From assembly GCF_044324785.1 (NCBI RefSeq), contig NZ_CP172127.1: a DNA stretch of 64,000 nucleotides, one strand, 5' to 3'. Position 1 is the stretch's first letter, and each line of letters starts with the position of its first letter. Shown here one piece after another: positions 1 through 64,000 of this stretch. The translations under genes were made by a program, and so were the position numbers. The DNA is from Escherichia coli. GTDB taxonomy: Bacteria; Pseudomonadota; Gammaproteobacteria; Enterobacterales; Enterobacteriaceae. The notes beneath the pieces were generated by a model. The model searched no databases. It had not been told where the DNA came from and saw nothing but the letters and a program-made list of their open reading frames with translations.

Positions 1-10343: not shown

Positions 10344-10862
10344 ATGTCCATCCGTTTTGCCCGCAAAGCCGACTGTGCTGCCATTGCGGAAATTTATAAC
10401 CACGCTGTGTTGTATACGGCGGCTATCTGGAATGACCAAACGGTGGATGCAGATAACCGCATTGCCTGGTTCGAAGCGCGGACTTTAGCAGGTTATCCAG
10501 TGCTGGTGAGCGAGGAAAACGGCGTAGTGACGGGATATGCCTCGTTTGGCGACTGGCGTAGTTTCGATGGTTTTCGCCATACCGTGGAACATTCGGTTTA
10601 TGTCCATCCCGATCATCAGGGCAAAGGTCTGGGGCGTAAATTGTTAAGCCGATTGATTGATGAAGCGCGGGATTGCGGGAAGCATGTCATGGTCGCGGGG
10701 ATCGAATCACAAAATCAGGCTTCGCTGCATCTGCACCAGTCGCTGGGATTTGTCGTCACCGCACAAATGCCGCAGGTGGGCACTAAATTTGGGCGCTGGC
10801 TGGATCTGACATTTATGCAGTTGCAACTCGACGAGCGCACTGAACCGGACGCGATTGGATGA
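10344..10862 (+). CDS. mnaT: GNAT-family L-amino acid N-acyltransferase
   Basis: ATG at 10344 (MSIRFARKADCAAIAEIYNH…), 172 aa, GNAT motifs. The ORF-track start at 10110 is an upstream extension. Confidence 0.85.
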   Translation: MSIRFARKADCAAIAEIYNHAVLYTAAIWNDQTVDADNRIAWFEARTLAGYPVLVSEENGVVTGYASFGDWRSFDGFRHTVEHSVYVHPDHQGKGLGRKLLSRLIDEARDCGKHVMVAGIESQNQASLHLHQSLGFVVTAQMPQVGTKFGRWLDLTFMQLQLDERTEPDAIG

Positions 10863-11308
10863 ATCAGTCGCTTACCCTTGCTTTTTTGATTGCCGCCGGA
10901 ATTGGTCTGGTGGTGCAAAACACGCTGATGGTGCGCATCACCCAGACCTCCTCTACCATTCTCATCGCCATGCTGCTGAACTCACTGGTGGGGATTGTGC
11001 TCTTTGTATCTATTTTATGGTTTAAACAAGGCATGGCGGGGTTTGGCGAACTGGTGTCCAGCGTGCGCTGGTGGACACTTATACCTGGCTTGCTGGGATC
11101 GTTTTTTGTCTTCGCCAGTATCAGCGGATATCAGAATGTGGGGGCGGCTACGACTATTGCGGTACTGGTCGCCAGTCAGTTGATTGGCGGTCTGGTGCTG
11201 GATATCTTTCGCAGTCATGGCGTACCACTACGGGCGTTGATCGGCCCAATTTGTGGCGCAATTTTACTTGTGGTTGGTGCCTGGCTGGTGGCCAGGCGCA
11301 CATTTTAA
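10859..11308 (+). CDS. ydcZ: Inner-membrane protein, DUF606 family
   Basis: 149-aa hydrophobic ORF; its start overlaps the mnaT stop (ATGA). Confidence 0.8.
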   Translation: MNQSLTLAFLIAAGIGLVVQNTLMVRITQTSSTILIAMLLNSLVGIVLFVSILWFKQGMAGFGELVSSVRWWTLIPGLLGSFFVFASISGYQNVGAATTIAVLVASQLIGGLVLDIFRSHGVPLRALIGPICGAILLVVGAWLVARRTF

Positions 11309-11542
11309 TCAGAGGATGGTGCCACCTTTGGTTAACTGTTCGTGGCGCGCTTCCATATCTTCTTTATGCTTGCGACCGTGATGAGCAATAGCGGTGCGCA
11401 AACGCTGCTGCTGGGTGTAGCGATCTTCCCGACTTAACTCCGCGTCATCGCTCAGGGCGATTAATAATTCGTTCATATGGGCAATGACGCTCTCTTCAAT
11501 CGCGGCATCCACGCGCGCGATGACTTCATCCAGATGCGACAT
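11309..11542 (-). CDS. ydcY: Small uncharacterised protein
   Basis: 77-aa ORF convergent with ydcZ, the two stop codons abutting; synteny. Confidence 0.7.
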   Translation of the reverse strand: MSHLDEVIARVDAAIEESVIAHMNELLIALSDDAELSREDRYTQQQRLRTAIAHHGRKHKEDMEARHEQLTKGGTIL

Positions 11543-11627
11543 ACTTTCTCCTTAGCCACTTGTGAAATTTATCGATTCATCCAAATGATATAAGTCTGCG
11601 TGGTGCCGTCAAGCCAGTGCGTAAGAT

Positions 11628-11801
11628 TTAAAACAGAGAAAACAACAGCGCCACCGGGAAACTCATCGGCCATGTAGCCCCCACCAGAAAGGCACTTAAG
11701 AAACGGATGCGTTTCTTATCGTGAGAAAGAAACCAGGTGATAAGAAATGCGATTGCTGCCATAACCGCATAAAAAACAAGCATGTGTTGATAGAGAGACA
11801 T
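11628..11801 (-). CDS. ortT: Small membrane toxin-like protein OrtT (YdcX), 57 aa
   Basis: Internal Met of the 73-aa track ORF gives MSLYQHMLVFYAVMAAIAFLITWFL…, which I recognise as OrtT. Confidence 0.75.
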   Translation of the reverse strand: MSLYQHMLVFYAVMAAIAFLITWFLSHDKKRIRFLSAFLVGATWPMSFPVALLFSLF

Positions 11802-11995
11802 GTACGGGCGTCCAGCCAGATGAATAAAACGCGCGCAAATATGCGTCATTTTTTGACGTGCATCAAGTTTTTTAACCGGTTTGAGAAGAAAACATCAAAC
11901 AGCAACTTGCCCTTATCCATCTTCAGAATGAGTATTATTGCGGATTTTCTTAACCCGTACTATACACATAGGGGCAATGATAAAAGGTGGCAAAA

Positions 11996-12091
11996 ATGAA
12001 TGTTTCCAGTAGAACTGTAGTACTGATAAATGTCTTTGCTGCTGTTGGTTTGTTTACTCTTATCTCTATGAGATTTGGCTGGTTTATTTGA
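11996..12091 (+). CDS. yncL: Small membrane protein YncL, 31 aa
   Basis: Hand translation: MNVSSRTVVLINVFAAVGLFTLISMRFGWFI*. Below the ORF-track length cutoff; matches the known small protein YncL. Confidence 0.7.
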   Translation: MNVSSRTVVLINVFAAVGLFTLISMRFGWFI

Positions 12092-12492
12092 TGTAGTGAT
12101 TTTGCACGCAGCACGTACTGTCAGAGAAATCAACTCTCTGACAGTACACAAGATCTTCTCATACTCTCCAGGTTTACAACATTATCCTTAATATTTACTT
12201 CTTTTTGCTGGCATCTACATTGAAATGAGTAGAAAACATCCCCCTACTGTCGTCTATACAAACAGCTTACTGATTCAAAGGGAATCTTGTTTTCACATTT
12301 TTCTATCATCAATACTTTAGACGCGCGGGAGTCTATAAATGCTTTATACTTTCAAGGAATAACGTAAATATAAAAAGATGGCGTAAAGTATATGCATGGC
12401 AGGATGATTGCAACCTCCTTGATGACGCTGTCCCATTGAAATTGCAAACCCCGCACTGGTTATCTTACTCATTTATCATGTAAAACAGACAA

Positions 12493-13302
12493 TTATAGGT
12501 CTCTGAATATCTCAGAAAGATTGAATTTTTTATAGTCCCTCTCTTGAATATTTCCATTTGATATCAATCGATTCATCTCTTCAACAAAATAATTTATATC
12601 ATCACATTTGTTATTATCCGGAAGATCTGAGTAATTATAATTCCACCACTTTATTCTCAACAATTCATCAATAATATTTGAATCAAATCTAAATCTGATT
12701 ATTTTTGCAGGAACTCCTGCAACTATGGCATATGGGGGCACATCTTTGGTAACAACGGAATTGGCAGCAATAACAGCACCATCACCTATTGCGATACCAC
12801 CTTTCAATACAACATCATTTCCTATCCAGACATCATTTCCTATAATCGGATTTTCAGGTTTGGTAATGAATGGTTTCAATGCCCAGCTACGTTCAAACTC
12901 ACTCATAGCAAACTTATCAAATTCACCGTTATAAGTCATCATGTGAGTAGTAAAACGATTCAAAGGATGATTTCCACCCATTATTTTTACATTTGATGCA
13001 ATACTACAAAATCGACCTATATGTATATTCCCTGTAAAATGACAGGTCGGAAATGAAAAAGCGCCGACACTGGAGAAATTTTTTACAGGCATTGTTGAAT
13101 ATTCTTCAGCAATAACATTATCTTCAATTGTTATCTTGTCACCTTTTGAGAAAAGAAATAAATTCCTTTCTTTATACGACTTCTTCCCCTTATGATTTAA
13201 AAAGATTTTATTATCCATACAAAACTCAAAGTGTTTTTTCGTCCACCTGAAGGTAAGGGTTTTATTTTTATCTTCCGTGAATTTATACAATTGAACTTTC
13301 AT
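12493..13302 (-). CDS. Hexapeptide-repeat (left-handed beta-helix) acetyltransferase of the xenobiotic acetyltransferase family, Vat/CatB-like
   Basis: 269-aa ORF in an AT-rich island. C-terminal block IGNDVWIGNDVVLKGGIAIGDGAVIAANSVVTKDVPPYAIVAGVPAKIIRFRFD…LLRIKWWNY closely resembles the Vat(D)/CatB signature as I remember it. True start may be an internal Met. Confidence 0.75.
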   Translation of the reverse strand: MKVQLYKFTEDKNKTLTFRWTKKHFEFCMDNKIFLNHKGKKSYKERNLFLFSKGDKITIEDNVIAEEYSTMPVKNFSSVGAFSFPTCHFTGNIHIGRFCSIASNVKIMGGNHPLNRFTTHMMTYNGEFDKFAMSEFERSWALKPFITKPENPIIGNDVWIGNDVVLKGGIAIGDGAVIAANSVVTKDVPPYAIVAGVPAKIIRFRFDSNIIDELLRIKWWNYNYSDLPDNNKCDDINYFVEEMNRLISNGNIQERDYKKFNLSEIFRDL

Positions 13303-13477
13303 TGTTAATACTTCTACTTATAAATTATTAGGTTAATAACGATACTCTAAAGCCTTATGCGAATCAACTATGACAGGATGAAAAATCACCAACATACATT
13401 TAGATCATAATAACTGCCTAATTTTTCCGCTAGTTATTAATGTAATCATTCTGATACTTAATCACCATTACACTCAG

Positions 13478-13516
13478 AACCTAAAACGATAGTGGCCGCC
13501 CTATAACAGCCACTAA
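13478..13516 (-). terminator. Putative patD terminator hairpin
   Basis: Inverted repeat tagtggc / gccacta just downstream of the patD stop, with a T-run following on the minus strand. Confidence 0.4.
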
Positions 13517-13524
13517 CATTTAAC

Positions 13525-14949
13525 TTAATGTTTAACCATGACGTGGCGGACGACGGTGTAATCCTCCAGCCCATAAAGTGACATATCCTTGCCGTAACCA
13601 GAAAGTTTCTGCCCACCGTGCGGCATTTCACTTACCAGCATGAAATGGGTATTGACCCAGGTACAACCATATTGCAGCCGCGCGCTGACGCGATGCGCCC
13701 TGCCCACATCTTTCGTCCATACCGAGGATGCAAGTCCGTACTGGCTGTCATTTGCCCAGTTCACCACCTGTTCTTCGTTGTCGAAATGCGTAACACTCAC
13801 TACCGGACCAAATACCTCTTTTTGCACGATGGCATCGTCCTGTAATGCGCCAGCCAGTAGCGTCGGCGCATAGTAATAGCCATTACCCTTGCGCTTTTCA
13901 CCGCCAGTGATCACTTTGATGTGCCCTGTCGCTTTCGCCTCTTCTACCGCTTTGCTGACGCGTTCGAGATGCGCCAGCGAGCTTAAAGGTCCAAGCTCCG
14001 TAGACTCGTCATCCGGTGCACCAGATTTTAACGTTGCCACTGCAGCACCGAGTTTTTCCACCAGCGTATCGTAAATACCTTTTTGCGCGTAGATCCGACA
14101 AGCCGCAGTACAATCCTGTCCGGCATTGTAATAGCCAAAAGTACGTACACCTTCGGCCACCGCTTCAATATCCGCATCATCAAAAACTATCACTGGCGCT
14201 TTGCCTCCAAGTTCCATATGAGTACGCTTTATGGACGGCGCGGTATGGCTGATGATGTGCTCGCCAGTGGCGATAGAGCCCGTCAGTGACACCATCCGCA
14301 CTTTGGGATGTCCGGTCAGCGGATCGCCCACCGTTTTGCCTCTGCCAAACAGTACGTTAATCACGCCTGCCGGGAAGATATCTTTCGCCAGCTCTGCCAA
14401 CTTCAACGCTGTCAGCGGGGTAATTTCTGATGGTTTGAGCACTACGCAGTTCCCTGCCGCCAGCGCCGGAGCCAGTTTCCACGCAGCCATCATCAGCGGA
14501 TAATTCCACGGTGCGATAGAAGCCACGACCCCCAACGGATCGCGACGGATCATCGAAGTATGACCTTCAAGATATTCACCTGCCGCCAGACCATGCAGGC
14601 AGCGAGCTGCTCCGGCGAAAAAGCGAAAGACATCGACAATCGCCGGAATTTCATCATTGAACGCACTATGCAGCGGTTTACCACAGTTACGGGACTCCAG
14701 TTCGGCAAAAACCTGACCATTTTCTTCGATAACATCAGCCAGTTTCAGCAGGCATTCCGCACGCGCTTTCGGCGTGGTTTGCCCCCATTCGGCAAATGCT
14801 GCATCTGCCGCGCGCACAGCAGCATCCACCTGTTCTGCGGATGCCTCGGAAATCTCCAGTAAAACGTCCCCCGTTGCCGGATTATAGACAGGCTGTTTTT
14901 CCCCTTCGCCGCTAACCAGTTCTCCGTTTATCAGTAACTTATGTTGCAT
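13525..14949 (-). CDS. patD: Gamma-aminobutyraldehyde dehydrogenase (aldehyde dehydrogenase family)
   Basis: 474-aa [21 protein letters not shown]…; ALDH catalytic motifs; synteny with ydcSTUV. Confidence 0.9.
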
Positions 14950-14970
14950 AGCATATTCCTGTATCAGTGG

Positions 14971-15765
14971 TTATTGACCATTGTCGCCTTCGCGGGTTAG
15001 CCACCAGGCTCCCAGGATCGGCAAGGTTGTTACCAACATAACCAGCAGTGCCACCACGTTGGTTACCGGTACATCACGCGGTCGCCCAAGCTGATTGAGC
15101 AACCACAACGGTAACGTTCGTTCATGACCTGCCGTAAAGGTCGTCACGATGATTTCATCGAACGACAAGGCAAACGCCAGCATTCCTCCTGCCAGTAGCG
15201 CCGAACTGAGATTCGGCAACACTACGTAGCGGAAGGTTTGCCAGCCATTGGCCCCAAGATCCATTGACGCCTCAACCAGACTCCAGGAGGTGCGGCGAAA
15301 ACGGGCGATGACATTGTTAAACACCACCACTACGCAAAAAGTCGCATGACCGACCACGATGGTGAAAAATCCCGGCTCCAGATCGATGGTTTTAAAGGCG
15401 GTTAATAGCGCCAGACCAGTGACAATGCCCGGCAGCGCAATGGGCAGCAGCAGTAACAGCGAAATGGCGTTTTTGCCGAAAAAGTCTCGTCGCCACAGCG
15501 CGGCAGCGGCCAGCGTCCCTAACACCAGCGCAATTAATGTCGCCAGCGCCGCCACTTTAAGTGACAGTGTCACGGCATCAAGAATATCACTACGCTGTGC
15601 TGCCACGCTAAACCAGCGCAGCGTCAGGCCTTGCGGTGGAAAACTAAACGCCGCATCTTCAGTGTTAAACGCATAGGCGGCGATAATCAGGATGGGAAAA
15701 TGTAGGAAAACTACGCCGCCCCAGGCCGCCAGTTTGAGGAAAAACGGTGCGCGTTCAGAGTGCAT
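14971..15765 (-). CDS. ydcV: ABC transporter permease
   Basis: 264-aa multi-TM ORF; last gene of the ydcSTUV operon. Confidence 0.9.
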
Positions 15766-16696
15766 CGAACGCTCCCAGACGTTTCACGAACGCCAGGTAC
15801 AGTGCGATGAGAACAATCGGCACCAGGGTGAATGCCGCCGCCATCGGCATATTGCCAATCGCCCCCTGCTGGGAATAAACCATATTGCCGATAAAATATC
15901 CTGGCGGGCCAACCAGCTGCGGGACGATAAAATCGCCCAGTGTGAGTGAGAAGGTAAAGATAGAGCCAGCGGCAATACCCGGGATCGCCAGCGGCAGCAC
16001 CACATAGCGAAAGGTTTGCCGTGGACGTGCGCCGAGATCAGCTGACGCCTGCAACAATGACGGCGGCAAACGCTCAAGCGCCGCCTGCACGGGCAGGATC
16101 ATGAACGGCAGCCAGATATAGAGAAACACCAGAAAGCGCCCCAGCCCGGAAGTTGACAGCGTATTGCCGCCCACCGCTGGTAATGTAAGGAACGCAGTCA
16201 GCAGTGGTTCCAGCCCCAGATGTTGTAAAAACCACTGAGCCACGCCATCTTTTGCCAGCAATAACGTCCAGGCATAGGCTTTAACAATGTAGCTCGCCCA
16301 CATCGGCAACATTACCGCGATATAAAAAAACGCTTTCATTTTTCCGCTGGTATAGCGCGCCATATACCACGCCATTGGAAAAGCCAGAATGGCGCTGGCG
16401 ATAGTGACTGCCACAGCCATAGTCAGCGTGCGGAGAATGATGTCGTAATTCGCCGGATTAAACAGCGCACGGATATTCGCCAACGTCAGTTCCGGCGTTA
16501 CCGACATGGTGAAATCGTCAAAGGTATAAAAGCCCTGCCATAACAGCGTTAGCAGCGAGCCGAAATAGACAATGCCAAACCACATTAGCGGGCCAAGCAG
16601 CAGTAAAAACAGCCCCAGCCCCGGATTATGCCAGAAGAAACCGGACACCTTACCCAGACCTGGACGTGAAGGTGATTGCAATACATTCATCGCCAT
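15755..16696 (-). CDS. ydcU: ABC transporter permease
   Basis: 313-aa multi-TM ORF; overlaps ydcV by 11 bp. Confidence 0.9.
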
Positions 16697-17710
16697 TCAC
16701 CTCTCCTCAACCAGCGGTACCATCACATCACGCGACCAGGAAACCATCACCTGTTGTCCGGGCGTGAGCGCGGCAGGCAGTTCTTCGCCTGTCATATTGG
16801 CCTGACTCACAAGCAGTTTTTCACCGCCGTTCAATTTCAGTTCAAAACGAGTTGCCGCGCCCTGATATTGCACCGCCTGGATCGTGCCATTGGCCTGCAG
16901 TTCACCAGGGGTGTTGAGGCGGATATGTTCCGGTCGCAGGGCGAAGCTTCCCGTCATGCCACAAAGTTTCTCTGCCATCAGTCCATCAAAAACATTCGAT
17001 GTCCCAACGAATCCCGCAACAAACGGCGTGCGCGGGCGCATATAGAGATCGCGCGGGGAATCGACCTGCTCAATGCGACCATTGTTGAATACCGCCACAC
17101 GATCGGACATCGATAACGCTTCGCCCTGATCGTGGGTAACGAAGATAAAAGTGATACCGAGAGACTGTTGCAGCTTTTTCAGTTCCAGCTGCATCTGCTC
17201 ACGCAATTTGAGATCCAGTGCGCCGAGCGGTTCATCCAACAGCAATACGCGCGGTTCATTCACCAATGCTCTGGCGATAGCAACCCGCTGGCGCTGACCA
17301 CCAGAAAGTTGTGACGGTTTACGTTGCTGTATAAACCCCAACGCCACTTTCTCCAGCGCCTCTTGCGCCATTGCGTGCCGCTGCTTTTTATTCACGCCTT
17401 TGACCATCAGCCCATAGGCGACATTGTCAAGAATCGACATATGCGGGAATAGCGCGTAGTCCTGAAAGACAGTATTCACGTCCCGCTCCCACGGTGGCAG
17501 ATTGCTGGCGGGTTTACCAAAGATAGAGATAGCCCCGCCGGAAAGCTGTTCGAAGCCAGCAATCAGGCGCAGGCAGGTGGTTTTGCCGGAGCCGGACGGC
17601 CCCAGCATAGAGAAGAACTCACCATCTTTTATCGCAATACTGACGCCATCTACTGCGCGCACGTCACCGTACAACCGCGAGACGTTGTCAAACTCCACTG
17701 CGTACGTCAT
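16697..17710 (-). CDS. ydcT: ABC transporter ATP-binding protein (PotA-like)
   Basis: 337-aa ORF with Walker A GPSGSGKTT, signature LSGGQRQR and Walker B LLLDEP. Confidence 0.9.
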   Translation of the reverse strand: MTYAVEFDNVSRLYGDVRAVDGVSIAIKDGEFFSMLGPSGSGKTTCLRLIAGFEQLSGGAISIFGKPASNLPPWERDVNTVFQDYALFPHMSILDNVAYGLMVKGVNKKQRHAMAQEALEKVALGFIQQRKPSQLSGGQRQRVAIARALVNEPRVLLLDEPLGALDLKLREQMQLELKKLQQSLGITFIFVTHDQGEALSMSDRVAVFNNGRIEQVDSPRDLYMRPRTPFVAGFVGTSNVFDGLMAEKLCGMTGSFALRPEHIRLNTPGELQANGTIQAVQYQGAATRFELKLNGGEKLLVSQANMTGEELPAALTPGQQVMVSWSRDVMVPLVEER

Positions 17711-17727
17711 AAAACACCCCAGCGAAG

Positions 17728-18873
17728 TTAGCGACCGCCCATAATGGCAATGTAATCCTGCGTCCAGCGACTGTAGGGAACAAACTTGCCCCCTTCTGCT
17801 ATAGGCGTTTTCCAGAAGGCGATTTTATCGAAATAGTTAAAACCGTTGGTTTCACAACCTTTTTCGCCTAATAACGGACTGGCTTTACACCCTTCCGGCA
17901 CTACCGGTAACGAGCCAAACCAGGCCGCCACATCACCCTGCACTTTTGGCATTAATGACCAGTTCATCCATTTGTAGGCGCAAACCGGATGTTTCGCTTC
18001 GCTATGTAGCATGGTGGTGTCAGCCCAACCGGTAACGCCCTCTTTCGGGAAAACGGTAGCGACAGGCTGGCCTTCGGCTTTCAAGGCGTTGGCCTGATAG
18101 GGCCAGGCACTGGAAGCAACCACACCCTCGTTTTTGAAATCGCTCATTTGCACGGTAGTGTCATGCCAGTAGCGATGGATCAAACTATGTTGATCGCGCA
18201 GCACTTTCAGCACCGCCTGGTACTGTTCTTCGGTGAGTTGATACGGATCGCTGATGCCCAACTGCGGCTGAGTGGCTTTAACGAACAACGCAGCGTCCGC
18301 AATGTAGATAGGGCCATCATAAGCCTGGACGCGGCCTTTATTGCTCTTGCCGTCCGGCAGATTCTGCTCAACAAAAACCACTTGCCAGCTATCCGGCGGC
18401 GTCGGGAAGGTTTTAGTGTTGTACATCAGCAGGTTCGGCCCCCATTGGTAAGGTGTGCCGTAAACTTTGCCACTAACGTTAAACCAGTCGCCTTTAACCA
18501 CGCGCGGATCGAGCGTTTTCCAGTTGGGAATCAATGCGGTATTAATCGGCTGCACGCGTTTGCCCATAATCAGGCGCAGCGAGGCATCGCCGGATGCCGT
18601 AACCAGATCGTAACCCCCTTTGGCCATCAGACTGACCATTTCATCAGAAGTCGCGGCGGTTTTAACATTCACCGCGCAGCCTGTCTCTTTTTCGAACTGC
18701 GTTACCCAGTCGTATTGTTTATCAGTTTGTCCGCGTTCGATGTATCCCGGCCAGGCGATAATATCCAGTCGCCCTTCCGGTTTATCTAAATTGGTAGGTG
18801 GTTCGGCGGCGTGAGCGGTCATTATTGTCATGGTGAGCGCACACAGGCTGCTGCGGGCAAATGTCTTGCTCAT
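17728..18873 (-). CDS. ydcS: Periplasmic polyamine-type substrate-binding protein
   Basis: 381-aa ORF with signal peptide; PotD/PotF-like. Confidence 0.9.
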   Translation of the reverse strand: MSKTFARSSLCALTMTIMTAHAAEPPTNLDKPEGRLDIIAWPGYIERGQTDKQYDWVTQFEKETGCAVNVKTAATSDEMVSLMAKGGYDLVTASGDASLRLIMGKRVQPINTALIPNWKTLDPRVVKGDWFNVSGKVYGTPYQWGPNLLMYNTKTFPTPPDSWQVVFVEQNLPDGKSNKGRVQAYDGPIYIADAALFVKATQPQLGISDPYQLTEEQYQAVLKVLRDQHSLIHRYWHDTTVQMSDFKNEGVVASSAWPYQANALKAEGQPVATVFPKEGVTGWADTTMLHSEAKHPVCAYKWMNWSLMPKVQGDVAAWFGSLPVVPEGCKASPLLGEKGCETNGFNYFDKIAFWKTPIAEGGKFVPYSRWTQDYIAIMGGR

Positions 18874-19117
18874 AAAGTCTTACTCCTGTCGTAATTAATT
18901 GTTCAGCCGCCGTGCCGTAAAAATATCTCCTTGTTTAACCATAGACGGCGGCTAGCAGGCACACCTTCGCCCCTGAGAAAATTTAATCAGGTTGTGAGCT
19001 ACCGCGCATTATGCCGTCTGTAAGGTTATCTTCTGGAGTATAGACAAGGAGTTAGGAATTATGACTGCTATTCGAAATTCATATTACCCAACCTGAGAGG
19101 AATTTAATTAAACGCTA

Positions 19118-20524
19118 TTACAGCCGTTCTTGAATAAGTTTGCCTAATTGTTTAACCGCCTGTTCTTCGCGCTCGCCCCACTGCCACGCGGTATTAAAAC
19201 GGAAAAAACGTGACCAGTTTTCACCGGTAGAAAACATTTTACCCGGCGCAATACTGATATGATGCGTCAGTGCCGCCTGGCTTAATTCGCCCGCATCTAA
19301 CGGCGCGGGGAGCTCCAGCCAGAGAAAATAACCGCTGTCATTATGATGAATTTTCACTTCCGCAGGCAGATAACGCAGCAGTGCCTGCCAGGCACGTTGT
19401 TTACGTTCCGCGAGCTGGCGACGCAAGCGACGAAGATGGGCGTCGTATCGGCGCGTGGAAAGGTAATCCACCAGTGCAAGCTGCATCGGTGAGCTGGTGG
19501 AAAGCGTACTCATCAACTGCAAGCGTTGAATTTTACGTGCATGTTTTCCGGCGGCGACCCAACCAATACGAAAACCAGGCACCAGGCATTTCGAAAACGA
19601 AGAGCAATGCAAAACACCATCGTGGTGATCCCACGCTTTCGCAGGCAGCGGTTTTTCCCGTCCAAAATAAAGTTCGCTATAAACGTCATCTTCAATCAGC
19701 GTTACGTTGTACTGATTGAGCAACGCTACCAGCCGCGCTTTTTTCTGCGGCGTTAAGGTAAATCCGAGTGGATTCTGGCTATTAGTCATCAGCCAGCACG
19801 CTTTCACCGGATACTCCTGCAACGCCAGTTCCAGCGCCTTGAGATCAATCCCTTCTTTAACGTCCGTCGCCACCGATAACGCCTTCAGCCGTAACCGCTC
19901 CAGCGCCTGCAACGCGCCGTAGAAACAAGGATTCTCTACTATCACCCAATCGCCCGGTTCAGTGACCGCTTGTAAACTGAGGTTTAATGCCTCTAACGCC
20001 CCGGCGGTAATGACAATTTCATCAGGAGAAATAGTGATGCCCTGTAAGGCATAGCGACGAGCAATAGCCTGACGCAGTTCTGCGTTTCCTGGCGGTAAGT
20101 TTTCAATCACGCTCATCGCCGTGGCGGTTTTGCTTACCTGCGCCAGCGAGCGGTTTAGTTGTTGGAGGGGGAAAAGTCGCGGGTCGGGAAAGGCCGAGGC
20201 AAACGGAACGACCGACGGGTCGCGACTGGCCTGCAACATATCAAAAATATAGGTGTTGATATCGACTGCTTCATCTCGAGTGACTGGAATGACTGGCGCT
20301 TTCGGCATTTTTATTGCCTGTGGCGCAACGTAATAACCCGACTGCGGTCGCGCGATAATATGTCCCTGACTTTCGAGCAACTGATAGGCATGGCTGACAG
20401 TCATAAAGCTCATGCCAGAAAGCGCCACCTGGTCACGCAACGAAGGCAAACGATCGCCGGGTTGCCAGATACCCGACGCAATCTGCTCGCGTAATTGTTC
20501 TGCAAGCTGCTGGTATTTTTTCAT
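19118..20524 (-). CDS. ydcR: MocR-family regulator (GntR HTH fused to aminotransferase-like domain)
   Basis: 468-aa ORF; N-terminal HTH and class I aminotransferase-like C-domain. Confidence 0.9.
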   Translation of the reverse strand: MKKYQQLAEQLREQIASGIWQPGDRLPSLRDQVALSGMSFMTVSHAYQLLESQGHIIARPQSGYYVAPQAIKMPKAPVIPVTRDEAVDINTYIFDMLQASRDPSVVPFASAFPDPRLFPLQQLNRSLAQVSKTATAMSVIENLPPGNAELRQAIARRYALQGITISPDEIVITAGALEALNLSLQAVTEPGDWVIVENPCFYGALQALERLRLKALSVATDVKEGIDLKALELALQEYPVKACWLMTNSQNPLGFTLTPQKKARLVALLNQYNVTLIEDDVYSELYFGREKPLPAKAWDHHDGVLHCSSFSKCLVPGFRIGWVAAGKHARKIQRLQLMSTLSTSSPMQLALVDYLSTRRYDAHLRRLRRQLAERKQRAWQALLRYLPAEVKIHHNDSGYFLWLELPAPLDAGELSQAALTHHISIAPGKMFSTGENWSRFFRFNTAWQWGEREEQAVKQLGKLIQERL

Positions 20525-20602
20525 TATCGAATCGTAATTATGTGCAGATGATTCGGCAGTCTATATCAGTTGTTAAAAATGACAACTTTTCATTAACTGT
20601 TA

Positions 20603-21019
<417 letters not shown>

Positions 21020-21064
21020 AATTTCGACTGTCTCTCGCATGTCATTAACCTTTCTAATTGGCGA

Positions 21065-21241
21065 TTAACTCAAACCGAGTTGTTTCAGGATTGCTTTACG
21101 CAATGGTTCTTTAATCTCATCGCAGGGGTGACGCGGCATGACACTGCGCCTCCCATGAAACCTGAGTTTCAAATGGTTGCTGCCATTCGCTACATCGACG
21201 CCCTGAGATTCGAGCCAACGTCTGAACTCGCTTTGTTTCAC
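21065..21241 (-). CDS. hicA: HicA mRNA interferase toxin, 58 aa, GTG start
   Basis: Hand translation of the minus strand: (GTG)KQSEFRRWLESQGVDVANGSNHLKLRFHGRRSVMPRHPCDEIKEPLRKAILKQLGLS*. Absent from the ORF track because it is under 60 aa and lacks an ATG start. Confidence 0.8.
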   Translation of the reverse strand: MKQSEFRRWLESQGVDVANGSNHLKLRFHGRRSVMPRHPCDEIKEPLRKAILKQLGLS

Positions 21242-21462
21242 ATCGCCTCCCTGCCGCTGAGTATATCAACAAAGTAAACATTAGTGTTTACCTCCGTGTG
21301 TAATTTGCTCGAAAATAGCACTAAATCGCCGCAACGGCAGAATGCAATGCAAAATCAGGAAGGAAGATTCCAGAATTTCTTTGCGCTAATTTGCAAAACT
21401 GAATAATAACCTCAAGAAACGATCGGCATCATAGCGGCAAAAGGTAAGAAAAAGGTGGCAGG

Positions 21463-21693
21463 ATGTTTACGAAGGCGTTATCGGTTGTCTTATTAACGTG
21501 TGCGCTGTTCTCAGGACAACTCATGGCAGGGCACAAAGGACATGAATTTATGTGGGTAAAGAATGTGGATCATCAACTGCGTCATGAAGCGGACAGCGAT
21601 GAATTGCGTGCTGTGGCGGAAGAGTCGGCGGAAGGTTTGCGCGAGCATTTTTACTGGCAAAAATCGCGCAAACCAGAAGCGGGACAACGTTGA
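21463..21693 (+). CDS. yncJ: Small secreted protein YncJ
   Basis: 76-aa ORF with signal peptide (MFTKALSVVLLTCALFSGQLMA); synteny. Confidence 0.7.
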   Translation: MFTKALSVVLLTCALFSGQLMAGHKGHEFMWVKNVDHQLRHEADSDELRAVAEESAEGLREHFYWQKSRKPEAGQR

Positions 21694-21784
21694 GTCAGTT
21701 ATTGCCGGATGCGGCGTGACGCCTTATTCGGCCAACAATATCATGCAGATTCAATAAGTTGTGAGTAACCAGAAAACTGGCGTT

Positions 21785-23788
21785 TTACCCTTTTCGCTTC
21801 GGCAATGTTTTCAGCAGCTCATCCGGACTTACGGAGGCGACAACACTTCCCGGTAACGGCATTTTCAGAATGTGATTTTTAATTTTGCCGATGACGTGCA
21901 TCTCACACGGACGGCAATCGAACTTTAGCGTTAATACTTCATCGCCATTAACCAGTTGCATTGGCGTCGCCTTCCAGCTTTTGATATTGCCTTTCGCCTG
22001 TTTCGGGCACAAATTAAAGGCAAAGCGCAGACAATGCTTGGTGATCATCACCGGGACTTCGCCCTTCTCTTCATGTGCCTCATACGCCGCGTCAATCAGC
22101 TGCACACCATAGCGATGATAAAATTCACGCGCTTTCTGGTTGTATACGTTCGCGAGGAAACTCAGATGCGTTTGCGGATAAACCGGCGCAGGATCAGCAA
22201 CCGGTTTACGGCTGCCGCGCTGGTAACTGGCAAGACGCGCAGCATCCAGCATGTCGGCGGCTTCACGGCGGAACTGGTTTAACAGACTGTTTGGTACAAA
22301 CAGCGCCCCGGGCAAATTAATTTGCACATCGCGGGCGTAATAGATGGTTTGCCCCAGTTTTGCCAGACCATCCTTCAGATTGTTCATTGCTTTTTCGGCG
22401 TTATTGGCTTCGTCGAATTGCCCGTCCAGGGTATGCGTGACGCTGACACCCTCTTCACTGGTGAGGGTCAGAATCAGTTGTTCCTGCCAGCCGCCCAGTT
22501 CAATGTCTACCGCCACCCGACGTTCGCTGGAGGTTTTTGTCAGTGCCTGCTGCCAGTTATGATCAAGATTACGGTTTAGTGGGTGATGCGGGCGAATTTT
22601 GTGCAAATCTGCTGGCATTTCATTGGGCCAGACGCGGTACTGATTTTCTCCGGTTTTTTCGACTGTATTGGCGCGAAAGCCAACCACTTCACGTTTAATC
22701 ATCACATTCAGACCATCGCCATTTGCTAACGGCTCGGTGACGGCAACATCGAGATGATCCTTCGCCACTTTTAATACTTCACCGACCGGGAGGCCGATAA
22801 ACTTGGGGGAGTCGAACGCGCCGATATCCCCTTTACGGGCGTTAACAAAGTAGTCGGTACTGCCACGATGGAAGGTTTTTTCCGTCGACGGTACGAAGAA
22901 ATGCTCGGTACGACCGGATGAAGCACGCGCCAGATCGCCACGTTCGTCAATAATGGCATCCAGCATCTGGCGATAATGCGCGGTGATATTCTTCACGTAG
23001 CTCATATCTTTGTAACGCCCTTCAATCTTGAAGGAGCGCACGCCAGCATCAATCAGCGCGCCAAGGTTGGCAGTCTGATCGTTATCTTTCATCGACAGCA
23101 GATGTTTTTCATAAGAAACCACCCGCCCCTGATCGTCTTTCAATGTGTATGGCAAACGGCATGCCTGCGAGCAATCGCCACGGTTGGCGCTACGCCCTGT
23201 TTGCGCATGAGAAATGTAGCACTGACCAGAATAGGCCACGCACAATGCACCATGAATAAAGAATTCAATGGTCGCGTCCGTGGCCTGGTGAATCGCGCGG
23301 ATCTGCTCAAGATTCAGCTCTCGCGCCAGCACAATCTGCGTGAAGCCAACATCAGAGAGGAACTTCGCTTTTTCTACTGTGCGAATATCGCACTGCGTAC
23401 TGGCGTGCAGTTCAATCGGCGGAATATCAAGTTCCAGAATCCCCATATCCTGAACAATCAGCGCATCGACGCCGGTCTGGTAGAGGTCAGTAATCAGCCG
23501 TTGCGCGGGTTCCAGCTCATCATCATGCAAAATGGTGTTAAGCGTGACGAAAATTTTTGCACCATAACGATGGGCAAATGGCACCAGTTCGGCAATATCT
23601 TTCAGGCTATTACTGGCATTATGACGAGCACCAAAACCAGGGCCGCCGATATAAACAGCATCGGCACCGTGCAAAATAGCTTCGCGGGCAATGGCGGCAT
23701 CGCGTGCCGGGCTTAACAGTTCAAGTCGATGAGAAGATACGGTCACATTCTTATCCAGTAGCTGAAAAATGGCGGCTATTTTAGCCAC
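21785..23788 (-). CDS. rlhA: Peptidase U32-family protein (23S rRNA hydroxycytidine synthesis RlhA / YdcP)
   Basis: 667-aa ORF; the real start may be the GTG 14 codons downstream (23746). Confidence 0.85.
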   Translation of the reverse strand: MAKIAAIFQLLDKNVTVSSHRLELLSPARDAAIAREAILHGADAVYIGGPGFGARHNASNSLKDIAELVPFAHRYGAKIFVTLNTILHDDELEPAQRLITDLYQTGVDALIVQDMGILELDIPPIELHASTQCDIRTVEKAKFLSDVGFTQIVLARELNLEQIRAIHQATDATIEFFIHGALCVAYSGQCYISHAQTGRSANRGDCSQACRLPYTLKDDQGRVVSYEKHLLSMKDNDQTANLGALIDAGVRSFKIEGRYKDMSYVKNITAHYRQMLDAIIDERGDLARASSGRTEHFFVPSTEKTFHRGSTDYFVNARKGDIGAFDSPKFIGLPVGEVLKVAKDHLDVAVTEPLANGDGLNVMIKREVVGFRANTVEKTGENQYRVWPNEMPADLHKIRPHHPLNRNLDHNWQQALTKTSSERRVAVDIELGGWQEQLILTLTSEEGVSVTHTLDGQFDEANNAEKAMNNLKDGLAKLGQTIYYARDVQINLPGALFVPNSLLNQFRREAADMLDAARLASYQRGSRKPVADPAPVYPQTHLSFLANVYNQKAREFYHRYGVQLIDAAYEAHEEKGEVPVMITKHCLRFAFNLCPKQAKGNIKSWKATPMQLVNGDEVLTLKFDCRPCEMHVIGKIKNHILKMPLPGSVVASVSPDELLKTLPKRKG

Positions 23789-23818
23789 AAGCGCGACGTT
23801 GCGAAATAGTTTTCCCGC

Positions 23819-24355
23819 TTAACTGCGTGGGTAATGGATGAGGGAATGAAAATGTACGATTTGCTCCCCACCATTACGATAGACATGCGTAACGTCTGCA
23901 GCAAATCGAGCGCCTTTTCCACAATTAAGGCTCTGCCATTCACCATCAACGCACAGATCAAGTTGCCCATCAATGACGACAACATGTTCGATTACTCCCT
24001 TCTCATGGGGCGTCGATTCACTTATTGCACCAGGTGCCATCTGAATCGAGAAGTGTTCAAAGCAGAGTTGTGGATCATAAGGAAACAGCGAAGTGATCAC
24101 CATCGCCTGCTGTTGTGGATCATAAACTGAAGGCGTAGCGGACTGTGGCGGAGAAATAAATGTCGAAAATGGCACGTTCAACCCGGTGGCAATTTTCCAT
24201 AATGTCGCGACCGTCGGGCTGGATTCATTACGCTCAATCTGCCCTAACATCGCTTTAGAAACGCCCGTCGCTTCTGCCAGTCGCGAAAGACTCCAGCCGC
24301 GCTGCTGACGTAGTTGTTTAAGTGTGGTGGATAAAAAGCGAGTGAGATTTTCCAT
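23819..24355 (-). CDS. sutR: XRE-family HTH regulator with C-terminal cupin domain
   Basis: 178-aa ORF; HTH (…LSRLAEATGVSKAMLGQIERNES…) plus cupin. Confidence 0.85.
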   Translation of the reverse strand: MENLTRFLSTTLKQLRQQRGWSLSRLAEATGVSKAMLGQIERNESSPTVATLWKIATGLNVPFSTFISPPQSATPSVYDPQQQAMVITSLFPYDPQLCFEHFSIQMAPGAISESTPHEKGVIEHVVVIDGQLDLCVDGEWQSLNCGKGARFAADVTHVYRNGGEQIVHFHSLIHYPRS

Positions 24356-24446
24356 GTGACTCCTCCGGCAAAGCGGAAGTTTATCACTTGTGCGTTATAA
24401 CGGACAAATGCTACGGTACCTGTACGCTATAACGCACGAGGTGACC

Positions 24447-25616
24447 ATGCGTCTGTTTCCTATTCCTCCACCCACGCTACTGGCGGGGTTTCTGGCGGTA
24501 TTAATTGGCTACGCCAGTTCAGCGGCAATAATCTGGCAAGCAGCGATTGTCGCCGGAGCCACCACTGCACAAATCTCTGGCTGGATGACGGCGCTGGGGC
24601 TGGCAATGGGCGTCAGTACGCTGGCTCTGACATTATGGTATCGCGTACCTGTTCTCACCGCATGGTCAACGCCTGGCGCGGCTTTGTTGGTCACCGGATT
24701 ACAGGGACTAACACTTAACGAAGCCATCGGCGTTTTTATTGTCACCAACGCGTTAATAGTCCTCTGCGGCATAACGGGACTCTTTGCTCGTCTGATGCAC
24801 ATTATTCCGCACTCGCTTGCGGCGGCAATGCTTGCCGGGATTTTATTACGCTTTGGTTTACAGGCGTTTGCCAGTCTGGACGGTCAATTTACGTTGTGTG
24901 GCAGTATGTTGCTGGTATGGCTGGCAACCAGGGCCGTTGCGCCGCGCTATGCGGTAATTGCCGCGATGATTATTGGGGTCGTGATCGTTATCGCGCAAGG
25001 TGACGTTGTCACAACTGATGTTGTCTTTAAACCCGTTCTCCCCACTTATATTACCCCTGATTTTTCGTTTGCTCACAGTCTGAGCGTTGCACTCCCCCTT
25101 TTTCTGGTGACGATGGCATCGCAAAACGCTCCAGGTATCGCAGCAATGAAAGCAGCCGGGTATTCGGCTCCTGTTTCGCCGTTGATTGTGTTTACTGGAT
25201 TGCTGGCGCTTGTTTTTTCCCCTTTCGGCGTTTATTCCGTCGGTATTGCGGCAATCACCGCGGCTATTTGTCAAAGCCCGGAAGCGCATCCGGATAAAGA
25301 TCAACGTTGGCTGGCAGCTGCCGTTGCAGGCATTTTTTATTTGCTCGCAGGTCTGTTTGGTAGTGCCATTACCGGGATGATGGCTGCCCTGCCCGTAAGT
25401 TGGATCCAGATGCTGGCAGGTCTGGCGCTGTTAAGTACCATTGGCGGCAGTTTGTATCAGGCGCTGCATAATGAGCGTGAGCGAGACGCGGCGGTGGTGG
25501 CATTTCTGGTAACGGCAAGTGGATTGACGCTGGTCGGGATTGGTTCTGCGTTCTGGGGATTAATTGCCGGAGGCGTTTGTTACGTGGTGTTGAATTTAAT
25601 CGCTCACAGAAACTGA
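24447..25616 (+). CDS. ydcO: BenE-family inner-membrane transporter
   Basis: ATG at 24447 preceded by GAGGTGA; about 389 aa, multi-TM. The ORF-track start at 24390 is an extension. Confidence 0.85.
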   Translation: MRLFPIPPPTLLAGFLAVLIGYASSAAIIWQAAIVAGATTAQISGWMTALGLAMGVSTLALTLWYRVPVLTAWSTPGAALLVTGLQGLTLNEAIGVFIVTNALIVLCGITGLFARLMHIIPHSLAAAMLAGILLRFGLQAFASLDGQFTLCGSMLLVWLATRAVAPRYAVIAAMIIGVVIVIAQGDVVTTDVVFKPVLPTYITPDFSFAHSLSVALPLFLVTMASQNAPGIAAMKAAGYSAPVSPLIVFTGLLALVFSPFGVYSVGIAAITAAICQSPEAHPDKDQRWLAAAVAGIFYLLAGLFGSAITGMMAALPVSWIQMLAGLALLSTIGGSLYQALHNERERDAAVVAFLVTASGLTLVGIGSAFWGLIAGGVCYVVLNLIAHRN

Positions 25617-25620
25617 TAAT

Positions 25621-25645
25621 AAAAAGCGCCATCTTACGATGGCGC
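25621..25645. terminator. Bidirectional terminator between convergent ydcO and ydcL
   Basis: aaaaa-GCGCCATC-ttac-GATGGCGC: 8-bp stem with an A5 flank, giving a U-tract on the minus strand. Confidence 0.55.
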
Positions 25646-25653
25646 GGCTGGAA

Positions 25654-26322
25654 TTACTTTTTGTTAACGTCAAACATAGTGGCATCGGTCGCCATGTCAT
25701 CAATAACTTGTTTAATATTTTCGAAAGCCATTGGCGTACTTTCGTTATTCAGGTCTTTACCTTCGCCCTGACGAACGACTTTGATAACCGGTTTATTAGT
25801 CGATGCATCAATCAGCTCACCTTCAAAATACAGGCGAGTATCCATGGTACGGTGGCCCGTCGCCATTTGCGTCCCCGCGACCACTAATGCGACAGGAACC
25901 ACTTCATAGAATTGCAGCCCTTCTTTGCTGGTATCTACACCGGTAATGGCCCCACGAAAAATCAGACTACGCGGCCCAGCGGTGGTAACCAGTGGTTTAC
26001 GCTGCGCTATCGCTTCTTTCATTTCGGTGTTGGTATAGTTCAAAATTTTATCCAGAACTTTCTGCCCTACCTGGGTAGAAGGTTTTGGCACCGGATAATA
26101 AGTGATTGGGTTCCAGACGATGCTGTCATATTTGCTTTGATCAAAACTCGGGTCTACCCAACGTAAAACAGGTTTACCTGTTGCCGAGGTTGTTTCTTTT
26201 AAATCAGAGTAATTGTTTAAAAAACCAGAATATTTATCTGGCTGGGTGATTTTAGAGGCACAACCAGACAGAGCCAACAAGCCGCATAAAGCTGCAACTT
26301 TCGCAATTGATGTGGTACGCAT
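25654..26322 (-). CDS. ydcL: Lipoprotein YdcL
   Basis: 222-aa ORF with lipobox (…LALSGCAS…). Confidence 0.85.
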   Translation of the reverse strand: MRTTSIAKVAALCGLLALSGCASKITQPDKYSGFLNNYSDLKETTSATGKPVLRWVDPSFDQSKYDSIVWNPITYYPVPKPSTQVGQKVLDKILNYTNTEMKEAIAQRKPLVTTAGPRSLIFRGAITGVDTSKEGLQFYEVVPVALVVAGTQMATGHRTMDTRLYFEGELIDASTNKPVIKVVRQGEGKDLNNESTPMAFENIKQVIDDMATDATMFDVNKK

Positions 26323-26624
26323 GAATAGTTTCCTGAGATGATTATATTACTTTCTAAGTTATAGCAAAAAGCGCCGCTTCGTGTTGTGGCAAAAAAAGTG
26401 TTGGTGAAAATAAATTTTTCAGCCCCTTTTCAGACGACATAGTCAATGCCGAAAAAGGGGCTAAGTCAATCATCAGTAGTTAAATTTCAGTAAGTTAAGC
26501 TGCTAAAAAACTTCGACTACTGTGATTAATTTCACATCCATTCGATAAAAATTATGCTTACCGAAAAGAAGAACAGTAAACCATCTCAGCGGGGGGAATT
26601 TTCACGCGCCTTGTTCTTAGCGGG

Positions 26625-27218
26625 TCATTTTTTACGTGCCAGCATCGTGGCGAAACGCAGTTTAATACGATTACCGTTGGCGTCGGTGCGGTGCAGCTCG
26701 CCGACGTCTTCATTGTATTTCACCCTCTCCCAGCCTTCGTAATATCGACGTAATTCTCCCTCTTTGAAGGCAAACGGGAAGCCGACGGTACATGGATAAT
26801 CAGCGGTATCCATCGCCGCCACAATCAGGTTGTAACCGCCAGGTTTAGTGCAACGTTGCATATTGGCAATCAGCCCTGGGATGGTTTTAGCCTCAAGGAA
26901 CATCAGCACCACAGTCGAAAGAATAAAATCGTATTGCCCATCAAATGTGAGGTTATTCAGATCAACGACCCGGGTATGTAAATTATCCAGATTTTCAATG
27001 GATTTAATACGCTCGACGTTGGCGATACTCATGGCATTTTTATCCCATGCGTCAACTTCATAACCATTGGCTGCCAGGTAAAGACTGTTACGACCATTGC
27101 CACAGCCCAGATCCAGCGTTTTACCGGGTTTAACCACTTTCACCGCTTCCAGTACTTCAGAGTGTGTGCGGGTTAATTCATACTTATCAGTAAAATAGTT
27201 TTCGTCACGAATGATCAT
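26625..27218 (-). CDS. tehB: Tellurite-resistance SAM-dependent methyltransferase
   Basis: 197-aa ORF with SAM motif [10 protein letters not shown]; overlaps tehA by 4 bp. Confidence 0.9.
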
Positions 27219-28207
27219 TCTTTGTCCTCAGCTTTCATTAAAACGGCGCGCTCGGTTCTGATTAACAATTTCCCCTGCATCAGAAGCGCGAAAGTACGGA
27301 TGAGCAGTATTGCAATTATAAAATTGGTAAAGATAAACAGCGGCACCGCCAGCGTATGGAAAAATCCATTATCGCTGCCACTCCCCAGATGTAAGCCGGT
27401 GGTTGCCAGTGCAGATACGCCGAACGAGAAACTCCAGAATGAAGCATTAAATGGCTGGGAGAGATACCATGGCATCAGACGTAGCATAAACAGCAGTTGC
27501 AGCAGCCCATAACCGAAAAGCATTTTCGCCAGCGTGTCACCCTCGCCGCCGTTGACGCTCAGCCAGGCACTACAGGCCACCAGCGCAGGAGCGAGCTGAA
27601 TGCCGAGTGATGTCCGCAGCGCCGTGGGTAATTCTCCCGAACTGCGCAGACGCTGCAAGATCACCGGTTCAAGGCTTAGCCATGAGAAAACGCCTGCGCC
27701 TAAAAACACCAGACCGGCGTCGGTGTAGCCCAACGCACCACAGGCCATTGCGCTGATAAAGTTGTTGGCAACTGTCGGCAGATACAGTCCAGGCGTGGTA
27801 GCTTCTTCAGGATGAGATCCGCGCCATAATCCCGCAGTTTGCCAGGCGGCATAAGCCAGTTGCACCACGACGCCAAAACTGAACAGGCACACCGCCAGTG
27901 GGCGAAACCACGGAACAAAACCAATCGCCACCAGCATCGTCGTTGCCGGAAACAAACTCACAAAACTGCTCAGCACTGGATGGCGAACTTCCGCCAGCAC
28001 GCTATGCGGAAAGCGTATGAGTCGGGTAATAAATGCGCTAGTCAATAATCCCCAGATGATCATCGCCAGAATCACCAGCCCATCCCCTAACCAGTGGCTG
28101 ACCTGCCAAACCTGGCTGGCATAGCGCCAGGCAAATCCCATCCCTATCGTCCCCAACACAATACCAAAGTAGCCTGCCGGCAAATTGAGCACTTTATCGC
28201 TCTGCAT
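27215..28207 (-). CDS. tehA: Tellurite-resistance / dicarboxylate-transporter-family membrane protein
   Basis: Internal start [19 protein letters not shown]… gives 330 aa. The 36-codon extension in the track ORF is judged spurious. Confidence 0.9.
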
Positions 28208-28330
28208 CTTCTTACTCATTTTGTTTAATTTATAAAGTATATTTGAAATGCATTTTATGGAATTTTCTCGAGCATAGCCAGAGCCGCAGAATTTGCTACG
28301 GTTATAGTAAGTCACCTGTGGGAAAACGCT

Positions 28331-29311
28331 ATGCGCAAATATCGTCTAAGTGAAGAACAGCGAGCCTTTAGTTATCAGGAAGATGGCACTAAAAAAAGTG
28401 TGTTATTACGGCAGATTATCGCCATTAGCGATTTTAACGATGTGATAGCAGGAACCGCTGGCGGCTGGATCGATCGCGAAACGGTGTTAGCACAGGAAGG
28501 AAATTGCTGGATTTACGACCAGAATGCTATTGCGTTCGGCGGAACGGTGATTTCCGGTAATACGCGCATCACCGGCACCAGCGTACTGTGGGGAGAGGTT
28601 TACGCAACGGATAACGTCTGGATCGATAATAGTGAAATCAGCCTGGGTGCATATATAAGTGACAGCGTCACCATTCGTGGCTCATTAGTTTGCGGTCAAT
28701 GTAGAATATTTGGTCACGCCTTAATTGATCAACATTCTATGATCGTCGCCGCACAAGGCTTAACGCCCGACCATCAACTCCTGCTCCAAATTTATGATCG
28801 CGCAAGGGTTAGCGCCTCGCGTATTGTCCACCAGGCACAAATTTATGGCGATGCCGTCGTCCGGTATGCTTTTATTGAACATCGCGCCGAAGTTTTTGAT
28901 TTTGCCAGTGTTGAAGGTAATGAAGAGAACAACGTCTGGCTATGTGATTGCGCTAAAGTTTACGGTCATGCGCAGGTGAAAGCTGGCATAGAAGAAGATG
29001 CCATTCCGACGATTCATTACAGTTCACAGGTGGCGGAATATGCCATTGTGGAAGGTAATTGTGTGTTAAAACATCATGTCTTGATTGGCGGAAATGCCGT
29101 GGTACGTGGCGGACCGATTCTGCTCGACGAGCACGTTGTAATACAAGGTGAGAGCCGTATTACAGGTGCGGTGATAATTGAAAACCATGTGGAGTTAACC
29201 GACCACGCCGTCGTTGAAGCCTTTGATGGCGACACGGTTCATGTCCGTGGTCCAAAAGTCATTAACGGCGAGGAGCGCATTACGCGAACGCCGCTGGCAG
29301 GGTTATTGTGA
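28331..29311 (+). CDS. ydcK: Uncharacterised beta-helix-repeat protein
   Basis: 326-aa ORF with repetitive hexapeptide-like segments; synteny. Confidence 0.85.
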
Positions 29312-29842
29312 ATCGATAATACGCGCGTATAAGTTCACATCATCATAGGCATCGTTCAGGAATTCAGCCTGTTTCAGGCAACCTTCAAGGATAAAACCAT
29401 TGCGCAAAGCGACCTGGTTGCTTTGCGCATTGTCCACCCGACATTTGATCACGAAGCGTCTAAGTTCACCAGACTGAGCGTAATGATTAATCAATGCCTG
29501 CAGCGCCTGAGAAATGATCCCCTGCCCCTGATGAGATTCGTCCAGCCAGTAGCCGATTTCAGCGGTTTTATTCAGTGGTTCAATACGATTAAACGAGATA
29601 ACGCCGATAAGTTCATCTTCTTTGAAAATCATGAACATTTTGGCATATCCGCGTTGATGCAACATTACATTGCCCTGCACCGTTTTTCGCGTGTCCTCTT
29701 CACTTTGAACAAACTGCGGCCAGTTTAGCGACTGCTGTAACCAGGTTCTATTTTTACAGATTAACTGATAAAGAGGTGTGACATGACTTTCTGCAACAGC
29801 ATGTAATTCAAGTGATTCACTTACTTTTATCGTTTCGGTCAT
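29303..29842 (-). CDS. rimL: Ribosomal-protein-serine N-acetyltransferase (GNAT)
   Basis: [16 protein letters not shown]…, 179 aa; its 3' end overlaps the 3' end of convergent ydcK by 9 bp. Confidence 0.85.
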
Positions 29843-29869
29843 CTTATCTCCAGTCAATCCATGCAGTTG

Positions 29870-29897
29870 TTAAAAAAGCCGCCTGGCTGGCGGCTTA
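29870..29897 (-). terminator. Rho-independent terminator downstream of ydcH
   Basis: AAGCCGCC-tggct-GGCGGCTT hairpin with an A6 flank, giving a U-tract on the minus strand. Confidence 0.55.
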
Positions 29898-29904
29898 GGA
29901 AAGT

Positions 29905-30129
29905 TTACACCTCTTTGACACTCTCCTGCTGCAGGATTTTGAGCATCTCATCTTTTAACTGTAGCTTTTGTTTTTTCATGCGGACCACTTCCGCATTGTA
30001 CCCTCGACCGTCGGAACCTTCCTTTCTGGCAATTTCATGATCAAGTTTATTGTGTTTATCGAACAAGGACATAAAGCGAGGATTTTCGTTTTTCAGACGG
30101 GATATTAAATCTCGGTATTCTGGAAACAT
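29905..30129 (-). CDS. ydcH: DUF465-family small protein
   Basis: About 74 aa (MFPEYRDLISRLKNENPRF…); synteny. Confidence 0.7.
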   Translation of the reverse strand: MFPEYRDLISRLKNENPRFMSLFDKHNKLDHEIARKEGSDGRGYNAEVVRMKKQKLQLKDEMLKILQQESVKEV

Positions 30130-30268
30130 ACGCACTCCCTGTTAGTGGCTGACAAGGTGTATATGAAATACACACTATCAGATTACTCATTTAACTTAGG
30201 GAAAAATGCGAGCGGGATCGTGTTTAACCAGACGGCACCTCCCGAAGAAGGTGCCGAAGAAAAAACGA

Positions 30269-31924
30269 CTAACTCATCACGCGGTCGTCAACATACTGAC
30301 GTTTATCCGGCGCTGGCGGGAAATACTGATAGAGCCATGTTTCACTGATAGCGTCGCCCTGACAACGCAGATACATCCGCATATCGACCGGATCAGTGGA
30401 GTCCGAAGTCGGATACCAGTCAAACTGAATACGATAACCATCAATGGGTTCAATATAGAGAATTTCGATTTGCTTCGCTTCCCCACTGGAAAGCGTAATC
30501 ACCGGCTCAATGCCTTTTGGTGCGGCAGCTTTCAGATCACCACCAACGAAATCGACGGCAAAACGACGCGCCCATTTTTCGGGATAGTGTTCACCAGGCG
30601 CCCAACCTTCCGGGAAACCGCCCATGCCGGTACGCGTTGCCATAACGCGCGCTAATGGGCAATGAACAGGCGGTTGCGCACTCCAGTACAGACGATACTG
30701 GAATGCAAACTCATCACCCGCTTTTACAGCTTTTTCTGGCTGCCAGAAGCAGACAATGTTATCCAGCGTTTCGCCCGTTGTTGGGATTTCCATCAGGCCG
30801 ATGGTGCCCTTACCCCACTTGTTACGCGGCTCCACCCACAGACTTGGGCGTTTGTTATACCAGCCCATAATGTCCTGATAATGGGAGAAATCACGATCCA
30901 GTTGCAATAAACCAAACCCTTTCGGGTTGTTGTCGGTGTAAGCATTGAACTGCAATTTTTGCGGATTATTCAGCGGACGGCAAATCCACTCGCCGTTGCC
31001 CCGCCACATGGACAGACGATCTGAGTCATGGATTTGCGGATGAATGGTGTCGCACATCCGACGTTCATTAGTACCGCAGCTGAACATGCTGGTCATCGGC
31101 GCAATGCCCAGCTGTTTAATGTCTTTGCGCGCATACAGGTGATTTTCCACATCCATAATCACCTGACTTTTCTCACAATGGATAGTGAACTTATAGGCAC
31201 CAGTAATGCTGGCGCTATCGAGCAACGCATAAACGGTAAAGGTGGTTGCCCCCGGTTTTACCGTATCAAACCAGAAGGCGGTAAAGTCGGGGAACTCTTC
31301 TTTACTGTCGGTGTAAGTGTCGATCGCCAGGCCGCGAGCCGACAAACCGTATTGATATGTATCATCAACCGCGCGGAAATAACTCGCGCCGAGGAATGAT
31401 ACGACATCACGGCGCGCCAGTTCGGGGGCTTTAAACACGCGAAAACCGGCAAAACCGAGATCGCTTTGCCCTTCTAATTGTTTGGTATCAACACCCGCAT
31501 CGTTGTATTTGAACAACTCCGGGCGAAAGTGAATTTCACGCGCCAGATGTGTTGCGGGATCAACAGAAAACATACGAACGCGGCGACGGAATCCCATTCC
31601 CATATGGAAGAACTGAGCGTCCAGTTGACGGTTCTCAACGTTATGCCAGAGCGATTTTTCGGCGTCGTATTGAATACTGTTATAAGCCTGCGGCGTCATT
31701 GTCGCCAGAGTGTCAGGTAACGGACGCGGCGCACCACGCCACGCGGTTTGCGCTAAGTCGTGCGCCATTGACTGTAGAATGGAGAAGTCAAAACGCTGGG
31801 TTTGCCCGTCGGCAATATCAGAATCTGCCGCGAATGCCGCCTGAGAAAAAAGAGAAGCAATGCCGCTGGTACCGCACACGGCGGCCATAGCCATTGAACC
31901 TTTAATAAATCGTCTACGATCCAT
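30269..31924 (-). CDS. opgD: Periplasmic glucans biosynthesis protein D, Tat-secreted
   Basis: 551-aa ORF with twin-arginine signal [23 protein letters not shown]…. Confidence 0.9.
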
Positions 31925-32148
31925 ACCTGAAAGTGAGTCCTTCTGGTGTTGTGAGTGGTCCCGCGCTGGTCGTTTTCAGCGGCAAGAAAGTGCTTATTTA
32001 TGACCGCTCACTCTAGACAATATTTATTAATAATCCAATTGTTGAACTCAGAGAATATGCATAAATCGGCAATTTTTTTATGTCGATGGGATGAGCCTGA
32101 TTCGTTTGTAAAATCAGGCAAATTTTTGCAAAGGCGGATGATCAGAAT

Positions 32149-33492
32149 TTAAAGCAAACCACAGCGACGTTTACTGCGTTCTTCCGCTTCCTGATAAAGC
32201 TGGAACTCATCCAAAACCGGGCAGCCCAACGCCTGCTCAAATGCTTCGCGACTGGCATTACCGTGACTGCGTGCCTGCGTTTCATTACCCAGATTTGACT
32301 GGAAGATCCCCGCCGCGCTAACAGGCAAGAAATCTTCATAGGTAATGGGTTGCGCCACTACCCAACCACGTTCAATTAAGGGCTGTGGATCGTCTCCGGG
32401 ATGAATCGCCTGACGATGCGCCTCACCTGAAGGCGTCAGACGGTACCGGAACCATGCCAACCCTTGCTGACGCATTAAAAACTCACTGTCAGGAAAAGTG
32501 CGGAAGGTTTCCTGTAAATGCATTTGGTGAGTGAGATTATCCTGCCCGGTTCCAGCGTTCCGCAGTAGATCATCATACAGTTGTCGCCCTTTCGGCGTTA
32601 ATGCCACGCCACGCTGCTCTATTTCACCAAAGCGCGCGGTATGCGTGCCCTGTTTCTGCCCTACAAACAACACCGTCTCTTCCAGTGCTTTAAAGCTAGT
32701 CTGGCGTAGTAAAATCGGTACCTCGCGGCGCGGCGGCCCTTCGATCAGAATTTTTGGTTCAATTCCGCATTCAGGCATCATCGACTGCACCCGGTCAATA
32801 TCCAGCGTGCGTGGCGTCAGGTGGTTGATATGGCATCCAGGAAAACAGACCACATCAGCAATCAGACGATGTTCGTTATGCAAGGCGCGATAGGTTACTT
32901 CATCCACCGTTGCTGACTGGTGCCAGCGAAACGTTTCCAGAGCTTCCTGCACAAACTCCTGTGCCTGTGTTTCGTTAAAACCGCCCTGCTGCTCATATTC
33001 CTCTAACAGTTGTCGACAACATGGGGTGAAGATATCGCGCTGACGCAGAATCTCCGCCGCTTTCTGGCGCAAAATTTCGTTCTCGATAAGCTCAAGGCGG
33101 AGTAATGAAGTAAAAACGCGGAAGGGATTACGCGCCAGAGAAGCATCATCAATGGGCCGAAATGCTGTCGAATGTACCGGCACCCCCGCCTGCGAGAGAT
33201 CGTAATAGCTCACCGGGTACATCCCCATAATGGCAAACATCCGCCGAAGAGTAGCAAGCTCTTGTGCAGTCCCAACACGAATCGCCCCATGACGTTCAAC
33301 ATTCAGTCGCGCCAGCTCGTCTGCATTTACCATTTTTTCGTGCAGTTGAGGATTGTTTTCCAGCACAGCCAGATTCACATCAGCTACCAGTTCCAGCAGC
33401 GTACCGTACTGCGGAACTTCTTGCTGGTACATGGCTGACATTGCCTGCGAAAACTGTTCCCGAATCTCATCCGCCGTGATGCTGTTCGCCAT
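32149..33492 (-). CDS. ydcJ: DUF1338-family protein
   Basis: 447-aa ORF; synteny with opgD and ydcI. Confidence 0.85.
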   Translation of the reverse strand: MANSITADEIREQFSQAMSAMYQQEVPQYGTLLELVADVNLAVLENNPQLHEKMVNADELARLNVERHGAIRVGTAQELATLRRMFAIMGMYPVSYYDLSQAGVPVHSTAFRPIDDASLARNPFRVFTSLLRLELIENEILRQKAAEILRQRDIFTPCCRQLLEEYEQQGGFNETQAQEFVQEALETFRWHQSATVDEVTYRALHNEHRLIADVVCFPGCHINHLTPRTLDIDRVQSMMPECGIEPKILIEGPPRREVPILLRQTSFKALEETVLFVGQKQGTHTARFGEIEQRGVALTPKGRQLYDDLLRNAGTGQDNLTHQMHLQETFRTFPDSEFLMRQQGLAWFRYRLTPSGEAHRQAIHPGDDPQPLIERGWVVAQPITYEDFLPVSAAGIFQSNLGNETQARSHGNASREAFEQALGCPVLDEFQLYQEAEERSKRRCGLL

Positions 33493-33708
33493 AGTGTCTG
33501 CCTCCAGTGGTCAGTAATCTGGAGTGTAGGTAACCGCATTCACTCTGGCGGGAAGAATTTACAAACTGTGATCTCGCCGCGAAAACATCAATATTATCCA
33601 TTTTGCTGTAACATAATTGCTTTAATTGTTAATAATATTTTGCAATCAAGTTATCATAATCAAACAACTTCACTTGTCAGCGACACCGCTTCGTTTTTAA
33701 CATCGCTT

Positions 33709-34632
33709 ATGGAAAAAAATAGTCTGTTTAGTCAGCGCATCCGTTTGCGCCACCTTCATACATTCGTAGCTGTCGCACAACAAGGAACTTTGGGGCGCGC
33801 GGCTGAAACCCTTAATTTGAGTCAACCTGCGCTCTCTAAGACATTGAATGAACTGGAGCAGCTGACGGGCGCTCGCTTGTTTGAGCGTGGTCGTCAGGGG
33901 GCGCAACTTACCTTACCCGGCGAACAATTTTTAACGCATGCAGTCAGAGTTCTTGACGCCATCAACACTGCCGGACAGTCGCTTCATCGTAAAGAAGGTC
34001 TTAATAATGATGTCGTCAGGGTTGGTGCACTACCTACTGCGGCACTGGGGATATTACCTTCGGTTATAGGTCAGTTTCATCAGCAACAAAAAGAGACGAC
34101 CTTGCAAGTTGCGACAATGAGTAACCCTATGATTCTTGCGGGTTTAAAAACCGGGGAAATCGATATCGGCATTGGTCGGATGTCAGATCCTGAACTGATG
34201 ACCGGACTTAATTACGAACTGCTGTTTCTTGAATCGCTGAAGCTGGTTGTCCGCCCTAATCACCCGCTACTTCAGGAGAACGTAACGCTAAGCCGGGTGC
34301 TGGAATGGCCGGTCGTTGTATCACCAGAAGGCACTGCGCCACGCCAGCATTCAGATGCATTAGTGCAGAGCCAGGGCTGTAAAATTCCTTCGGGTTGTAT
34401 CGAAACGCTGTCTGCTTCGCTATCTCGTCAACTTACGGTTGAATACGACTACGTGTGGTTTGTCCCTTCTGGCGCGGTAAAAGACGACCTGCGTCATGCC
34501 ACGCTGGTGGCCCTGCCTGTTCCGGGTCATGGTGCAGGCGAACCGATTGGAATACTGACCCGCGTAGATGCGACGTTCTCTTCTGGTTGCCAGTTGATGA
34601 TTAACGCTATTCGAAAATCAATGCCGTTCTGA
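33709..34632 (+). CDS. ydcI: LysR-family transcriptional regulator
   Basis: Internal start MEKNSLFSQRIRLRHLHTFVAVAQQG… gives 307 aa with a LysR HTH. The ORF-track start at 33568 is an extension. Confidence 0.85.
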   Translation: MEKNSLFSQRIRLRHLHTFVAVAQQGTLGRAAETLNLSQPALSKTLNELEQLTGARLFERGRQGAQLTLPGEQFLTHAVRVLDAINTAGQSLHRKEGLNNDVVRVGALPTAALGILPSVIGQFHQQQKETTLQVATMSNPMILAGLKTGEIDIGIGRMSDPELMTGLNYELLFLESLKLVVRPNHPLLQENVTLSRVLEWPVVVSPEGTAPRQHSDALVQSQGCKIPSGCIETLSASLSRQLTVEYDYVWFVPSGAVKDDLRHATLVALPVPGHGAGEPIGILTRVDATFSSGCQLMINAIRKSMPF

Positions 34633-34637
34633 AAGGT

Positions 34638-34662
34638 GAAGGGATCTGTCGATCCCTCCTTT
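34638..34662 (+). terminator. Hairpin between convergent ydcI and trg
   Basis: AGGGATC-tgtc-GATCCCT inverted repeat followed by T-rich sequence. Confidence 0.45.
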
Positions 34663-34669
34663 AACATTT

Positions 34670-36310
34670 TCACACCGTAGCGAAACTAACTGGTTCACCA
34701 GCTCCGCGAGGTTCTGCCGACACAGAATGTTTGTTCAGACGGAATACGTCCACCGCCTCAGTTAATCGTGCCGCCTGTTCTTCAAGGGACACCGCCGCCG
34801 CTGAGGCCTCTTCTACCAGAGAAGCATTCTGTTGCGTCACCTTATCCATTTCAGAAATCGCCTGGCTAACCTGTGTTATGCCTCTGCTTTGTTCATCCGA
34901 GGCGGCGGCGATTTCCTGCATGATATGTGTGACACTCGCGACGGCATCAACAATAGTGCTCATGGTTTTCCCTGCCGTTGCCACCTCATCCGACCCCAGG
35001 TCAATTAACCTGACTGATTCACTGATCAAGCCTTCAATCTCTTTCGACGCCTGAGCGCTGCGGCTTGCGAGTGTCCGTACTTCGCTGGCGACAACGGCAA
35101 ATCCACGCCCTTGCTCACCCGCTCGCGCGGCTTCAACGGCAGCATTCAGTGCCAGAATATTCGTCTGGAAAGCAATACTGTTGATGACGGCGGTGATCTC
35201 AGAAATTTTCTTCGAACTCGTGGAGATAGCGCCCATCGTTTTTACTACACCGGAAACCGTCTGCCCGCCATCGCTGGCTTTAATAGAAGCCTCCTGCGCC
35301 AGTTTGCTGGCATAATGCGCGTTATCCGCATTCTGTTTCACCGTCGCAGTGAGTTGCTCCATGCTGGCGGCAGTTTGTTCAATTGCCGCCGCTTGTTCTT
35401 CAGTGCGAGATGAAAGGTCCGCATTGCCAGCGGAAATTTCGCTGGTGCCACGATAAATCTCTTCCGCGCCCTGTCGAACGGTCCCTACTGTCATCCCCAG
35501 TGAATGCTGCATTTGCTGTAAATGACGACTTAAGCGACCGATTTCATTACGACCCGCCGGTTCATCATTCATCGTCAGATCGCCACTGGCGATTTTTTCA
35601 ATTCGTTGTGCGGCATGTTGCAGTGGACGAATGACAATCCGACGTAGCACTATAAATGTTATCAGCGTCATGACCAGGGCAAGCACAAACGCGCCAATCA
35701 TGAACATCCCACCCAGGCGGGTGCGCTGATGGGCCAGTTCCGCCAGTTGGTTGGCTCTGGTGCTACGTATCTTAACGGCTTTGCTCAAAATATCGGTATA
35801 AGCATTATCCAGCGGTCGGATCTGCTCACTTTCATGATTGATAATCGCTTCAAACATGCCATTTTTGGCATATTTCAACATCGGTTGCATACCCGTGATA
35901 TAAGCCTGGAAGCGTTGATTTAATTCAGTGTCGAGGGCTTCATCAGCAGGTGTTTTCACCGGCCGATTCTGATAAGCACGATACCCTTGCTGCGACTGTT
36001 TAATCTCCGATTCGGCTTGCGCAATATTTCGCTTCATTGCTTCCATTTCCGCAATACGACTCGCTGCCCCGGCCTGAATCATATTGATCCGGGCTGAACG
36101 CAAAAAATCTGAACTGTTCGCTAACCCGGTCCGAATCTCAATCTCCGCAGTAACATCCCGCTGATCGCGATCGGCCTGCCAAAGGAAATAGCCGGCCAGG
36201 GCTGAACTTAATGCGAATAGAACTAAGATACCGCCAAGAATGCAGGCAAATAACGGAACCAGCCTGATGTGATGCAAAAAACCTAATCGCTGTGAGGGAG
36301 TTGTAATCAT
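34670..36310 (-). CDS. trg: Methyl-accepting chemotaxis protein III (ribose/galactose sensor)
   Basis: 546-aa ORF with two TM segments, HAMP domain and conserved MCP signalling domain. Confidence 0.9.
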
Positions 36311-36349
36311 TACCGTTGTCTCTCGTCCAGGTTTACTCCTGATAGAAAG

Positions 36350-36376
36350 TCATCGGCACTTGACGGTAATTACTTA
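36350..36376 (-). promoter_or_regulatory. Putative sigma-28 (FliA) promoter of trg
   Basis: On the minus strand, TAAG-N15-GCCGATGA matches the sigma-28 consensus TAAA-N15-GCCGATAA, about 40 to 65 nt upstream of the trg ATG. Confidence 0.5.
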
Positions 36377-36594
36377 TGACCAAAAACCTCTTTGCGTCAC
36401 ATTTTTACAACAATTATGGCAGAGAAGAATAATGCCATTGGAATGAAGAGAGTAACGAATGGCTAAACCGAATGACGAAAAATTCTGGAAAACAGCACGC
36501 AATTTCGTCAAGTGATTATTTTCGTCCCTAAGGAAACCTCATAGGATGCCTGCGGGTGCCTGAGACTTTCTGTTTTCAGGCTAACCGGGAATCA

Positions 36595-36641
36595 GAAAGA
36601 CGAAGGCCCCGACCGATATTTCTATCAACCGAGGCCAACGA

Positions 36642-36660
<19 letters not shown>
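36595..36660 (-). ncRNA. sokB: Possible SokB antisense RNA (type I antitoxin); position approximate
   Basis: Inferred only from the hok/sok paradigm: the antisense RNA should overlap the mokB translation start at 36642. Ends are not determinable by eye. Confidence 0.25.
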
Positions 36661-36849
<189 letters not shown>

Positions 36850-36920
36850 GGGCAAGCGCGGGGATTTTCCCCGCGCATCTGACTAGCAGATTCATTTTCT
36901 CATGGCACCCCTTTTACACT

Positions 36921-37094
36921 TCAGTTAGTGCATGTTTTTTTCGATGCACTAATAGAACCATCATTACAGACAAATTTGCCGCCTGCCGTACAGTGTGAGA
37001 TCCCCCCTTTCGAACCAGAACAGGGTTTGCGCCCGGCATCGGCATAAAAGGAAGCAAGCGCTCCCATAACCAAGATAAGTGCCAGTTTTTTCAT
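36921..37094 (-). CDS. ydcA: Small secreted protein YdcA, 57 aa
   Basis: Hand translation: MKKLALILVMGALASFYADAGRKPCSGSKGGISHCTAGGKFVCNDGSISASKKTCTN*; signal peptide; GGAGG SD upstream. Confidence 0.8.
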   Translation of the reverse strand: MKKLALILVMGALASFYADAGRKPCSGSKGGISHCTAGGKFVCNDGSISASKKTCTN

Positions 37095-37264
37095 ATAACC
37101 TCCATGGTTTATCGAATCTTATGTTCGATTTGAACGTTATACGCTGGTTTATTTTGATACCGTTGATGAGATCAAAGATCGGGTGAATTGATTAAAAATA
37201 AGCCAGATGGACGTATGGGCAAGGATTATGGTTTTATTTGTCATACAAATAAATATAATAGGCG

Positions 37265-37328
37265 CTTCCGATGTAGACCCGTATTCTTCGCCTGTACCAC
37301 GGGTCGGTTTTAGTACAGGCGTTTTCTT
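37265..37328 (+). ncRNA. rydC: RydC small regulatory RNA (Hfq-dependent)
   Basis: Sequence cttccgatgtagacccgtattcttcgcctgtaccacgggtcggttttagtacaggcgttttctt matches RydC as I remember it; ends in a hairpin plus U-tract; located between ydcA and cybB. Confidence 0.8.
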
Positions 37329-37338
37329 TAAATATCCT

Positions 37339-37869
37339 TCAGGAACGTTTACGCGGCATCATGCGTAGAAGTGTGTTGTCCTTCCAGAAATAGTGGTGTG
37401 CCAGTGCAGCCGCAGCGTGCAACCCGATGACAAAGTATCCCAGATTCGCCAGCGTTTCATGCCACGACTTTAAGCTATCAACCCGTTCGAAATTGGCCTC
37501 TGATGCATAAGGCATCGTCATACCAAACGCAAACCACGGGTTACCCCGGTTATACATCATCACCAAACCAATCACTGGCAGCGCAATAAACAGGAGATAG
37601 ATCACCAAATGTCCCAAATGCGCCAGTCCCGTCATCATCGGTTTTGGCTTAGGTATAATCGGCGGGGTTGGGTATTTCAGCCTTAACAAAAGACGAACCA
37701 CCATCAGCACGAGAATTGTGATGCCACAGGAAACATGAATCATGTTGATGAGCGGCCGATCGCTACGTGGGAAGAAACCACGAAACTCCATTGCGCAATA
37801 CGCTGCGATAACCAGCAAAAAGACCAGCCAGTGAATGCTGATTTGTAACCTTGAGTATTTATTTTCCAT
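37339..37869 (-). CDS. cybB: Cytochrome b561
   Basis: Internal start MENKYSRLQISIHWLVFLLV… gives 176 aa with four TM helices. The 12-codon extension in the track ORF is judged spurious. Confidence 0.9.
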   Translation of the reverse strand: MENKYSRLQISIHWLVFLLVIAAYCAMEFRGFFPRSDRPLINMIHVSCGITILVLMVVRLLLRLKYPTPPIIPKPKPMMTGLAHLGHLVIYLLFIALPVIGLVMMYNRGNPWFAFGMTMPYASEANFERVDSLKSWHETLANLGYFVIGLHAAAALAHHYFWKDNTLLRMMPRKRS

Positions 37870-38057
37870 AACATTTCCTGCTTTAAAACAATTTGCCGTT
37901 AACATAACGAGCTTTTCTTAAAATTTCATTAAATATTGTTCACCCGTTTTCAGTACGTTACGTTTCACGGCAAGAATGTAGATTGCCCATCCCGCCATCC
38001 TGGTCTAAGCCTGGAAAGGATCAATTTTCATCCGAACGTTCCTGACAGGAGAAGACC

Positions 38058-39059
38058 ATGAGTAAAGTTGGTATTAACGGTTTTGGTCGTATCGGTCGAC
38101 TGGTGTTGCGTCGATTACTTGAAGTCAAAAGCAACATAGACATTGTTGCTATTAATGATCTCACTTCCCCAAAAATTCTCGCCTACCTGTTGAAACATGA
38201 TTCAAACTACGGACCGTTCCCCTGGAGCGTTGATTTTACGGAAGATTCACTTATCGTTGATGGAAAAAGCATCGCGGTTTACGCCGAAAAAGAGGCTAAA
38301 AATATTCCATGGAAAGCGAAAGGCGCAGAAATCATTGTCGAATGTACTGGCTTTTATACCTCCGCCGAGAAATCGCAGGCGCACCTTGATGCTGGTGCGA
38401 AGAAGGTGTTGATTTCCGCCCCTGCCGGTGAAATGAAAACCATCGTTTATAACGTCAATGACGACACACTGGATGGCAACGACACCATTGTTTCCGTGGC
38501 GTCATGCACCACTAACTGCCTTGCGCCGATGGCCAAAGCCTTGCACGACAGTTTCGGAATAGAAGTCGGCACGATGACGACCATTCATGCCTATACCGGC
38601 ACTCAGTCACTGGTGGATGGTCCGCGAGGTAAAGATCTACGCGCTTCACGTGCAGCGGCAGAAAATATCATTCCCCACACTACAGGTGCGGCAAAAGCCA
38701 TTGGTCTGGTGATCCCGGAACTGAGCGGCAAACTGAAAGGTCATGCGCAACGCGTGCCGGTGAAAACAGGTTCGGTCACTGAGCTGGTATCGATTCTCGG
38801 AAAAAAAGTGACTGCCGAAGAGGTGAATAACGCACTTAAACAAGCAACCACCAATAACGAGTCATTTGGTTATACCGATGAAGAAATAGTCTCTTCCGAT
38901 ATCATTGGCAGCCATTTCGGTTCGGTGTTTGATGCCACGCAAACGGAAATTACCGCCGTGGGCGATTTACAACTGGTGAAAACGGTCGCCTGGTACGATA
39001 ACGAATATGGCTTCGTCACGCAGCTTATTCGCACCCTCGAAAAATTCGCTAAACTCTGA
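38058..39059 (+). CDS. gapC: Glyceraldehyde-3-phosphate dehydrogenase, full length
   Basis: 333-aa uninterrupted ORF with NAD-binding GFGRIGR and the active-site Cys motif [10 protein letters not shown]. Confidence 0.9.
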
Positions 39060-39066
39060 CGCGCAC

Positions 39067-39095
39067 AGGCGGAGGAAAAAACCTCCGCCTCTTTC
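39067..39095 (+). terminator. Hairpin terminator between convergent gapC and aldA
   Basis: AGGCGGAGG-aaaaaa-CCTCCGCCT, a perfect 9-bp stem, followed by ctttc. Confidence 0.45.
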
Positions 39096-39100
39096 ACTCA

Positions 39101-40540
39101 TTAAGACTGTAAATAAACCACCTGGGTCTGCAGATATTCATGCAGGCCATGTTTACCATCTGCGCCGCCAATACCAGATTTACGCCATCCGGCGTGGAAG
39201 CCTTGCATAGCTTCGAAGTTTTCACGGTTGATGTAAGTTTCACCAAACTTCAGCCCTTTAATGGCTTTCATCGCGACGTTCAGATTTTGGGTATAGATTG
39301 ATGAGGTCAGGCCGTAATCACTGTCATTAGCCATTGCGATAGCGTCTTCCAGCGTGTCAAATGCGACCACTGGCAGCACCGGGCCAAAGGTTTCCTCGTG
39401 CATAATCGACATTTCCTGGCGAACATCCAGTAGCAATGTCGGCGGATAATAATATCCTTTCCCCTCTACCGCTTTGCCACCCAACGCCACTCTCGCCCCT
39501 TCTTCTACTGCGCGCGCCACTTTTTGCTCGACCCTTTCCAGCGCCGCGGCGTTAATCAACGGCCCCATCGCAATGTCGTTGCGTTCAGCGGGGTTACCAA
39601 ATTGAACCGCCTGCATCGCTTCACCCAGCCGATTGACGAACTGATCATAAATGCCTTTCTGTACATAAACACGTTCTGCACAGTTACACACTTGCCCACT
39701 ATTAATGACGCGTGAATCAACGATGGCTTTGACTGCCAGTTCAAGATCGGCATCGTCCATTACGATAGCTGGTGCTTTACCACCCAATTCCAGACACACT
39801 TTGGTGATGTTTTTCGCCGCAGTCGCCATGATCTTTTCACCTGCAGAGACGCTGCCTGTCATACTGACCATTGCGACCTTTGGGTTACCCGCCAGTTCTT
39901 GCCCAACGGTTTCACCACGCCCCAGAACAAGGTTAAACACGCCGCGCGGAAGGCCTATTTCATCGACGATTTTGGCGAATGCAATCGCATTGTTTGGCGT
40001 AAATTCACTGGGTTTAATGACAATGGTATTACCAGTCAAAAGAGCGGGAGCCATTTTGCGGGCAATGAGGAAGAACGGGAAGTTCCACGGCAGAATGCCG
40101 GTAGTCACACCAAGCGCACGTTTAAACAGAAGAATATTTTCTCCTGGACGATCGCTTTGAATAATCTCGCCCTCGTAACGCCGTGCCCACTCCGCCATGT
40201 AATCGATATAGTCCGCAGTAAAAGCCACTTCGACTTCAGCCAGCTGCTGGATCTTGCCCCCTTCTTCAACAATCAGCGCACTGATTTCACTGGCGCGTTC
40301 GCGGATCCCGGCGGAGATTTTGCGCAACCAACTGGCGCGTTCAATGGCAGGCAACGCTTCCCATTCTGGTTGTGCACGTTCTGCTGCATCGATTGCCTTA
40401 CGGGCATCCTCGGCCTGACCATCGGGAATGCGGGAAATGACAGCCTCAGTAGCAGGGTTTACCACATCAATCCATGCGTCTCCACGCCAGGTAACAAACT
40501 GTCCATCGATATACATAGGATGTTGAACGGGTACTGACAT
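39101..40540 (-). CDS. aldA: Lactaldehyde / aldehyde dehydrogenase A
   Basis: 479-aa ORF MSVPVQHPMYIDGQFV… with ALDH motifs. Confidence 0.9.
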   Translation of the reverse strand: MSVPVQHPMYIDGQFVTWRGDAWIDVVNPATEAVISRIPDGQAEDARKAIDAAERAQPEWEALPAIERASWLRKISAGIRERASEISALIVEEGGKIQQLAEVEVAFTADYIDYMAEWARRYEGEIIQSDRPGENILLFKRALGVTTGILPWNFPFFLIARKMAPALLTGNTIVIKPSEFTPNNAIAFAKIVDEIGLPRGVFNLVLGRGETVGQELAGNPKVAMVSMTGSVSAGEKIMATAAKNITKVCLELGGKAPAIVMDDADLELAVKAIVDSRVINSGQVCNCAERVYVQKGIYDQFVNRLGEAMQAVQFGNPAERNDIAMGPLINAAALERVEQKVARAVEEGARVALGGKAVEGKGYYYPPTLLLDVRQEMSIMHEETFGPVLPVVAFDTLEDAIAMANDSDYGLTSSIYTQNLNVAMKAIKGLKFGETYINRENFEAMQGFHAGWRKSGIGGADGKHGLHEYLQTQVVYLQS

Positions 40541-40736
40541 TGGCGACTCCTGTGATTTATATGTTTGTTTTTGGTAAATGCATTGTTAATTAACATCAAT
40601 CATCATAGAGACGGCATCGTGAAAGGACAATTCTGTGAAGGGCTTCATAAAAACAAGTGTAAAAGGAATAAAAGGCAGAAATAAACGTCAGGAGTCATGC
40701 CCGTTTGCAAACAAATGGTTAACAAACGGGCAATTT

Positions 40737-41537
40737 TTAACGTAACGAGCGACTTTCCATCGCCTCGATGAGCACCGCATCGTGTTTCAGCGTTTGCCAT
40801 GCCTGGATGACTTCTGCCGGAAAATCAACGTGAACGATAAAATCTCGCCCGCGTGGACCGTAGCCATCGCTATCATCGCGTAAACGTGGCAGCTCGCCAG
40901 TGAGTAGTGAGAGATAACGCTCAACCGGCCATAATCCTTGCAACGGATTAACAAAGATTACACTGTCTGCGTTGTTTCCTAGCTGAGGAACGAATCCGGG
41001 ATAACTTAACCAGCGAGGTGCATCGGGATTGTCCCCAGTCATACGGCGGAACGTCGCCATCGTGCGCCGCTGCATGGTGGGGTCCTGAACAACGATAGCC
41101 GTATGAACTCGTTCTACGGCCTGATTCAATAGCGCGATGCTAAAGCGTGCGTTTTCACCGCAGTTTGTTGACTGGTCTTCAATCCAGATTTTTTCATGCG
41201 GAATGTGCCAGAACTGATGAGCGATATCCGCCAGGATGGTCGCTTCTGCTCTGCCAGTGGTGCGAATAGTGTTGTAGTGCGGATGCTGTGCGATGGCACT
41301 ATACAAAAAAGTTGTCGAGTGACCGATACCACCACTAATCAGTAGAGGAATTTGCTGATCGCGGGCAATCTTGCATGCCGCATCGATAGTTGGCATAACC
41401 GCATTGCCTGCAAGGATCACGCAATCGGCCTGATACGGCATCTCACCGGAGAAATCATCCTGCGCCAGCCACTGACCGATAACATTTATGGCATCTATGG
41501 TTGCCGGCGAAAGCGTCGGAAACGGGGTAATGTTCAT
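40737..41537 (-). CDS. ydcF: DUF218-domain protein
   Basis: 266-aa ORF; synteny next to aldA. Confidence 0.85.
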
Positions 41538-41926
41538 GGTTCCTCCTTATCGTTTCCTTAAGAATACTGCGTGAGATAATAATGAGAAGCGGAGCACTCT
41601 GAAAGGAAGATGATGCTTTTTCTATCGCGCCATCGCGAACCAGACACTGGTTTTAGTCATACTGTATTTGCGGAGAAACTGTTGATAAAACATCTATAAC
41701 ATAATGTTCTATCATTTTTAAGTGACAGATAAGTTGGTGTGATATTTATGAAATATTCATTCTTATATTTCTCAATCAATGAGAACATTTGCAACACGCT
41801 CATTAATGGGAAATCCTTAAATTTAAATTGAATAATATCTGGCCTGAGCTATAAACTACTATCCGTCTAAGGAGACAAATTGTCCTTTTTATTCATCAAC
41901 ATAATACTATATGTCGAGAAACATAC

Positions 41927-42421
41927 ATGAAAAAAATGTTTCAACTTTTAGAAACCGCCTGGCCTGCCGTAAAAACAACAGGACTTACAGGTTGCGTAAC
42001 CGCTCCGGAAACTGAAGATAACCTTCTTTTATTAGAGGATAAATACGCAACACATATTCCAAAAGACTATCGGCAGTTATTGTCTCATTTTGGCGCATGT
42101 CATTTTGCCGATCCTCAAATTTATACTTTGAAGGATCTGGACAGATATTACCCTCTATTTTTGCAACAATGGGAAGATTATAAAAAAGAATATCCATTAT
42201 TGAACAACATTGATCCTTTTCCTGTTGGCAGTTTTGGCGATGGGAGTGTAGCTTTTCTTGACCGCAACAGCCTAAAAATTTATATTCTCATTCATGATTT
42301 TGGTATATTTTCCGATGATGTCGGTGATTTCCCTTGTGAGTTATGCTTTGAAAATTTTGGTGAGTTAGTGGAAATGCAAGTTGAAATGATTCTTTATTTA
42401 CAGCAATGTGGAGTCTCATGA
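41927..42421 (+). CDS. SUKH / SMI1-KNR4-family protein (immunity-protein-like), 164 aa
   Basis: AT-rich ORF; motif blocks LLLEDKYATHIPKDYRQLLSHFGA and PFPVGSFGDGSVAFLD fit the SMI1/KNR4 pattern as I remember it. Not a gene I place at this position in K-12. Confidence 0.55.
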   Translation: MKKMFQLLETAWPAVKTTGLTGCVTAPETEDNLLLLEDKYATHIPKDYRQLLSHFGACHFADPQIYTLKDLDRYYPLFLQQWEDYKKEYPLLNNIDPFPVGSFGDGSVAFLDRNSLKIYILIHDFGIFSDDVGDFPCELCFENFGELVEMQVEMILYLQQCGVS

Positions 42422-42717
42422 AAAATAAAATCATCACTCCTGTCCTTACTGAAAACAAAGTGAATTTGATAGCAGAAAAATATTGTAAAAAGTATAATCT
42501 TAATGGCTCGCTGGCATACAAAATCACTGCTATTAAATTTCTTCCTGATGGTATGAAATCATACGACCTTGATATTCCATTATGGATGGTAGTCAGAGAT
42601 GTTAAAGGTTGGGATGATATGGAAATTACGATTTTTATTTCTGACAAAAACAGTGAAGTTCTTTGTTGCAGTAATATTTGGTATCCAGTATATCGTCCTC
42701 ATCAAGCAGATTTGTAA
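42418..42717 (+). CDS. Hypothetical protein, 99 aa, translationally coupled to the upstream SUKH gene
   Basis: ATG at 42418 overlaps the upstream TGA (ATGA); GGAG lies 5 to 8 nt upstream. The ORF track lists the same frame starting at 42406. No recognisable domain. Confidence 0.5.
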   Translation: MKNKIITPVLTENKVNLIAEKYCKKYNLNGSLAYKITAIKFLPDGMKSYDLDIPLWMVVRDVKGWDDMEITIFISDKNSEVLCCSNIWYPVYRPHQADL

Positions 42718-42763
42718 TAAGCACGTAAGGAGTATCTCCCTTGCTATTTTTCAGAATTCATAA

Positions 42764-42800
42764 AGAAAAAACCCGGCGCTAAATGCTTACCGGGTTTTAG
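42764..42800. terminator. Bidirectional terminator shared by hrpA and the inserted two-gene cassette
   Basis: aaaaaa-ACCCGG…CCGGGT-tttt hairpin immediately downstream of both convergent units. Confidence 0.5.
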
Positions 42801-42822
42801 ATTTATCAGTCAAATAGCAGGG

Positions 42823-45800
42823 TTAACCGCTAATCTGCTCCATCGCCTGCAAAATACGCTTATCTGAAATCGGATAAGGCGTACCAAGTTGTTGAGCGAA
42901 GTAACTAACGCGCAACTCTTCTATCATCCAACGGATCTCTTTCACGTCTTCATCCTCACGACGTGCGGGCGGCAGTTTGTTGATCCATTGCTGCCACGCC
43001 TGCTGGACGTTTTCGACTTTCAGCATCTGAGCACGGTCGCGATGCGGATCAACCGCCAGTTTTTCCAGCCGTTTTTCAATCGCCTGCAAATATCGCAGCG
43101 TGTCGCCCAGCCGTTTAAAACCGTTGCCAGTGACAAAACCGCGATACACCAGCCCGCCCATCTGCGCTTTAATGTCAGAAAGCCCCAGCGCCATGGTCAT
43201 ATCCACCCGCCCTTTCAGGCGTTTGTTGATATTGAACACTGCCGTAAGGATTTGCTCGACCTGCTTTGCAATATCCACCACCGTGTCGTTCAGTTCAGCG
43301 CGAACTTTTTCATGCAGCGCAGCAAAGCCTTCTTCCGTCCAGACCGGGCCACCATTGGCGTCGATCAGTTGATCCACACCGCAGGAGATACAGTCGTCGA
43401 TCAGCTCCAGCACTTTGCCATACGGGTTAAAGTACAGCCCAAGTTTGGCTTTGTTTGGCAACTTCTCATGCAAGTATTTGATTGGTGAAGGAATATTCAG
43501 CAGCAGTAAACGACGAAGACCGTTCCACATCGCTTGCTTTTGTTCCAGCGGGTTATCAAACAGTTTGATCGCCACGCTGTCGCGCTCATCCACCAACGCT
43601 GGCCACGCCTTCACTTTGTAGTTGCCACGCTTCTGTTCGTAGCTTTCCGGCAGCTGACCAAAACTCCAGATATGTAAGCCGCTCTGCTCGATACCGTCAT
43701 CCGCCACCGCAGACAGCGTTTCCTGCACTTTGCCTTTCAGAGCATCTTTCAGATCCTGTAATGAGCGCCCTTCTTTTAACTTCTTGTTTTTGTCATCCAC
43801 CACACGGAAGGTGATTTTCAGGTGATCGGGCACCTGATCCCAGTGCCAGTCTTCGCGGTCAACGGTGACGCCAGTCATCCGCCGTAGCTCTCGTTCAAGA
43901 CTGTCGAGCAACGGCAATTCCAGCGGTGTGACGCGGCCTAGAAACGCTTCGGCGTAGTTTGGCGCGGGCACAAAATTACGGCGTACTGGTTTCGGCAACG
44001 ATTTAATCAGTGCGATGATCAGTTCACGACGCAGGCCGGGGATCTGCCACTCAAACCCGTTCTCCTCAACCTGATTAAGCAGCGGCAGCGGGATATGCAC
44101 AGTCACACCGTCAGCATCCGCGCCGGGCTCAAACTGATAACTCAAACGCAGCTTGAGATTGCCCTGATGCCAGAAGTTCGGGTAATCCAGCTTGCTGATC
44201 TTTTCCGCCCCTTCTTTGATCAACATGCTCTTTTCAAAGTTGAGCAAATCAGGCGTTTCGCGGCTGACTTTTTTCCACCAGCTGTCGAAGTGACGTGCGG
44301 AGATCACATCGTGGCTGATGCGCTGGTCGTAAAACTCAAACAGCGTTTCGTCATCCACCAGAATATCGCGGCGACGTGTTTTGTGTTCCAGTTCTTCCAC
44401 TTCGGCCCGTAGTTTCAGGTTTTCACGGAAGAATGCGTGACGCGTCTGCCAGTCACCTTCCACCAGCGCATGGCGAATAAAGAGTTCACGGCATAACGCC
44501 GGATCGATCTGGCTGTAGTTGACCTTACGCGCGGCAACAATCGGCAACCCGTAAACAGTGACTTTTTCCGTTGCCATCACCGCGCCCTGCGCCCGTTCCC
44601 AGTGTGGTTCGCTGTAGGTGCGTTTAATTAAATGCTGAGCAACTGGCTCCACCCATTCTGGATCGATGCGTGCCGCAATGCGCCCCCACAGGCGGCTGGT
44701 TTCTACCAGTTCCGCCACCATTACCCATTTCGGCGGTTTTTTAAATAAGCCGGAACCGGGGAAAATGGAGAAACGCGCGTTACGTGCGCCGGTATATTCT
44801 TGTTTATCGGCATCTTTCATGCCGATATGGGAAAGTAAACCCGTCAGCAACGCAATATGAATTTCACGATACTCCGCCGGTTCGCTGTTAACCGGAATGC
44901 CAAGTTCTTTCACCACCTGGCGCAACTGGGTGTAGATATCCTGCCATTCGCGCACGCGCAGATAGTTGAGATAATCGGTACGACACAGGCGACGGAAGGC
45001 GTTTGAAGAAAGCGCCTTTTGCTGCTCGCCAAGATAATTCCACAGATTTACAAACGCGAGGAAGTCGGATTCTTTGTCGTGGAAGCGACGATGTTTTTCG
45101 TCCGATGCCTGCTGTTTGTCCATCGGTCGTTCGCGCGGATCCTGGATGGAGAGCGCGGACGTGATAATCATCGCCTCACGCACGCAGCCATGTTTTTGCG
45201 CTTCCAGCACCATACGCGCCAGACGAGGATCGACAGGCAACTGCGAGAGCTGGCGACCGAGCGGCGTCAGTTTATAGGCGCTGGCCTGTTCATCCGTGGT
45301 GATCGCGCCCAGCTCTTCGAGCAGACGCACGCCATCCTGGATATTACGTTTATCCGGTGCTTCGACAAATGGGAACGCGGCGATATCGCCCAACCCCAGC
45401 GCGGTCATCTGTAAAATAACCGAGGCCAGGTTGGTACGCAGAATCTCCGGATCGGTAAACTCCGGGCGCGAGAGGAAATCGTCTTCGGAATAGAGACGAA
45501 TACAGATCCCTTCGGACACACGACCACAGCGGCCTTTACGCTGGTTGGCAGACGCCTGCGAAATGGGCTCAATCGGCAAACGCTGCACTTTGGTGCGATA
45601 GCTGTAGCGGCTGATACGCGCCGTACCTGGGTCGATAACGTATTTAATCCCCGGTACGGTCAGCGACGTTTCCGCGACGTTGGTCGCCAGCACAATGCGC
45701 CGTCCACTGTGCGACTGGAACACGCGGTTCTGTTCGCTGTTCGAAAGCCGCGCATAAAGCGGCAAGATTTCGGTATGGCGTAAGTTCAGCTTGTTCAGCG

Positions 45801-46725
45801 CATCGGCGGTATCGCGAATTTCCCGCTCACCGCTCATAAAGATCAGAATGTCGCCGGGACTTTCCTGGCTCAGTTCGTCTACGGCGTCAAAAATCGCCTG
45901 CAACTGATCGCGCTCGGTGTCATCGGCTTCTTCAACAATCGGGCGATAGCGCACTTCCACCGGATAGGTCCGACCGGAGACTTCGATAATCGGCGCATTA
46001 TTAAAGTGGCGCGAAAAGCGTTCCGGGTCGATAGTCGCGGAAGTGATAATGATTTTTAGGTCAGGACGCCGCGGCAGCAACTCTTTCAAATAGCCGAGCA
46101 GAAAATCGATATTCAGGCTGCGTTCGTGCGCTTCGTCAATAATGATAGTGTCGTACTGCATCAGCAGGCGGTCTTGCTGGATCTCCGCCAGCAGGATACC
46201 GTCGGTCATCAGCTTGACCATCGTGTTATCACTTACGTGATCGCTGAAACGCACTTTGTAACCGATGCAACCGCCCGGCTCAGTTTTCAGCTCTTCCGCA
46301 ATACGGTTGGCCACCGTTCGTGCCGCCAGACGACGCGGCTGGGTATGGCCGATCAGCCCTTTAATCCCGCGGCCCAACTCCATACAGATTTTCGGTAGCT
46401 GAGTCGTTTTACCGGAACCCGTTTCCCCGGCGACGATCACTACCTGGTGATCACGAATTGCTTCGAGAATGTCCTGCTTTTTCTGACTAACCGGCAAATT
46501 GTCAGGATAAGTGATTTCCGGTCGTGCCGCTTCACGCAGCAGGACTTTCCCTGCCGCATGGTCAATCTCTTTCGCCATCTCCTGGAAAATGGCCTGTTGT
46601 GCATCAGGATTTTTAACCTTCTTCACGCCGTGCAGACGGCGAGAAAAACGCAGTCTGTCGCGCAGCATCAGCGAATCCAGCCGCTGCTGCAAGGCCGTAA
46701 AGGTCAATTTTTGTTGTTCTGTCAT
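42823..46725 (-). CDS. hrpA: ATP-dependent RNA helicase HrpA (DEAH-box)
   Basis: 1300-aa ORF with Walker A GETGSGKTT, DEAH box (IIIDEAHERSL) and helicase C-terminal domains. Confidence 0.95.
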   Translation of the reverse strand: MTEQQKLTFTALQQRLDSLMLRDRLRFSRRLHGVKKVKNPDAQQAIFQEMAKEIDHAAGKVLLREAARPEITYPDNLPVSQKKQDILEAIRDHQVVIVAGETGSGKTTQLPKICMELGRGIKGLIGHTQPRRLAARTVANRIAEELKTEPGGCIGYKVRFSDHVSDNTMVKLMTDGILLAEIQQDRLLMQYDTIIIDEAHERSLNIDFLLGYLKELLPRRPDLKIIITSATIDPERFSRHFNNAPIIEVSGRTYPVEVRYRPIVEEADDTERDQLQAIFDAVDELSQESPGDILIFMSGEREIRDTADALNKLNLRHTEILPLYARLSNSEQNRVFQSHSGRRIVLATNVAETSLTVPGIKYVIDPGTARISRYSYRTKVQRLPIEPISQASANQRKGRCGRVSEGICIRLYSEDDFLSRPEFTDPEILRTNLASVILQMTALGLGDIAAFPFVEAPDKRNIQDGVRLLEELGAITTDEQASAYKLTPLGRQLSQLPVDPRLARMVLEAQKHGCVREAMIITSALSIQDPRERPMDKQQASDEKHRRFHDKESDFLAFVNLWNYLGEQQKALSSNAFRRLCRTDYLNYLRVREWQDIYTQLRQVVKELGIPVNSEPAEYREIHIALLTGLLSHIGMKDADKQEYTGARNARFSIFPGSGLFKKPPKWVMVAELVETSRLWGRIAARIDPEWVEPVAQHLIKRTYSEPHWERAQGAVMATEKVTVYGLPIVAARKVNYSQIDPALCRELFIRHALVEGDWQTRHAFFRENLKLRAEVEELEHKTRRRDILVDDETLFEFYDQRISHDVISARHFDSWWKKVSRETPDLLNFEKSMLIKEGAEKISKLDYPNFWHQGNLKLRLSYQFEPGADADGVTVHIPLPLLNQVEENGFEWQIPGLRRELIIALIKSLPKPVRRNFVPAPNYAEAFLGRVTPLELPLLDSLERELRRMTGVTVDREDWHWDQVPDHLKITFRVVDDKNKKLKEGRSLQDLKDALKGKVQETLSAVADDGIEQSGLHIWSFGQLPESYEQKRGNYKVKAWPALVDERDSVAIKLFDNPLEQKQAMWNGLRRLLLLNIPSPIKYLHEKLPNKAKLGLYFNPYGKVLELIDDCISCGVDQLIDANGGPVWTEEGFAALHEKVRAELNDTVVDIAKQVEQILTAVFNINKRLKGRVDMTMALGLSDIKAQMGGLVYRGFVTGNGFKRLGDTLRYLQAIEKRLEKLAVDPHRDRAQMLKVENVQQAWQQWINKLPPARREDEDVKEIRWMIEELRVSYFAQQLGTPYPISDKRILQAMEQISG

Positions 46726-46916
46726 AACGTTAGTGGGCAGTAGGCTGCCTGATTAATTTTCTTTTAAATGATAGATATAGAGTACCACATCGCGGCTTTC
46801 TATGCGTTGTTCAATAAATTCGAACATAGGCTTCGATTTATTGCGCTATCTCTGTGGCAGGATTGTGAATAAAGTGTCAACAAGCAACGGGGCATCGCCC
46901 ATTCAAACATCTATAA

Positions 46917-47531
<615 letters not shown>

Positions 47532-47584
47532 CCGGACACGGTCTTGATGTGGACTGTAGATATTCAGTCCACATCTCAATCCAC

Positions 47585-50648
<3,064 letters not shown>

Positions 50649-50663
50649 TTACTCTATTTTCCT

Positions 50664-51560
50664 TCAGTAACAGCAGTAGCGAATAAAATAAAAAAATACC
50701 GGAGCGGTGAAAATTAATGAGTCAATCCTGTCAAGGAGTCCGCCATGTCCTGGTAATAGTTTTCCGCTATCTTTAACACCAACATCTCGTTTGATGGCTG
50801 ACATCACTACATCGCCGCAAAAACCACTAATACCAATTAACAAACCCGCTAATAATGCCTGTAATGTATCTAGCGGTGTCAGCAACGGTCCAATAATCAG
50901 TGACGCAATCATGGTGGTGATTACGCCGCCCATCAGACCTTCCAATGTTTTTCCCGGGCTGACTTTAGGGACCACTTTTCTTCTGCCGCAGGATTTTCCC
51001 CATAAATACTGTGCAATATCGTTTGACTCGGTTAATGCCAAAAGAAATAACACCAGTAACGCCCCGCCCTGGATATTTGTGGTTGGCAACATTAATAACC
51101 AGGCGGCATGACTCAAGGTGAAAACGGTCATTATCCAGCCACAAAAAATGGCACTCACGGTATGCAGAAAACCAGAGGGGTCACCCACTAAAACTCGCCA
51201 GGTGGCTAATATCAGAAACCCAGCCAAAGGTATAAATAACAGAAACAGCTCAAAGCAATTAAAACCGATAAGCAAATAGTTAAGAGGAATACCCCAATAT
51301 AACCAACGCGGAAAATGTACAGATATAAGCGTACAATATTCTTTCAATGCCAGAAAACTTATCAGCGCAAAAAACGTCAATGTCATCCAGCGTGGACCTG
51401 AAATCACCATTGAAAAACAAATGACGATGCCCCACCAGGTACGAATACGTAATGTAACTTCATCCCCTTTTCTCTCCGGTAACCGCCATACTAGAAAACG
51501 GTTTATCAGCGTTGCTAAAATTAACAACGCGAAAAGTGTTGCCAGAGATTTTTCCAGCAT
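50664..51560 (-). CDS. ynbB: CDP-diglyceride synthase (CdsA) paralogue
   Basis: 298-aa multi-TM ORF with cytidylyltransferase-like C-terminal region. Confidence 0.85.
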   Translation of the reverse strand: MLEKSLATLFALLILATLINRFLVWRLPERKGDEVTLRIRTWWGIVICFSMVISGPRWMTLTFFALISFLALKEYCTLISVHFPRWLYWGIPLNYLLIGFNCFELFLLFIPLAGFLILATWRVLVGDPSGFLHTVSAIFCGWIMTVFTLSHAAWLLMLPTTNIQGGALLVLFLLALTESNDIAQYLWGKSCGRRKVVPKVSPGKTLEGLMGGVITTMIASLIIGPLLTPLDTLQALLAGLLIGISGFCGDVVMSAIKRDVGVKDSGKLLPGHGGLLDRIDSLIFTAPVFFYFIRYCCY

Positions 51561-52165
51561 TATCTTTCAGCGCTCATAAGAAGCACACTCCGACAACGAT
51601 TAATCGCAGTCCAGAGAAGCAGAATTGAAGCAATGCTCCATAAAAGATTATTCCATTGCATCCATTGTGGATAAATGGCAATGGCCAGCCCCCACAGACC
51701 AAATATTAACGCGCGATCGCTTTTGCCAAATGGACCGACATAACTACAAATACCGTTAATCGTCTGCGCGAGTAAACCGCAAAACTCGGTCAATATGGTG
51801 CAAAATAACATGAGTATCACGAGTGATGCATTACTTTCAGGTAAAAATAAAAACGGTAAATAGAGCGCAATATCGGAAATAACATCGCCAGTCTCATTCA
51901 AAATCGCCCCAAGACGTGTTTGCTGATTGCACTCGCGCGCCAACATGCCATCCAGCGCATTGAGTGCCATACGAATAAAAAGCACGATGGGCAATAGCAA
52001 AAAGAGGATGGGTTGTGCGACCAACATCAACAGCAATCCGGTAAAAAGAGAAAGCGCCAGTGCAGCAAGAGTGATGTGATTCGCTGTAACATGGTGCTTA
52101 TAAAGCCAAAACATCGTCGGCCTTAACAGCGACTGAAAGAGCGGTTTTATCTGGTAGAGCGTCAT
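51560..52165 (-). CDS. ynbA: CDP-alcohol phosphatidyltransferase-family membrane protein
   Basis: Motif DGMLAREC…GAILNETGDVISD fits the D-G-x2-A-R…G-x3-D-x3-D signature. The track ORF extends two codons upstream, to 52171. Confidence 0.85.
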   Translation of the reverse strand: MTLYQIKPLFQSLLRPTMFWLYKHHVTANHITLAALALSLFTGLLLMLVAQPILFLLLPIVLFIRMALNALDGMLARECNQQTRLGAILNETGDVISDIALYLPFLFLPESNASLVILMLFCTILTEFCGLLAQTINGICSYVGPFGKSDRALIFGLWGLAIAIYPQWMQWNNLLWSIASILLLWTAINRCRSVLLMSAER

Positions 52166-52335
52166 TATCAATCCTTGATAATTCTGTTTGCGCTATGGTG
52201 CATCAATTCCCCTGACGGAGATATCGCAACACGCCGCTTCATTAAAAATTCAGAATATATCAAGGTATTGGGGACTCACCGTCAGGAATGCTTATCCCCA
52301 ATAAATCAAGTGGTTAAAAATTATTACGCTGTTAT

Positions 52336-54648
52336 TCAATACAACTCATCAAGTTTTCTCATCGCTTGTTCCCGTATTGCGCGCGTCTTACCGTTAAGCG
52401 CCAGCTGCCGAACTAAATCCAGTTCAGGGTTAACAAGCTCTAACGCCAGCAAAGGATCACGTTTCAGCCTCGCCTTTAATACATCAACTGGAAAACGGGG
52501 ATTATTCATCGCCACAATCCACCACTCGGGATCAATTTCTGCCGCCAGTACTGCAGGCGGTGTGTGGCGGTTGTTAAGTGCGCCGAACTTGAAAAATGTG
52601 AGATTGCTTTTCGCCAGTGTACTCCACCATATACGATCCGGTTGTTTTGCCAGTACATCCAGTTGTGCTAACGCATCGGGGTCTAGTGCATAATAAACAC
52701 GTAACGCTTCGTTAACCTGCGCACGGGAACTGTTTTCCTGCCTCAGAAAAAACTTCGCCCAAATATCATTGCGTGGCATATTTTGCTGTAATTCCTTGAG
52801 GACAACAGCGGGTAAATTATCCCAACTAACTAATGCACTCTCTAAAAAGTCCCAGCCTTCCGAACGTATCAGAGAGGTGGCATTTAATAGCATCTGGTCA
52901 TCAACTTCACCGTGGCTAATCAGCTCAGACAAAATCATATCAGCGCTGGTTTCATATGCATCTGAATCTGCTTTCGGATTATTTTTTCGATGCGATAAAG
53001 CGCGATGCCAAATTTTTTGTTTCATCGCCGTACTCAGATACTGATTTTTCGCCAGATTACTCCACCCCGCAGGATCGTTGAAACGTGTCAATAACCGTTG
53101 TAAAGCAGCGTCAGAGTGAATTACCTGCATATCCCCACAGCAAAAATAGGCAGGAAATTTTTTCTCCATCTTTTTAACAAAATTAAACTGTAAGTTATCT
53201 GGCAATGCTAAAAATAACACACGTATTAGATCATCGTCATTCTCGAATTTTTGGTGTAAATATACTGCTATTTTGTCACTCTCTTGTGGCGTCATCCGCA
53301 ACAATTGACCATGGTGTTTCATCTCTGCCAGCTTTGACGCTAAGCTTGTGACAACATCGTTTGATGAATCGTTCGCCAACTGCATTGCCTGATTGTAGGT
53401 GAGTTGTCCTCCAGCACCGACCTGACGAATAGAGAAATCATCACTGCGGATATAGCCATCAATAATGGATTCGGGCAATAACCACGCATCTTTATAAAGC
53501 TCCTGAATGATCATACCCCAATCTCTTTTCGCCAGAGTCATGACGATATCCAGAGGGAGATTTTCACGTAGCGCAAGATTCAACGGACCGACACCATCAG
53601 GTAGATGACTAATTCGCGTCATTATTTCGACAGAGAGCGGTTCACGGTCGAGCAACCCCAGAACAACAGGCTGGTAACCCAATTGCTGATCGGTCAACTC
53701 CAGAATCTCATTGTCAGGCATATATCTCGCCATACTTGCAATCGTTTGTCCATCATTGCTATTAATAAGTTGTTTGCGTAGGTTAGCTGAAATTCCTTTA
53801 AGCCTTGGGAGAGTTCGCATTATGGCAAGATCAAATGTCGCAATGTCTCGTCCTTCAAATGCAGCAACTTTGCCTTCATCCAGCATTTGTAATTCCTGCA
53901 CTAATTCAGGTGAAGGCTTAGGGCGAAACAGCGCTTCTTTTTTCATCTGATTACAGACATTCCCTGCTATGCGAATATTGCTTCGCTTAAAAATTTCTTT
54001 CAGAGCATCTTCATCATTTATTAGCCCCCAATAATATGCATCAGGATTTATTATCATCAGCGCTTTTTTGACATTTTCAGTGTCATTTTTGTCACTCGCA
54101 CGGACCATGAATTCACTATTTGTCGAAGACGCAACAACAGGTGCAATTATGTCATTGATAAATATCCCACGCGCATTAATACTCCCCTTAATCGTAGACG
54201 GATTATCGTAATATGAGTCGATAAATACCAGTCCACTTGCATTTATCGAACCGGTAATTAACAGTGGTGAATCCGTAACTATATTCGTTGCCGTCACGTT
54301 ACCGAGAATAACCCATGGATTAGAAAGAGAGAAAGTGGAAATATTACCTTTGACTGTCAAATTGCCAAGAACAATCAATTTTTGATTACTCTCTATATTA
54401 CCTTCTACCACTAAATCGCCACGATGCACTTTCCAGTCCGATGCAGATAAACCGAAGGGGACAAGATTCACGCTACTGTTGATAGCTTGTTCAACTTGTT
54501 GTTTATCTTCAGCGGTAGCCGCAGAAAAAAATGGTTCAATATCAACTGCATTTGCAACACATCGAAGTTCCGCCTGTACTGGAAGACTCAGCATAAACAG
54601 GGGAAGTAAACCTATCCAGCTGCAAATCCTGGGCTTAAACATATGCAC
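52336..54648 (-). CDS. ydbD: Large uncharacterised secreted protein YdbD
   Basis: 770-aa ORF with signal peptide; synteny between ynbA and ydbC. Confidence 0.85.
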   Translation of the reverse strand: MHMFKPRICSWIGLLPLFMLSLPVQAELRCVANAVDIEPFFSAATAEDKQQVEQAINSSVNLVPFGLSASDWKVHRGDLVVEGNIESNQKLIVLGNLTVKGNISTFSLSNPWVILGNVTATNIVTDSPLLITGSINASGLVFIDSYYDNPSTIKGSINARGIFINDIIAPVVASSTNSEFMVRASDKNDTENVKKALMIINPDAYYWGLINDEDALKEIFKRSNIRIAGNVCNQMKKEALFRPKPSPELVQELQMLDEGKVAAFEGRDIATFDLAIMRTLPRLKGISANLRKQLINSNDGQTIASMARYMPDNEILELTDQQLGYQPVVLGLLDREPLSVEIMTRISHLPDGVGPLNLALRENLPLDIVMTLAKRDWGMIIQELYKDAWLLPESIIDGYIRSDDFSIRQVGAGGQLTYNQAMQLANDSSNDVVTSLASKLAEMKHHGQLLRMTPQESDKIAVYLHQKFENDDDLIRVLFLALPDNLQFNFVKKMEKKFPAYFCCGDMQVIHSDAALQRLLTRFNDPAGWSNLAKNQYLSTAMKQKIWHRALSHRKNNPKADSDAYETSADMILSELISHGEVDDQMLLNATSLIRSEGWDFLESALVSWDNLPAVVLKELQQNMPRNDIWAKFFLRQENSSRAQVNEALRVYYALDPDALAQLDVLAKQPDRIWWSTLAKSNLTFFKFGALNNRHTPPAVLAAEIDPEWWIVAMNNPRFPVDVLKARLKRDPLLALELVNPELDLVRQLALNGKTRAIREQAMRKLDELY

Positions 54649-54705
54649 TCCATGCCATTAAAAAAGAAACAAAAGGGAAATGCATCTTTCCCTTTTGTAT
54701 ATTCG

Positions 54706-55566
54706 TTATTCTCGCGAAATACCATCCAACGTAGACAACACTTCCTCAGAAAAATGCAATTTTTCAGCAGCCATATTCTCCCGTAAATGCGCAACAGAAG
54801 ATGTTCCAGGAATCAACAAAATATTCGGTGAACGTTGTAACAGCCACGCCAGCGCCACCTGCATTGGTGTTGCACCCAGGCTCGCTGCTACATCCGAAAG
54901 TGTGGAGGATTGCAGCGGCGTAAAGCCCCCAAGCGGGAAGAACGGCACGTAGGCAATGCCATCGCGGGCCAAATCATCAATCATTGCGTCATCAGCACGA
55001 TGAGCAATGTTGTATTCGTTCTGCACACAGACGATTTCGGTAATCTTACGCGCCTCTGCGACCTGCGTCGGTGTGACGTTGCTCAGGCCAATATGTTTTA
55101 CCAGGCCTTGTTGTTGCATCTCTGTCAGCACGGTCAGGCTGGCTTCAATCGATCCTTCCGCCGGGCCATGACCATCCCCCATCATGACGCGCAGGTTAAC
55201 CACATCCAGTACGTCCAGGCCGAGATTACGTAGATTATCGTGTACCGCTTTTTGCAGCTCTGCCGGAGAAAATGCGGGCAACCAGGAAGCATCCTCACCA
55301 CGCCGTGCACCAATTTTAGTGACAATTGTCAGGTCGTCAGAGTAAGGATGTAGCGCTTCGCGGATAATCTGATTGGTGACGTGCGGACCATAAAAGTCGC
55401 TGGTATCAATGTGATTGACGCCCAATGCCAGCGCCTCGCGCAGCACGGTTATAGCAACGTGGCGATCTCTTGGGGGGCCAAAAACCCCAGGGCCTGCCAG
55501 TTGCATCGCGCCATAACCAAGACGGTTAACGGATTTTGTACCGAGAGTAAATGTGTTGCTGCTCAT
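54706..55566 (-). CDS. ydbC: Aldo-keto reductase
   Basis: 286-aa ORF of the AKR family. Confidence 0.9.
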   Translation of the reverse strand: MSSNTFTLGTKSVNRLGYGAMQLAGPGVFGPPRDRHVAITVLREALALGVNHIDTSDFYGPHVTNQIIREALHPYSDDLTIVTKIGARRGEDASWLPAFSPAELQKAVHDNLRNLGLDVLDVVNLRVMMGDGHGPAEGSIEASLTVLTEMQQQGLVKHIGLSNVTPTQVAEARKITEIVCVQNEYNIAHRADDAMIDDLARDGIAYVPFFPLGGFTPLQSSTLSDVAASLGATPMQVALAWLLQRSPNILLIPGTSSVAHLRENMAAEKLHFSEEVLSTLDGISRE

Positions 55567-55719
55567 CGCACCCTGCCCTGTAATAAAACGGATTAAGAAA
55601 AATCAGTATAGAAACGAAAAGAGATAAATAATGCGAAGGCGTAAACAAGATTACTGGATGAGTTGCTCTATTGTCCTTGAAGACACCAAAACAAAACGCC
55701 TAAAGCATCGCATCCGGCA

Positions 55720-55755
55720 ATAAAAAACCGCAACCTGTATCAGCATTGCGGTTTA
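55720..55755 (-). terminator. Rho-independent terminator downstream of ydbA
   Basis: AACCGCAA…TTGCGGTT hairpin with an A6 flank, giving a U-tract on the minus strand, about 20 nt after the ydbA stop. Confidence 0.55.
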
Positions 55756-55773
55756 GGTATCACATGCTAAAAA

Positions 55774-58700
55774 TTAGAACGTTTTCTTGAAGTTCAGCAT
55801 CACGCCTTTATCGCTGATGCCGTCCTCTTTCCAGTGGTAAGCATCCAGATTCAGCGAACTTTCTTTGCTGCTGTACTTCACGCCGACACTTGCCAGGCTG
55901 TTGATGCCGCCGCCCTTCTGTCCGTCATCGACGTTAAAGTGCTGACTGCCTGCGCCTGCCAGGCTTGCCGTACGCTGGCTCTTCGCGTAGCTCAGGTTCG
56001 GCCCGCCTTCCAGCGTAGCGCTAGCGCTCCAGCCGTCTTTACCTGCATAGTCCAGTTTCAGCCCGACGATGCTGTCCACCGCCGTTTCGCTGCCACTGTT
56101 CATATTCAGGTTAAAGTCTCCGGCATTGCGCTCCTGATAGCCACCTTCCAGTGTGTGACGCAGTTTAACACCCGCATATGGCGTAACCTTCAGTCCTTCG
56201 CTCGGTTCGAAAGTCTTCGCCCCTTCGCTGCGGAACTCCAGGTACTGCTGCTTCACGTCGGTATCAGCCGTTTTGTTTGTGTTGCTAAATGCAATCGAAC
56301 GGCTGCTGTCAAGGTTGTGAACGTCATAACGCAATGCGTTATTCCAGTTCATGCCGTTGTCGAAGGACATCTGATGTTTCAGGCCAAAGAACTGGCTATA
56401 ACCGCCTGTAACGCCATTATCACCCGCTTTCTGCGCACCGTCGCCATCGAGGCGCGCGATACCGTACTCCAGACTCATCGTCTGGCTTTCGCTCAGGTCG
56501 ATGGTTTTACGCAGTGCCAGCATGTCGTACTCGGTATTGTTCCCCAGCTCCGCGCGCGGATCGCCTTTCGCCACCACGTTGAACGCCAGACCGTTACCCA
56601 CTTTCGGTGCGGCATCCGCCAGCATGCTAAAGCGGTTGCTGAGCACACGCGCTTCGCGGAATACCGTGGTCGCCTGGCTACCGCTGACCTGTTTCAGGGC
56701 ACTGTTCAGTTCGGCAGTCGTGCCGACGTTCAGGCTGGTATACAGCTCGTTGTTGGTGTAACCCGCATCCAGTGCTTTCGCGACGTCATTAACCGAAGCA
56801 TCGGTCGCCACATCGGTATAAGCGTTTTTGCTCATAGTGACGTCAACGTTGCCGCTGGCATCGGTACTGCCTTTAGCGTTCCAGACAACTGAAGAGGAAG
56901 TGATATTCTCCGCGCCGCTGATATTTTCACCTTTGAAAACATCATCAATCACCACGGTAGTATCAGCAGTTCCTGCACTAAAGCCAGTATTTACCTTGAC
57001 GTTGTCACTGATAACAAGGTTATTGGCTTTCAAGGTGCCGGAACTTCCGTCGCTATTAGTACCAATAGTGTAATTGGTAAGTTTTTGCTGACTTACAGCA
57101 TTGACTGGTGCCGCAGGAACATTACCTTGCCCAGGCGTCGCAGAAGCGACCGGTACGATTATATCCGCAGTTCCATCCTGACTGTTTCTCGTCCCTGTGG
57201 TATTTGGCGCATAAATCTCGCAACCAATATTACACAACAGGTTGATTATCCCATTATTCACAATCGCTTTAGTGGAACCACCAAACGCCCATGAATTATC
57301 TGCATAAACGTTAATGACACCGTCTTTAGTATTATTAATCGTTGTTGCAGAACCATTTCCTTTGATGCCAATCAGACCTTCACCGTTGCTTCCATCTGCT
57401 TTGCCCTGTTCAGTACCCACGTTAATTGTGCCGCTGTTCACTAACTGAACAGTATAGCTGGTGGTGCCTCCGCTAATAGCAACTGAACCATCACCCTGAA
57501 CATTAATTGTTCCGGCGTTAGCAAAATTATACCCGCGACCTAAATCAATCAGTGGAGCATCTGGATTGATACCATTAATTACACCGTTTTCTGTATTCCA
57601 AATCCATTTGCCGTTGCTGTTAGAGCCTGTGCTGGCAGTTTTAATCGCACTGTAACCGTTTGTAGCGATAATTTTGCCGCGGTTAACCTGTGAAAGAGAA
57701 TCACTGGTGCGTGTGATATTAACGATGGCATTTTCCCCTCCCGCAATAGCATTGCCGCTATTTGTAAGCGTTGAGCCGGCTTCATTATAAAGTACGAAAC
57801 TGCCGTTAATTAAGGCACTACCATCTGTGGCAGTTGTCATCTCCCCCGTATTTACAACGTTTTGTTTATAACTATCACCGCTAATTACACCGCTAAAGCT
57901 TCCCTCATTGAAGAAGGCAGACCCGCCTTTTAACATTAACAGTTCGGTTGTCATACTGCCCGAGGCGCGATTGTAAACACTGGCATTGGCAGTAAGCTTG
58001 TCGACATCCATGCTCCCGCTGTTTTCCAGCCCCTGGACAATATTCAAATCACCATTAACTGTCAGGCTGGCCTTATCCTCGTTATATAACCATAGATTGG
58101 CATCGACATCGCCGTTCAGTATTTCTGTACCATAATTAGCCAGCGGTTTAATGGTAACAAAGCCATCTCGGGTAACTGTTTTGGTAATGTTCTCTCCACT
58201 GGCACTCAATTCAGATAACAGTTCCAGATTCTCTGCAGGAGCACCATAATGAGAGTCGGCGCTATCAATTTCCGCTCCGTTGAGATTAATCTCACCATAG
58301 TTGAGGATAATGCCTGTACCATCATTATAAAACGCCTGGCCCGTATCAACATTAATATTGATTACACCAGTTTGGTCGTTTATTGCCGTAGCACCTTTAT
58401 ACACTGCCATCCCTACCAGCGTATTACTACCCAGGTTTGCATCGTAATCTGCATTTTTCTCGAGGTTAATGATTCCCTGGTTAATAACCATATTACTGTT
58501 ACCGTAGGCGGCCATACCGGCACCTGCGTTATATACAGTAATTACACCACCTTCCAGGTTGGTCGCAATAGCGTTGTTACGAGCGCCACCCCCGGTGTCT
58601 GTCCCGGTTGCCATACCAACGCCATAATCTTTTGCCGTTGCCCCCGGAAGATCGGTACGCAAACTGGTGGTGTCATTGTCATCAATCCATAACGTATCCA

Positions 58701-61700
58701 CCGTAATATTGCCTGCATTATCCGCCGTTGAGTTATCGATGGCTAACATGCCAATGCTACCGCGTCCATACATATCAATGACAGCACCTTCGGCATTGAG
58801 AACAGAGCCTTTATTATACGCCTCCATCCCCATCATGCTTGCTACGCTGTTATTAAACACGCGCTGATCCGTTGACCCCGTGAGTGCAGCCATATTAACA
58901 ACGCTATGTTGCTCCATTACTTTTGAGGTAATTACCCCTTTGTTTACTGCTCTGCCGCCGTTAGAGGTCAAGAAGGCCGTGTTATCTGGTTCCGGTGCTG
59001 GCGTATTAGTTGAGGCATAATCATACAGAGAAAGTGTGATATTCCCGTTATTGATACCTGTGGTATTTTCGCCAAAGATACCAGCAAAGCTGATATTCCA
59101 GATATCAACATTACCGTTATTTATAACCTCAGAGCTACTTTCTGCCTTTATAATCTGTGGTGTTTGTGCATAGTAATGATCATAATTTTCAATATCCCGC
59201 ATATTGAAAGTAGCTTCACTGCCAATCTCAATAGCTGCTTTATTTTTTAACTGGATAAGGCTTGCATATCCTAGTTGCAGATCACCACTGATCGTTGAGT
59301 CACCATTCAGATATATCTTCGATTCACCATCAATACCAATAAGTGGCGTATTACCGAAGAAAGTCCGTTTGTTAGCAATGGCTGAACCATCGGTCAGCGC
59401 ATTTATTTCACCAACAAATGCAATCCCGCCATTCAGATTGATGTTGTTACCATCACCGGAAACAATAAGACCAGAAATATTTTCCTGGCTACCGTCAAAA
59501 TTCGAGACATCACGTGTGGTAGTTTCACCATCCGCAACAAGCGTTAATTTACCATCCAGTGTCACATTGTTATTATGACCACTGACATTTACGCCCACGG
59601 AAGCGTCATAAAAATACTCTGCTGCATTGTCTGCGCTCTGATCTTTATCAACCAGAATATTACCAGTTATATCAATTGTATTGGCATCACCGGAGACGTT
59701 AATACCTGTAGCTTTCTGACCAACGACATTAAGATCCTGCATTGCCATTGTCAGGCTATTATTATCGCCAGTTAATGTCAGCCCTGTTGAAAAATCACCG
59801 ACCTGCATACTTCCCGCGAGGGAGATTTTCCCCTCGTCGCTGGTAATAGCAAATCCCGTCGCTGAATTGCTGACATCCACATCACCGGTATTGGCAAGTG
59901 TCGCGTTGTCGCCATTGATCAGTACACCGATCGAGTCTGCGTCCGTGACGGTCATATTGCCTTTGTTATCGACGGCGGCATTATCGCCAGAAATATCAAT
60001 GCCGTGACCGCCGCCGCTGACATCCAGATCGCCATCCTGGATAACTTTTCCGTTATTGCCGTTGATTTCCGTGCCGGTGGAGTCTTTACCGTCAACGGTG
60101 GTTTTGCCGCTGTTGTTCGCCGTGGCGTCGTCACCGTTAATCTGTGTACCGGTGCCGCCGTTGGTGATGGTGCTCTCGCCTTCGTTGTTAACAACCGCCT
60201 TGTCGCCGTCGATCTGAATACCGATGGACTCCGGATCGGTGACAGTCATGGTACCCTTGTTGTCCACCGTTGCGCTGTCACCGGTAATATCAATCCCGTG
60301 ACCGCCGCCGCTGACGTCCAGATCGCCGTCCTGGATAACTTTTCCGTTATTGCCGTTGATTTCCGTGCCGGTGGAATCTTTACCGTCAACGGTGGTTTTG
60401 CCGCTGTTGTTCGCCGTGGCGTCATCACCGTTAATCTGCGTACCGGTGCCGCCGTTGCTGATGGTGCTGTCGCCTTCGTTGTTAACAACCGCCTTGTCGC
60501 CGTCGATCTGAATACCGATGGACTCCGGATCGGTGACAGTCATGGTACCCTTGTTGTCCACCGTTGCGCTGTCACCGGTAATATCAATCCCGTGACCGCC
60601 GCCGCTGACGTCCAGATCGCCGTCCTGGATAACTTTTCCGTTATTGCCGTTGATTTCCGTGCCGGTGGAATCTTTACCGTCAACGGTGGTTTTGCCGCTG
60701 TTGTTCGCCGTGGCGTCATCACCGTTAATCTGCGTACCGGTGCCGCCGTTGCTGATGGTGCTGTCGCCTTCGTTGTTAACAACCGCCTTGTCGCCGTCGA
60801 TCTGAATACCGATGGACTCCGGATCGGTGACGGTCATGGAGCCCTTGTTATCCACCGTTGAACTGTCACCGGTGATATCAATGCCGTGACCGCCGCCGCT
60901 GACATCCAGATCACCGTCCTGGATAACTTTTCCGTTATTGCCGTTGATTTCCGTGCCGGTGGAATCCTTGCCGTCAACGGTGGTTTTGCCGCTGTTGTTC
61001 GCCGTGGCGTCATCACCGTTAATCTGCGTACCGGTGCCGCCATTGCTGATGGTGCTGTCGCCTTCGTTGTTAACAACAGCCTTGTCGCCGTCGATCTGAA
61101 TACCGATGGACTCCGGATCGGTGACGGTCATGGTGCCCTTGTTATCCACCGTTGAACTGTCACCGGTGATATCAATGCCGTGACCGCCGCCGCTGACATC
61201 CAGATCACCGTCCTGGATAACTTTTCCGTTATTGCCGTTGATTTCCGTGCCGGTGGAATCCTTGCCGTCAACGGTGGTTTTGCCGCTGTTGTTCGCCGTG
61301 GCGTCATCACCGTTAATCTGCGTACCGGTGCCGCCGTTGCTGATGGTGCTGTCGCCTTCGTTGTTAACAACCGCCTTGTCGCCGTCGATCTGAATACCGA
61401 TGGACTCCGGATCGGTGACAGTCATGGTACCCTTGTTGTCCACCGTTGCGCTGTCACCGGTAATATCAATCCCGTGACCGCCGCCGCTGACGTCCAGATC
61501 GCCGTCCTGGATAACTTTTCCGTTATTGCCGTTGATTTCCGTGCCGGTGGAATCTTTACCGTCAACGGTGGTTTTGCCGCTGTTGTTCGCCGTGGCGTCA
61601 TCACCGTTAATCTGCGTACCGGTGCCGCCGTTGCTGATGGTGCTGTCGCCTTCGTTGTTAACAACCGCCTTGTCGCCGTCGATCTGAATACCGATGGACT

Positions 61701-63459
61701 CCGGATCGGTGACGGTCATGGAGCCCTTGTTATCCACCGTTGAACTGTCACCGGTGATATCAATGCCGTGACCGCCGCCGCTGACATCCAGATCACCGTC
61801 CTGGATAACTTTTCCGTTATTGCCGTTGATTTCCGTGCCGGTGGAATCCTTGCCGTCAACGGTGGTTTTGCCGCTGTTGTTCGCCGTGGCGTCATCACCG
61901 TTAATCTGCGTACCGGTGCCGCCATTGCTGATGGTGCTGTCGCCTTCGTTGTTAACAACAGCCTTGTCGCCGTCGATCTGAATACCGATGGACTCCGGAT
62001 CGGTGACGGTCATGGTGCCCTTGTTATCCACCGTTGAACTGTCACCGGTGATATCAATGCCGTGACCGCCGCCGCTGACATCCAGATCACCGTCCTGGAT
62101 AACTTTTCCGTTATTGCCGTTGATTTCCGTGCCGGTGGAATCCTTGCCGTCAACGGTGGTTTTGCCGCTGTTGTTCGCCGTGGCGTCATCACCGTTAATC
62201 TGCGTACCGGTGCCGCCATTGCTGATGGTGCTGTCGCCTTCGTTATTGACAACCGCCTTGTCACCGTCAATCCGGATACCCATGGACTCCGGATCGGTGA
62301 CAGTCATCGTGCCCTTGTTATCCACCGTCGCACTGTCACCGGTGATATCAATCCCGTGACCGCCGCCGCTGACGTCCAGATCGCCGTCCTGGATAACTTT
62401 CCCGTTATTACCGTTGATTTCCGTGCCGGTGGAGTCTTTACCGTCAACGGTGGTTTTGCCGCTGTTGTTCGCCGTGGCGTCGTCACCGTTAATCTGCGTG
62501 CCGGTGCCGCCGTTGCTGATGGTGCTCTCGCCTTCGTTATTGACGATGGCCTTGTCACCGTCAATCCGGATACCCATGGACTCCGGATCGGTGACAGTCA
62601 TGGTGCCCTTGTTATCCACCGTCGCGCTGTCGCCGGTGATATCAATGCCGTGACCGCCGCCGCTGACGTCCAGATCGCCGTCCTGGATAACTTTCCCGTT
62701 ATTACCGTTGATTTCCGTGCCGGTGGAGTCTTTACCGTCAACGGTGGTTTTGCCATTGTTGTTTACTGTGGCATTATCACCCGTAATAACAAGCTCACCG
62801 TTGTGATTGTATTGCCACTTCGTTGCGCCATCTGCGCTCACCCCTTCAAGGGCAACAGTGTTATTTGCTTCATCAATCTGCCAAAGATTAATTGTTGCCT
62901 TACGACCACTGTTATCTTGCAGAGAAATAGTCCCGTCAGCATTCTCGGTATAAGTAAAAACTGAATCGCGAATAGTTAACGTTTTTTCTGTTTTATCGAG
63001 AATAACGTCATTATTAAACGAAATCGGTTTGGAAGGTGTAGGGGTATCATCCGGATCGTCCGGTATTATCTCATCTCCGCCTGGAGTTGGAGGCACTGGA
63101 GTATCGTCTGAATCATCATCGGGTGGTGTCGGCGGTACAGGGGCATTGTTGCGATGATGATGATTACCATCGTCGTTTAGTTCGACGACCGCCAGCGCGG
63201 TGATTAATGCAAAGGCACCAGAGGCAACCCACGGCATAAGGTTTTGCTGTACTTGTGGAGAACATTCGGGAGGTATTTGCTTTAACGCTTCCGGAGTCAG
63301 CATGTCAGGGTCTGCCGGACAAGTCACATTGGTATTTTTCTTTTCGCCTGTGGCCGTTTCTGTCTCTGTAATATCAGCCGCCCACCCCTGACCACTCAGA
63401 GCTAATGCAATACAGGCTGATAATAGGGTTTTCCTTTGCATAATAAATCCTTCTGACAA
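55774..63459 (-). CDS. ydbA: Giant autotransporter adhesin-like protein YdbA, uninterrupted
   Basis: 2561-codon ORF. Signal peptide (MQRKTLLSACIALALSGQGWA; the start may be the internal ATG at 63441), Pro/Asp-rich linker, repetitive passenger domain, and a C-terminal beta-barrel region ending in F. Confidence 0.9.
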   Translation of the reverse strand: MSEGFIMQRKTLLSACIALALSGQGWAADITETETATGEKKNTNVTCPADPDMLTPEALKQIPPECSPQVQQNLMPWVASGAFALITALAVVELNDDGNHHHRNNAPVPPTPPDDDSDDTPVPPTPGGDEIIPDDPDDTPTPSKPISFNNDVILDKTEKTLTIRDSVFTYTENADGTISLQDNSGRKATINLWQIDEANNTVALEGVSADGATKWQYNHNGELVITGDNATVNNNGKTTVDGKDSTGTEINGNNGKVIQDGDLDVSGGGHGIDITGDSATVDNKGTMTVTDPESMGIRIDGDKAIVNNEGESTISNGGTGTQINGDDATANNSGKTTVDGKDSTGTEINGNNGKVIQDGDLDVSGGGHGIDITGDSATVDNKGTMTVTDPESMGIRIDGDKAVVNNEGDSTISNGGTGTQINGDDATANNSGKTTVDGKDSTGTEINGNNGKVIQDGDLDVSGGGHGIDITGDSSTVDNKGTMTVTDPESIGIQIDGDKAVVNNEGDSTISNGGTGTQINGDDATANNSGKTTVDGKDSTGTEINGNNGKVIQDGDLDVSGGGHGIDITGDSSTVDNKGSMTVTDPESIGIQIDGDKAVVNNEGDSTISNGGTGTQINGDDATANNSGKTTVDGKDSTGTEINGNNGKVIQDGDLDVSGGGHGIDITGDSATVDNKGTMTVTDPESIGIQIDGDKAVVNNEGDSTISNGGTGTQINGDDATANNSGKTTVDGKDSTGTEINGNNGKVIQDGDLDVSGGGHGIDITGDSSTVDNKGTMTVTDPESIGIQIDGDKAVVNNEGDSTISNGGTGTQINGDDATANNSGKTTVDGKDSTGTEINGNNGKVIQDGDLDVSGGGHGIDITGDSSTVDNKGSMTVTDPESIGIQIDGDKAVVNNEGDSTISNGGTGTQINGDDATANNSGKTTVDGKDSTGTEINGNNGKVIQDGDLDVSGGGHGIDITGDSATVDNKGTMTVTDPESIGIQIDGDKAVVNNEGDSTISNGGTGTQINGDDATANNSGKTTVDGKDSTGTEINGNNGKVIQDGDLDVSGGGHGIDITGDSATVDNKGTMTVTDPESIGIQIDGDKAVVNNEGESTITNGGTGTQINGDDATANNSGKTTVDGKDSTGTEINGNNGKVIQDGDLDVSGGGHGIDISGDNAAVDNKGNMTVTDADSIGVLINGDNATLANTGDVDVSNSATGFAITSDEGKISLAGSMQVGDFSTGLTLTGDNNSLTMAMQDLNVVGQKATGINVSGDANTIDITGNILVDKDQSADNAAEYFYDASVGVNVSGHNNNVTLDGKLTLVADGETTTRDVSNFDGSQENISGLIVSGDGNNINLNGGIAFVGEINALTDGSAIANKRTFFGNTPLIGIDGESKIYLNGDSTISGDLQLGYASLIQLKNKAAIEIGSEATFNMRDIENYDHYYAQTPQIIKAESSSEVINNGNVDIWNISFAGIFGENTTGINNGNITLSLYDYASTNTPAPEPDNTAFLTSNGGRAVNKGVITSKVMEQHSVVNMAALTGSTDQRVFNNSVASMMGMEAYNKGSVLNAEGAVIDMYGRGSIGMLAIDNSTADNAGNITVDTLWIDDNDTTSLRTDLPGATAKDYGVGMATGTDTGGGARNNAIATNLEGGVITVYNAGAGMAAYGNSNMVINQGIINLEKNADYDANLGSNTLVGMAVYKGATAINDQTGVININVDTGQAFYNDGTGIILNYGEINLNGAEIDSADSHYGAPAENLELLSELSASGENITKTVTRDGFVTIKPLANYGTEILNGDVDANLWLYNEDKASLTVNGDLNIVQGLENSGSMDVDKLTANASVYNRASGSMTTELLMLKGGSAFFNEGSFSGVISGDSYKQNVVNTGEMTTATDGSALINGSFVLYNEAGSTLTNSGNAIAGGENAIVNITRTSDSLSQVNRGKIIATNGYSAIKTASTGSNSNGKWIWNTENGVINGINPDAPLIDLGRGYNFANAGTINVQGDGSVAISGGTTSYTVQLVNSGTINVGTEQGKADGSNGEGLIGIKGNGSATTINNTKDGVINVYADNSWAFGGSTKAIVNNGIINLLCNIGCEIYAPNTTGTRNSQDGTADIIVPVASATPGQGNVPAAPVNAVSQQKLTNYTIGTNSDGSSGTLKANNLVISDNVKVNTGFSAGTADTTVVIDDVFKGENISGAENITSSSVVWNAKGSTDASGNVDVTMSKNAYTDVATDASVNDVAKALDAGYTNNELYTSLNVGTTAELNSALKQVSGSQATTVFREARVLSNRFSMLADAAPKVGNGLAFNVVAKGDPRAELGNNTEYDMLALRKTIDLSESQTMSLEYGIARLDGDGAQKAGDNGVTGGYSQFFGLKHQMSFDNGMNWNNALRYDVHNLDSSRSIAFSNTNKTADTDVKQQYLEFRSEGAKTFEPSEGLKVTPYAGVKLRHTLEGGYQERNAGDFNLNMNSGSETAVDSIVGLKLDYAGKDGWSASATLEGGPNLSYAKSQRTASLAGAGSQHFNVDDGQKGGGINSLASVGVKYSSKESSLNLDAYHWKEDGISDKGVMLNFKKTF
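59900..62760. repeat. Tandem in-frame repeats inside ydbA: about 10 copies of a 294-bp (98-codon) unit
   Basis: Protein unit GKTTVDGKDSTGTEINGNNGKVIQDGDLDVSGGGHGIDITGD…NGGTGTQINGDDATANNS recurs about ten times. Alternate-frame shadow ORFs recur at exactly 294-bp spacing (60246, 60540, 60834, 61128, 61422, 61716, 62010, 62304), several with identical translations. Confidence 0.9.
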
Positions 63460-63924
63460 ATATAAAGAACGCCAGAATTCATAAAGATCATTGAAATCAA
63501 CAACCCTTACAAATATCTGACTGTAAAATATTCAAAAAATATATGATAAGCATTCTATATTGTCAGCAGTACATTATTCAACCTATTTTGTTGATGTTTC
63601 CTAAATATAGATGCGGTGAATGTATAACAACATAAAAACAATATTTATATATGATTAAAAATCTTCTCAAGACAATAATAATTTCGATGTTAAATTCGCA
63701 CAGAGAATATTATTAATGTTGATTATTTGTTGGGGTTATTTATTTGATGAGCAGCAATTCACTAGAGTTGCAAACGCCTCTCTTGTAAGACATTCATCTT
63801 TTCTCAGGAATGCCGATGTAATCGGTGTGCTCCTTTGCAGCAACACGCTGCTCTATGATCTTGTTAACTAATACCCTATTTTTCACCGACTACTACCAAA
63901 TGGTGTTTGAACTACCGTTGCATG

Positions 63925-64000
63925 TTATTTCCGTATCCACATACCATTTATGCCCTGCACGTATTCACCGGGTTTTGCCTTTTCCAACAGCTTCGTCCCT
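63925..64000 (-). CDS. Possible 3' end of a minus-strand CDS running off the right edge; identity unknown
   Basis: Open minus-strand frame over 24 codons (…KLLEKAKPGEYVQGINGMWIRK*) ending at TAA 63925..63927, in sequence with coding-like GC content. Too short to identify. Confidence 0.3.
   Translation of the reverse strand, partial: GTKLLEKAKPGEYVQGINGMWIRK

Follow-up and report, generated by a model that had tools for sequence, protein, structure and literature searches.

An in-frame 294-bp tandem repeat of variable copy number in ydbA of Escherichia coli

Introduction

A long array of near-identical repeats inside a coding region raises the question of what a change in repeat number does to the gene product: whether it switches the gene on or off, alters the sequence of the protein, changes its length, or has no consequence. 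The ydbA gene poses this question in the window, the whole stretch of 64,000 nucleotides of E. coli DNA that was analysed. The array does not act as an on/off switch of ydbA; what varies is length. It is probable that the repeats form an in-frame coding minisatellite in the YdbA passenger, through which unequal recombination makes a surface stalk longer or shorter. The evidence involves the layout of the locus, the relationships among the repeat units, and the unit counts of complete genomes.

The ydbA locus and its product

In the window, ydbA is a single intact ORF on the minus strand (55774..63441), which begins with an ATG at 63441, ends with a stop codon at 55774-55776 and specifies 2555 aa according to the ORF list and its translation. 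As judged from sequence, the product is a classical (type Va) autotransporter of the BigA/YdbA family, and the assignment of the gene combines the ORF, the Pfam domains BigA_N, BigA_beta and Autotransporter, the NCBIfam profile auto_BigA and synteny. The gene pdxI lies directly downstream of ydbA, a layout that is repeated in 17 further E. coli loci, including that of K-12, where the locus is a ydbA pseudogene broken by IS2/IS30.

The features of the protein, all encoded on the minus strand, were ordered along the translation. Residues 1-21, MQRKTLLSACIALALSGQGWA (63379..63441), have by eye the n/h/c layout typical of a Sec-type signal peptide, and are considered a putative one. BigA_N (PF25784; aa 140-220, 62782..63024, Pfam i-Evalue 3.9e-32) is immediately N-terminal of the repeats, and this end is the membrane-distal part of the passenger. 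The ten-unit array of 294-bp (98-codon) repeats (59902..62841) is followed by a passenger part without periodicity, which extends from the array to BigA_beta (57076..59901) and is 98.6-98.7% identical to ST2747-type alleles. The BigA_beta sandwich domain (PF25783; aa 2123-2207, 56821..57075, i-Evalue 3.2e-27) and the autotransporter beta-barrel translocator (PF03797; aa 2329-2526, 55864..56457, i-Evalue 2.6e-18) complete the protein, and the match to PF03797 suggests that YdbA would be anchored at the surface by the barrel. Because about 1000 non-repetitive passenger residues separate the array from the barrel, the array makes up no more than a portion of the stalk.

Salmonella BigA (NCBIfam NF033178) shares with YdbA the BigA_N domain, a beta-helical passenger, the BigA_beta sandwich and the barrel, and its profile aligns to YdbA aa 1010-2555. 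YdbA scores 2081 bits with this auto_BigA profile, under the cut-off of 3400 bits, and it was concluded to be a relative of BigA rather than BigA itself. A 98-aa unit aligns with the profile at one place only (positions 382-484 of 1875), which corresponds to approximately one unit there versus ten here.

Anatomy of the array

The sequence-only reading had placed about ten near-identical 294-bp tandem repeats within ydbA, and was right about both the repeats and the gene. TRF finds one array (59902..62781) with a period of 294, 9.8 copies, 95% matches, 0% indels and a score of 4934, whereas a repeat finder places 10 in-register copies, spaced by exactly 294 bp, at 59902..62848; these results together with a mismatch matrix and the protein units delimit the array given above. 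It is made up of eight near-identical interior units, a diverged edge unit at 59902 and a degenerate edge unit at 62548, and at the protein level it comprises nine full 98-aa units (aa 232-1113) and a partial tenth.

The mismatches per 294 nt define two types of unit. The units at 60196, 60490 and 61372 have 0 mismatches among themselves, while those at 60784 and 61666 are an identical pair of the second type, from which units 61078 and 61960 differ by 3-4 nt; the two types are separated by 12-15 nt. Unit 62254 is 21-26 nt from the other units, edge unit 59902 is 36-41 nt from them, and degenerate edge unit 62548 has 56-85 mismatches, all against a chance level of 192-228 given by adjoining non-array sequence at the same lag. 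Overall, interior DNA units are 91-100% identical, and the nine full protein units depart from the reference unit at 0-4 of 98 residues (96-100% identity).

The repetition is mirrored by nine shadow ORFs of 80-86 aa on the minus strand, spaced by 294 bp and one base out of the ydbA frame, which are echoes of the repeat rather than genes. Three of them share one identical translation and two share another, in keeping with the earlier remark that the units are identical or nearly so and that shadow ORFs have identical translations.

Duplication and shuffling of units

The interleaving of two sub-types, also remarked upon earlier, is real, and its source is a three-unit block duplication. In an exact-run scan at lags of 294-1470, the sequence 60383-61335 is found again without mismatch at 61265-62217 (953 bp at lag 882), so that a stretch of 1835 bp (60383..62217) has an exact period of 882, and in the register of the protein repeats units 3-4-5 recur as units 6-7-8. 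This 953-bp repeat is a very recent duplication of a three-unit block, with no substitution since. A second exact repeat, 362 bp at lag 294 (60176-60537 and 60470-60831, spanning 60176..60831), corresponds to a single-unit duplication. The two exact repeats bear out the recent expansion that had been proposed from the sequence. In the mechanism envisaged here, unequal homologous recombination or replication slippage between long identical tracts would add and delete single units and multi-unit blocks, and the window array would have grown from about 6 units to 10 by one single-unit and one three-unit duplication.

Gene conversion had been put forward beside expansion, and recombination or conversion among units is likewise supported. 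Among 63 interior units, all four gametes occur in 44% of informative site pairs; because all four allele combinations are present in so many pairs, it follows that variants have been shuffled among units. The segregating sites are mostly third codon positions (60 of 82, or 73%), and the units are mosaics of mostly synonymous variants.

Copy number across E. coli

Strain-to-strain variation in the number of units had been predicted, and complete genomes display it. The sample was drawn from complete E. coli genomes and comprised 19 usable loci, the XL1-Blue locus (L007) having been dropped because its assembly is scrambled. The unit counts are 1, 3, 3, 3, 4, 6, 6, 6, 6, 7, 8, 8, 9, 10, 10, 11, 12 and 12, with 4 in the J53 reference locus (L020); strain 83972 was entered as 10 units, although its array is 441-bp-periodic. 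The CDS lengths of the compared alleles step by multiples of 294 bp, and YdbA-type proteins in the protein database range in length from 1844 to 2700 aa, forming series with steps of 98 or 49 aa.

The counts differ even where the flanks are the same. MLI108K3, with 6 units, and RIVM_C037884, with 1 unit, have 0 mismatches in 3.2 kb of flank; MG1655 (4 units) has 0 flank mismatches with MC1061 (3) and a J53 derivative (3); and STEC388 (10 units) and OkiPb01676 (8 units) have 2. The closest relative, N3, has an N-terminal flank that is 100% identical but 11 units, with an exact 883-bp repeat of its own at lag 882 and interior units that are 11-21 nt off those of the window. Unit number changes faster than the flanks gain point substitutions.

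Laboratory strains and assembly

The K-12 laboratory strains provide candidate recombination products. MC1061 and the J53 derivative each have a single interior unit, which in both is a chimera of the two MG1655 interior units. The crossovers are in different intervals (positions 18-140 and 163-233), both among the longest identical tracts. These differences were at first considered to prove that the count changes within the time span of laboratory culture, and were rejected as such: the J53 reference assembly has 4 units where the J53-derived assembly has 3, DH10B, a derivative of MC1061, has a 4-unit span, and assembly collapse is possible. The count changes among K-12 laboratory strains are therefore suggestive only. 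An allele of the MC1061 type, with 3 units, is 100% identical in seven natural isolates; here recurrence looks the same as shared descent, because any crossover in the same 123-bp identical tract yields the same product.

The discrepancy between the two J53 assemblies makes it plausible that the region is liable to assembly error, as the sequence-only reading had warned. Carried further, the array itself, or its count of ten, would be a product of mis-assembly, a shorter repeat having been over-expanded or a longer one collapsed. Short reads do not resolve a stretch of 1835 bp with an exact period of 882, one J53-derived assembly is a unit shorter than the J53 reference, and the XL1-Blue assembly is scrambled at this locus. 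An artefact is nevertheless very improbable, given that independent complete genomes have 8-12 units in the same register and with the same edge units, 11 of them in N3, that the ORF is intact and in frame, and that both edge units match their positional counterparts elsewhere, with 9-13 and 2-10 mismatches. The exact count of ten in the window is assembly-based only, a point to be held against the length-varying stalk. Short-read assemblies are likely to misreport ydbA length, and gene-by-gene typing would then see spurious alleles, while the size of ydbA from flank to flank could act as a fast-evolving marker inside clones.

Switching, epitopes and length

A role in phase or antigenic variation had been suggested as well, and neither form of it withstands the comparison. 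Such a locus would use changes in repeat number to switch YdbA on and off or to alter epitopes for immune escape. Copy number does shift quickly, and some surface proteins with repeats are known to be less well recognized by antibodies once repeats are lost (review PMC9704523). However, because 294 is 3 x 98, gain or loss of a unit adds or removes 98 codons and causes no frameshift; the array is inside the coding region, and the intact alleles examined, which have 1 to 12 units and differ by multiples of 294 bp, remain open, among them alleles that are 1-9 units apart. Variation in sequence fares no better, since the nine full protein units, at 0-4 differences in 98 residues and under purifying selection (pN/pS 0.066), provide no new epitopes. 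Switching or antigenic variation by way of the array is accordingly given almost no credence.

The same substitution pattern bears on whether the array matters at all. Among the units of the window array pN/pS is 0.066 with pS at 0.19, and 73% of segregating sites among the interior units are third positions; the conservation of the protein alongside diverged synonymous sites indicates that the repeats have undergone translation and selection. This tells against a neutral minisatellite, an array that varies for no other reason than recombination between long identical repeats, length being without adaptive value and the gene being in decay in many lineages, although it points to selected repeats and not to selected length. 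The window gene is, in addition, intact from signal peptide through barrel. In favor of neutrality, ydbA is a pseudogene in K-12, in EC21Z-144, where it is interrupted by IS1, and possibly in N3, where it is annotated as frameshifted; a full-length gene is present in about 42% of the strains of phylogroup A and no more (PMC4951805); and retention of the frame is automatic with a 294-bp unit. Literature searches on ydbA repeats, autotransporter or adhesin revealed no study of these repeats, the matches being IS-mediated deletions or mutation lists, and the searched literature has almost nothing on YdbA and reports no function for it. On balance, a purely neutral array is considered unlikely.

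That ydbA is often dead, as in K-12, EC21Z-144 and the N3 annotation, also weighs on the preferred reading, a stalk of varying length, inasmuch as the length variation may be a neutral by-product.

Fold of the repeats

An AlphaFold model of aa 140-530 has a mean pLDDT of 90.9, with values of 95-98 within the repeats. The modelled strands are spaced 24, 25, 24 and 25 residues apart, three to a rung, and the 98-aa unit is thus predicted to be four consecutive three-stranded rungs of one continuous parallel beta-helix. In a Foldseek search of the PDB no match was significant (best E = 3e-3, TM 0.1-0.36); among the listed matches all are right-handed parallel beta-helix proteins (Ag43, TibA, AlgG, phage tailspikes and Fap2) except SufBCD, which is a left-handed beta-helix. 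Searching the PDB by sequence returned no match. Because the Foldseek matches are non-significant and the sequence search is empty, the fold rests on the AlphaFold model.

The rise of a beta-helix is about 0.48 nm per rung. Each unit of four rungs would therefore add about 2 nm of stalk, and the N-terminal end would stand nearer to or farther from the outer membrane depending on the unit number of the strain, in line with the proposal made for Periscope Proteins.

Relation to known surface proteins

In surface stalk proteins, high DNA identity of repeats correlates with variation in repeat number, and these include the beta-helical autotransporter ShdA (PMC8201768, PMC9704523). Salmonella ShdA, with 4-6 beta-helical PATR repeats, is counted among the Periscope Proteins (Whelan et al. 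2021, PMC8201768). These are monomeric surface-anchored proteins with an elongated stalk behind an N-terminal domain, with tandem repeats of more than 50 aa that are more than 80% identical and of very high DNA identity, and with repeat numbers that differ among closely related strains. YdbA resembles them in repeat identity, its nine 98-aa units being 0-4 residues off the reference and its interior DNA 91-100% identical, and in copy number, with alleles of 1-12 units and differences of 6 vs 1 and 4 vs 3 between identical flanks. Unlike the individually folding domains of Periscope Proteins, the YdbA units would be rungs of one continuous beta-solenoid, four per unit, and the passenger is built of the array in its distal part only; a rod is expected rather than independent domains. 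The Periscope Dataset S1 lists 84 variable clusters, none of which is YdbA; E. coli cluster 47, which was considered as YdbA, has a 99-aa repeat in 19-43 copies, a misfit with 1-12 copies.

Variation of surface-protein length by in-frame repeats is itself familiar in bacteria; in YdbA the repeated element would be several solenoid rungs, not a folded domain. With YdbA, the surface proteins that are sized by recombining near-identical repeats come to include a widespread E. coli autotransporter. If length is functional, the alleles of 1 to 12 units would be a natural series for the reach of a beta-helical adhesin past the lipopolysaccharide layer. A more specific proposal, which we advance tentatively and think improbable as it stands, is that YdbA is a beta-solenoid periscope in which recombination inserts and deletes four-rung units so frequently that lengths vary within one population, and that E. 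coli would thereby match reach to the thickness of O-antigen or capsule. If this is true, ydbA would be a contingency locus that tunes length, a type that is not known from classical autotransporters.

Similar behavior is found in more distant proteins. The Rickettsia rOmpA (Sca0) protein is a classical autotransporter with about a dozen near-identical passenger repeats of 72-75 aa, of two interspersed types and of strain-variable number and order; it differs from YdbA in organism, repeat sequence and repeat length. The Alpha C/Rib proteins of group B streptococci and SasG/Aap of staphylococci also have identical in-frame DNA repeats and a recombination-driven copy number that changes size rather than switching the gene. 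They differ in being sortase-anchored, Gram-positive proteins with Ig-like or G5-E repeats, for which experiments have demonstrated function and immune selection.

The E. coli proteins AIDA-I, Ag43 and TibA are self-associating type Va autotransporters with repetitive beta-helical passengers, and Ag43 and TibA are among the top, non-significant, Foldseek matches. Pfam yields no AIDA-type match in YdbA aa 1-1200 or aa 1356-2555. The repeat of these proteins is a degenerate one of 19 residues and one rung, whereas the YdbA rung has 24-25 residues and the amplified unit consists of four rungs with near-identical DNA.

The ydbA gene and its product

The repeats lie in ydbA, as the sequence-only reading had named the gene: it adjoins pdxI and occupies the locus of the K-12 ydbA pseudogene, and its neighbouring genes match complete E. 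coli genomes at up to 98.6% identity. The K-12 copy is broken by IS2 and IS30, whereas the window ydbA is intact, a minus-strand open reading frame of 2555 aa (ATG at 63441, stop at 55774-55776) that holds the whole array. In order, this strand encodes a putative Sec-type signal peptide at the N-terminus (judged by eye), a BigA_N domain (aa 140-220) on the N-terminal side of the repeats, the repeat region (roughly aa 214-1178; the nine full 98-aa units span aa 232-1113), a passenger segment of some 950 residues that lacks repeats, a BigA_beta sandwich (aa 2123-2207) and an autotransporter beta-barrel (aa 2329-2526). YdbA scores 2081 bits against the NCBIfam BigA model, below the model cut-off of 3400 bits, and is therefore a relative of Salmonella BigA and not BigA itself.

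A strongly hydrophobic stretch of about 19 residues, MPWVASGAFALITALAVVEL (aa 68-86; window 63184-63240, minus strand; Kyte-Doolittle mean about 2.0), is followed by a His-rich patch and then an acidic proline-rich linker (together aa 87-139; window 63025-63183, minus strand) leading to BigA_N. The stretch is kept in the other E. coli alleles, and it is odd for a secreted passenger to carry a transmembrane-like segment at its distal end. NCBI records label many of the E. coli YdbA autotransporters, those of some 2300-2700 aa, as 'EntS/YbdA MFS transporter' (homologue proteins P0008-P0105; fetched locus L014, 1-8531; hit rows H80-H105), which looks like ydbA/ybdA name confusion spread by annotation.

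Structure of the array

Tandem Repeats Finder reported a single array at 59902..62781 (period 294, 9.8 copies, 95% matches, no indels), and a second, independent repeat search gave 10 in-register copies spaced by exactly 294 bp. In the mismatch matrix the plus-strand unit starts are 59902, 60196, 60490, 60784, 61078, 61372, 61666, 61960, 62254 and 62548. Because non-array control sequence differs at 192-228 of 294 positions at the same lag, the signal is far above chance, and the near-identical 294-bp repeats described earlier are confirmed. Units 60196, 60490 and 61372 are identical and form a first type; 60784 and 61666, also identical to each other, form a second, from which 61078 and 61960 are separated by 3-4 nt. 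The two types are 12-15 nt apart and unit 62254 is 21-26 nt from other units, while the edge units are the most divergent, with 36-41 and 56-85 mismatches.

The two interleaved sub-types noted previously are thus present, and their origin can be read from an exact-run scan. A 953-bp sequence is repeated exactly at a lag of 882 bp, or three units (60383-61335 = 61265-62217), such that in protein register units 6-7-8 are DNA-identical to units 3-4-5, and a 362-bp sequence is repeated exactly at a lag of one unit (60176-60537 = 60470-60831). The interleaving thus records two duplications, one of a three-unit block and one of a single unit. Both have stayed free of substitutions, which bears out the proposed recent expansion; without the two events the array would have six units, as related ST2747-type alleles do. 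Of the arrays sampled, that of the window is the most homogeneous (mean interior mismatch 12.1 per 294 nt; its own longest exact repeat 953 bp) and should therefore be among the least stable. The shadow ORFs with shared translations were also found: nine minus-strand ORFs of 80-86 aa, offset one base from the ydbA frame, of which three share one translation and two another. They are by-products of the ydbA repeat.

Copy number among strains

Units in register with the window unit were counted at the ydbA locus of 20 complete-genome records, one of which, XL1-Blue, was left out for its scrambled assembly. As the earlier reading had predicted, copy number varies between E. coli strains, from 1 to 12: one unit in RIVM_C037884; three in EC21Z-144, MC1061 and a J53 derivative; four in MG1655 and the J53 reference (L020); six in OW1E2, ST2747, Ecol_545 and MLI108K3; seven in Res13-Lact-EB12-05; eight in OkiPb01676 and 19KM1831; nine in 2021CK-01361; ten in STEC388 and, as assembled, the window; eleven in N3; and twelve in 30224_1#291 and AR_0058. 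The array of strain 83972, which we take to be phylogroup B2, is 441-bp-periodic and was taken as 10 units in window register. A purely artefactual array, produced in assembly, is unlikely, because several independent complete genomes hold arrays of 8-12 units. Annotated ydbA coding sequences differ in length by multiples of 294 bp, and in a large protein collection E. coli YdbA homologues of 1844-2700 aa form series spaced by 98 or 49 aa.

The flank comparison took in 2500 bp to one side of the array and 700 bp to the other. There were no mismatches between MLI108K3 (six units) and RIVM_C037884 (one), or between MG1655 (four) and either MC1061 or the J53 derivative (three each), and two between STEC388 (ten) and OkiPb01676 (eight). 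Since counts differ despite identical flanks, copy number changes faster than the flanks gain substitutions.

Recombination and turnover

The sole remaining interior unit of MC1061 (L005 6654-6947) and of the J53 derivative (L006 6660-6953) is a clean chimera of the two MG1655 interior units (L004 6654-7241), the expected product of unequal homologous exchange or slippage. The switch intervals differ (positions 18-140 and 163-233), and both are among the longest tracts identical between the MG1655 interior units. The one-unit loss is either a real deletion in a pseudogene on a laboratory time scale or an assembly collapse; these cases are suggestive only, because a collapsing assembler gives the same chimera, and the J53 reference assembly keeps four units and DH10B shows a four-unit span. 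Seven natural isolates, too, carry an allele 100% identical to the MC1061 type.

The 63 interior units of 11 genomes comprise 46 distinct sequences, and of the 82 sites that segregate among them 60 are third codon positions. All four allele combinations occur in 44% of informative site pairs, and variants have therefore been shuffled among units by recombination. Among window units pN/pS is 0.066 and pS 0.19: the variants are old at silent sites, with the protein sequence held constant.

N3 is the closest relative, its N-terminal flank 100% and its C-terminal flank 99.3% identical to the window, and its 11 units contain an exact 883-bp repeat of their own at lag 882. Interior units of the two arrays are 11-21 nt apart, whereas edge units differ by just 9 and 2 nt, the contrast of a classic unequal-exchange tandem array, with fast interior turnover and conserved edges. 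The annotation splits N3 ydbA (L018 1555-9515) into an N-terminal CDS of 5898 bp and a barrel fragment marked as frameshifted; either the gene is a genuine pseudogene or the N3 assembly contains sequencing errors there.

On the C-terminal side of the window array, 4.1 kb (55774-59900) match ST2747-type alleles at 98.6-98.7% identity; on the N-terminal side, 590 bp (62850-63441) are only 87% identical to those alleles and 100% to N3. The window allele is therefore a mosaic, in which allele classes meet at a recombination junction that lies within the array or at its boundary.

Predicted structure of the repeats

An AlphaFold model of aa 140-530 (BigA_N and three units), built from a small alignment of E. 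coli homologues, had a mean pLDDT of 90.9, with 95-98 in the repeats. Its strands follow a 6-4-4 pattern with start-to-start spacings of 24, 25, 24 and 25 residues, so that each rung has three strands and each 98-aa unit four rungs, and the repeats are predicted to be one continuous parallel beta-helix. All listed Foldseek matches in the PDB but one are right-handed beta-helix proteins (Ag43, TibA, AlgG, phage tailspikes, Fap2), the exception being SufBCD, a left-handed beta-helix, at non-significant scores (best E-value 3e-3, TM-scores 0.1-0.36). Searching the PDB by sequence found no solved relative. A beta-helix generally rises about 0.48 nm per rung, and at that rise one unit would lengthen the passenger by about 2 nm and an array of ten by about 19 nm.

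A weak half-period of 147 bp (about 58-60% identity) lies inside the unit, and many E. coli alleles have 147-aa or mixed 98+147-aa periods, 441 or 735 bp in DNA. In other E. coli lineages an extra 49-aa, two-rung module is inserted in the same region (83972, L016 3108-6754; P0005-P0120), and the basic building block is therefore the 49-aa half-unit.

Consequences of length variation

Of the earlier interpretation, recent expansion and copy-number variation stand, and phase and antigenic variation do not. On/off switching is excluded because the unit is 98 codons and intact alleles keep an open frame from 1 to 12 units; there is no support for antigenic variation by sequence, the units having 96-100% protein identity and being under purifying selection. 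A neutral minisatellite would fit the frequent inactivation of ydbA, reported as full-length in just about 42% of the strains of phylogroup A (PMC4951805), and a protein with no documented function, but we consider it less likely. We favour an in-frame, recombination-driven variable-number repeat that would set the length of part of the beta-helical YdbA passenger.

As a concept, YdbA comes nearest to the Periscope Proteins, monomeric surface proteins in which highly identical tandem repeats build a stalk and repeat number varies between strains, more so with higher DNA identity; detection asks for repeats of >50 aa and at least 80% identity (PMC8201768, PMC9704523). The YdbA repeats fall within these limits. 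YdbA is not in the Periscope table of 84 variable clusters, although the beta-helical Salmonella autotransporter ShdA is, and it differs from the strict definition in that the model shows its repeats as solenoid rungs and not as separately folding domains. AIDA-I, Ag43 and TibA differ in having rungs of 19 residues, against 24-25 in YdbA, and in lacking amplified identical units. An unrelated autotransporter, Rickettsia rOmpA, presents a similar case. The YdbA repeats are a new, undescribed member of a well-known kind, useful to know of in assembly and typing, and YdbA offers a reasonable model of how a solenoid adhesin may tune its length.

Neighbourhood and gene inactivation

Upstream of the window ydbA (63442-64000) lies ydbL, not paaY. 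The paa (phenylacetate) operon, next to ydbA in K-12 and many strains, is missing here and in N3, 19KM1831, 83972, 30224_1#291 and AR_0058, the last two keeping only a paaY remnant. In EC21Z-144 ydbA is broken by IS1 (L003 3090-3787), independently of the K-12 IS2 and IS30; the gene is a repeated target of inactivation. In XL1-Blue (NZ_CP081007.1; L007 5610-7019) a ydbA fragment lies among IS elements, a 16S rRNA gene and truncated genes of unrelated loci, and this 'complete' assembly looks scrambled at ydbA.

Follow-up and report, generated by a model that had tools for sequence, protein, structure and literature searches.

Genes and features at the right edge of the window

The window, i.e. 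the whole stretch of 64,000 nucleotides that was analysed, ends on its right side at the junction of two minus-strand transcription units: here the ydbH-ynbE-ydbL operon ends and ydbA begins. The features of this junction are listed below by window coordinates, with the evidence on which each assignment rests.

55774..63441, minus strand: intact ydbA (BigA/YdbA-type autotransporter, 2555 aa); open reading frame, Pfam
63442..63924, no strand: ydbL-ydbA intergenic spacer, 483 bp, GC 31.7%, non-coding
63442..63476, minus strand: 35 bp directly upstream of the ydbA ATG, with an AAGGA Shine-Dalgarno-like motif at 63452-63448; 100% invariant among relatives
63477..63715, no strand: AT-rich core, GC 24.3%, the fastest-diverging part of the spacer; composition, conservation profile
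63538..63566, minus strand: second candidate promoter, CTGACA, 17 nt, TATATT, 10/12 matches; promoter scan
63552..63581, minus strand: candidate sigma-70 promoter for ydbA, TTGAAT, 18 nt, TAGAAT, 9/12 matches; promoter scan, conservation
63755..63924, minus strand: ydbL-proximal part of the spacer, about 170 nt, about 40% GC, probably the ydbL 3' UTR; 80-95% invariant among relatives
63925..64000, minus strand: 3' end of ydbL (YdbL/DUF1318, periplasmic chaperone-like protein); translation, DNA match to annotated genes, Pfam, PDB

The end of ydbL, the spacer and the start of ydbA are already annotated in RefSeq genomes of identical sequence, and the junction is a real and ordinary one. The initial annotation had described about 465 bp of very AT-rich sequence from position 63460. 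The AT-richness was confirmed but the extent was not, the spacer covering 483 bp (63442-63924). The start at 63460 is explained by the list of open reading frames, which extends ydbA to a TTG at 63459, whereas the annotated ATG in the identical RefSeq sequence is at 63441.

The gene at the right edge is ydbL

A minus-strand gene tail of 24 codons had been reported at the right edge, and this is a real gene end: translation of 63999..63922 on the minus strand gives GTKLLEKAKPGEYVQGINGMWIRK*, that is 24 codons followed by a TAA stop at 63927-63925. The tail had been considered too short to identify, which is half true. Taken alone, its 24 residues align with positions 69-92 of the 92 positions of the DUF1318 profile, i.e. 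with its C-terminus (E = 7.8e-5), but the score of 23.6 bits is just under the Pfam cut-off of 27 bits. The gene runs on past the right edge and the window holds only its last 24 codons and stop. The full-length YdbL sequence was taken from two E. coli strains, N3 and 19KM1831, which are identical to the window across the visible tail. In a megablast search of 5426 complete E. coli genomes, these were the only two that matched the full 63400-64000 stretch, with 99.5% DNA identity for 19KM1831 and 100% for N3 (99.3% for N3 over 30000-50000); about 2390 further genomes matched just its first 77 bases, which correspond to the start of ydbA plus 35 bp. The upstream part of ydbL and the ynbE/ydbL junction lie outside the window and were read from N3, a close relative and a different genome.

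Just past the window edge, where the initial annotation had looked to stop codons as an argument against the gene, the frame stays open in both relatives, for 107 codons in the annotation of 19KM1831 and for 123 in N3, where an upstream in-frame start was chosen. Full-length YdbL scored 105.9 bits (E = 1.6e-30) on Pfam DUF1318 (PF07027) and matched the solved structure PDB 28oj_A, 'Probable chaperone-like protein YdbL', over query residues 22-107 (E = 1.3e-31); a scan of YdbL against NCBIfam returned no family match. Both genomes annotate the gene as 'YdbL family protein', preceded by ynbE and ydbH, and in both the gene after the spacer is a ydbA-type autotransporter, followed by pdxI. The order ydbH-ynbE-ydbL is found in N3, in 19KM1831 and in all the cryptic-clade loci described below; it lies beyond the window edge and we infer it for the window from the overlap-identical sequence. 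Homology, annotation and gene order together identify the tail as the 3' end of ydbL, the last gene of the ydbH-ynbE-ydbL operon.

The YdbL allele retains the residues required for function

Three redundant AsmA-like proteins, among them YdbH, have been implicated in carrying phospholipids to the outer membrane. YdbH and the lipoprotein YnbE together form a bridge between the two membranes, and YdbL modulates the multimerisation of YnbE (PMC11126948, PMC8593681). According to work in K-12, YdbL is a small protein of the periplasm; it binds YnbE at its C-terminal helix and modulates how the YdbH-YnbE bridge is assembled (PMC11126948, bioRxiv 10.64898/2026.03.16.712125). Its structure has been solved and the functionally needed residues mapped: L24, R28, R61, Y65, L68, I79, K86, L87, W104 and K107 are needed for function and for YnbE/YdbH binding (bioRxiv 10.64898/2026.03.16.712125).

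The protein encoded here belongs to the same family as K-12 YdbL (b1383, PDB 28oj) and to the same length class, with 107 residues compared to 108 in K-12, the terminal F108 of K-12 being absent. Identity to K-12 is 62% for the protein (ungapped) and about 70% for the DNA, and BLASTP gave 71% against representatives of the K-12-type cluster. The C-terminal tail reads KLLEKAKPGEYVQGINGMWIRK here and KLVARAKPGEYVQGINGKWVRKF in K-12. On alignment, nine of the ten required residues are kept (L24, R28, R61, Y65, L68, K86, L87, W104 and K107, the last four within the tail visible in the window) and I79 is replaced conservatively by valine. Two further differences, E60A and R90K, are the same substitutions that were reported as tolerated (bioRxiv 10.64898/2026.03.16.712125), while N72H is outside the tested set. 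The N-terminus, MKRTLLIAVWIIGLVSSSAMA, lies outside the window and resembles a Sec signal peptide by inspection. Since the essential residues are kept and the differences are tolerated, conservative or, for N72H, untried, this allele very probably encodes a functional protein, even though its partner YnbE is of the E. coli type.

The spacer is AT-rich and contains candidate ydbA promoters

The GC content of the spacer is well below that of the whole window (48.8%) and is unevenly distributed, rising from the AT-rich core to 40.2% in 63716-63924. Only 0.7% of the 483-bp segments in the 64 kb are as AT-rich, and the spacer is among the three deepest troughs. Further troughs of comparable or greater depth, with a GC content of 29-33% over 483 bp, lie at 1867-2349, 12980-13462 and 42274-42756. 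By blastn, homology of the spacer to K-12 is confined to the 35 bp before the ydbA ATG, from window position 63476, which are 86-89% identical to K-12 and to E. coli AHB2. The AT-rich core (63477-63715) showed no detectable similarity to the K-12 ydbL-feaR and paaY-ydbA spacers.

Sigma-70 promoters were scanned for on the basis of -35 and -10 hexamers spaced by 16-18 nt. The scan returned 5 promoter-like sites compared to 3.0 ± 1.5 in shuffled sequences, a number that is not significant alone. The candidate TTGAAT-18-TAGAAT sits about 110 nt upstream of the ydbA ATG, and both of its hexamers are unchanged in the cryptic-clade loci L017 and L019-L024, i.e. in all the haplotype variants aligned. 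The -35 hexamer of the second candidate, CTGACA, is not kept in L019-L021, which have ATAGCA at this place. TTGAAT-18-TAGAAT is the best-conserved candidate promoter for ydbA. The initial annotation had proposed that the AT-rich stretch is the ydbA promoter and regulatory region. It is indeed non-coding and directly upstream of an intact ydbA, and a promoter or regulatory role is plausible from the consensus matches and their conservation. The ydbL-proximal third of the spacer would most likely be the ydbL 3' UTR, and the AT-rich remainder would most likely carry the ydbA promoter and leader.

No intrinsic terminator (GC-rich hairpin followed by a T-run) was found in 63300-64000, the sole local hairpin in the ydbL 3' region, GCAGCgtgttGCTGC, being devoid of a T-run. 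Since no terminator was found after ydbL, transcription from the ydbH operon may read through into ydbA. The AT-rich part may also be a target of silencing by the nucleoid protein H-NS, if it resembles other AT-rich promoters of adhesin genes in this respect. The only expression note found for ydbA reports an increased transcript in a K-12 rpoZ mutant (PMC5811629).

Search for hidden elements in the spacer

In addition to the terminator search, the region was screened for functional RNAs, repeats and small genes. Rfam gave no match at E ≤ 1 on either strand of 63000-64000. In 63400-64000 the only direct repeat was one 18-nt pair at chance level, and there was no inverted repeat; no copy of the spacer occurs elsewhere within the 64-kb window. 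Small open reading frames of at least 12 aa, searched on both strands of the spacer, are broken in relatives with two exceptions, one of 18 codons and one of 14 codons starting with TTG; the breaks are due partly to a 1-bp indel in an A-run near 63802. A 51-aa plus-strand frame (63716-63871) was rejected, as it is broken in relatives like the others. The 14-codon plus-strand TTG frame (63560-63604) is broken in L022 only and was also rejected as a gene.

We considered whether the spacer might nonetheless hide a functional element, either a small RNA derived from the ydbL 3' UTR, a leader peptide encoded by the 18-codon frame or a small protein comparable to YnbG. In K-12 a small gene, ynbG, does lie in the spacer upstream of ydbA, but the spacer analysed here has no homology to ynbG. 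The 80-95% invariance of the 170 nt that follow the ydbL stop could speak for a small RNA, and RNAalifold predicted in them a 13-bp long-range helix with two one-sided compatible changes. However, the identity of this part to relatives (89-96%) is not above that of ydbL third-codon positions (94-96%), and in the absence of any excess over these positions its conservation is explained by shared recent ancestry. Its predicted structure is not exceptional either, with a fold z-score of -1.2 for the ydbL 3' region, 23 of 200 shuffled sequences folding as well and a covariation term of about 0; neither a terminator nor an Rfam family accompanies it. As for the leader peptide, the 18-codon frame MLIIYFLNILQSDICKGC (63553-63497, minus strand) lies in the presumed ydbA leader and is open in all five distinct haplotype variants. 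Its five nucleotide differences from L022 all change an amino acid, however, and no Shine-Dalgarno motif precedes it, so that it is probably a chance frame. Its ATG overlaps a candidate -10 hexamer. A hidden functional element of any of these three kinds therefore appears improbable.

The ydbA gene is intact and mosaic

The product of the ydbA open reading frame contains the BigA_N (PF25784, 109.4 bits) and BigA_beta (PF25783, 93.3 bits) domains, and the gene includes 9.8 copies of a 294-bp (98-aa) tandem repeat at 59902-62781. The locus is 7668 bp long here, 7080 bp in 19KM1831 and 7961 bp in N3, where it is frameshifted or split; these lengths among the closest relatives indicate that the repeat number is variable and that the N3 copy is pseudogenised. 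From inside the 3' end of ydbA onward (window 56991-51786), DNA identity to K-12 is 95.4%. The region 56991-59900, which encodes the central and C-terminal passenger, gave a single 258-bp blastn match to K-12 ydbA, with 77% identity; its identity to the cryptic-clade copies is about 82%. Since 56991-59900 is nearly unlike K-12 but identity is 95.4% from 56991 leftward, ydbA is, as judged from these alignments, a mosaic with breakpoints of its own.

No fea-paa cluster lies between ydbL and ydbA

On the K-12 chromosome, the end of ydbL (1,446,206) and the start of ydbA (1,465,392) are 19 kb apart, and the interval is occupied by feaR-feaB-tynA-paaZ, paaA-K, paaX, paaY and ynbG. There, ydbA is preceded by paaY, and the opposite strand carries ynbG, which encodes 21 aa. 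In contrast, ydbH-ynbE-ydbL and ydbA are not separated by any fea or paa gene in the closest complete genomes, N3 and 19KM1831, and the feaR-feaB-tynA-paa cluster is absent from this interval in the window genome. Heterogeneity of the interval flanked by the core genes ydbH-ynbE-ydbL and ynbC-ynbD-azoR has been described before (PMC4951805). We found the K-12-type ydbL-feaR junction in 4182 of the 5426 complete E. coli genomes, and the remaining E. coli include at least two other arrangements without fea and paa genes, the AHB2 scar type and the O157:H7 type. The ydbA-upstream spacers compared are all AT-rich, with 25-32% GC.

In AHB2 (L027, 9159-9532) the junction is a clean scar left by deletion of the whole feaR..paaY cluster: 64 bp from the start of a K-12-type ydbL-feaR spacer run directly into positions 14-330 of the paaY-ydbA spacer (80% identity). 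The scar is followed by a ydbA-like gene of 2575 aa. E. coli O157:H7 PA20 (L026, 8812-9548) carries a third ydbL allele and a ydbL-ydbA spacer of 413 bp, which are 99% (YdbL protein) and 97.6% (spacer DNA) identical to those of Escherichia sp. E1V33 (L007, 10001-10730). At these identity levels, O157:H7 and E1V33 define a second ydbL-spacer haplotype common to different Escherichia lineages.

The AHB2 junction makes it conceivable that the spacer analysed here is likewise the scar left by excision of a K-12-type feaR..paaY cluster and not a separate haplotype, all the more as the ydbL-feaR adjacency is old, being seen in the outgroups Pseudocitrobacter, Raoultella, Pluralibacter and Cedecea. 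However, apart from the 35 bp next to ydbA we found no similarity to either of the K-12 spacers. Moreover, the adjoining ydbL is a different allele, with only about 70% DNA identity to K-12, and the same spacer, 483-486 bp long, is orthologous and diverging across several cryptic-clade lineages. We thus regard a deletion scar as very unlikely. The initial annotation had further suggested, from synteny, that the tail could be the gene preceding ydbA in K-12, a guess that fails because the fea-paa cluster is absent here: the K-12 gene is paaY, the tail is ydbL, and the two are 19 kb apart in K-12. A reading of the tail as paaY, and of the spacer as the K-12 paaY-ydbA spacer, could appeal to the presence of ydbA downstream in both genomes and to the common 35 bp before its ATG, but it is practically untenable given the match of the tail to the DUF1318/YdbL C-terminus, the YdbL annotation in identical sequence, the lack of fea and paa genes at the locus in the closest complete genomes, and a blastn comparison of window 64000..63300 with the last 162 bp of K-12 paaY, the spacer and the ydbA start, which matched only from 35 bp before the ATG on and left the paaY 3' end and the rest of the spacer without a match.

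A rare haplotype shared with cryptic-clade Escherichia

A blastn search suited to distant matches likewise found the 483-bp spacer in N3 and 19KM1831 only, among the 5426 complete E. coli genomes. At the protein level, YdbL has 62-72% identity with its counterparts in K-12, AHB2, O157:H7, E. whittamii, Escherichia sp. E1V33 and SCPM-O-B-8794 (a record labelled E. coli), and it is the most divergent of the Escherichia alleles compared. A peptide-pattern scan of 100,044 species-representative genomes gave a best match of 72% and no donor species. Its exact sequence does belong to a protein cluster at 90% identity that comprises 311 E. coli contigs, together with the non-representative genomes of Escherichia sp. 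E2748, E4694, E2593, E4930, E4742, E2562, E1130 and E10V10.

The cryptic-clade loci, from unclassified Escherichia, contain ydbH-ynbE-ydbL, a homologous spacer of 484-486 bp and a BigA/YdbA gene. Spacer identity to the window is 94.8% for L017 (94-96% between N3 and L017), 86.8% for L022 and 81-82% for L019-L021. Identity between N3 and the cryptic-clade loci changes along the locus as follows.

ydbH 3' end and ynbE: 84-87%
ydbL: 97-98% (third codon positions 94-96%)
ydbL-proximal 170 nt of the spacer: 89-96%
rest of the spacer: 77-94%
first 600 bp of ydbA: 91-93%

In one further Escherichia sp. locus (L016, GCA_005781185.1, 10325-10885), the spacer and almost the entire ydbA gene have been lost through a deletion that begins about 27 bp after the ydbL stop; of ydbA, just the 3' end remains in front of pdxI.

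The comparison with K-12 runs the opposite way. Across the ydbH 3' end, N3 and K-12 share about 99% identity, their ynbE genes are identical, and from the first ydbL codons identity is about 70%; the break falls at 12849-12857 of the N3 locus (L001), at the ynbE stop and ydbL start, just beyond the right edge of the window. The ydbH and ynbE of N3 are accordingly of the E. coli type, unlike the cryptic-clade versions. Elsewhere the window is ordinary E. coli, with about 97.4% identity to typical E. coli strains over 30000-50000. From this pattern of identities, ydbL and the spacer are a distinct haplotype common to this E. coli lineage and to cryptic-clade Escherichia. Given the drop in identity to K-12 at the ynbE/ydbL junction, from about 99% to about 70%, homologous recombination is the most likely route by which the haplotype arrived, with its breakpoint at this junction just outside the window. 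The recombination tract, of cryptic-clade type, would start at this junction and fade within ydbA. The haplotype may have passed from the cryptic clade to E. coli or in the reverse direction, or it may be an old shared polymorphism.

Significance and comparison with known systems

Taken together, we hold with high confidence that the segment comprises the end of ydbL, a non-coding spacer with a likely 3' UTR and ydbA promoter and leader, and a recombined haplotype. The result names a previously unnamed gene tail, corrects an assumption of synteny and finds nothing unusual hidden in the spacer; its importance is small. What it adds is evolutionary and modest: ydbL-ydbA haplotypes cross species boundaries, and the breakpoint at ynbE/ydbL is sharp. 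The ydbL-ydbA interval of Escherichia occurs as several deeply diverged haplotypes, namely the K-12 type, the deletion scar, the O157:H7/E1V33 type and the type of the window. The locus might be of use for studying the co-evolution of YdbL and YnbE, and also how intact YdbA/BigA autotransporters are regulated, a question that K-12, with its ydbA pseudogene, does not allow to be addressed. A more speculative proposal takes ydbL, the spacer and the 5' part of ydbA to be an introgressed haplotype of the cryptic clade, which would pair the most divergent Escherichia YdbL known with an E. coli-type YnbE and YdbH. Either this mismatch of chaperone and client or the private sequence upstream of ydbA, including the conserved stretch of the 3' UTR and the 18-codon leader frame, might alter how the YdbH-YnbE lipid bridge or the intact YdbA adhesin is regulated in this rare lineage; we consider such an effect unlikely.

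Compared to K-12, ydbL occupies the same place after an identical ynbE (as read from N3), but it is followed here by ydbA and in K-12 by the convergent feaR. In K-12, IS2 and IS30 have split ydbA and made it a pseudogene, whereas the ydbA of the window is intact; K-12 ydbA data are of little use here because they concern an IS-disrupted pseudogene with a different upstream sequence. The K-12 paaY-ynbG-ydbA spacer (330 bp, GC 25%) has the same role upstream of ydbA, a similar AT-richness and the last 35 bp with the ribosome-binding site in common with the spacer of the window. The rest is unrelated, and the window contains no ynbG homologue. In the AHB2 and O157:H7 junctions, ydbL likewise lies directly upstream of a ydbA-like autotransporter and the spacers are AT-rich (27-32% GC); that of AHB2 is similar to the window only in the 35 bp next to the ATG, and that of O157:H7 has no similarity to it. 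The closest counterparts are the cryptic-clade loci L017 and L019-L024 (e.g. GCA_005781135.1 and GCA_004212225.1), which differ from the window in the ydbA repeat number and in the central part of ydbA and share with it the same ydbL allele and the gene order ydbH-ynbE-ydbL-ydbA-pdxI.
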